A stretch of 64,000 nt of DNA from assembly GCF_044704955.1 (NCBI RefSeq), contig NC_091999.1, forward strand, positions 31,868,001-31,932,000. The letters are read 5' to 3'. A program made the position numbers and the translations under genes. The notes under the pieces are model-generated. The model was not told where the DNA came from. It did not search any database and saw only the letters and a program-made list of their open reading frames with translations. Within the stretch, counting starts at the first letter, position 1. Each line of letters starts with the position of its first letter. This DNA is from Pristiophorus japonicus (lineage: Eukaryota). This document shows positions 1 to 64,000 of the stretch, one piece after another.

Positions 1-12210: not shown

Positions 12211-12498
12211 ATCTCTTTACTTTATCACTGATTTCCTCCCATGCTGATCAGTGATACCTGATTTTCATCTGTTGAATCAACAATTTTCTGTTACTCTGTG
12301 ACACTCTGAGCCGATCATGAAATAAAATTGTAAAATGTATCTGTGCATCTCAGTCTCTGCCTTTCTGTCTTTAGAGAGCTGTGCATGTGTCTGTGTGCTT
12401 GAGTCTGAGTCTGCCTCTCTCTGATTCACTCTGTTTGTGCCTGTTTCTCTGTTTGTCCCTGTCTCTAACCTGATGAGTATTTTCATCATTTTCTGTTT

Positions 12499-14460
12499 TA
12501 GAAACATTGAAACATGGAAAATAGCTGCAGGAGTAGGCCATTAGGCCCTTCGAGCCTGCGCCGTCATTCAATATGTTCATGGCTGATCATTCCTTCAGTT
12601 CCCTTTTCCTGCTTTCTCTCTATACCCCTTCACCCCCTTATCCGTAAGGGCCATATCTAAATCCCTCTTGAATATATCCAATGAACTGGCATCAACATCT
12701 CTCTGCGGCAGGGAATTCCACAGGTCAACAACTCTGTGAGTGAAGAAGTTTCTCCTCATCTCAGTGCTAAATGGCCTACCCCTTATCCTAAGACTATGTC
12801 CCCTGGTTCTGGACTTCCCCAACATCGAGAACATTCTTCCCGCATCTAACCTGTACAGTCCCGTCAGAATCTTGTATATTTCTATGAGATCCCCTCTCAT
12901 CATTCTAAACGCCAGTGAATAAAGGCCCAGTTGATCCAATCTCTCCTCATATGACAGTCCTGCCATCCTTGGAATCAGTCTGTTGACAATATCGGACCGA
13001 GTCAGCATGGATTTATGAAAGGGAAATCATGCTTGATGAATCTTCTGGAATTTTTTGAGGATGTAACGAGTAGAGTGGACAAGGGAGAACCAGTGGATGT
13101 GGTGTATTTGGACTTTCAATAGGCTTTTGACAAGGTCCCGCACAAGAGATTGGTGCACAAAGTCCAAGCGCATGGTATTGGGATTAATGTACTGACGTGA
13201 ATAGAGAACTGTTTGGCAACTGGTTTGCTGCACTCCCTCAATGGCAAGAACGTCCTTCCTCAGAATAGGAGAGCAAAACTGAACACAATAAAGCAGGTCT
13301 GGCCTCACTAAGGTCTTGTACAACTGCAGTAAGGTCTCCCTGCTCCTATATTCAAATCCCCTAGCTTGAAGTCCAGCATACCATTTGCCTTCTTTACCGC
13401 CTGCTGTACCTGCGTGCCCACTTTCAGTGACTGATGAACCATGACACCCAGGTCTCGTTGCACCTCCCCTTTTTCTAGTCTGCCTCCATTCAGATAATAT
13501 TCTGCCTTCGTGTTTTTGCCCCCAAAATGCATAACCTCACATTTATCCACATTATACTGCATCTGCCATATATTTGCCCACTCACCTAATCTGTCCAAGT
13601 CACCCTGCAGCCTCTTAGCATCCTCCTCACAGCTCGCACCGCAGCCCAGTTTAGTGTCATCTGCAAACTTGGAGATATTACACTCTATTCCTTCAACCAA
13701 ATCGTTAATGTATATTGTAAAGAGTTGGGGTCCCACCACTGAGCCCTGCGGCACCCCACTAGTAACTGCCTGCCATTCTGAAAAGGACCTGTTTATCCAG
13801 ATTCTCTGCTTCCTGTCTGCCAACCAGTTCTCTATCACATCAGTACATTAATCCCAATACCATGCGCTTGGATTTTGTGCACCAATCTCTTGTGCGGGAC
13901 CTTGTCAAAAGCCTACTGAAAGTCCAAATACACCACATCCACTGGTTCTCCCTTGTCCACTCTACTCGTTACATCTTCAAAAAATTCCAGAAGATTCGTC
14001 AAGCATGATTTCCCTTTCATAGATCTATGCTGAATCGGTCCGATCCTGTCACTGCTTTCCAAATGGGCTGCTATTTCATCCTTAATGATTGATTGCAACA
14101 TTTCCCTCACGACTGATGTCAGGCTAACCGGTATAGACTTACCCGCTTTCTCTCTCCCTCCTTTTTTAAAAAGTGCCGTCACATTAGCTACCCTCCAGTC
14201 CATAGGAACTGATCCAGAGTTGATAGATTGTTGGAAAATGATCACCAATGCATCCACTATTTCCAGGGCCACTTGCTTAAGTACTCTGGGCTGCAGACTA
14301 TCAAGACCCAGGGATTTATCGGGTTTTAATCCCATCAATTTCCCGAACACAATTTCCCACCAATAAGGATATATTTCAGTTCCTCATTCTCACGAGACTC
14401 ACAGTCCCCTAGTAGAATTGGAAGGTTTTTTGTATCTTCCTTTGTAAAGACAGAACCGAA
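12499..14460 (-). mobile_element. 5'-truncated CR1 LINE (RT region) with an internal inverted segment
   Basis: Minus-strand ORFs carry GVPQGSVVGP, FADD and DVVYLDFQ; tail (TAGAAACA)n at 12499; a plus-orientation RT piece lies at about 12985-13220. Confidence 0.93.
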
Positions 14461-15230
14461 TTATTGTCTCTATCTCTCTCTATATCTGTCTTTCTCTCTA
14501 TCTGTCTTCCTCTTTGTCTCTCTCTTTGTCCCTGTCTTTGTCTCTGTCATTCCATTACTATTTGCCTCCCTCTCTTTATGGATCACACAAACACATATCT
14601 GTGTATGTATGTGTTTGAGTCTTTCTGTCATTCACTCTGACCCTCCCTCTCAGTCTCACTCTTTCTGTCTCTCTTTGTCTCTATCTCGCTGTCTGTCTCT
14701 CCCTGTTTCACTGTCTCTCAACTTATCTGTCTCTTTCTCACGATGTCCAGTTCTGTTCCAATGGGATTCTCTCAGTCCCACTGTCTGACTGTCTTTCTCA
14801 TTCCCATCATCTCTGTCTGTCCATGTCTCTACCTGTCTCTCTCTTTGCCTGTCTCTGTTAGTTCCTTTCTCTTACCTGCTGAGTATTTCCATCATTTTCT
14901 GTTTATATCTCTGTCTATCTCTCTATCTGTCGCTCACTCTTTCTCTGTCTCTCTCTTTGTCACTGTCTTTCTCTCACTCTTTCCCTCTCTCTCTTGAAAG
15001 AGCACACACACACACATCTCTGTATATGTGTTTGTTTGAGTCTTTTTCTTACTCAGTCTGCCTCTCCTTCTCAGTTTCATACTTTCTGTCTCACGTTGTC
15101 TCTATCTCGCTGTCTGTCTCTCCCTGTTTGTCGGTTTGTCTCTGTCTCTCAATGTGCCTGTCGACTTCTCATGGTGTCCAGTTCTGTTCACAGCTCGATT
15201 CCTGCTCAGACAAAACAAATACCCGTCAGT

Positions 15231-15302
15231 TCCTCGTTAGTATAGTAGTTGGTATCCCTTCCTGTCACGCATGAGGTCGAGGTTCAATTCCCCGACGAGG
15301 GT
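15231..15302 (+). pseudogene. tRNA-Asp(GTC), degenerate
   Basis: TCCTCGTTAGTATAGTAGTTGGTATCCCTTCCTGTCACGCATGAGGTCGAGGTTCAATTCCCCGACGAGG; anticodon stem disrupted. Confidence 0.85.
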
Positions 15303-15384
15303 GGAGCTTTTTCAAAATGTTGAATATGACTTCGATATGTCCTGGAACTTTATAAAAAGACTTGCGGAAAGAAATACAGATATC

Positions 15385-15630
15385 GGCTTTGGTTCAGTGG
15401 CAGCATTCTCGACTAAATCAGGAGGCTGTGTGTGTAAGTCCGACTCCTGAGACTTGAGCATATAATCTTGGCTGACACTCAAATGCAGCACTTGGGGAAT
15501 TTTGCATTGTTGAAGCTGTTGACTTTCGGATGAAATGTTAAATTGATGCTCCGTCTGCACCCTCGGGTGGATGTGAAAGTTTCCAGAGCATTACTCGAAA
15601 AAGAATAGGAGAGTTGCCCCTGTGTCAATA
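15385..15630 (+). mobile_element. Deu-domain SINE copy in array unit
   Basis: Homologous to 4812-5060; the Ser gene that precedes it in other units is deleted here. Confidence 0.75.
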
Positions 15631-15729
15631 TTACGATAAATATTTGAAAATGCTCATTGAAAACCTCTGTCTGTGAGAGTGGAGCTGCAGCCCATATTCT
15701 CACAGAGACAAAATCCGAATACTGACAAA

Positions 15730-15812
15730 ACCAGGATGGCCGAGTGGGTTAGGCGTTGGACATAAAATCCAATGGAAGTATAGCTGCGTGGGTTCGAACC
15801 CCACTCCTGGTA
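15730..15812 (+). tRNA. tRNA-Leu(TAA), near-intact stems but altered anticodon loop (probable pseudogene)
   Basis: ACCAGGATGGCCGAGTGGGTTAGGCGTTGGACATAAAATCCAATGG...GGGTTCGAACCCCACTCCTGGTA; loop reads CATAAAA instead of CTTAAGA. Confidence 0.8.
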
Positions 15813-16011
15813 AATCTTTAAATTCAAACCGATTTCCTCCCAACCTGCTCAGTTATACCTGAATATATTCTATTGAATCTGTACATGTCGATAACTTTAT
15901 TACATTCTCAACTGACAAAGAAATGGGATTATGCAATGTTTCTGTGCCTCTCACTCTCTGTCTTCAGGGAGCTCTTTCTGTGTTTGTGTTTGAGTCTGAC
16001 TCACTCTGCCT

Positions 16012-19000
16012 GAGGAATTACAAGCTGAATATAGGGAGCTGGGAGCAAAATTAACAAATAGGACCTCAAAGGTAGCAATTTCAGGATAGCTACCACTGCC
16101 AACTGCCAGTTAGAGTAGGAATCGCAGGATAGCTCAGATGAATGTGTGGTGCAGAAGGGAGGGCTTCAATTTCCTGGGACATTGGAACCGGTTCTGGGGG
16201 AGCTGGGACCAGTGCAAACCGGACGCTTTGTACCTGTGCAGAACCAATGTCCACAGGGGAGAGTTTGCTCGTGTTGTTGGGGAGGGGTTAAATTAATATG
16301 GCAGTGGGATGGGAAACTATGCAGTGAGACAGAGGGAAGTAAAATGGGGGCTGAAAAGTAAAGGTGGAGGGCAGAGAAACCCAAGGCAAAAATCAAAAAG
16401 GGCCACATTGCAGCCAAATTCTAAAGGGACAAGGTGTGTTAAGGTAACAAGCCTGAAGGTACTGTGCCTCAATGCAAGGAGTATTCGTAATAAGGTGGAC
16501 AAATTAACTGCACAGGCAGCAATTAATGAATATGATGTAATTGGCATCACGGAGAAATGGCTCCTGGGTGACGAAGTCTAGGAACGCAACATCCAGGGAG
16601 ATTCACCATTCAGGAAGGATAGACAGAAAGGAAAAGGAGGTGGGGTGGCATTGCTGGTTGAAGAGGAAATTAACGCAATAGTAAGGAAGGACATTCGCGT
16701 GGATACTGTGTGGGTGGAGCTGCGGAATATCAAAGGGAAGAAAACGCTAGTGGGAGTTGTGTATCACCAAACAATCGTAGTGAGTTTGGGGACAGCATCA
16801 AACAAGAAAGTCGGGATGTGTGCAACATAGGTACAGAAGTTATCATGGGAGACTTTAATCTACATATAGATTGGGCGAACCAAACTGGTAGCAATACGGT
16901 GGAGGAGGATTTGCTGGAGTGGATTCGGGATGGTTTACTTGACCAATATGTCGAGGAACCATCTAGAGGGCTGGCCATCCTAGACTGGTTGATGTGTAAT
17001 GAGAAAGGAATAATTAGCACTCTTGTTGCGCGAGGCCCCTTGGGAAAGAGTAACCACAATAAGGTTGAATTCTTTATTAAGGTGGAGAGTGAAACAATTA
17101 ATTCTGAGACTGGGGTCCTGAACGTAAGGAAAGGTAACTTCGAAGGTATGAGACATGACTTGGCTAGAATAGACTGGGAAATAATACTTAAAGGGTTGAC
17201 GGCAGATAGGCAATGGAAAACATTTAAATATCACATGGATGAACTTCAACAATTGGACATCCCTGTCTGGAGTAAAAAATAAAATGGGAAAGGTGGCTCA
17301 ACCGTGACTAACAAGGGAAAGTAAGAATAGCGTTAAATCCAAGGAAGAGGCTTATAAACTGGTCAGAAAAAGCATCAACCCGAGGACGGGGAGAAATTTA
17401 GAATTCAGCAGAGGAGGACAAAGGGTTTAAATCGGAAGGGGAAAATAGAGTATGAGAGGAAGCTTGCTGGGAACATAAAAACTTCTATAGATATGTGAAG
17501 AGAAAAAGATTAGTGAAGGGAAACGTAGGTCCCTTGCAGTCAGATTCAGGTGAACTTATAATGGGGAACAAAGAAATGGTAGACCAGTTGAACAAATACT
17601 TTGGCTCTGCATTCATGAAGGAAGACACGCATAACCTTCTGGAAATAGTACGTGACCGAGGGGCTAGTGAGAAGAAGGAACTGAAGGAAATCCTTATTTG
17701 TCGGAAATTCTGTTCGGAAAATGGATGGGACTAAAGGCCGATAAATCCCCGGGGCCTGATGGTCTGCATCCCAGAATACTTAAGGAAGTGGCCCTAGAAA
17801 TAATGGATGCATTGGTTATCATTTGCTAACAGTCCATCGACTCTGGATCAGTTCGTATGGACTGGAGGGAAGCGAATGTAACACCACATTTTGAAAAATG
17901 AGGGAGAGAGAAACCAGGTAATTACAGACCAGTTAGCCTGACATCAGTGGTGGGGAAAATATTGGAATCAATTATTAAAGATGAAATAGCAGCACATTTG
18001 GAAAGCAATAACAGGATTGGTCCAAATCAGCATGGATTTATGAAAGTGAAATCATGCTTGATGAATCTTTGAGAATTTTGTGAGGATGTAACTAGTAGAG
18101 CGGACAAGGGAGAACCAATGGATGTGGTGTAGTGGGACTTTCAAAAGACTTTTGACAAGGTCCCACACAAGAGGTTGGTGTGCAAAATTAAAGCACATGG
18201 CATTGGAGGTAATGTATTGATGTGGATAGAGAACTGGTTGACAGAGTCGGGATAAACGGGTCCTTTTCACAATGGCAGGCAGTGACTAGTTGGGTGCCGC
18301 AGGGCTCAATGCTGGGACCCCAGCAATTTACAATATACATCAATGACTTAGATGAAGGAATTGTGTATAATATCTCTAATTTTGCAGATGACATTATGCT
18401 GGATGGCGGTGTGAAATGTGAGGAGGATGCTAAGAGGCTGCAGGGTGACCTGGATAGGTCAGGTGAGTGGGCAATTGCGTGGCAGATGTCGTGTAATAAC
18501 GATAAATGTGAGGTTATGCACTTTGGTGGCAAAAACACGAAGGCAGAATATTATCTGAATGGCGGCAGATTAGCCAAAGGGGAAGTGCAACGAGATCCGG
18601 GTGTCATGGTACATCAGTCATTGAAGGTTGGCATGCAGGTGCAGCAGACCGAAAGAAGGCAAATAGCATGTTGGCCCCATATCTTGGGGATTTGAATATA
18701 GCAGCAGGGCGGTCTTGCTGCAGCTGTACAGGGCTTTGGTGAGGCCTCACCTGCAATACTGTGTTTAGTTTTGTTCTAATCTGAGGAAGGACGTTCTTGC
18801 TATTGAGGGAGTGCAGCGAAGGTTCACCAGACTGATTTCCGGGATGGGAGGACAGATGAGGAGAGAGAGGATCGACTGGGCCTGTATTCACTGGAGTTTA
18901 GAAGAATGAGAGGGGACCTCAGAAACATTCTGACGGGACTGGGCAGGTTAGATGCACGAAGAATGTTCCCGATGTTGGGGAAGTCCAGAACCAGTGGTCA

Positions 19001-19300
19001 CAGTTTGAGGACAAGGGATAAGCCATTTAGGACCGAGATGAGGAGAAACTTCTTCACTCAGAGAGTTGTTAACCTGTCGAATTCTCTTCCGCAGAATGTT
19101 GTTGATGCCAGTTCATCAGATATATTCAAGAGGGAGTTGGATTTAGCCCTTAAGGTAAAGGGATCAAGAGGTGTGGAACGAAAGCAGGAAAGGGGTACTG
19201 AGGTGAATGATCACCCATGATCTTATTGAATGTTGGTGCAGGCTCGAAGGGGCGAATGGCCTATTCCTGCAACCTTTTTCTATGTTTTTATGTTTCTGTG
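16012..19300 (+). mobile_element. CR1 LINE: ORF1 3' end, endonuclease and RT, frameshifted
   Basis: LNARSIRNK, IGITE.WL, MGDFN (APE endonuclease); VPQGSMLGP, FADD (RT); (TTTCTATG)n tail at about 19275-19300. Confidence 0.94.
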
Positions 19301-19329
19301 TTTCAGGGTGCATGCAACTAATAGCCCAG

Positions 19330-19990
19330 TGTGTTGTGCCATTTCTTTCAACTGGGTACTATTTATTGAACTTGTAACTCGCCCGGTTTGTATCTGATCC
19401 ATATTGTGTCTCACCTGACCAATCATCCATCTCCCAGAGGCATGACATGTGTCTCTTTTCCTGTCCTCGGCATCGTCCTCTCAATTCCTGCTTATTTTGC
19501 TCGTTAATTGTTCGTGCATGGCCTTCCAATACGGATACACCCTCTAGCATTTTTTTGGATGTTTTAGATCCTAACTGTGAAGATTGTATCTCAATCCTGG
19601 TCTGTTTCCTGATTAGTAACTCCGTTGTTCCCCTCAAACTATCTACACCTGCCTGGATCGCCTGTATATCTGGTGCATCTACTAGAGATGTCCCTGTAAA
19701 GTTAATACGTCATTCGCTGTAAATCTCCTCTGTCTTCCTTCTTTGTGTCTCAGCTTCTTGTGTTACTCCCTTGCTCCTGATGTGTCACTAGCTATTCTCA
19801 GCATTGTGTCTAGCAATCCTATTTACAACGCTTTAGTCTTGTGGCTATTTTTTTCTGGCAGGTATAGGGCTGATTAATTTATGCTCACAGGTCACATTTC
19901 ATGCTGGACATTGTCAAATAACAACATTACTTCTGTTCCAGGTTTAATTACCACGCAATTTCCCAAGGTTAATTCCCCTGGTTTACAATA
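19330..19990 (-). pseudogene. env: ERV-A env fragment
   Basis: Hand translation across frameshifts: KPGTEVMLLFDNVQHE...KKLRHKEGRQRR|FTAND (furin-type site) ... CHASGRWMIGQVRHNMDQIQTGR, matching ERV-B CIGYGVWLLNGIQHNIEQLQNRK. Confidence 0.78.
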
Positions 19991-20279
19991 TTCAGGTAAC
20001 ATTTTTTACACACTTATCTTATGGCTTCAAGACAAACGCTCCTGACACTTAGATGCCGCCCCCTAGAGGCTGCTTTACGTAGTTGTTGTACCCTCCGCTG
20101 TGGTTGAATGTTTCCTGGCCCCCTCGGGGCGGCCTTGTAGCTTGTCCTTGTAGAATCGGAAGGACGGTGATGATCACATTTATATTCTGTTGATAAACCA
20201 CATCTTGGATAATCCAGGTTTTAGTTAGACTCTTACCATTTCCATTTCAACCGGATTTTCCTTTCACTAGCCACTGTAT

Positions 20280-20500
20280 TGGTTCTGCAATTGCTGTGGT
20301 TAGGTACAAAATTCCTGCAATAGCTAAAGAACCCCAGTACCTTACGAACCCCTCAGGCTGGTTTTGGTCGTGGCATAATCCTAATGTCCTCCTTCCTGAC
20401 ATTGGACATGGTCCGAGTTCCTTGAGATATTTCGTGTCCCAGGTACTGTACCACAGGTTGTCCTATTTGTGCCTGTTTGGGATTTACTTTAAATCATGCT
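20280..20500 (-). pseudogene. pol: ERV-A pol (RT palm/thumb) fragment
   Basis: FKVNPKQAQIGQPVVQYLGHEISQG...RKVLGFFSYCRNFVP. Confidence 0.85.
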
Positions 20501-22737
20501 TTCCGTTATCTCAAATGTCTTTTTCATAACTAGAACATAGTCTAGCACGTAGGCTTTGATAGCTGCTTTCCGTTATCTCAAATGTTCCAGTTTCAAAGCC
20601 TTTACGTCTCAGTTTCTATGGTTCTTCAAACACTGTATCTTAAGTCACAAGTTCAACTTATATTTTCTTTTGTTCTAAACTGCTAAAGCCTGCCGTTTTA
20701 ACATTTAATTGTTTTCAAAATTCCTTTTACACTTTCGCAGATAGCTCCCCACTTGCCCAGGAGTTTGACCTGATCCCTGAATTTCTACATTGTTTCCAAA
20801 CATTATAGTTTTATTTCTTTTTTTTAAGAGATCAGATTTAAATTTTTATGTTAAATGTATTTCATTTTGTTGTGTATTTTCTTAAACAGTGGTACTTGAA
20901 ATCTTCACAACAAGATTAACTCTTCACTGCTCCCATCCTAATTTCTGCTCCCCTTTTGCAGTATTTGTATTCATTGTTGGATTATGAAATGTCAAATATG
21001 GTAATACTGTTTTTTAATCGGACTTATCATTTATGCTTATAGTGATTCACAGATCACAGAATGCAAAGTACTTGTTTTATAATTATGTGCCTGACTTCTG
21101 TTTTAGAAGCTGAACATCAAAAACTCTAATCTTTTGCACTGTAACTTCAATTTTGTGATACAGAATCTCATAAATTTAATCTTTTTAAGCTTCAGCTTCT
21201 GACGCAATATGTTTACTTTTATGAAAAGTCTTCCAAACCCAAGATTTTCCAATACAACCAAAATGTTTATCAAGGAGAATCACCAGAAATATCTCAAAAT
21301 CCCAATTCAAATATTGTACTGCCAATCTTTTATTTAAAAATCTTTTTACTGAGCTCGAAGCTTTCACATCAAGATTTTACATAAAGAAATATGGGGGCGT
21401 ACTTCCCAAGCCCGCAGCCTTGAGACACCCACGCAGGATTCTTTTTTTAAGGCATTACAATTTCCCTTCTCCATTCTTTATCTCATTCCTAGACTAAATG
21501 TATTGTCTTTCAAACAAATGTAATCAATGATTACATGTTTTCTTTTGACAAGTGAGCGTGTCAAAACATTTTTTTTAAAACCATCGGGACCACACATTTT
21601 TTATCTTTTGCTCAACAAACCTATCCTTTGTGCATTTCCTAGCTCCATAACATATCATCTGAATAAATCCACACCTGGGTTTCTAAATTAAAATGTAATT
21701 CAATTCTAGGTTCACACTTTCTTAAAACTTCCCTCATACAGGACAACACTGCAAAGGGTTAAAACAAATTCACTCTGTCTGAAAAAGTGGGTGGGGCCAT
21801 AACAACAGACAGCTCGACCACTTCTGAAGCAGGCTTTAACACACCTGAAAAATTCATTAATTCCCACCTCAAATATTCCGAAGTTAAAAATCACACAAGC
21901 ACTTTCATTCAAAGACAGACATTCACAAAAATCTCTCTTCATTCAACAAAGCTTATTGTTTGGCCGGCTCTATTTTTGTATCCATACTTCACTTAAGAAA
22001 GTCACTAACAGTTTTTGTTATGGACTTCCGAAAAATATCTACTAAGCGAGCCTTCTGGCCCCCAATCAATCCTTCATTTTCATCAGGTCCTAATCATAAC
22101 CCTGTTAGTGGGGGATACAAATTTTGGCCAAATTCCTCTGTCCATTCCCTTCTGTCATCTATATCTATTTTTATACTTACATAATGTTGTCTTTTGTCAC
22201 TTTCTCTGTCCATCTCACCTTCGGGTATCTTTCTATTCATCTTTCCGTCTGTTAAAATTATCTTTTTCCCTTCATCATATCCTGCCTTAACCATCTTCAT
22301 GACCTTTTCAGATTTATCTCTCAGAAACTTTTCTGGTAGTTTATACATCAGCCCTCCAAGGGCCTTGGCAGATTCCTTTGCCATTTCATACATTGGGGCT
22401 TTTTCCCCAGTTCCTGTTTTACCATCTTTACTTAAGCAGAACTTTTTAAACCAAGGCTTTTTACCTAGTGCTGTTTTTCCGCCTGTACTTATGCGTAACG
22501 ATTTACACTGAGGCTTTTTCCCCGATATCTCGTATACGTACTTATTGTCCCAACACTTACAGTACTTATTTACATTGTCCTGACGCACCCTTCAACTGGA
22601 TTTACTGGCTGCATGGACTCTACCTCAGATTCGTTGGATCTCTGGTTACTTTGCGAGGAGAATTTCTCAAGGTAATTCTCTACTCACTCATTATTCGGTT
22701 GGTTTGGCTTTTTGTGTCAAATCTGCCCGTCCAGTAG

Positions 22738-22755
22738 ATCCTGCTGACTGCGCCA
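22738..22755 (-). promoter_or_regulatory. Primer-binding site, tRNA-Ser
   Basis: Minus strand TGGCGCAGTCAGCAGGAT is 16/18 complementary to the 3' end + CCA of the Ser gene at 4330 (ATCCTGCCGACTACG-CCA); it lies 3 nt from the LTR end CTCTAACA. Confidence 0.85.
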
Positions 22756-22758
22756 AGT

Positions 22759-23207
22759 TGTTAGAGTTAACTTCAAACCACCACTCGGAGATACAAGCTG
22801 GCAGGTGAGCTACCCTTGAATGAATGCTCAGAGAAACTGCCAGAGACATCTTATTTTATACAGTTTCAGATTATCGTCTTATATAATTACGCAAGTTACA
22901 ATTAATATGTGCTGATTGATTAATACATGATTATCTGGTAGGTTGCTTCCTCCAATCTGGCCTCTATATACTTTAATTAGTAATTCAGGATACGTGTTGT
23001 TATGATTCCTTTTATATAACTTGTATCTTATTATAGAATTCAAATTCTATGTTATCTGTGTCTGTGCCCAGCTCCCAAGGCCTTTGGTCTATGAATTGGA
23101 ACATTTGCCTCTCTGCGGAAGGCATCCCACACATGCTTCCCACATTCTGAAAAACAGGCTGTGGGATCCATTTAAAAAATATGTTAACTCCATTTTAAAA
23201 AATCACA
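22759..23207 (-). repeat. ERV-A 5' LTR (outer boundary approximate)
   Basis: TG...CA ends, adjacent to the PBS; TATAAAA on the minus strand at about 22854-22860. Confidence 0.6.
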
Positions 23208-23234
23208 ATTATTATTATTAATTGTAATTACAAT

Positions 23235-24185
23235 TTGTGATCTGCCCTTTCAGTCTATTATGGGGTATCTTATCGAAGGCCTTTCGAAATCTAGATAAAT
23301 TACATCTACTACATTACGTTAGTTTACGCTATCTGTTACTTATTCGAAAAATTCAAAGAATTTGGTCAATTCAAGACTTTCCCTTTTCTTATCCATGCTG
23401 ACTATTCATTTTTGGTTTCTAGTTGTTCTTCCACTTTCTCCTTTATTAGGGAATCCATTATTTTTCCTCCCAACGATGTTAAGTTGACTGGACGATAGTT
23501 CCTCAGATACGTTCTACCTCCCTTCTTAAAAATAGGTATTACATTAGGTATCTGCCAATCCTCCAGCACTGCACCTTATTCTAACGTAATATTAAATATG
23601 TTTATTAATGCCTCTGCTATCTCTTTTCTAGATGTAATTTGTCCGAAGCCGGCATTTTATCCATTTTCGGTTTGATTAGTTGATATAATATTTTCCTCTT
23701 GTTATTTTAAATGCAGTTATTTCATTTCTAATATCATCCAATGTCATGTCCACCTGTGTTCTCTCCCTGATAAATACTAATTCAAAGTAATTGTTTAATA
23801 TTTCTTCCTATCTCTGCCTGTGGACAACCTTCTGAGCCACGTACCTTGGTATGTATTGTGGATGTCCTCCACGCAATCTTTATCCTTATCGTTGGGCAGG
23901 AGCATTGTCTCATTCTCAGCCTCTTCTCATTTCTCGCTTCACGGCACCCAATAAGCCACGGACTTTACTGAGCCTGCGCTTTTCTGTGGGATTTGACTGT
24001 TTTCTGGATTAAATCACTTCTCCTGTGTGTTTCAGAGTGTGTCGAACTTGCACTCCAGCCCAATTATCCTGAGCCAGAGAGAATAAAGCAGAGACATTTC
24101 CTGCAGATGTAGGAATGTGGGACAGATTTGATGTCCACAAACTCACACACATTACAGTCTCGACTTATTGCCTGCCCTGCCATCT
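23235..24185 (-). mobile_element. Old degraded CR1 remnant (RT piece and ORF1 N-terminus)
   Basis: VDVIYLDF-like coding at about 23280-23310; MAGQ...DCNVCEF...YICRKCL at about 24090-24183, resembling the CR1 ORF1 zinc-finger start. Confidence 0.65.
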
Positions 24186-25928
24186 TTTGTTATTTTTTAT
24201 AAATTTATTTGCTTATTTACGCACTGAATTAATTTAATTACTTTGTTTTTATTCAAATGGTTATTTATAATTATATTAATTAATTAGTAATTATAGTTAA
24301 ATTATTAATTTAATAAAGTATTGTTATTGCTCCCAGGTCTTAGTGTGGACCAAACTTCGAGAAAAAAGGTAAAACTCACCAAACGTTCATCTACCTGCTG
24401 TATTTTGGAGGCCAAAGCAGCACCTCCTTCAACCATTGTTCCCATTCAAACTCTCACCAAATTCCGTTTAATATCACTGTGCAGAACGCACTGTGCATCA
24501 GCAGTTAGTGTTTAGTTTTATACCATTGGAGCCACACACAAGTTACAAGTGCTGTCTCAGCTCCATGCCCATTGCTCGCAGTAATTGGCACATATTTAAG
24601 ACTAACACTTACAGCTGACTGATAGTTAACTACTACTAACAGGCAGTTTCTGCTAACTTCTGTTTTTAAAGTTCTAAGTTCAATTCAAAACGTTAATCCA
24701 AATGTCCCTTTTTACAGCTAATACTCAGCCAGACTCACCACAGACTTACCACTGAATCTCACTTTCTCTCCGTTCCCAAGTTTAGCACTCTCTTTGTGCA
24801 CTCCGTTTAAGATCAGGATGTGATGATAGAGAAAGCTCTGACATGCTTTGCTGGGCCGAAATGGTCGGGGTGGGGAAGGTCGCTCTGTAAATTTGCAGTC
24901 CACAGGCAGATGGGCTGCTAAGTCCCAGCACCCCCAGGGAAACCTCAGGGGAACCGCCTCAGACCAGTTTGCAGCCGCGAGTAACGAATGGCCTATTTCT
25001 GTGCTGCAGACATTAAGTAACTCTTTGTAAAGTGAGGTGTGAAGGAGAAGGGATGTCTGAAATGCGATACTGGGTCAACTACAGACCAGGGCGTGGTCAG
25101 AAGGGCAGGTCTGTGATGTCACAATGCTCAGGCACAGTGTCATGCGAGTTTCCCCGCTTTATTACATCACACATACTGCAATACCTAGCAACAAATCTCG
25201 TTACCACCCTCCCTGAACACTGCATATTATGGGCTATGTTTAGCACGGAGATTTTACAGAGAGTGAGGAGGAGCTGAGTTTAATGGGTGTCGAGTGTGTG
25301 CGGGGAACACTTCATCCTGAAAATCACCGCATTGTTCAGGCAAACTTACAAAGGAACGTTATAGTGGTGAATGTCACTGGGATATACTCCGTCTGCAGGA
25401 GACCCTTTAATCCCAAAGGTAGATTATCTGAAACAAGGATACGTCACTGTCTCCGGGCGCTGGGGCTGCTCAGGTTAAACCCCACTGGGAGAAAAACACA
25501 AGGAGCCTGTAAAAGGATGAAAGCACTGACCTTTGAGCCTTTGAAACCTTCCCTCCCTGGCTGTTGTTTGGTCCCAGGCCATTTCCCCCCAGCTTTCCCT
25601 GGGAGTGCTGGGGACTGAGCGGCCCGCCCGTGGACTGAAAAGTAACAGAGCCACCTTCCCCGCGCCGCTCCCTTTGGGTAAACACATCCGACACGAGCCT
25701 GGCGGTCGGTAGCTATATAAATCCGTCCCAGGCCGCAGCAGACATCTTAGCGGGGATAAAACCTGCAGGAGTCCAGCGGGACTGATCTCCGTGGACTTCC
25801 CCACCTCTATCATTTTTGTTAGTCGCTGAATCCGCGCGGTGAAAGATGAAAACAGGCCTCACTGTGTGTGTATAACAGAGATGAGCGGATTGGGCAGAAC
25901 ACCCGCCCAAAACATTGTGTGATTCTTA

Positions 25929-26827
25929 TTATTTAATACATTTAACAATTACAGTAAAGGGATATTTCACCACATTCTTCAACTCCTCTCTGAATTTCGA
26001 CTGGGTCACGGCATAAATACATGTGTTGGTGCAGCAACTCAGGAGCTGAAGCATAAATCCAATTTCCTGTACATATTGAGGTAGATATACAGGAATAAAG
26101 TTTAACAAATACAATCGTTCAACCACAGAATATAAGAGAAACACTGCCCATAGCAGGATAAAATTGCCGGATATAACAAACAGTAAAATGATGGATTTCC
26201 TTCGATTCTCCATCTCTGGGTCACTGGGAATCTCCCCACTGCTGTGGGCCCTGAGTCTCCTGCGGGCTCTGCTCGATACTAAAACTTGTCTGACAGTTAA
26301 AGTATTGAGCAGAAGGATCAGAACAAATGGAATAAACGGTGTTATAATATAATGAAGGAATTCAATTACTGCCCATGATAGTGACTCAGAGACTTCCCAT
26401 GTAACAAAACAAAACCAGCTACCATTGGAAATCTGATACATACCTCCATACATAAAGTACCAGAAAGTGTTCTTTACACAGAACAGCGCACTCAGTGTTC
26501 CCATAGCCACAGTCGCCGTTTTCTCGGTGCAATATTTGGTTTTGAGCTTCTGACAACAAATGGCTATACATCGATCAAAGGTAAAAGCAACTGTGAACCA
26601 GACGGAACAGTCTGTGACTGCGTAAAGCAGGATGGCATGGATATTACACACTTTACTCTTCCACATGAACTCAAACGCGGTTGAATAAAGAATAGGAATC
26701 TGCCTGGATATCAGGTCGAGGATAACGACCAGTAGATCTGCCGCTGCCATTGCCACCAGGTAACGGCTGACACACTTGGAGAGACCGCACCTTCCTCGAG
26801 ACAGGATCATTATCGTCACTAAGATCA
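25929..26827 (-). CDS. GPR139/GPR142-like class A GPCR, exon 2
   Basis: ILSRGRCGLSKC, YLVAMAAADLLV, DCSVWFTVAFTFDRC, DPEMENRRKSI, LQLLSCCTNTCIY are hallmarks of the cartilaginous-fish GPR139-like family. Acceptor TTGCAG at 26833-26828; frame open to the stop. Confidence 0.93.
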
Positions 26828-26934
26828 CTGCAAGAAAGAGAAAAACAGGGAATTTATATTTCAGATTGAGAGCAACTTCAGCTGTCTCAAAGAATTATGT
26901 GTGGAATGTGTCAGGATTAAATGAACTATCCAAT

Positions 26935-27250
26935 GGGACGTGTGGTGTTTGGATCAGGACTGATTACACCAGCGGATGGGACGTGTGGTGTCTGGGTCAG
27001 GACTGATTACACCAGCGGATGGGTCGTGTGGTGTTTGGGTCAGGACTGATTACACCAGCGGATGGGACGTGTGGTGTTTGGGTCAGGACTGATTACACCA
27101 GCGGATGGGTCGTGTGGTGTTTGGCACAGGTATTGAAAGAACCAATATATGGGACGTGTGGGTGTCGGGGCAAGGACTGAATGTACCAATGGATGGAACG
27201 TGTGGGCGTTGGCTCTGGACTGAATGTACCAGTGGATGGGATGTTTGGGT
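26935..27250. repeat. 43-bp tandem repeat in GPCR intron
   Basis: CAGGACTGATTACACCAGCGGATGGG recurs at 26955, 26998, 27041 and 27084, then degenerates. Confidence 0.9.
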
Positions 27251-27439
27251 GTTGTGACAGCGAGTGAGTGAAGCGGTGGTTGTGATGTGTGGTTGCTGGG
27301 TCATGACTGAAAGAATTAATGTGTTGGACTTTTGCCGGGATGTTAAAGCGCTGAATGAGACTAATATATAACGCCATATCCAAGTCAGAGTGAGCAATAA
27401 TTCAGCACAAGAAGCCGCGAGTTTGTCAATAACCTGTGT

Positions 27440-27665
27440 CCATTGAGGGGAATAGAGTCATTGTCCAGGGATGGGAATGTAGTCTGGGGACAGCGAGGGG
27501 AATGGAATCTGTGTCCAGGGAGGAGAATGGAGTTGTGGGCCAAGGGAGGAATGGAGTCTGTGGCCAAGAAAAGGAATGGAGTCTGTACAGGGAGGGGAAT
27601 GGAGTCTGTGGCCAAGGTGGGGAATGAAATTTGTTGCCAGAGAGGGGAATGGAGTCTTTGGCGAG
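27440..27665. repeat. About 26-bp degenerate tandem repeat (GGGGAATGGAGTCTGTGGCCAAG)
   Basis: Repeated GGAATGGAGTC motif. Confidence 0.8.
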
Positions 27666-28484
27666 ATTATGGCGGTTGTGTCGAAGGCTGAAGAAGATGA
27701 CTTGAATTGCATTATGTATCGAAATCAGAACCTTTCCAACCATTGTATTGAAAGTACACTTTGTAACTGGCTTAAGCTGACTTTCCAAGAATATTGCAAA
27801 TAATCTTTAAAGAAGGGACTGTCGCTTTACAATAGACTAATGATGACCCATGTTGTATGATGTCACAGAGGATTTTCGAACGTGTCTGTTTACAGCTGGA
27901 ACCATGTCAACCTGCTGCCTTTCACCTGGTGTGAGAAAGTTACAGACTTCCAGTTGACAGAGAGAGTTTGAGACTGGAAATATCAAAATATTTCACAATA
28001 TAGTGCTACATTTTGAATAGTTGCTACCGTGCGGCCCACACCGAGATCTCCTGAACTGTGGCTGAAAAAGGAAATAAATCAATTCAAGCACAACTGAATA
28101 AACATTTTACTGGAAGACGTATTGCAGTTTTAACCCTGTCCTGATCATCTGGAATTAGTGACGGTGAGGCAGAGCGGGAGGCGGTGGAAATTACGACAAC
28201 TCTCTATACCTGAATCATTAGTGGATAATGTCTCATATCTCAGTGTATTTGTGAAGGATCTCTCAACGCTGATTTCCACAGATCAGTGTCATTAACAATA
28301 ACCAGCGGTCCTTAAAACACGTATTACCTCTGAACACATATTTATTATCCAACACTGGGCATCAGTGCAGAAAGCTGACTGCAAGCTGTTCAATAATATA
28401 ATCGTTCACTAACATATCTTGTGTCAATAAAATCAAATTTCTGTCAAATCCTGTAAACCACTATCACTGGAAACAAGTTGCGGA

Positions 28485-28928
28485 AACAACACACTGTTTC
28501 TTGAACTGGGAGCAGTGAGTCAGCAAATTATCAAACATTACATGACAGAAATTTCCGTGCATTGCCTGACACAGAACAAGAGGTTTAAATTGTGAAAACA
28601 ACATACTGTTCATTGAACTGGGATCAGCGAATCAGCAAATCATCAAACATTACATGACAGAAACTTCCGTGCATTGCCAGACACAGAACAAGAGGTTTAA
28701 ATTGTGAAAACAACATACTGTTCATTGAACTGGGATCAGCGAATCAGCAAATCATCAAACATTACATGACAGAAACTTCCGTGCATTGCCAGACACAGAA
28801 AATAGGTTTAAATTGTGAAAACAACATACTGTTCATTGAACTGGGAGCAGCAAATTAACAAATGATCAAACATTACATGACAGAAACTTCTTTGCATTGC
28901 CAGACACAGAACAAGAGGTTTAAATTGA
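28485..28928. repeat. 112-bp tandem repeat, about 4 copies
   Basis: GAACTGGG at 28503, 28615, 28727 and 28838. Confidence 0.92.
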
Positions 28929-29015
28929 ATACAATTAATAACTAGAACTAAAGGACAAGGACAGAAAATTAAGAGAAACATGGGTTACATAATTAATTGT
29001 AGATGAAGGTCTCAC

Positions 29016-29112
29016 CAGGAACACCAACTGCAGCGAGGAGCGGGTAATAAATACGTTCCACATTCAAAAGTGCCCACAGGATCCTAAGCTCAGTTGGAAT
29101 CTCCCAGAACAT
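29016..29112 (-). CDS. GPR139-like GPCR, exon 1 (MFWEIPTELRILWALLNVERIYYPLLAAVGVP)
   Basis: 97 nt, phase-1 donor G|GTGAG at 29015-29011, in frame with exon 2, giving a 331-aa protein. IYYP..AAVGVP is the family TM1 start. An in-frame stop lies upstream of the ATG. Confidence 0.9.
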
Positions 29113-29202
29113 GATTTGACTTTCTGTGACCTCCAATGAGAACTGTTCCTTTTAGACAACAACTTCAGTCAAACATTGCTGTACAGGCTGAAAAAAATCC
29201 CT

Positions 29203-29209
29203 ATTTATA
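29203..29209 (-). promoter_or_regulatory. Candidate TATA box for the GPCR
   Basis: GGCTATAAATAG on the minus strand, about 90 bp upstream of the ATG. Confidence 0.55.
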
Positions 29210-29564
29210 GCCTGAGTGAACTCTCCAGTGAGACAATTAAACTGCACACTGAAGGATATTAATCACAGTCACTGAATAAACAAGTTGTCCGAACCTTTTC
29301 TTTGCATCACTTTCAATTGCAAAATATCTTAAAAGCAACGTGGCTTTCAGATCAAATAACTTTATCCAAAACCAATCACTATTGGTAAAAGCAGAAATAG
29401 TTAAGTCCACAGAATCACAGCATGCATGTGAAGGGAGCAGCTTCATTTAGGGAGTTTATATTATTACTGAGATATAAAATAACTCTGTAATTTCAGATTT
29501 TCAATTCACTTCTCGGCGTAACACAAGTGAAATAAAACAAATGGAAGGATAGATTACTAAGTAA

Positions 29565-30560
29565 AGGTCAGTAACATACATGGGGACTGACAGTACAGTG
29601 CTAAGTAAGGATACATTGGCACTGATAATACAAGGTCAGTAAAGATATATGACGACTGATCACACACTGGTCAGTAAAGATACATGAGGACTGATAATAC
29701 AATGGTCAGTAAGTATACATGGGGACTGATAATACAGTGGTCAGTAAGGGTACATGAGGACTGATAATACAATGGTCAGTAAGGGTACATGGGGACTGAT
29801 AATACAGTGGTCAGTAAGGGTACATGAGGACTGATAATACAATGGTCAGTAAGGGTACATGGTGACTGTTAATATAATGGCGAGTAAGGATACATGGGAC
29901 TGATAATACAGTGCTCACTAAGTGTACATGCGGATGGATAATACAGTCGTCAATTAGGATACATGGGGACAGATAATACAATGGTCAGTAAGGGTAAATG
30001 GGGACTGATAATACAGTGGTCAGTAAGGGTACATGGGGACTGATAATACAGTGGTCAGTAAGGGTACATGGGGATTGATAATACAATGGTCAGTAAGGGT
30101 ACATGGTGACTGTTAATATAATGGCGAGTAAGGATACATGGGACTGATAATACAGTGGTCACTAAGTGTACATGCGAATGGATAATACAGTCGTCAATTA
30201 GGATACATGGGGACAGATAATACAATGGTCAGTAAGGGTACATTGGGAAGGATAATAAAATGGTGAGTAAGGGTAGATGGTGACTGTTAATATAATGGTG
30301 AGTAAGGATACATGTGGACAGATAATACAGAGGTCAGTAAGGAGACATGGGGACAGATAATACAGTGGTCACTATGGGGACATGGGGCATATAATATATT
30401 GGTCAGTAAGGGTTCATGGGGACAGATAATACAGTGGTCCGTAAGGGCATATGGGGGCAGATAACATATTGGTCAATAAGGGTACATGGGGACAGATAAT
30501 ACAATGGTCAGTAAGGATACATGTGTGCTGTTAATACAATGGTCAGTAAGGATTCATGGC
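29565..30560. repeat. 35-bp minisatellite (GGTCAGTAAGGGTACATGGGGACTGATAATACAGT)
   Basis: Period 35 (e.g. 29704, 29739). Confidence 0.95.
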
Positions 30561-30619
30561 GACCTATGCCATGCAGATAGTCACAAGCCATGCTATCGTT
30601 TATTTTACTCAGAGCATGA

Positions 30620-32693
30620 AATGGAGAGACTGGAGGTGAGGAAAGGCGATGAAAGGAGCAGAGAGGTGAGGTGGGGAGAAGAGAGAGGACAGGAGGCGGG
30701 AGGGGAGTAGGCGAAAGGAGATGAGTGTGGAGGAGAGGAGAGGAGGGGAATAGGAGAGCAGAGGTGAGGGGAGGAGATGAGTGGAGTGGAGAAGAAAGCA
30801 GAGCAGAGTAGAGGATAGGAGGTGAGAGGAGAGGTTGGAGGAGGAAAGAGAGAAGATGAGCAGGAAGGGGAGGAGGGTTTAGTGGAGGAGAGGATAGAGG
30901 AGAGGGGAAGTAGAGAGGAGAGCAGAGCAGAGATGAGTAGAGGAAAGTTGATAAGAGGTAAGGAGAGGACAAGAGAGGAGAAAAGAGGGCAGAGGAGAAG
31001 ATAGGAGAGGGGAAGAGAGGAGAGGAGGGGAATGGAGATGAGAGTGTAGGGGAGATGGTAGGAGAGGAGAGTGGAATAGAGGTGGGGAGAAGGTAGGGGA
31101 GAGAAGAGAGATGAGAGGGGAGAGGAGGAGAGGAGCGGAACGCAGAAGGGAGGAATGGAGTGAATTGGAGAGGGGAGAGAGGATGCGAGGGAAGGAGAGT
31201 AGAGCAGAGGAGAGGGGAAGGGCGGCGGGAGAGTAGAGGAGAGACCATCAGAGGAGAAGAGAGGAAGAGAGTGGGGAGAGCAGGGGCGAGAAGAGATGAG
31301 AAGGGAGGGGAGGAGAGGGGAGAAGAGAGGGGAAGTGGGGAGGAGAATGGAGGGGAGAAGAGCTGTGGAGAGTCGAGCAACGGAGAGGAGAGTAGAGGAG
31401 ATGAGAGGAGAGGAGAGAAAAGATGAAAAGGAGAGAGGAGGGTAGTAGATTAGAGGAGAGGAGAGGATGAGACATGGGACAAGAGAGGAGAGGAGAAAAG
31501 AGGGCAGGAGAGGAAAGAAGAGTGGGTAGTGGAGAGGTGAGTAGAGGTGAATGGAAAAGAGGGGTGGTGAAGTTAGGGGAGAGGAGAGGAGAGAGAAGAC
31601 AATGAATGAGAGGAGGAGGTGAAAAGAGGGTAGAGGAAAGGAGAGCAGATGGGAGGAGAGGGTAGGAGGGCAAGGAGAGGAGTGGAGAAGAGAGGAGTGG
31701 AGAGGGTACAGGAGAGCAGAGGGAACGAGAGGAGCGGGAAGGAGAAGAGAGGGGAGAACATCAGAGGACACAAGTTGAGGATAGGAGTTAAAATGAAAGG
31801 GGAGAAGAGGTGAGACGGAGGGGAGAGGGGAGAGGAGAAGAGTGGAGAATTTAGGGGAGCGGAGTAGAGATGATTGGAGTGGAGAGGAGAGTAGAGATAG
31901 AAGCGACTTGAAAACAGGGGGGAGGAGAGGATAGGGGAGGAGAGGAGATGATTGGAGATGAGAGAGCAGAGGAGAGGAGATGAGAGGAGATGAGAGGAGA
32001 ATGGAGGAGAGGAAAGGGGAGGAGAAATGGGTCGGGTGAGGGGAGAATGGAATAGAGGAATGGAGAAGGTAGGCGAGAGGGGAGAAAATGAGGACATAAG
32101 AGAGTTGAGGAGAACAGCTGAAAGGGGAGGAGAGTTGTGGAAAGGCGGGGAGATGGGAGAGGAGAGAGGAGAGAACGGGAAAACAGGTGAGGAGAGAAGT
32201 GGAGAGGAGAGAGGAGCAGATGGGAGAAGGGATGAGCCGAGTGGAGAGGATAGAGGAGGAGAGGGGAGAGGAGGAGAGAAGATGAAAGGAAAAGGAGGTG
32301 AGCAGAGGAGAGAGGAGATGAGAGGAGTGTGGAGGAGAGGGGAGGCGAGAGGAGGAGAGTTGTGGAGAGGGGAGGAAAAGAGGGACGAGCGGAGAGAGGA
32401 GGGTAGAGATGAGCAGGGAGGGGACGAGAGTGTAGGGGAGGAGAGGTGAGAAGAAAGCAGAGCAGGGGAGAGTAGAGGAATGGAGAGTAGATGTGATGAG
32501 AGGAGAGGAGAGGTAATTGGAGTGAAGAGGGGAGGGGATTAGAGGAGAGGACTGGGCAGGGGACAGGAGAGGGTAGTGGCGAGGATAGGAGAGGAGAATA
32601 GAGTAGAGGAGGGGAGAAGGCAGGGGAGAGGAGAGGAGATGAGCATAGGAGAGATGTGAGGAGAGAGGAGAGGGGAGGGGTGAGGAGGGTAGG
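30620..32693. repeat. About 2-kb polypurine (GGAGA)n-like low-complexity tract
   Basis: The plus strand is almost all G/A; the ORFs here are S/P/L- or E/R/G-rich artefacts. Confidence 0.95.
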
Positions 32694-33291
32694 TGTTGGG
32701 GTAAAAAGGAGGCTTCTCACCTTTAAGGTGGACTAACTGATGGAGCTAAACGACATCTCGCACAGCTTCCCACTGTATAACGACCAAGGAAGTAAACAAA
32801 CGAAACCTCAGGTTTATTGGTTTTATTACGAGCAATGCACGGGATGGTTCAATCTTGGAACCTCTGAAATAGAAGGGTTTTCAAGCATAATTTATACAGG
32901 TGTTGGAGAGGAGCTTTCCTCCTGCAAAATCATCGATAGTTCTATTGCTATTAGCGAAGTTACATTGATTTATTGACTCTTATCAGATGGGCTCTGAGTG
33001 GTACATGCAACAGCCCATCTCTCATCTTTGTTTTGTTCCATTTTGCCCTCTACCCCAGTATATCCGATGTCTGGTACGGTTGTCCTGGCTTCTTTATCTC
33101 TTCTCAGGGACTTGTAAAGAAAACTGCTGATATTGGCTGCTTAAGTCTTACTAAGTTTAAGCTATAATATACTGCGTATAAGCGTGTTATACCTTTATAA
33201 GCAAGTGTTACATACATAGGTAATTGATAAGTTCACAACCTTCAGCATAATTCTGACCCCATATCTACAACCTTTTTATTTATCCTTTACG
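32694..33291 (-). repeat. ERV-B 3' LTR
   Basis: Homologous to 40493-41090. Minus-strand AATAAA (about 32812-32826) and TATAAA (about 32891-32896); PPT-like GGGCCATTAGGGGGAAT adjacent at 33292-33308. Confidence 0.88.
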
Positions 33292-33519
33292 ATTCCCCCT
33301 AATGGCCCTTGGCTATATGCCCAAGATAGGCAATTTCGCAATTAATTCCACATGGGTGAGCTTCCAGGGGTGACCTTTTACTTGGGTAGTGCTACTTCCC
33401 GAGCTCCTGGACCTATCTGTTGGTTTGCCCATCAAGGTTATACTATGTATGTCCTTTCTGCCGGACAGTCTGATTTCCCTTTCTTCAATGTTTTATCCAT
33501 AGTACGGACTAGGGCCTGC

Positions 33520-35300
33520 CTCTTACGTCGGTTACAGCTTTTTAAAGGATAATACTAGCAAGGTGAATTCCCTTGCACTACAACCAGTACAATGAGTCCA
33601 GCATAGTTCGTGTATAAGTCCTTTCTAGCCAATATTTTCTCGGTGTTAGAATTATGCCCCGCCTGGGGTATCCTCTCATTCTTCTACTTTTCCTCCACTT
33701 GGGGTCTTCTCTATTGTACCGAATTCCTGCCCTGCCTGGGGTATCCTCTATGTTGACGAATGGTGTCCATTTCAGTCCAGTTTGTTTCTCTTTCAGTTGG
33801 AGTATTGGTTTTCCTTGTTGTCCGATGGCCTTCGCATAACCTCCTCAGGTAATGTCCATCATTGCCCCGAAGATCTTTCCTCCTTTAGCTCAGGGGTTGT
33901 AATAAACCCATTTATATCTGTCTCGTCAAGTGGAGTGAAGCAGAAGTCAATATCCATAATGGTGCATGACGTGTTCCTTTCTTCATTTCAGTTGCCGTGA
34001 TGCTCACACATGAATCTCCATATCCTCGTGAAACAGCGATAATTTTGTAGTCCTGTGTTAGTGGGGGTGATGCTCAAGGTGCACCCGTCCACTTGGTTAT
34101 ATCCACAGTCATCTTTGATCATTCGTAGTAGATCTCGACATAAAGCAACTTGGTTATTTTTATAACAATCTACATATGCTGAGACTCTTAGTACTGTTGT
34201 TCTCTTCAATTAAATTTCTGTTTTTTCATCGTACCGCACACGAGTTTGATTCCTTTTTACTCCGACATTGTTTGGTGTAGAGTATCTACGATTGTCACAT
34301 CATACTGTCATATAGATAATAAAAAATCTATTTAATGTGCGGTTACACAGCAGGCCTTTGAAACCCAAGCATGACTGTTTCTCTGCACCTCGCAGGCATG
34401 AGTCATGTTTTTTCTAAGGTCCAGTTGGTAAATATATCGACTGTTATCCAATCCGGCACCTTTCTATTCTGAAGCTGTTCAATGTTATGTTGTATTCCAT
34501 TCAGCAACCATACTCCATATCCTATACATAATAGTTCTGTCTGTATGGTTTTACTTAAGTTCGTTTCTGCTCTTTTCATTTTTAGTTCTGGCGTGGTCTC
34601 GCAATGTGTGGGCCACTTTAATAATTCCCTTTCTGCGCCATTACCGAGTTGTGTCTGTAACTTTTCATGATCCTCATCCCTTTCCAGCAATCCCTGTAAG
34701 GTTTGTGTTTGGGCGTTAACTCGATCATCTATCGTGTCTGGCTCTATAGTGTTCCAACTCCCGCAACGTATCCCACCGTGTACCATTTCTAGAATCCCTC
34801 TTTTTCCCCTGTCCCGTTTTTTACCTGACCCTCTTTCGACAATAAATTTCATGGCTTTTGATTGAGGGCCTTTAAGTGCTCGCAGGGTCAGGTTTCTATA
34901 CAGGCTTATACTGTTTAACCTGCAGGTGTTGGTGTTAGTTATATTGTTTAAATTTACGAATACAGTAATTATTCGCTGACGTACCCTGAAGTGTATCTTA
35001 TCCTTGGTCTGCCATAGCAATTTCTCTTTTGCCCCAGTGTTCACAGTTGGACAGGTTTGTGGCGCTAGGGGTGTGATGGTCGAGGTCCTGGTAATGCTCA
35101 CTGTTGCTAAACTAGTGGATGGGGCCGTGTTGGTGGGTCTATCTCTGGAGATATCCCTCCACCACCATTCATAGATGTTAGTGAAATCTGCAACCCCTTC
35201 CCCGGGTGCAGTATGTTTGACCCTCCTGATTATAAAACACACCGCGGTCTTATTCCCACTAATTATGGTCCCGTATTATTGACACATCCCCAATGTTGTT
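33520..35300 (-). pseudogene. env: ERV-B env (class I fusion glycoprotein), disrupted
   Basis: ORF 34403-35242 has a Thr-rich stalk, RDRGKR|GILEMVHGG cleavage site and heptad region. Cys-rich segments follow (DDCGYNQVDGCTLSITP), then a hydrophobic remnant at about 33570-33600. Confidence 0.82.
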
Positions 35301-35520
35301 TCGTTTCCTTGTTACGTTGTTTTATGCCCGTTATTTAACTCTACTGTTGTTCCGTCCGTCACCATCAGTGTTTTTGATGTTTTATTGAACTAATGTCGCC
35401 CAAGTCCCTGTAATACAGGCCTTGCCATCCCTCAGTCTGTTGTCCCTGATATGAGGCTGCGTTACTCCACGTTATTTCCACGAGCTCTTGAGTCCTGCAA
35501 AAAGCAATATTTTCCAGTCG

Positions 35521-38110
35521 TCACTGGTTAGTTAGTGACCATGCTTTTTTAACTGGATCCAGTGTTTCCACTTGCCGATACTCCTTATAAGTACCATAAC
35601 TTACCATGATTACCTGATAGAGACCGATCCATTTGGATGCGATCCCGAACCTCTCTGGGGTAATCTCTTGACTGCCTATTTGGGGTGTTTGGAACTTCTG
35701 TTTCTTAGTGTCGTTCTCTAAATCCATCACCAGCATCTGGACATCAAGTTTATCATGTTGGTTCTACCTGTATGCACATACCCGTGGTATAAATTTAATA
35801 GGCTCCCGTGGATGCATTCCGGGACCACCACATTCCCATCTTTTCTCCATATCCCGTCGGTCCCTTGTTTGGCCCTCTCTGCTTCCACTCCTCCTGTTCC
35901 TGCGGAGTGGCCTCTCCCTGTACCTCAAGCATATTTACTTCCTCAGGCCCAATTGTACATGCTCTGCCTTGGGCTTCCCCGGCCAGTGTACCTGCCACTC
36001 GCTTGGCTGCTTCATCTGTCCATGCATTCCCCTGTTCATACTGATCATTATTTTTTACGTGTGCTTTGATCTTTATTATCGCACACTCCTGGGGTAGGAA
36101 GGAGGCTTCCACTAGATGTTTCCCAATCTCTTCATGTTTAATCGGTCCTCCTCCTGAGGTCGTGTATCACCGTCTGCTCCAGGCTATCATATATTCATGC
36201 TCTACTCCGAAAGCATATCGACTGTCTGTATAGATATTTACTCATTTTCCCCTCGCAAGCCTCAGAGCCTCAGTGAGAACCACTAGTTCAACCACTTGAG
36301 CTGATAGATTCTCTACTAACCGTCCTTCCCCTTTGACCTGACCGCTGCTATCTACCACGACCCATCCTGTCTGTGGTGTCCCATTGATATAGCGCCGAAA
36401 CTCACCTACATATAGATCCATGTCTGCCTCCTCAAGCAGGGTTTCACTTGCCTGACTACTTCCCTCATCTTCTGTTGTGCTACAATGATGCTCCTCTCCC
36501 TTTGTAATGATCCACCCTGCAGGCGTCTTTTATTATTGTTACCGTCCCGTTGAGTGGGGCGGGGCGGGGGGTGGGGGGTGGCGGGAGAGGAGGGGGAGAA
36601 CATTATTTACCACCTCGCCATTTGTGCATCGAATACATTTTTAGCCTTCCAGTTTTTAGTAATTCTACTAAGGTACGCTGGGTTTGTAGAATAATGCACC
36701 CTGACATTATTATTGGTTCGTTAAATCTGATGGCCCAAGCCGCACAGTCGTGGGCAGCAACGCACCTCGACAGTCCTGCAGCTACAGGTTGCGGTTTATC
36801 TGAGTAATATGCCACTGGTCTATGCCTGTCTCCATGTAATTGAATCACCACCGCGTTATAATGATGGTTAATATGGTAGGTATAGACGTGAAAGGGCCTA
36901 TTCTGGTCTGGTAGTCCCAGGGCTGAAGCACTTGTGAGAGTTTGTTTTAACCGCACACATGCAGTTTCTTGATCTAGACCCCAGTTTACTGGCTCATAGG
37001 AGGGTTCCCATCCTTTGACCTGTTTCTGTATAGGTTAGGTCATCTTGGCATATTCGGGAATAACATTTCTGCAGTAGTTTAATAGCCCGAGTACCTGCCT
37101 GACCCCTTTCACGGTTCCTGGTCTGGGGATTGATTGAATTGTTCCTTACTGTCCTCGGGCATCTGTCTCTTCCCTTACGATATTATGTATCCCAGATATG
37201 TTACTTCGCTCCTTCTTTCTCCTGACAATATTCGATGAAAGATGCTCCAGCTGTTATTGAATCCCAGTGGTACCTTCGCCCATGTGTTTTGTTATCCATT
37301 TACCTTGAAGACAAATTTTCCTTGAGACTCTTTGGCTAAGGGAATAGTCCAAGTTCCATTCACTATATCCAGCATGGTGAATATCTTATGATCCGGATCC
37401 AGGCCATTAAAAATTGTGGCTGGACTTGCCACTATTGGGTGTTCTCCGGAAGTCACCTTATTCAGGGTGGTATAATCGATAGTCAATCGGTAAGACCTGT
37501 CGGGTTTCTTCATCAGCCACACAGGTGAATTAATGGAGGCTATTACATGTTTCAATATACTTTGCTCCTCTAATTCATGCACTATCTAACAGACCGCTAC
37601 CTCAGCTTCTGGTGTTAATTCGAACTGTCGGTGAGCTTTGTGTTCGGGTCCAGGAATTTTGATGGGTGATATCTCTGCTAATCCATAATCTTGTTTGCAT
37701 TGTGCCCACAGAGTCGGGTATAATTGGCACACGCTAGCCCATACACCCTTTGTTTCCCACTCGGGTTGGATTATGGTTGTTCCTACCACTCGTTGCTGCT
37801 GGTGTCCCGGGTTTTCGAACTTAATTCGGTTTCGTGCTTATCTCCCAAAATTATCCGATTACGCTGAAGAGCTATCAGTACCCCTATCTCCCTTAATGTA
37901 TCGCTGCCTTCTGTATGCCTTCTCTATGTTGTCTTCTGTATTCTGACAGCACCAAAACTGAGCAGGTAGCACTACCCCTGTACTTCGACAACACCAGCTC
38001 ACTTCGGGTCGCTTTCTGATATCCCCCACTCTCTCCTTGTATGTTGATGGTCCTATGGGTCAGGGGCAAATCTAAGTTGGTTATTGGGTGTTCTCGGGTT
38101 CGGGCGGTGG
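35521..38110 (-). pseudogene. pol: ERV-B pro-pol, disrupted and internally deleted
   Basis: RT NSPVWLMKKPDRSYRLTIDY..LNK and TMLDIVNGTWTIPL; tether RPVAYYS; RNase H SAQVVEL, NIYTDSRYAFG, KIKAH...GNAWTDEAAK; integrase C-terminal KWIGLYQV only. Confidence 0.9.
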
Positions 38111-38199
38111 TGGCAGTGGTACCAGTGGTGCTGGTACCTGTCTGAGCATGTCCATCAGATCTTCCCTGGTTAATGATATTCCCTTCTTTGCCTGTTTGT

Positions 38200-39050
38200 G
38201 GTCTCGCCATCCAGCGCCTTCCTCATAACTCCAGCAATCTTTGGCCAAATGTCCAAGTTTACCACAATTTTGACATGTCCCTTTAGAATTGCTGTAACGT
38301 CTGCTTTTCTGCAGGCAATCCCTACTGAAGTTACCTTCCTGATTGCAGTTTAAACATATCAGTGGAGCTTCGCGGGAGTCTGTCTCTTCCTCCTTCGTCT
38401 CTGCTGCTAACGCTGTTGCTGCTATTTTTGCTCATTTATCCCTTGTTCTAACTTTAACCACTCTACATGTTCTGTCCATTCCAAAGTTTTATCATAATCA
38501 TCTCCTGTCTTAAATACTCACTTAATTATCTTTTGATGTGCCTTTCCTAGTCCATCCTTAAACATTTTCAAGAATGCTGCATCATTTCTGTTGCGGTCAT
38601 CAGCCCCAGAGTGGTTTTTGTATTCAATCCACTTTCGTTCCCCGTACTCCCCAAACCTTTTCCCTGCCTTTTGAGTCACAGTATTCTACTCCAGTCTTTT
38701 GTCAGAGTTCTGTATCTCTACTATTTTGCTTTAGCGGGTGGTAACTTATTCAATAGAATTTGTCTCCTGTGGGCTGAGGGGCACCTCCTGTATGGCAATG
38801 TGGGCTGCTCTACATCCGCTGGAGCGAATGGTGGTCGTGCGTATCAGTGCCACTGATAAATAGCCATTATCATGTGCCGGGGCCACCTCTACTCCAAACT
38901 CATTATCCCTGTCTGATTGACTGTTAGGTTGGGGTTGTGGACAGCACTTACCCAACTTGGGGTACATTATCTCTATTACCGTAGGTGATGGTGCTGTGGC
39001 TGTGCTCTGCACTATCTATCTGGTCCTGTCTTTTTCTCTGCCAGCTTATT
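38200..39050 (-). pseudogene. gag: ERV-B gag remnant with two zinc knuckles
   Basis: CLNCNQEGNFSRDC (His replaced by Asn) and CQNCGKLGHLAKDC at about 38234-38356. Confidence 0.85.
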
Positions 39051-40472
39051 TATCTTAGCTTCTAACTCTTGAATTTTATGTGTTTAAGTATCTATGTGTC
39101 CTCTGTAGCAGGTGAGTATTATTACATACGCTTTCTTCCTTTTGTTTTCATTCTGAATATCCCCACATTTCTTCTGTCTGTCAGGTGAGTCTTTTTTCTT
39201 TTATTAAGAAATCCAAACTAATAATGTCCAGTATAAAATATCTTTCAATGGAAAGGGTTAACTCCACTACAGGTTTGTAAGAAGGTCTGGCGTCATTACG
39301 TGACTTCGGGTATCCATCTGAAAATATTACCCCAAGTCTTTGTGCTTTCAAAGCTTGATAAGAAATTAGGAATCCGTTAAAATAGCAGAAATTATTGGTA
39401 AAGTTGTCAAAATAAAACTTTCTCAGCGGGAAAGGCAGCATTTTAGATTAAACTCCAATTTCTCTACACACCCAATTCAAATACGTGCCAACGAGTTTTT
39501 CATTGATTTAAAGCGAGACCACACATTTTAATAGCTATTTTGTTTACAGAAATCCAATTTCCACGCAAGCTATATACATTCCAGCATTTTGTTTTTTTAT
39601 GGTCCCGTTCACTGAGCAAATCTTGCGTTTTATTTTCTCTCGGCACAAAATCTAAACTTCGGTGCCAGTCCATCTTTTTAAGAATCCTGTAATTCCCAGT
39701 TTTTTCTTTCTGTGCTGAGTTCACATAGCTTAGATCGTTTCCCCCTTTTGAATCTGAACTTAATCATTTTTTGATGACCTTACTTCAGTCCATAGTTAAA
39801 CATCTTTGTTTCTCTTCCTCGGCACAAAGTGTTGTCGGGTTTAACTCATAAGTTTTTATATTTCAACCAATATCCTTTTCACAGCCAATTTAAATCTCGT
39901 TTCTTCAAATTAGGTTTTGTATTTTGATGATCTTCCTCCAGTCCATTTTGCTCAACATCATTGTTTCTCTGCAGCTTTCAAGGTCAAATTTCTATCTTTT
40001 GATAAAAACAAACTGTCCTTTGTAAATTCAATTTGATATCCAACATTTTTCTTTTCTTTTATTAATTTTCCATTTATCTCAACTCGCATTTTATCCCACT
40101 GGCCAGTTTTCCTAGGATCCTGGGGTCCCACCCCACGGTTTAGGTTGTATTCCTTCTTGTTTGCACCGCACACGATCAATACCAGCTTCACTGTGTGATT
40201 ACCACGTCATGCTTCAGGACATACACCTTATATTTCCCATAACGATCGCTGGGGTCCACTCCCCATGCGGTTGCATTCCTTCTTTCTCAGGCATACACCT
40301 ATGCCACCCTTGGTTTTCAACCATCTGTGGTTCGTTATAAGTTGTCCGACAGCTGACCCCTTCAAATTCTTCATACAAATTAGTTCCTTCCCCGTAAATG
40401 CTACAGCTGCATGTGGTAAAAAACATGCTCACTACCATTTAGCAGTCACGTGATCCAGGTCGGAAGGTCTGC

Positions 40473-40490
40473 ATCCGGTTCATGACGCCA
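40473..40490 (-). promoter_or_regulatory. Primer-binding site, tRNA-Ser(CGA type)
   Basis: TGGCGTCATGAACCGGAT vs the recalled PBS-Ser TGGCGTCACGAACAGGAT (16/18); 2 nt from the LTR. Confidence 0.8.
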
Positions 40491-40492
40491 AA

Positions 40493-41090
40493 TATTGGGT
40501 TTAAAAAGGAGGCTTCTCTTCTTCCACGTGGACTAACTGATATAGTTCATCGACACCTCACCTTTCTCCCACTGTATAACGACCACGGAAGTGAACACAC
40601 GAAATCCCAGGATCAACTCGCTTTTATTACGAGCAATTACAAGGGAAGGTTCAGTCGTGGAACCTCCGAAATATAAGAGTTTTCAAGCATAACTTATACA
40701 GGTTTTGGAGAGGAGCTATCCTCCTGCAAAATCATCGATAGGTCTATTGATATCAGCGGAGTTACATTGATTTGTCGACTCTTATCCGACGGTCTCTGAG
40801 TGGTAAATGCAACAGTCCATCTCTCATCATTGTTTTGTTCCATTTTTCCCTCTACCCCAGTCTATCCGACGGTTAGAGTGGCTGTACTTGCTTATTTATC
40901 TCTTCCTCAGGGACGTAAAAAAACTGCTGACCGGCTGTTTAAGTATTACAGAGATTACGGATTCAGTTCAATGCGTTATACATTTGCGCTGTACCTACAT
41001 AAGCAAGTGTTACCTACGTAGCAATTATAAGTTCAAGACCTTCATCATAATTCTGAGCTCCTATTTGCAACCTTATAATTTATCCCTTGA
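40493..41090 (-). repeat. ERV-B 5' LTR
   Basis: Colinear with 32694-33291, same length, visibly diverged (roughly 80-85% by eye). Confidence 0.88.
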
Positions 41091-42510
41091 AGGGATCGAT
41101 GCAAAGCCTCCATCATTGTTCCCCATGTGTCCTCTAATTGTTTGGTGAGACGTTTATTCTCTCTGCTTAGATCTTCTTTTTAAATCTCAAGATTTCCTAA
41201 TTGTTTACATTGCAGCCCCTACGTGAATTGCATTGATACTCTGCTGTTGCATTACTGCAGTAGCTGAGGCAAATTGACTCTGCAAATTCACAATTTTCTG
41301 TTTAATGTCTGAATCTATTTTCTGCAATTCTTCATTCTTAGCCGAATTTTTTTTTCCAGTTCTGATATTTTATCCCCTAATTCTTTCTTGACCTTTGATT
41401 GACGTCCTGCGAAGTACGAAGCTGCACAGGTGACTAGACTCATCGCCTTACCCAGCTTCCATTTCTTAGCTTTAATCTGTTCATCAATAAAAGTGACCGT
41501 ATCCTTAAGGGATACATTCGGATTCTTCCCTAGGCAATCTAGCAACAGTGTCTGCACTTGCGTTTTGTCACATATTTTTTCAAACTTTTTCTGATACTCT
41601 TCCAAGAGACACTCCTCCGGCATCTGAAAATTAAATATTTTTATGTAAGCTTCCTTAATGAAGATAACAGTCACTAGCAGTTGACGTAAATCAACCTTAC
41701 ACAAGATTTGATCTGCCTTGCATCTGCTGGTGACACACAAGAACTTGTTTCCAAATAGACAGAAAAAATTACAAGAGTTCCCAATTAACTTGATTATTGA
41801 GTATATTGCATTTTGTTCAATATCTCTTTGTTTTGTTCCTTCGTGGTCGCCAGATGTAGTTTTTAACCAATGAGCCGCTTTTTGCCGCTTTGCTAACTAT
41901 AGCAATTCAGCTATTTCCAGGGTATATACTTAATTCAAACTGGGAGACTCTTGTTCACATCATACCAAATACTTTTAATACAGGTATAGTGAGTAAAAAC
42001 AGTGTTTTATCAAGTAAATTACATTCTGTTACAAAAGTAATACTTAACAAATTATAGTCACAGCCTAATTCTCGATAGCGTCCTCTCGAGCTGACCGTGG
42101 TGCCGACTCCTTATCTCCTGTTCGCTTGATTCGCACTGCCTTCTGAGTAGAAGAGCTGTTACTTTATACCATTTTTCTCCCATTCAAAAGCTGTGAAAAT
42201 TTACAGCTGTTGTAGCCTTACAGTAGATCATATTATCTACTGCCTTTGACTTTCTATGTTATCTCTATCTCCCTCCCTCTCTGTGGCAGGAATCACTTCT
42301 CTGAGAACAATTATACAGACCATGGTCACACAGAATTAATTACTGAGCTTGGCTTTACAAAAATATGACAAGAACTGGTACGCAATGTATACCTTTATGT
42401 TATTGATTAATAATTTCGGCCTTGATCCTTCTATTTGTAAATGAAGCTTTATCAGCAGTTACAAAAATGGATAAAATAATAATGACTCAATTTTAAAATT
42501 TTGCTTTGTT
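41091..42510 (-). mobile_element. Third LTR element remnant: LTR (from 41855, outer end uncertain), PBS-Arg, coiled-coil gag-like N-terminus
   Basis: PBS TGGCGACCACGAAGGAAC at 41835-41852 (Arg-type), followed by TGTAG. ORF 41315-41740 continues after an A-run frameshift as KNEELQKIDSDIKQKIVNLQSQF. Confidence 0.72.
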
Positions 42511-42519
42511 CATGTTTGT

Positions 42520-43200
42520 AAATGTATATGTGTGGTTATGTCGAAATGTTTGTTTATGTTGAGGTGTAAGTGTGTGTGAGTTTTCGTGTAACATTGTGTT
42601 CACATGTAAGTGTGTGTGTGTGTGTGTTTTGTGTTAGTTTGTGTTTGGATTTATAGGCATGTCCATGCTTGTGTAAGTGTGTTGAGGTATGTGTTTTCCA
42701 ATAAGTGTATGGTTATGTCTCAATGTTGTTCATGTTTGGTGAGTGTTTGTGTGTGTGTGTTTTGTGTAAATCTGTATTTGATTTTATGCATTTGTTTACG
42801 AGTGTGTGTGTGTTTTGTGCAAGTCTGTGTGTGGATTGACGTGTGTATTTACCTGTGTGTAAGTCTGTTTCTGTGTTTTGTGTAAGTGTGTGTGTGGATT
42901 GATGTGTGTGTAAGTGTGTTTTTGCAAGTGTGTGTGTGGGTAGATGTGTGTGTTTATGTGTGTGTAAGTGTGTATAAATGTGTTTTGTGTAAGTGTGTGT
43001 GCGTGGAATAATGTGTGTGTTTATGTGTGTGTAAGTGTGTGTGTGCTTTGTGTAAATGTGTGTGTAGATTGATGTATGTGTTGATATGTTTGTAAATGTG
43101 TGTAAGTGTGTTTTGTGTAAGTGTGTGTCTGGATTGATATGTGTGTCTATGCTTGTGTAAGTGCGTATAAGTTTCCGTTGTGTTAGTGTACGTTTCGATT
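42520..43200. repeat. TG-rich low-complexity tract
   Basis: Degenerate (TG)n with GTAA/GATT interruptions. Confidence 0.9.
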
Positions 43201-44146
43201 GACGTGTATTATTGTTTTGTTCAAAGTTTCAGAGAGTACCAATAACTGGATTTGACAATGATGGTTTTCATTATATTCTAGTTATGTATAATATTATGTT
43301 TAAGGTTGTTAGTATGTCTTCATATGTAAGTCTTTGTGCGTTCATGTGTAATTGTGCACTTACACAAAAACACAAACATATACAAAATCATCAAAACACT
43401 TACATGTGAACACACACAAACTCACTTTCACATGTATTCTCCTCCGCTCTGTGTAAATGTGTTCTGTGTAAGGCGCAATGTGATATCAGCCGAACGAATG
43501 CAACAATTCAACCGATGGGCTTCAGCAACATCAGGGACACAACTGTGAGAAACTCGGAGAGGATTCAGTCACCAGTTTAGACATGGCCCATTAGAATTCA
43601 ACATGTTAGTTTACAATTAACAGGGACTGTTGCACCCCCAAGTCTATTTAAAAATATTATGTGGAATAAATAGTTATTTCAGAATATAATACTCATATGG
43701 CAAATTTAAAATTTTTAGATCATGGGTTAGAATGTACGATGGCAACTTAGTGCATTAAAAAGAGAGTGGTTCACTTCCCATCTCCCTGCGGGAGTGGCAG
43801 TGGGGGTTACATGAATTATACGTTTCCCTTTCTCCTCCCGCTGGTGCGTGTGAGAGGTACAGTGAGTTAAAATTACCCTTTACTCCCTCTCAGCTGAAGT
43901 TACCTTCAGGAATCCTGTAATGAGAGAACTCCACGCAGTTTCTAACTCATGCTGTATCTGAGCTGGTAGCGCTGGCTGTACAAGCCTTGGGACCGAGATC
44001 CGCAAACACCCTACTTCAGATAAACAGCCCTCACATTGGCCAAAATAGGAAACATAATTAATTGAGTGGCTGTGTGTTTAACTCACGATGGAAGAAAAGC
44101 CCTTCATTGTTTTTTATATAAGAACTGAAATGCAATCGAGACATTC

Positions 44147-44161
44147 TCATTGACAAGAATG
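44147..44161 (-). pseudogene. IGHM: Displaced end of the IgM secretory tailpiece (...SCQ*)
   Basis: Minus strand CAT TCT TGT CAA TGA immediately left of the CR1, completing MDTF-(N)SCQ* begun at about 53384. Confidence 0.82.
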
Positions 44162-45384
44162 ACTAAGAAAGCAATAAAGGAAGGAAAGATAGATTACAAA
44201 GGTAAACTTGCGCAAAACATGAAAACGGATAGTAAAAGCTTTTACCGATATGTAAAACGGAAAAGAGTGACTAAAGTAAATGTTGGTCCCTTAGAAGATG
44301 AGAAAGGGGATTTAATAATGGGAAATGTAGAAATTGCTGAGAGCTTAAACAATTATTTTGCTTCGGTCTTCACAGTGGAAGACACAAAAACCATGCCAGA
44401 AATTGCTGGTCAAAGGAATGTGGGAAGGGAGGACCTTGAGACAATCACTATCACTAGGGGGGTAGTGCTGGACAGGCTAATGGGACTCAAGGTAGAAAAG
44501 TCCCCCGGTCCTGATGAAATGCATCGCAGGGATAAAGAGATGGAGGAAGTTATAGCAGATGCATTCGTTAAAATCCACCAAAACACTCTGGACTCTGGGG
44601 AGGTACCAGCTGATTGGAAAGCAGCTAATGTAACACCTCTGTTTAAAAAAGAGGGCAGACAAAAGGCAGATAACGATAGGCCGGTTAGTTTAACATCTGT
44701 AGTGGGGAAAATGTTTGAAACTATCATTAAGGAAGGAAGAGCGGGATATCTAGATTGGAATAGTGCAATCAAGCAGACGCAGCATGGATTCATGAAGGGG
44801 AAATCATGTTTAACTAATTTACTGGAATTCTTTGAGGATATAACGAGCATGGTGGATACAGGTGTACCGATGGATGTGCTGTATTCAGATTTTCAAAAGG
44901 CATTCGATTAGGTGCCACACAAAAGGTTACTGCAGAAGATAAAGGCACGTGGAGTCAGAGGAAAAGTATTAGCATGGATAGAGAATTGGCTGGCTAACAG
45001 AAAGCAGAGAGTCGCGATAAATGGGTCCTTTTTGGGTTGGAAATCGGTGGTTAGTGGTGTGCCACAGGGATCGGGGCTGGGACTACAACTGTTTACAATA
45101 TATATAGATGACCTGGAAGAGGAGACAGAGTATAGTGTAACAAAATTTGAAGATGACACAAAGATTAGTGGGAAAACGGGTTGTGCAGAGGACACAAAGA
45201 GGCTGCAAAGAAATTTAGATTGGTTAGAGAATGTGCTAAGATTTGGCAGATGGAATACAATGTCGGAAAGTGTGAGGTCATCCACCTTGAGGGAAAAAAA
45301 ACAGCAAAAGGGAACATTATTTGAATGGGGAGAAATTATAACATGCTGCGATGCAGAGGGACCTGGGAGTCCTTGTGCATGAAA
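44159..45384 (+). mobile_element. CR1 LINE, 5' part, inserted in the IgM tailpiece
   Basis: KSPGPD, WKAANVTPLFKK, RPVSLTSVVGK, GVPQGS; stops at DLGVLVHE where Tx1 begins. Confidence 0.93.
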
Positions 45385-45563
45385 CTCTTTTAGGAGCAAA
45401 CAAAAAACATTAACCCGTGCCCCCCGATCTGGGGGAAACACCAACATTTACAAGGTTTATTTTTGGCACAAAAATATATTTTTTCTCCAAGTGCCCCCTA
45501 TAAAAGGGGAGGGGGACACTAAAAGCACCGGCAATTAAAACAAATTAACTTAAAAATATGAAA

Positions 45564-48500
45564 TCAAGTTAAAATTTGGTTGCCGGGCATGATGATGCAC
45601 TCCAGTCCCTCCGGTGCCCACCTCTTGCGGAAGGCCACGAGCGTACCGGTGGACACCGCATGCTCCACCTCCAGGGACACCCTTGACCGGATGTATGCGC
45701 GGAAGAGAGGCAGGCAGTCTGGCTGAACGACCCCCTCGATCGCCTGCTGCCTGGACCGGCTGAGGGCCCCCTTGGCCGTGCCCAGGAGCAGTCCTACGAG
45801 GAGGCCCTCGGACCTACCCGCTCCCTTCCGCACAGGGTGCCCGAAGATCAGGAGTGTGGGACTGAAGTGCAGCCAGAATTTCAGGAGCAGCTCCTTTAAA
45901 TAACAAAACAGGGGCAGCAACCTCGTGCACTCAATAAAAACATGGAACACGGACTCTTCCAGACCGCAGAAATTGCAGGCGGCCTGGGAGCCCGTGAACC
46001 GGCTTAAAAATTTATTGCACGGCACTGCTCCGTGCATCACCCTCCAGGCCAAGTCCCCGGCAAATAGTGGGAGGACCCCTGCGTAGAGTGCCCTCCATCG
46101 GGGACCCCCGCCTCCTCTGGACGGCAAGATGGTATGCCATGGCGTGTCCAGATGGCAGGCAAGGATGGCAAAGTTGAGAGTGTGCAGGAGCAGCCCGTAC
46201 AGGAAACCCCTCCGCGCAGAACTGAAAGGCACGGAGGGGATTTCCACGAGGCGGCTCAAGTTGTGAGGCGTCGGCCCCCGAGGGAGGTTCCGGGGTTTGG
46301 CGCCGATGAGGAATTCCGTCCGGACGGGGGTCAGTTCGGATGGGATCTCCCCGCGTGCTTGAGCCTCCTCGATGCACCTAATGGAGTCGGGGCCCAGAGC
46401 TGTTTTTATCGACTCGATGGCATCAGCCGCGCGGCGGACGTTGGCGGAATTTAGGCGCCGCGCCAGCGTGTCTGGCGCCATCCAACCCGCTCCTCCGCCA
46501 TCGAGCAGGTCCCTGACCCTGGTCACCTCACCAGCCAAAGCACTCTCATCCGATCGCCACCTAAAACCTCGGTCGTGGAGGTACGGATTCCCGAGCAGCG
46601 GCTCCTGCAGGACGGCCGCCATTCCAGCCGGTGGAGAGCTCCGCTTGGTGGAGACTTTGTTCCAGACCCTGATGAGTTCCTTGTAAAAGACAGGCAGCTC
46701 CCGGAGGGCGGTCCTGACGCCCCCCACACTCACAAACAGGAGCTGCGTGTCGTAGTTGGGGCCGTGCTGCTGGCGGAAGAAAGACGTCGCCAGAGCACAC
46801 CACCTGGGAGGGGGGTCAACGTAAAGGTATCTCTGCAGGGTCTGAAGATGGAAAGTCGCGAGCTGGGCGCTGACGCACACCAACAACTGACCGCCCTCCC
46901 CAAGCGGGAGACTCAAGACCGCGGCAGAGACCCAGTGCTTCCTGTTGTTCCAGAAGAAGTCCACCAGCTTCTTCTGTATCTTGGCGACAAACTCAGGTGG
47001 AGGGGTCAAAGTGACCAGCCGGTACCACAACATGGCGGCCACAAGCTGGTTTATGACTAGCGCTCGACCCCTGCAGGACAGCACTCGGAGCAGTCCTGTC
47101 CAGCGCCCTAGGCGAGCGGCGACCTTGGCCTCCAGCTCTTGCCAGTTCGCCACCCACACTTCCTCGTCGGGGCTAAGGTAGACTCCCAGATTGAGGAGAT
47201 GGGTCGTGCTCCAGGCAAAAGGCGTGAGCTCCTCCGGCAGGGAGTCCACCCGCCACTGACCCACCAGGAGTCCGGAACATTTCTCCCAGTTGATTCTGGC
47301 GGAGGATGCGGCTGAGTAAATCTCCTGGAACTCACACATCCTCCGCAGGTCAGCGGGATCCTCTACCGTGAGGAGCACGTCATCGGCGTAAGCCGAGAGG
47401 ACGACCTCCACGCCCGGCCCTTGCAGAGCCAGTCCCGTCAACCTCGTCCGCAGGAGGCGCAGGAAAGGCTGCACGCAGACGGCATATAAATGGCCGGACA
47501 TGGGGCATCCCTGGCGCACCCCTCTCCCAAAGCGAAGGGGCGCCATCAAGGACCCGTTAACATTAATCAGACACTCTGCGGCGGCGTATAAAAGTCGGAT
47601 CCAGGCGACGAAATGCATCCCAAACCCGAAAGCGCGCAGAGTTCCAAGCAGATAGTCGTCATCCACCCTGTCGAACGCCTTCTCTTGGTCGAGGGATAGG
47701 AAGGCGACCGGCAGACCAGCCTCCTGGGGAATAATGGATGAGGTCCCGGACCAGATGGATGTTATCGTGGATTGTCCGGCCCGGGACCGTGTAGGACTGG
47801 TCGGGTTGGATCATGTGGTCCAGCACGGCACCAAGGCGAGCAGACATCGCCCTGGCGATGATTTTGTAGTCCGTGCTGAGGAGGGATACTGGGCGCCAGA
47901 TATTAAGGAGGCGGAGATCGCCCTTCTTATGCAGCAGGACAATGACTGCCCTGCGCCAACAGAGGGGCATCTCCCCGGTCACCAGACGTTCCCACAGGAC
48001 CCGCGCGTAGTCACCCCCCAGGACTTCCCAGAACGCCCTGTGGAACTTCACGGTCAGCCCGTCCAGACCCGGGGATATTCCCCTCGAGAGCCGGTCGAGG
48101 GCGCCGGTCAGCTCCGCCAGGATTAGCGGAGCTTCCAGATTTTCGGCGCCCTCCGGGCTGACCTTCGGCAGGTCCTCCCACAAAACTCTATGCACTTCTT
48201 CGCTGGACGGCTCCAGAGAGAACAGGGCCCCGTAATATTCAATGGCCCTGTTGTTGACGTCCTCCGGATCCGAGACGAGAGAGCCGTCGTCGGCCAGCAG
48301 CGTCAAGAGCTGCTTACGGACACTCTGTCTTTTTTCCAGCGAGTAGAAGAAAGGCGGAGCAGCGGTCCAGATCCCGCAGGAACTGGATCCGTGACCTCAC
48401 GAACACGTCTCGGGACCCTACGAGCTGCAGGTCCTTCAGCGTGGCCTTCTTCGCTTCGTACACCGTCCGCAGGGCCGGGTCCCCGACGACTTGCTCCAGG

Positions 48501-49452
48501 TCGAGCACCTCCTTTTCTAGATGCCCGACCCTGGCCGCCCGCCTCTTGGTCGACCCCCTCGCGTACTCTTGATAGAAGACGCGGACGTGAGCCTTGCCCA
48601 CGTCCCACCATAGCCTCAAGGAGGGGACGCCCCCCTGCTTCCTTCTCCAGTCGGCCCAGAAACGACGGAACGAGTCCTGGAACCGCACGTCCTCCAGCAG
48701 CTGGTTGTTAAAATGCCAGTACGCGGACCCCGTCCTCGCGCGGAGCGAAGCGAGCTCTGCCCGCAGCAGGTGGTGGTCTAAACAGGGTACCTGCCGCATG
48801 GAGGCCGCCGGGACGCAGGAAACGTACGCCCGAGACAGTTAAAGGCGGTCGACTGTGGACCATCCAACTCCAGGCCTCACCCAAGTAAAGGCGCTGGAGT
48901 CTGGGTGGAGATTTCGCCAGACGTCCACCAAGTCGAAGGACCCGACCAGGTCCCACAACTTCTCCATCGCCGTCATGCTCTGCGGGGCACCGGAGGGGTC
49001 CCTGGCCTCGAGGGTGCAGTTAAAATCCCCCCCGAGGACAATGCAGTCGCCGACGTCGACGGAGCCAAGAAGAGCGGACACCTCTTCGAAGAAGCGCGTT
49101 TGCTGCGGGCCGGGTTGAGGGTCGTACACGTTCACGAGGTGGAGCGGCACGCCCCCAGGCGAACCGTTCCGTGCAGCAAGCGGCCTGGCACGGGCTCCTC
49201 GACCCCCAAGATCTCCGGCTGAAAATGCGTGGCCAGCAAGATGGCCACCCCACTAGAAGTGGCAGTGAGGTGGCTCATGCGGACCTCTCCTTGCCATTCC
49301 AGGAGCCACGTGGCTTCGTCTCCCGGAACGGTGTGGGTTTCTTGCAGGAAGCACGCTGCATATTTCCCCTCCTGCAGGAGCGAAAAATTGTTAAATCTAC
49401 GTCGTGCCTCTCTGCTGCCGTTGATGTTGAGGCTGGCTATGGTTATCTTCAT
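45564..49452 (-). pseudogene. Tx1 ORF2 (APE endonuclease, RT, C-terminal zinc finger), several frameshifts
   Basis: MKITIASLNING, CFLQETH, GGDFNC, SPGLDGL, WRPVSLLSTDYK, GVRQGCPMSG, YADD, CNFC...HVFIEC across ORFs 49132-49452, 48839-49150, 48314-48799, 47659-48306 and 45564-47666. Confidence 0.93.
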
Positions 49453-51557
49453 AACCTATTGTGGGGGGTGGGAGTGGAGTCGTTTGTTGACCTCCACTCC
49501 TTCAGCAGCCCAGTGAGGAACCTTTTGAGCCGGCGCCGCTCAAGGCCTTGCGCCTTTGATAAGGGCCCGCCCATGGCCATGGTTTTAGCGGCGGCGCGGA
49601 CGGAAGCCATGAGCAGCCCCGGCTCAGACCATCTTTCCCGGGCCAGATGGGTTCGGTTGCGGCGACCCTGGCGCTGGACCAAAAAGTCCCGGAGTTCCTC
49701 GACGGGAATGAGGGGGGATTCAGCGGCGGTCACGAGGAGATCTACCGCCTCACTGGCGATGGACTCGAGATCTTCACCTGCGTCCTCCACCGAGTCCCCG
49801 TCCTCCTCCGGGAGGTCGCCGCTAGCAGCCGGCTCGTCGACCGCACGAGGTATGGCAAACGGCCCGGCCGCTCCATCTGGCCCTGGCTCTGCCCCAATCC
49901 CACCCCAGGATCGTCGGCAGAGGAGTCCCCACTGAGCTCTTTTAAAATTGGTACTGGGTCGGGAAGCAACAGCGGAAGGGTTTCCTCCTCCGCCCCAGGA
50001 ACCGCGGAACACGGAGAGACTTGGTCAAAGTAATGTTCCAGGTCCTCCAAGTACCCCAGCTCCAAAGTAGGTGGCGAAGGTTGTTGTTCTTCCCCCTCCC
50101 CGCCGCCACCCCCCGGCCCAGCGTGTACAGAATCGTTAAAATGAATCCATTTTCAGTTTCTTCCGGGCCGAGCGACTCTAGGGGGCAGATAATTAATAGC
50201 TGGGCGGGCTCAGGTTGGGCCTGTTCGGCCCGCCTGCCTCAGTCCCGGGGACGCTCGACCCGGCGGCTACGCATTCCACCGCTGGCCCCACGCCCCCCTC
50301 GTCAGGCAGATCATTCACACCATCCCCGGGAGGCAGAGGCCGGGCAGCCTCGACTGCCTCACCCTCCCCGGGGACAGATTCCTCACGCCTGCAGCGCAAT
50401 TTGGGGGCGCTGGTGGGGGACGCGGGACACGCGGCGGGCACCGACTCCTCCGCGGAGGGATGTTGTTCCCCCTCCGCCTCATTGGAGCGGCGCCTCCTTT
50501 TGTTCCTGGGAGGGCGTGGAGGCAGGGAGACCTCCATGTCTGCCGAGGCCTCCCGCTCCACCCCCCCCTTTTTCTTTTCTTGCCCGCGCCCGAGCGCCTC
50601 TGTGATACTGGTCAAGGGCTCAGGCACGGGCTCAGGGCACCCCGCGCTCGCCGGTGACGGGGTTGGCCCGAGCGCGGTAAACAGATTGTCTGGCGCACTG
50701 AGGGGTCCCGCCTCTAGATGTTTCGCCTTCTTCCGTGCCTTCTTTCCGGTCGGACGCTGTCCCCCCCCCCCACCGCCGGAGGCCGTGAAAACAATGGCCT
50801 CCGACGATGCCCGCGCACCTACGGCTCCCGGCACGTGGACGCTACTAGGGGGAGGGGTGGCGGCGGCGCCAGCCTTGGCCACCCTCGGTGGTTTGGCGGC
50901 TTTGGAGGCGGGGCAGTTCTTGCGAACGTGCCCCACATCACTGCAGGCATGGCACCGCAAGCCGTTCGACGTCCAGAAGACGTGGTAGGCAGTCCAATCG
51001 TGCACCACATTGAAATTGCCCTCCGTCGTCTCCTCCCGCGCCAGCCGGACAAAGAGCTGGCGGCGGAAGGAGAACACATGGCGCAGGCTGTTCTCCCTGA
51101 GGCCGAGCGGTATGGGGTTGATCCCCGACCTTACCTCCCCCAGTTGGTGTAGAAGAGGGAGGAGGAGCTCAGCGGGATCAAAGGGCGGGACGTTTGAAAT
51201 GATGACCCTCTGCGCGGTGGCCTCGAGAGGGTCCACCGGCAGGAACACCCCGCCCACCATGAGCCCCTTTTCAATGGCCAGGGACATCGCCCGCTCTGAC
51301 CCCAGGAAGAACACGGCCTTCCCAGACATCTTGGAGACTTCGACAATGGCCGAGGGGCCGACTACCCCAGCCATCGCCCGCACGCACTCCTCAATGCTCA
51401 TTGCGGGTTTAGTGTAGCTCTTGACCCCGTGTTTTTTAGTTATCAGTCTGAATGGTGGCAGGGCAGCAGGAGGCGCAGGAGCTGCCGTGGATGTGGATGC
51501 CACCTGCGCATAAGTCCTAGCTGGCCCTGCCACCGGCGTGGATGTGGTCGCCATCAC
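49449..51557 (-). pseudogene. Tx1 ORF1 (RRM-like plus CCHC), frameshifted
   Basis: IISNVPPF, VFSFRRQLFV, CHACSDVGHVRKNC; the C-terminal piece 49449-50012 ends in an ATGA overlap with the ORF2 start. Confidence 0.88.
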
Positions 51558-52495
51558 GGGGTCCCTTTCAGGGCTACACCCACCCCAAAGTCACATGCCT
51601 TAATTGTCTTAAGTGGCCTCGTTTAAATATTTAACAGCGGGAGCTCTGAAAGAGGCACTCCTCTCCCCTAGTTGGCATTTGGGGAGGGGCCTTGCTCCCT
51701 CTGCTCAGTTGTCTAAATTGTTCTTGTCTTTTTTTTTTCCAATTGGGAGGATGGGCTCTCAGAGAGAGAGGGGAGAGACAGAGAGAGAGATAGAGTGAGG
51801 GGTTGTGGGAAAGAGGGAGGCTGCAAGGGCAGATGTCCCCTCACAGTAATGGGTGGGTGCACTCCCCAGATGGCAAACAAAACAGTCTTTGGGGTTGACT
51901 TCGGGTGGGGCAGAAGATGTCTTCACCTGGAGCAGCTGGAGCCACACATGTACACACTCCCAACGATGTTAATTAGGGTGATTTAGTTTCTTCAGCCTGG
52001 TAGCTCCAGCTATCCCAGGCTAGGCAATGGGGGAGGGGTGCTTCAGTGGTGTGTGGGCCTAGCTGTAGTCAAGACCCCAACATACACTTCCACACACACA
52101 CACACCCCCCGCGATGTTCTGGCCCTCGATTGGTCATCTTTCCTCCCCCCACCGATGCAACAAAGTCTTTTTGGTGAATGCACCAAAACACACCCACCTT
52201 TGGCTGAAGAAGTCTTTCCCTCCTTCCACATTGGCAAGTTGTTGTTCTTTTTCCCCCCTCTCTCCAAATCTTTGTTGAAATAATGAAGGTGTTGCAGTCT
52301 TCTGCTCTCCTCCTCTCACTCTAGATGAATGGTAATGAAGCCCCTTCCTTCCTCCAGTTCCTGGGCTGGTCTCAGGGCTCACTCCAGGCCTTCCAGACGG
52401 GAGCTAAAGCAGGGAGTTCCTTCTCTCACAGCAGCCAGGCTCCAAGTGCATAGGCCACGCCTCCAAAGCTCCACCATTGGTCCTTGTGCATGAAA

Positions 52496-52686
52496 CTCTT
52501 TTTGGGAGTAAACAAAAAACATTAAACCGTAACCTCCCCCCCGATCTGGGGGAAACACCACACATTTACAGGCCCTTTTATTTTTTTGTGGTATTTTTTG
52601 GGGGGGTTTTTTGGGCACAGAAACATATTTTTTTCCAAGTGCTCCCTATAAAAGGGGAGGGGGACACTAAAAGCACCGGCAATTAA
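52496..52686 (-). mobile_element. Second Tx1 copy, 3'-terminal about 190 bp only, same insertion point
   Basis: Homologous to 45385-45538 (CCCCCGATCTGGGGGAAACACC; GGGGGACACTAAAAGCACCGGCAATTAA) but diverged and about 35 bp longer. Confidence 0.88.
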
Positions 52687-53373
52687 TGTTAGTTTGCAGG
52701 TGCAACAGGTAATCAGGAAGGCGAATGGAATGTTGACCTTCATTGCCAGAGAGATGGAGTACAAAAGCAGGGAGGTCCTTCTGCAACTGTATAGGTTATT
52801 GGTGAGGCCGCACCTGGAGTACTGCGTGCAGTTTTGGTCACCTTACTTAAGGAAGGATATACTAGCTTTGGAGGGGGTACAGAGAGGATTCACGAGGCTG
52901 ATTCAGGAGATGAGAGGGTTACCTTATGATGCTGGACTGAGTAGACTGGGTCTTTACTCGTTGAAATTCAGAAGGATGAGGGGTGATCGATAGAAACATT
53001 TAAAACAATGAAAGGCATAGACAAAATAGAGGCAGAGAGGTTGTTTCCACTGGTCGGGGGAGACTAGAACTAGGGGGCCCAGCCTCAAAATACGGGGGAG
53101 CCAATTTAAAACTCAGTTGAGAAGGAATTTCTTCTCCCACAGAGTGGAATTTACTGCAAAGGGGAGGAATTGAGGATAGCTCATTGAATGTATTCAATTC
53201 ACAGAAAGATAGATTTTTAACCAATAAGGGAATTAAGGGTTATGGGGAGCGGGCGGGTAAGTGGAGCTGAGTCCACGGCCAGATCAGCCATGATCTTGTT
53301 GAATGGCGGAGCAGGCTCGAGATGCAAGATGCCCTACTTCTGTTACTAATTCTTATGTTCTTATGTTCTTATG
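52687..53373 (+). mobile_element. CR1 LINE, 3' part with (TTCTTATG)n tail
   Basis: Resumes at GTTAGTTTGCAGGTGCAACAG (QVQQVIRKANG...RPHLEYCVQFWSP); tail at 53350-53373. Confidence 0.93.
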
Positions 53374-53735
53374 AAGGTGTCCATCAGAACAAGGGAAATG
53401 CTTTACCACTGGATTTATTGACGGTTCTGTTGGTGATTATCAATGGGATCGCTTCATGTCCCACCACACAGGAGTGAGAGGCGCCGCTGGCCCACTCCTC
53501 GGCTGCAATGGATAGCAGGCTGTACATCAAGAAGGAGCTGCTGCCGTTCTCCGCCATCACCTCGGTGTTCATGGAGTTGCCGGAATCCACGGGCTTGTCA
53601 TTGACGGTCCATTTGATGAAGATCTATCGGGGGGAGAACCTCTCACTAAGCAGGTGAGGCTGACCAACCTCTGAGCAGAGACTTCTTCTGCTGAGGGCAG
53701 GAGGACAGACACGGCCGGTTCCCGCGGATCTTTCG
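53374..53735 (-). pseudogene. IGHM: IgM CH4 exon plus start of secretory tail, pseudogenised
   Basis: [32 protein letters not shown]...[19 protein letters not shown]...VNKSSG. 1-nt deletion and TAG near 53625-53640; tail partly deleted. Confidence 0.92.
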
Positions 53736-54653
53736 CTGTAGAACAGTTACAACAAAGGCCAATGAACTGGTTAGTTCCAGAGACAATGGGGGAAATTCAA
53801 CCCAATACAGCGGGCGGGTTTTGGGCGTGGTGGTTGTTAAATTGGTAAAAATTAGAATCCCTACCTCAACTCGCTCACTTCCGGTTGTAATATTATATTT
53901 CAGTAATATATTTAAATGAGACTTGAATCCTCTATTTTAACCACCATTTGGTGTTTAACAGTCGCTGGTCCGGTTGGACACACTTTGTAAATCTCAGCAG
54001 TTACAGCAAGGTGGAGATTGCTGCTCCCAGGTGGTAATTGCCCTTACACCTACCTCCTGAATCCAGGGTCCCTGCCTAACCCACCCCCCGCGATCCGCGA
54101 CCTCCTCACTCGGCTTCCAATCCTCCCGTTTTCACTGGTGGCCTGTGAGACCAACGCCCACAACTCGCCTTCCTCATTTAAATTCAGCCAATTTCCGGTG
54201 GTTAGATGTGAGAGAAATGGACACTGCGTTTAATTTTTTACGCTTTTCCTTTTCCCCTCTGTTGCCTCTCTGGTTTTCCATCCCTTATCCGAGGGAACGT
54301 AATCTTTCACTCTGAAATCTTGAAGCATTGGACTGGAAAATGACAAAGAATTTAATGCACAGAACGATGAGATTTGGCTAACTGGTCTATGCCGGTGTTT
54401 ATGATCCACACAAGCCTCCTCCGAGCCCACTTCATCTAAACCTAATAATATACCCTTATATTTCTTTCTCGCTCATGGACTTATCCAGTTTCCCCTAAAA
54501 TACATAATGTCAGGTCCCAGAGTGCTGAGTTGGTGGATTTACCAACCTGAATGATCAGAGTAGCCATTAAACACTTTATATAATCAATTGGCCCTTGCAC
54601 ACGCATCGAAATTGTCGCAGTCTCTCAATTATTGCAACAATTTCCCCGCTCAC

Positions 54654-54961
54654 CCTTTTCCTTGTGGATGGAATCTCTGAGAGGAGTCGACATATCCTGA
54701 TGGCTCACCACGCAGTAGAACCTATCCCCACTCAGCCAGTCTTGTGTCGAGATGTTTAAGTTGCTGATCACACTGTTGGGATCCTCTCCGGGTTGGACGG
54801 CAATCTCTGATTTCAAAGTCTCGTTTTTTCGGGTCCAGGTCACGGTGAGCCCGTAAGGAACGTCAGACACGACGTACATTAAGGTCACCGTGGCCTCCAG
54901 TAAAACCTGTTCCAGTGACGGTGGGCGAAGAGTGATTTTTAATCGCTGCATGGGACATCCA
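54654..54961 (-). pseudogene. IGHM: IgM CH3 exon, pseudogenised
   Basis: [15 protein letters not shown]...[11 protein letters not shown]...[15 protein letters not shown]. The AG/GT-bounded exon is 308 nt (frameshift after VDVPCSD) and the first canonical Cys is Tyr. Confidence 0.92.
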
Positions 54962-55667
54962 CTGCGAAACAGGAATGAAAGTCAGGAAAAGCCGCATCTT
55001 CAGAATCAGGACACCAATAATTAGCCTTAACTCTTTCAAGGGGAATAACTCACTTTTGAGATATCAACCTCTCGCTATTGCTTGAACACTTTCGTTATGG
55101 AAGGGCAATGAATTGGCAACGATTCTGGGAGGTCTGTAATATTTCCTGTGTATTTGAGCCAGAGCCACCTGTAATGGGCTGTGAAGCAAATACCTGGCCT
55201 AAAATGGGAATACATTGGGACACAATTGTGATAGGCACTGAATGGCGCTCTCCCTGCAATCCCTTGCTCCTTTACGCCCGTCTCTAGATTCTTGCACCCA
55301 AACGTATCTCCACTGCGTATAATAGCTGATGCCCAAATATCCCCAAGTTCAAGAGGTCGACACCAGCATTATACTGGTTCAAAACCAGTGTCAAATTAAT
55401 TGCAGGATTTATGGGACAACAGGAAACAAAGTTAAGTTTCTAGTCTTTTGCTGCTATTTTTGTTGCGATGAAAATGTGCAGGAACCAGTCAGATCCCATC
55501 AGAGGAGAAGTGCAAGGTCCGGAGAATGGAGTTGCAAGGAATCTTTTGTGGTGGGGCATCATTTGTAATGATGTGAGGTAGTTTGTTAATATCTGTAATT
55601 ACTGAACATTTATCATGTCTGGTGAGAGAGATTCAGAAAGCACTATGACCTCAGGGCATTAATATCA

Positions 55668-56185
55668 ACATAGGAATAGGAGAAGGCCATTCAGCCCATC
55701 CATCCTGTCCCGCCATCCAGTTAGATCATGGCTGATCAACACTCAACACCATCTTCACGCCTTGGCTATGTAACCCATGATAACCTTGCCGAACAAAAAT
55801 CTATCAATCTCAGTTTTCAACTTTTCAATAGAAAGCAAGTGTCAGCAGCTTTTGGAGAGGGAAATCCCGACTTGCACTATTCTTCATTTGAGAAATTCCT
55901 TTCTGACATCACCTGTGCACGGCCTAACTCTAATGTTAAGGTTCTGCTACTTGTTCTGGACTCTCCCATCAAACTAAATCAATGTTTCTATATCAACTCG
56001 ATCAATTCCATTTATCAACTTAAACACGTCAATTGGATCATCTCTTAACGTTCCATACTCGCCACCTGATCATTTTACATTATTAGCCCCGGTATAATTC
56101 GGGTAAACATGCAGTTTAGCACCTCCACGTATATCCTTTCTCAGGTGCAGAGCCTAGAATTGGACTCAGTACTCTGAATAGGGTA
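55668..56185 (-). mobile_element. Old CR1 3' fragment in the CH2-CH3 intron
   Basis: AACATAGGAATAGGAGAAGGCCATTCAGCCC...ATCATGGCTGATC is the CR1 3'-end signature. Confidence 0.75.
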
Positions 56186-56379
56186 GATGCCCATTCTTGC
56201 AGTGGGTTCCTGGACAGTTAGCAGTAAAGGATTCCAGACTCCTATTGCCGTTGCGTATATGATCAGCCAACTCAGGATATACCTTAGACTAAGGACACGT
56301 CACTCACTGCCTGACACCAGAGCAAGGGGAAAACTTCTTTGGCGAGGTTAATAAATCCTGAGCAATGAGGAATCCTGAA

Positions 56380-56795
56380 CCAGAAGATCGTGGGTTGAAG
56401 TCCCACTCCAGATATTTGATCACAATATGTAAGCAGAGTCTCTCAGTGCAGTGCTGGTGGCGTGGTGCATTGTCGGAGGTGCCGTATTTCGGATCATGTG
56501 TTAAACCAAGAATCCATCTAGCCTCTCAGGTGGAGGTAAAAGTTCCCCTGGAATTATTTCAATGAAAAGCAGAGGAGTTCTCCCTGGTGGCCTGTGAATA
56601 TTAATCCCTCAAGAAATAACACTAAACAAAAAAAATGGTCGTTATCACACTGCTGTTTGTGGGAGCTTGCTGTGCACTAGGTGACTGCCGCACTTTGTAC
56701 ATTACAACTGTGACCACATTTCACAACTTAATTCATTGCCTGGCAAGCGCTTTGGTTCAGTCTGTGGTCGCTGAAGGCGCTGTATAAAGTCAAAA
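56380..56795 (+). mobile_element. Deu-domain SINE (SacSINE1-like), near full length
   Basis: GTGGGTTGAAGTCCCACTCCAGA...GTCGGAGGTGCCGTATTTCGGAT...CTCTCAGGTGGA...GCTGTTTGTGGGAGCTTGCTGTGC...GAAGGCGCTGTATAAAG (LINE-like tail). Confidence 0.8.
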
Positions 56796-56930
56796 TTGTA
56801 TCGCAAGAATACACAAACTGCATGATTGGGAATTAGGAATATTCCTCTGCTTTCTACTAATTTCAATCAAAGTCCTGACTGAGATCAGCGCTCAGAATGG
56901 TCTGGAACCTCCCTGGATTGTGCCTCTTAC

Positions 56931-57251
56931 CCTGAGATCTGCTGAAGTTACGGCTTTGTGTGCCCCCTTCATGAGTGACCTGGCAGGTGTAGACCGAGCC
57001 GGTGAACCATTCCCTGGCGGGGAGTGTCAGCCGACTGGCCGTCAAAACGTTTCCGTTCATCTCAAAGGCGGGAGAGGTGATGAAGCCCGAATCCAGGAGT
57101 TGTCCACTCTTCAGCCAATTCATGGTCAGTGACTTTGGCCTTAATTCGATGATTGAACACATGGCGCTTGCATATCTGCTGCTGATGATTTGTTCAGTGG
57201 AACATGGCAAGAGGAGAACAATTGGAGGAACAATGATCCGTTCACGACGTT
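56931..57251 (-). pseudogene. IGHM: IgM CH2 exon (open frame, acceptor apparently lost)
   Basis: CSIIELRPKSLTMNWLKSGQLLDSGFITSP...SRLTLPAREWFTGSVYTCQVTHEG. Donor G|GTAAG at 56930; no AG at the expected 5' boundary (5' coordinate approximate). Confidence 0.88.
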
Positions 57252-57369
57252 CACGAGAAGGCATTTTATTGACATTGCTTGCAAAATAAATGATTAAGAA
57301 ATGCAAAGTGTCCTTATATTTTAACAAGTTCTTTGCTGTCAGATTCACACTAACCTGGCATTTGCAGAG

Positions 57370-57700
57370 AGCAAAATTGTGCACAGTATACTCAGTGTAA
57401 TATGCAGACCAGAACTGTGCATAATATTCTAAGTGCGATATGGGGATCAGAACCATGCACAGTATTCTAAGTGTGATATGGAGACCAGAGCTGTGCATAC
57501 TATTCTAAGTACGATATGGAGACCAGAACTTTACACAGTATTCTAAGTATGAGATGGAAACCAGAATTGTAAACAATATTCTAAATGTGATAAGGAAACT
57601 AGAACTGTGCACAGTATTCTAAGTATTATATGGAGACCAGAACTATGCACAGTACTCTAAGTGTTGTCTAACCAAGTTTCTATACAAGTTCAACATAACT
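57370..57700. repeat. 38-bp tandem repeat derived from minus-strand CR1 sequence, in the CH1-CH2 intron
   Basis: Variants of CCAGAACTGTGCACAGTATTCTAAGTG at 57409, 57447, 57485, 57523, 57561, 57599 and 57637; the last unit runs into CR1 RT sequence. Confidence 0.85.
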
Positions 57701-57742
57701 TCTCACCTTATCACAGATTGCCCTGTATCCCACATCATTAAC

Positions 57743-58042
57743 CTGACATTGTGATGTTCCACACCGACACACCACGTCGAACCTCGCAGCAGATTGTGCT
57801 GCTCCCCACCTCGGACTCGGTGATGGTTAACTGGCTGCTCAGGGTGCAGGTTCAAATCTTTTTGAGCAATGACGGGTAGGTCTTCAATCCAGTGGTGATC
57901 GGCTCTTTATCTTCCTTCCAGAAAATGCTGATGATGTCAGGGGAGTAGTCCATCACCAAACAGCCCTACGTGATGGAGCCATCGGTGCTGGGTTGTTCAC
58001 AGGAGGAGAGCAGGGCGCAGAGGGTGGGGGGAGACGGTGTTA
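57743..58042 (-). pseudogene. IGHM: IgM CH1 exon with two in-frame stops
   Basis: [34 protein letters not shown]...[44 protein letters not shown] closely matches recalled shark Cmu1. 300 nt, AG/GT intact, stops at 57966-57968 and 57852-57854. Confidence 0.94.
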
Positions 58043-58899
58043 CTGGGAAGGAATGGCCCATTGAACAAGTTAGACTCTGTAATCCGTGCTTATAAAAGAA
58101 ATAAACAAATCGAAATTTGACTGCAGAATAAACTAATTCCACCATTTCTCCATCAAAGGCTACACGGGCATTTGAGCTTCTGTCAGTTCTATCGTAAGCA
58201 CCTGTTAATGCGCTGGTCAGGAACGCACCTCTCTATCACCGAGCTCTATCACATTACACAACAAGAACCTTTACACAACTCGTCAATAAAGAAGCCTTCA
58301 TTGGATCATACAATAGCAGAACAGAGACGTTTTTCCTGTTATTTCGGCCTGCATTTATTTCTCAATCAGCACCATTTCTTGTCCTTTATTTAATTGCAGT
58401 TTGGGAAAATTTGCTCTGTGCACGTTGCCTGCGGTGTATCCGTACAAAACAACAGTGACTGCACTTCAAAGTAACAGCGGAATTCCGGCTTAGGACGTTC
58501 GCAAAAACCCTGCAAACTTGCCTACCACATAATTCAACAGGTAGCGTTTCCATAGTCTAGTTTCTAAGATGCAAGTTGTAAATGAACCGCGATTGAGTCG
58601 AATTTCTTCCTTATTTTCTCAGCATTTGAGGGAGAGCGATGTCCTTCAGCGCACTGTGATCTGAGCTCTATTCCATCCTATTATATGCATGTCTCTTGAG
58701 TAGCCTGCTTCCTGCAACTCAATTAATAATCCGAATAAAATACCATTCCAAAATCCGGTTAATTTGAAGTTACTCCTTAAATGGCCCGTTTCAATTCCTA
58801 TTGTTGTTCTTGTTATATAACAATGACATCGACTTGGTTACAGGGAATACAATTTCGAAGTTCAAAAATGATGCAAAACCTGGAAACGTAGCCAATAGT

Positions 58900-59715
58900 G
58901 AGCATGATAGCAGCAGACTCCATGAGGAGACAGATGGACCAGTGAAATAGGCTTGGACATGGCAATTGCAATTCAATGCGAATCATTGAGAAGCGATGCA
59001 CATTGGGTGGAAGTTGGAGAGGCAGTATAATCTAAATAGTATTGTTTTGAGCGGATGCACGAATAGAGAGATCTGGATGTACATATTCACAAATCTTTGA
59101 AGAGGGCAGGGCAAACTGGTAAGGCTGTTAGGAATGCGTATGGGATACTTGACTTTGTAAATGGGGCATTGAATACAAAAACAAGGCGGTTATGCTAAAC
59201 TTACAGATCACGTGTTAGGCCTCAGCTGGACTATTGCTTACAATTTTGTCACCACAATGTAGGAAGGATGTCAAGCCCTTGGGGAGTGTAGAGGGGAGGC
59301 TTTTACCTGGATGATGCCAGGGATGGGGTCTTCAGTTATGCGGAGAGATTGGAGAAGCTGGAATATTCTCCTTAGAGCAGAGGTTAAGAGGAGACCTAAG
59401 AGAGATATTCAACATTATGTCAGGTTAAGTATACTAAGTCGGGAGAAAATGTTCCGCTGGAAAGTAGGTGGGTAACCAAATGTCGCAGTTTTAAAATAAT
59501 TGTGAAAAGATCAGAAGGTGAAATTCAGGTGATTTTATTCACACAGAGGTTTGCTAATTTCAGGAATGCTCCAGCCAGTATCTCCTGTACGTCAGGAGGA
59601 CTCATTTGCACGTTTACAATGTAAACTCTGGGGAGTTGGACTAAATTGGACAGCTCTTTCAGAGCCGGCACAGGCACGATGCCTGAATGGCCTCTTCCAA
59701 TTATGTGTGATGCTA
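58900..59715 (+). mobile_element. Old degraded CR1 3' fragment
   Basis: GTTAGGCCTCAGCTGGACTATTG (RPQLDY), GGTTAAGAGGAGACCT and the CR1-type 3' end GAATGGCCTCTTCC. Confidence 0.78.
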
Positions 59716-60429
59716 TGAGTCTACACAAGTCAGTGGGAATAGTTCTTCTAGATTTCATGGAAGGAAACACTTCATATTTTGGACACCTCTACCAGATCTA
59801 TTTTTATTGTTCGTTATAATGAAAGAGGATATTTAAAATAAAGGGATCTTATAAATCTGACGCAAATTAGTCAATCGCATGCTGTTAGAAAAGCTTAAAT
59901 TCATTGCGAATGATGACTTATTGCAGGTTGACTCTCTCTCTTTAAATGTTTCACAGAATTGCAGCTCAGTGACTGTGTGCCTTGTGTTGTGACCCAGGCC
60001 AATAGCTGCATCTCCTCACAGTTTGTCGCTGCCTTTAACCTTCACAGGAAGAATTGGACAACATAATTTTTCTAAACATGAGGTCCCCATGATGGTTATT
60101 TGAAGTGGGAGTCTCGATATTCTCTATTTTAATTGTGGAAATAACTTGTAACCTCCCATCAGATCAGAACAGGCGCTGCTTTCTGGAGCGTTATTCACTT
60201 CCTGAAACTGTTTGTTCTGAAAGTGAGCTGAGGATCAGGCCAATCATGTTCTTTAGTAATCTGATGCTCAAAATGTTCAAACATTAATAACTCATAAAAA
60301 ATTGGGCATTTTTTCAGAAAGAATATAAACATCAAAGAATGTGCGCTATTTAATCTGTGCAATGGGCCGAATTATTGTATATATCTGGCACGAGCAGTTT
60401 ATCTGCTATCTGTTAGACGCAGATAACGG

Positions 60430-60950
60430 TGCCTTGAACATTACTGACCAAGCACTCTCAGGTCAGACACAGCACGGATAAGAGAGCAAAGCTCCCGCTA
60501 TGCTGCCGTGTGGGTCAGGACAGGTATAGCAAGTGTTGCACACAGAGTAATATGTTATCTATACTATCCCGTCAAACATTCCCAGCTCAAGTACTGCAGA
60601 GATGTGCTACGAAATTTCTCCCCATAAAATGCGTTATCAAATTTACCGATTAATTAAGCACAATTATTACGAGTACAATGAAAATCTTCCAATGCACTGT
60701 CCCATTAAAGCGCACCACCCCTCCAAAGCTCTGATTAAATAGAAGACATTCTATATTGAAGGACCCAATTAAGTTCCACGTCCTTGTAAAGAAAAGGTTA
60801 AATACTGATTAAAGCTATCTCTGCAATGTCCCATCATGCACTGCCAGGTAAGATAACGCACGGGTTAGTTGCAGAGTAAAGCAGTCATATCAAACACTGT
60901 CAGGGCAGGTACAACCGGGTTAGAAACTGATTAAAGCTTCTTCGACTGTC
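60430..60950. repeat. Degenerate tandem repeat (CTGTCCCATCAAACACTCCCAGG..GGTACAGCACGGGTTAG..ACAGAGTAAAGCT)
   Basis: Recurring CAGAGTAAA, TGTCCCAT and GGGTTAG motifs. Confidence 0.6.
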
Positions 60951-62447
60951 TCCTCGTGGTGTTTCGGAACTGCTCCTTCTGACTGTCACAATCTGGGTTA
61001 CTGATCTCATTTCTACGGCGAATCCTCAACCTTAAAGTCAATCTTTCACGTTTCTCACAGATACCAATTTCTTAAATAACTGAATTAAATGACACTCCCC
61101 GCAATACAGGATCACAACCCAGAAGGTTTACAACCCGTCAGGAGGACTCCTGATGCTCACACAGTGAGCAGGCGCACAGAAACAGAACAGACACAAACGG
61201 TGCAACAAGGGTGCTCTAGGCAGAGAGAGACCAGTTCAATCTGTTAATTTCAATGAAGATGTTAGATTTCTAGTTTTTTTCTTGTCAATTTCCAACCACC
61301 TCAACGCTGCAGATTCTTTGAAATTAATCTGATATGAATTTGAGAGACTCTTCAACATCCAGCCATTTCCCCATCTCTGTCAACTATCTTGTAAACCGTG
61401 TAAACATTTACTTCCCTGAAAGCAAGTAGCTGGAAATAATTCACATTCCACGGGAATTTGCTGCCCGTCACACGGGACTCGGTGACAGAGTAAGAATGTC
61501 ACAATCCAGGAGACATATACAGCGATACCTAATCACCCACTGATTTTATATGTTTTCATCAGTAAATATAACCTGTAAAATCATCGCGGCAAAACAGGAA
61601 ATTAATTCACTAAAATCTGCAGCGACACATTGTCGAACTCAGCACAGCCGAGTTATCAATGCATTGTTTTCTAAATTAATTTATGAATGAATTAAACATT
61701 ATCTCCAACGCTTGAAATTTTGCAATAATTGTAATACTGACCAGTATGCAACACAATTGTAAGTGCTCGCTTATGTTTTAATGAATTAGCACTGATGTTA
61801 CATTCTAATTTAATGTTCATGTTAGCTGAATATTGAAAATAATCTGAGTGCCAGTCTGGCCCTTCCTCCTCAGAAGCATACCTACCTGGAACTTTTGAAA
61901 TTAAATTAACGTGCTTGAATTTCAGCCATACAAATAGAAGTAATTATTAAACATTTTAAAACCTTTTATGCCTGATAACTTGTGATATATTATGGTTTAC
62001 TTAACTTACCACAACAATTAATCAATATTAAAATATTAAGCAGCATATTAATACATGACTACTCTGAAATATACCTTATTTTTACTTAAATGGAATCAAA
62101 TTTGAATAATTGACAATAATCACGCAGTTCTACTATTGTCCCGTTCTCGACCGACACCTTTTTAAACTCTGCATGTTTCTAATATAGCATAAACTGCGTC
62201 TATTTGCAGAGAGCATTTCACATTATGGATTTGGGTGTGGACTAATTTAAATAGTTCTCTGTCCAGCCAGGGTCACAACTCCGATGGGCTGTAAACCGCT
62301 TGTTTACTAATGCTGGAATCTCGAGCTGAAATATTCTCCTCAATCTTAAACCCCAAAAATGGTTTTATTAATTAAAATCCATCCTTGCAGTTTGCAGTCA
62401 GTAGCAGAGCCTTCACTACTTAATAACACAGACAATCTTTTAAAGTT

Positions 62448-62530
62448 CATAGAAACATAGAAAATAGCTGCAGGAGTAGGCCATTCGGCCCTTCGCGCCT
62501 GCACCGCCATTCAATGAGTTCCTGGCTGAA
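62448..62530 (-). mobile_element. Short CR1 3'-tail fragment
   Basis: CATAGAAACATAGAAAATAGCTGCAGGAGTAGGCCATTCGGCCCTTCG, the same end as at 12499. Confidence 0.85.
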
Positions 62531-64000
62531 CACTCCAGTTATTCACAAAATGCCCGTAAGTTAATGATTAAATATATTCTGCTACTTCTTGAAAATAGTT
62601 TCCAGAATGGCCAGTGTAAAACTAGAGGATAACAATTCATTCAGACCATCTGGAGCACTGAAACTGAATGTGCAAATGGAGGAGAGACTTTGTACATCAA
62701 TTTAATATTAATAAAAATTAAACATAGCTCTCAGATATGGTTTGTGCTTTGTCTACCTTCTATTCCGCATACAGCAGCGTTTTGGGAGATAGGATTTTGT
62801 TTCAAATACAAAGTAAGATGAACCTTTTGTAAGTAAATTAATCTGCTTGAATTTCAATGGATTACTTGCTGTCTCCAGCCATACGCATTCGGAATCTGCC
62901 TTGAATTTCAATATAATTACATGAACAATTCTTTGACTGCCAGCGATGCCTGTCTCTCAGCTTTTGTTCTTGCAAAGTGTTCAAGGTTAACTTAGTGATA
63001 ATTCTATCAAACAACACACAATATTGATTCAATAACAAATTTCGGCTACACAGTGAGAATGTCATACCCCGGCAGATAGATTAAATTGACAAAATGCAAT
63101 TTGCAACACGGCTTTAAGTTATAATTAATTGCACTCAGTCATTCATCTGTGTAAAGAGGAGGTAGCAAGTAATTGAACTCCCGACTCAAACTGAACACAG
63201 CGGTGGAATCAGTATGTTGTTAATGAAATAATTGCAGGCATAATTAATAACTGTATCCAGCCTCTAAAAGTTTCTGCTTCCCTTAATGGTGCCCAGTGTA
63301 GAGCAGGATTTTTGAAGACGAATAATATTCAGTAAATGAACATTGGACTAATAGCATATTTTAATAACATTCGGTGATATTATTGCATTATAATCGGTTG
63401 GTTAATAGTAATTTAATTCAACTACAACCTGAATAAGTTAATTATGTAGATGGCAACTAGTTACATTTCACATATTAATATACCAGCATCGTCAAAATAG
63501 ATTAATAGTTGAATATATAATTATCACTTCAATAATTGTGCTGTTAAAATACCTTTCAATGACTTCTGATGTCTAAACCCGTCCTGTTCTTTGCCTACCT
63601 ACTGTTTAAAAACAGTTTCAAAATACATATCTTGTTTGGATTCGATCAGAAACCTGCTGCTGCCCGCTGTCACCGATATTAAACATTGTAGAAACGCCAA
63701 ACAGCTTCACTAATTCTAGGTATTCTGAGTAACACAGGCACGAACTCTCCTCAGCAGATCAACACAAAATCACATCGCTGAGGGGCGGAATCCCTCGACA
63801 GAACCTTTCATGGAGCAGATCCGTAATTCTATAAACACTTTCAGCAGAATCAAATGTATCATTGCAAAAAAATCTCATTACACAATCACCGAACCCGCCT
63901 CACACTGAGATATCTAATGATTGAATTCAACAGAAATATAAAATACTGACAGAGAATTGTGATTCGACGGATTATGTTAAATACGTTAATTTTGATATTA

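Follow-up and report, generated by a model that had tools for sequence, protein, structure and literature searches.

A decayed endogenous retrovirus of Pristiophorus japonicus, likely SnRV-like and with a predicted F-type envelope

The broadly defined clade Huo is present in all major vertebrate groups (PMC6001957), and the elephant shark carries ERVs resembling snakehead retrovirus (SnRV), designated CmiERV lineage I (PMC4422223). A zinc finger together with a GPY/F motif has been described for SnRV/Ovex1-related ERVs (PMC4299795). Foamy viruses possess a class Ib Env (PMC11468914), and lokiretroviruses combine a dual RNase H with a furin-cleaved, predicted F-like Env (PMC7947760). Concerning the origin of these envelopes, independent acquisition has been preferred, canonical and loki Envs being regarded as without similarity (PMC9040795), and the Env of walleye dermal sarcoma virus (WDSV) has been viewed as a recent departure from the gamma-type (PMC9967133). 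Here we analyze a 64,000-nucleotide stretch of Pristiophorus japonicus DNA (hereafter the window), for which the original prediction was a lokiretrovirus-like or sister lineage. The evidence presented below argues with good confidence for a defective copy of a multi-copy ERV from a fish lineage inside Retroviridae, likely of SnRV-like (clade Huo, or non-class I, non-class II) grade, with a predicted F-type Env.

The provirus occupies positions 32694-41090 on the minus strand of the 64-kb window, to which all features described here belong, and shows gag, pol and env between paired LTRs. Pairwise comparison of the 5' LTR (40493..41090) and the 3' LTR (32694..33291) yields 83% identity (485/585 aligned columns) and a K2P divergence of 0.195, composed of 51 transitions and 49 transversions. 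The terminal dinucleotides of the 5' LTR are imperfect at both ends; the 3' LTR has a CA terminus and adjoins a 2 kb GA-rich low-complexity tract. An 18-nt primer-binding site (PBS) with a TGG start, located 2 bases past the LTR (40473..40490), and a polypurine tract (PPT; 33292..33300) can be read from the sequence, and the former may be tRNA-Ser-like. The interval of about 1.2 kb between the PBS and gag (39300..40470), which may be a long leader or a decayed accessory ORF, is overlapped by many paralogous contigs and returned zero Pfam matches at E < 0.05 and zero BLASTX matches among the fetched proteins. Two runs on one sample placed 12,068 and 10,735 contigs along the stretch, mostly 85-99% alike. 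The element is one defective copy of a multi-copy endogenous retrovirus, and no host function is indicated.

We regard as possible, if somewhat doubtful, that recombination or rearrangement gave rise to the locus, with its two LTRs taken from different subfamily members, in place of one very old integration. No target-site duplication is visible in the flanks, the 5' LTR ends are imperfect as noted, and transitions and transversions between the LTRs are nearly equal in number. Furthermore, the 5' end of another ERV lies directly upstream with no continuation downstream of the locus, and one deep contig spans the junction with it. However, the order of the PBS, gag, pol, env and PPT is colinear, each of them matches the same single lineage, and the strong decay of the genes suits real age.

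The gag gene (38081..39260, 5' end approximate) is disrupted by stops and frameshifts, but retains a C-terminal piece of the capsid (38473-38682). Of the two CCHC knuckles originally described, the second (38234-38275) is intact and the first (38315-38356) is degenerate, with Asn at the His position; Pfam detects zf-CCHC in the window at E 3e-8. The window Gag matches that of the horn shark (Heterodontus francisci) protein P0009 at E 4e-15, and the P0009 Gag in turn matches SnRV Gag at E 2e-10. The pol region begins with the C-terminal half of a protease (37890..38090), recognized by eye from its likeness to the N-terminus of P0002, followed after a spacing of about 100 aa by the reverse transcriptase (RT; 37124..37777; RVT_1, Pfam E 6e-7). 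In tblastn searches the RT aligns with residues 55-240 and then 298-327 of P0001, and about 57 residues, including YxDD, are gone between 37223 and 37213. The tether, a degenerate RNase H (36705..36983; RT_RNaseH_2, PF17919, E 8e-12), and the RNase H itself (35969..36424; PF00075, E 2e-15) are both recovered by Pfam, in agreement with the original prediction. The integrase persists as remnants (35524..35885) comprising an N-terminal zinc-binding piece (35724-35885) and a C-terminal GPY/F-like piece; its catalytic core is gone at about 35723, a position that 22 paralogous contigs run through. A motif scan of the pol region found no DTG/DSG, YxDD or integrase-core motif, and since these three catalytic motifs (protease, RT and integrase) are absent, the copy is incapable of its own replication. 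Their loss had been overlooked in the first reading of the sequence. The Gag zinc finger and GPY/F-like motif described for SnRV/Ovex1-related ERVs are both present in the window.

Phylogenies of the RT were inferred without loki or Odin sequences, from a reference set without ERV-L, ERV-S, ERV4, ZFERV-2 and CmiERV rows. The 42-row tree shows that the window RT clusters with P0001, P0002 and the horn-shark P0009 (99/97), and that this group joins the fish proteins P0005, P0008 and P0014 (98/90). All retroviral rows split from Gypsy at 100/99, with the same core in a 70-row tree, placing the window lineage on the retroviral side; it also bears an env, whereas Odin has none. The window RT lies outside the class I (epsilon/gamma) branch (99/98), SnRV falls in another group, separated from the window lineage by a 97/91 branch, and foamy rows define their own clade (100/100). 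The best reference-virus BLASTX match of the window RT is SnRV (L044; E 1e-28), even though identity to SnRV (55/169) is on a par with that to one epsilon row (57/169); L044 as SnRV and L073 as WDSV were each assigned by RT match to the corresponding row in the PMC7947760 supplement. The RT motifs quoted as spuma- or loki-like in the original prediction are indeed present, but they fit the SnRV row of that supplement and not the loki rows; the relatives of the window RT carry SnRV-type motifs as well. The RNase H tree groups the window with gamma, epsilon and SnRV sequences, and a 97/93 branch splits off foamy.

Constraint tests rejected a placement inside epsilon (p-AU 0.0005); the RT falls outside both epsilon/gamma and Gypsy, as originally expected. 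The tests returned p-AU 0.092 for grouping with SnRV, p 0.158 for grouping with foamy viruses, and p-AU 0.066 for a placement as the sister group of every other retrovirus sampled, 14 lnL worse. The tests do not choose among these; at p-AU 0.066 the looser claim of a deep-branching lineage is tolerated, and its loki component is not supported. These results leave some room, albeit limited, for a separate and unnamed deep lineage of fish/shark/amphibian-type retroviruses with an F-type Env, distinct from the SnRV clade in the strict sense as well as from foamy viruses and lokiretroviruses. The supported RT clade at 98/90, with SnRV outside, and the lack of a chosen constraint at the deep nodes are in line with such a lineage. 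It is countered by the breadth that clade Huo already has (PMC6001957), by the known SnRV-like lineage I of the elephant shark (PMC4422223), and by the rows missing from the reference set.

The env gene (33450..35480, ends approximate) is predicted to encode an F-type (class Ib) protein composed, in order, of an N-terminal domain with a Thr/Pro hinge, an F2-like stretch, a furin site, a fusion peptide with a heptad region, a Cys-rich beta region and an anchor. It is free of stops only at 34403-35275, with frameshifts downstream. The furin site (RGKR; 34799-34810) exists as described, but about 230 codons into env and hence not early; from there a long Cys-rich ectodomain, likewise described, extends for about 390 codons to the hydrophobic membrane anchor (about 33560-33620). 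The reported lack of a CX6CC motif also holds, as neither CX6CC nor an immunosuppressive domain was found in 3/3 minus frames of the window env, compared to 4/4 gamma control Envs in which they are present. Decay could hide such motifs in the window copy, but by eye none was seen in the env relatives P0117-P0122 either.

For P0117, the closest env relative, Atlas ranks the PF00523 (Fusion_gly) cluster first, at 0.94 and with 197 features in common. A profile of the env family matches the WDSV Env over 184 columns starting at the furin site (E 2.6e-5, probability 75), and 7/7 tested foamy Envs score above all 100 shuffles, in contrast with 0/11 gamma, beta, delta and alpha Envs. The match to the SnRV Env is weak (E 0.013, probability 3; 2/100 shuffles equally high), and one unrelated ORF ranked above every Env in the profile search. 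Neither in the window env nor in any of its 6 relatives did Pfam identify a fusion family, the window env ORF scores below the Atlas bar for recognition, and two env structure models have a pLDDT of about 31. The F-type prediction rests on weak profile evidence, which agrees with the envelope type originally proposed. The window Env likely belongs to the F-type (class Ib) fusion proteins.

The locus is highly unlikely to be a foamy-like ERV, an epsilon/gamma ERV or a Gypsy element with env. Foamy Pol leads the solved-structure matches for the window RT (E 1e-17), with gammaretroviral RT close behind, the foamy constraint is tolerated, and the RNase H and Env resemble those of the epsilon WDSV. 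However, the foamy rows form a separate clade, Cys-His boxes are missing from fish foamy-like ERVs (PMC5210030) whereas the window Gag has a CCHC, which is how the original prediction had correctly set foamy viruses aside, and the epsilon and Gypsy options are discarded by the constraint test and the 100/99 branch, respectively.

Similarly improbable is a true lokiretrovirus, which would be the first from a cartilaginous fish: lokiretroviruses do possess a dual RNase H and a predicted F-type Env (PMC7947760), RLTIDY and NGFW-type motifs are common to the window RT and loki rows, and the RT tree was built without loki rows, yet the loki signatures PLSRWPM and RCPFGYxNSPAEF are absent from the window (by eye against loki rows) and, bar one Gypsy-like RCPFG, from 116 fetched Pol proteins; the protease-RT spacer measures about 100 aa, compared to about 285 in one loki row (counted by eye); the window RNase H lies outside the foamy/loki group, with foamy as the loki stand-in; the loki Gags examined show no CCHC, contrary to the premise that lokiretroviruses carry it; and the loki star is found in 0/5 screened chondrichthyan genomes. 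A dual RNase H is not diagnostic of lokiretroviruses, as it is common to all retroviruses, and an F-type Env is no loki hallmark, as the profile also matches WDSV and foamy Envs. With respect to the features used to define loki Envs (PF00523 likeness and RXKR), RGKR is present and Atlas points to PF00523, with no Pfam match and no confident fold. The proposed lokiretrovirus membership finds no support in RT motifs, RNase H group, spacer and Gag; the window element is probably not a lokiretrovirus, and its lineage is likely kin of SnRV.

Under the SnRV-like interpretation, the parent virus would have started tRNA-primed reverse transcription at the PBS, assembled a nucleocapsid with a zinc knuckle, and encoded a Pol ordered as protease, RT, tether, RNase H and integrase. 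Entry would have proceeded via a furin-cleaved Env, with a likely receptor-binding module in the N-terminal domain and a fusion subunit refolding like paramyxovirus F and foamy Env. Germ-line entry would then have been followed by amplification and by decay of the window copy.

The locus, a dead copy of an ERV type known from sharks, has comparative value, chiefly for Env evolution. SnRV and clade Huo, including CmiERV lineage I, share with it the RT motifs, protease-RT spacing, RNase H group, Gag capsid and knuckle region, and a long Env fusion subunit that is not of gamma type and lacks CX6CC; the sequence comparison covers SnRV, with CmiERV lineage I likened by publication. Their RT is about 33-40% identical to that of the window and not sister to it in the trees, and the window differs from SnRV in having two knuckle positions instead of one, a shorter Env N-terminal part and 1.2 kb extra before gag. 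The nearest RTs (47-57% identity) are those of horn shark P0009 and of P0001/P0002, with the same two-knuckle Gag layout, and these are database gene models, not described families. Lokiretroviruses (PMC7947760) share the dual RNase H and furin-cleaved predicted F-like Env, but differ in RT signature, protease-RT spacer, RNase H group, Gag knuckles and an extra N-terminal Env domain; a CGIN1-related integrase is a loki trait, and the window copy is without an integrase core. Foamy viruses (Spumaretrovirinae) share the class Ib Env, a weak Env profile match and RT likeness, whereas the window has a CCHC Gag, another RNase H and a separate RT clade. WDSV shares the Env fusion subunit from the furin site onward and the RNase H group, with RT placement among epsilon rejected. 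A more tentative reading, with less than even expectation, posits a deep fish/shark lineage whose class Ib (paramyxovirus F-like) Env shares homology with the WDSV, SnRV, foamy-virus and loki Envs. If so, retroviral envelopes would ancestrally have been of the F-type, which several canonical fish lineages would have retained while gamma- and beta-type Envs took its place later elsewhere, and the proposed independent acquisition of Env by loki and canonical retroviruses would be contradicted. A canonical fish lineage with an Env linked by profile to WDSV, foamy viruses and PF00523 bears on the views of both PMC9040795 and PMC9967133, and makes an "F-like Env" unsafe as a lokiretrovirus marker in ERV calls.

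The sequence at window positions 32694-41090 (minus strand) is a genuine endogenous retrovirus (ERV), and this copy is dead, having demonstrably lost its activity. It is bounded by a 3' LTR (32694-33291, minus strand) and a 5' LTR (40493-41090, minus strand), whose pairwise alignment contains 485 identical columns out of 585 (K2P 0.195; 51 transitions, 49 transversions). Just after the 5' LTR comes an 18-nt primer-binding site (PBS), presumably tRNA-Ser-like, that begins with TGG; the 3' LTR has a polypurine tract immediately before it. The flanks show no target-site duplication. Pfam searches of the element, cut into 18 frame pieces, returned zf-CCHC, RVT_1, tether and RNase H matches and none on env. 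The tether and RNase H anticipated in pol by the original prediction are therefore present; of the two CCHC knuckles anticipated in gag, the second is a full CCHC and the first is not. Relative to the intact Pol relative P0001, residues 241-297, including YxDD, are gone at 37223/37213, and the match ends at residue 794, ahead of the integrase core. No DTG/DSG or YxDD motif remains in the minus frames of 35401-38200, and env is free of stops at 34403-35275 only, its match to the closest Env relative, P0117, running on in two more frames.

That the virus entered the germ line and amplified there is shown by this copy, flanked by LTRs, and by its numerous paralogues. From two runs of one sample, 12,068 and 10,735 paralogous contigs match the element at 85% or above; as they span all 30 of its bins, the family is multi-copy, although contig depth gives no copy number. 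The locus may be a composite rather than one integration, given that the 5' end of a second ERV adjoins the element upstream without continuing downstream of it. This second ERV-like element (41100-42300, minus strand) comprises an LTR-like end, a PBS that we take to be tRNA-Arg-like, and a Gag-like ORF of 193 aa that includes a coiled coil. It shows no similarity to the main element, and no continuation of it was seen downstream. Its junction with the 5' LTR is bridged by one contig at depth 311, a hint that the composite, too, is repeated.

A third ERV, belonging broadly to the same lineage but more decayed, occupies 19300-22760 (minus strand), with env pieces at 19301-19933, a pol piece at 20259-20505, a gag start at ~22067 preceded by a 165-aa ORF, and a PBS-like site at ~22755, all on the minus strand. 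The window also holds a 27-bp tandem array of ~100 copies (1-3500), a single-exon rhodopsin-family GPCR ORF (25932-26894, minus strand), a 2-kb GA-rich low-complexity tract adjoining the 3' LTR (30500-32690), an Ig C1-set constant exon (56866-57504, minus strand) and two non-LTR retrotransposons with RT domains (44129-45382, plus strand; 45564-51590, minus strand), which we take to be CR1-like and Tx1-like, respectively.

To place the element, reference viruses were gathered by motif scans, together with 116 Pol relatives; the labels gamma, foamy, beta, delta and alpha are our own, based on motifs and layout, and snakehead retrovirus (SnRV, L044) and walleye dermal sarcoma virus (WDSV, L073) were identified by RT matches to their rows in the PMC7947760 supplement. 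The window RT was entered as one frame with X at 2 stops. In both a quick 70-row tree and a careful 42-row tree on a subset, it groups with P0001, P0002 and the horn-shark (Heterodontus francisci) gene model P0009 (99/97), its nearest named relative, followed by the fish elements P0005, P0008 and P0014 (98/90). The horn-shark relative, together with the neighbouring Ig C1-set and single-exon GPCR sequences, points to a shark as the likely host. The window RT falls on the retroviral side of the split from Gypsy (100/99) and is not part of the gamma/epsilon/alpha/beta/delta group (99/98). An epsilon placement was rejected (p-AU 0.0005). Constraint tests rejected neither grouping with SnRV (p-AU 0.092) or foamy (0.158) nor a position sister to all other retroviruses (0.066). 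The element probably belongs to an SnRV-like grade, a term that does not denote a demonstrated clade because several deep positions go unrejected and SnRV is not the sister of this lineage in the free tree.

As predicted, env lacks a CX6CC motif, and neither CX6CC nor an ISD was found in it. A search of 1.84 billion proteins turned up 6 relatives of it. The top Atlas cluster for P0117 was PF00523 Fusion_gly (0.94), a family on 47% of cluster members, the next being baculovirus F and Gypsy env. Leads from the window ORF were similar but weaker. The alignment of a 6-row profile with the WDSV Env begins at the furin site and spans 184 columns (E 2.6e-5, probability 75); the profile aligned weakly with SnRV (0.013) and foamy (0.18) Envs and not with a gamma Env. 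Against 100 shuffles per Env, 7/7 foamy Envs tested (of 15 gathered) and the WDSV Env scored above every shuffle and the SnRV Env above 98, as opposed to 0/11 gamma, beta, delta and alpha Envs, all 11 being below zero or unreported. Because an unrelated ORF of 172 aa ranked first in a profile search of 609 ORFs, the Env relatives contained no Pfam fusion family and two attempts at structure prediction yielded no usable fold, an F-type Env stays a well-supported prediction rather than a shown fold.

The WDSV fusion subunit (L073:7000-8900) aligns with this Env family. Sequence comparison suggests that this atypical epsilonretrovirus Env is F-type; no paper describing the Env of WDSV or SnRV as F-like was found in a literature thinly covered for subscription papers, which is no proof of novelty. 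Env evolution is the part of this case worth following. Another of the 6 Env relatives, P0118, is a database gene model in which an Ig V-set domain is fused to a piece 76% identical to the main-element env; it probably reflects mis-splicing in the model of a paralogue within an antigen-receptor locus. Judging from domain anatomy, replication of the parent virus would have been that of a standard retrovirus, and a furin-activated class Ib fusogen would have mediated its entry into cells.

The original prediction of a lokiretrovirus-like element was not upheld: the element is probably not a lokiretrovirus, as judged indirectly, with no lokiretrovirus row in the RT trees, from RT motifs, PR-RT spacing, RNase H grouping, Gag and Env layout, all of which differ. 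PLSRWPM and RCPFGYxNSP are common to the lokiretrovirus Pol passages in the PMC7947760 supplement (the first 8 matches to each of two motifs), whereas the window and its relatives carry the PIVAS and RLPQGFHNSP-type motifs of the SnRV row. The protease C-terminal motif precedes the first RT motif by 97-101 residues in P0001, P0002 and SnRV, and by about the same in the window, compared to ~285 in one lokiretrovirus row counted by eye (PMC7947760 supplement). Lokiretrovirus RNase H is described there as grouping with foamy viruses (PMC7947760), in contrast with the window RNase H: a 35-row tree that left out 3 distant low-scoring rows and one foamy row places it together with gamma, epsilon and SnRV. 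The premise that lokiretrovirus Gags carry CCHC knuckles seems wrong, as 0/4 listed entries (one complete to its stop, three nearly so) have a Cys-His box and Bik-1 has a glycine-rich patch in its place (PMC7947760 and supplement). The four lokiretrovirus Envs displayed are cleaved ~115-120 residues in, whereas the main-element Env has an additional N-terminal part. An F-like Env is not specific to lokiretroviruses, since cryo-EM has shown an F-like Env in foamy viruses (PMC11468914). Among the 5 chondrichthyan genomes screened for lokiretroviruses in PMC7947760, none is starred.

The kind of element described here is already known. SnRV-related ERVs have been published from elephant shark (PMC4422223), clade Huo is present across all major vertebrate groups (PMC6001957), and ERVs related to SnRV/Ovex1 that carry a zinc finger and a GPY/F motif have been described as unclassified (PMC4299795).
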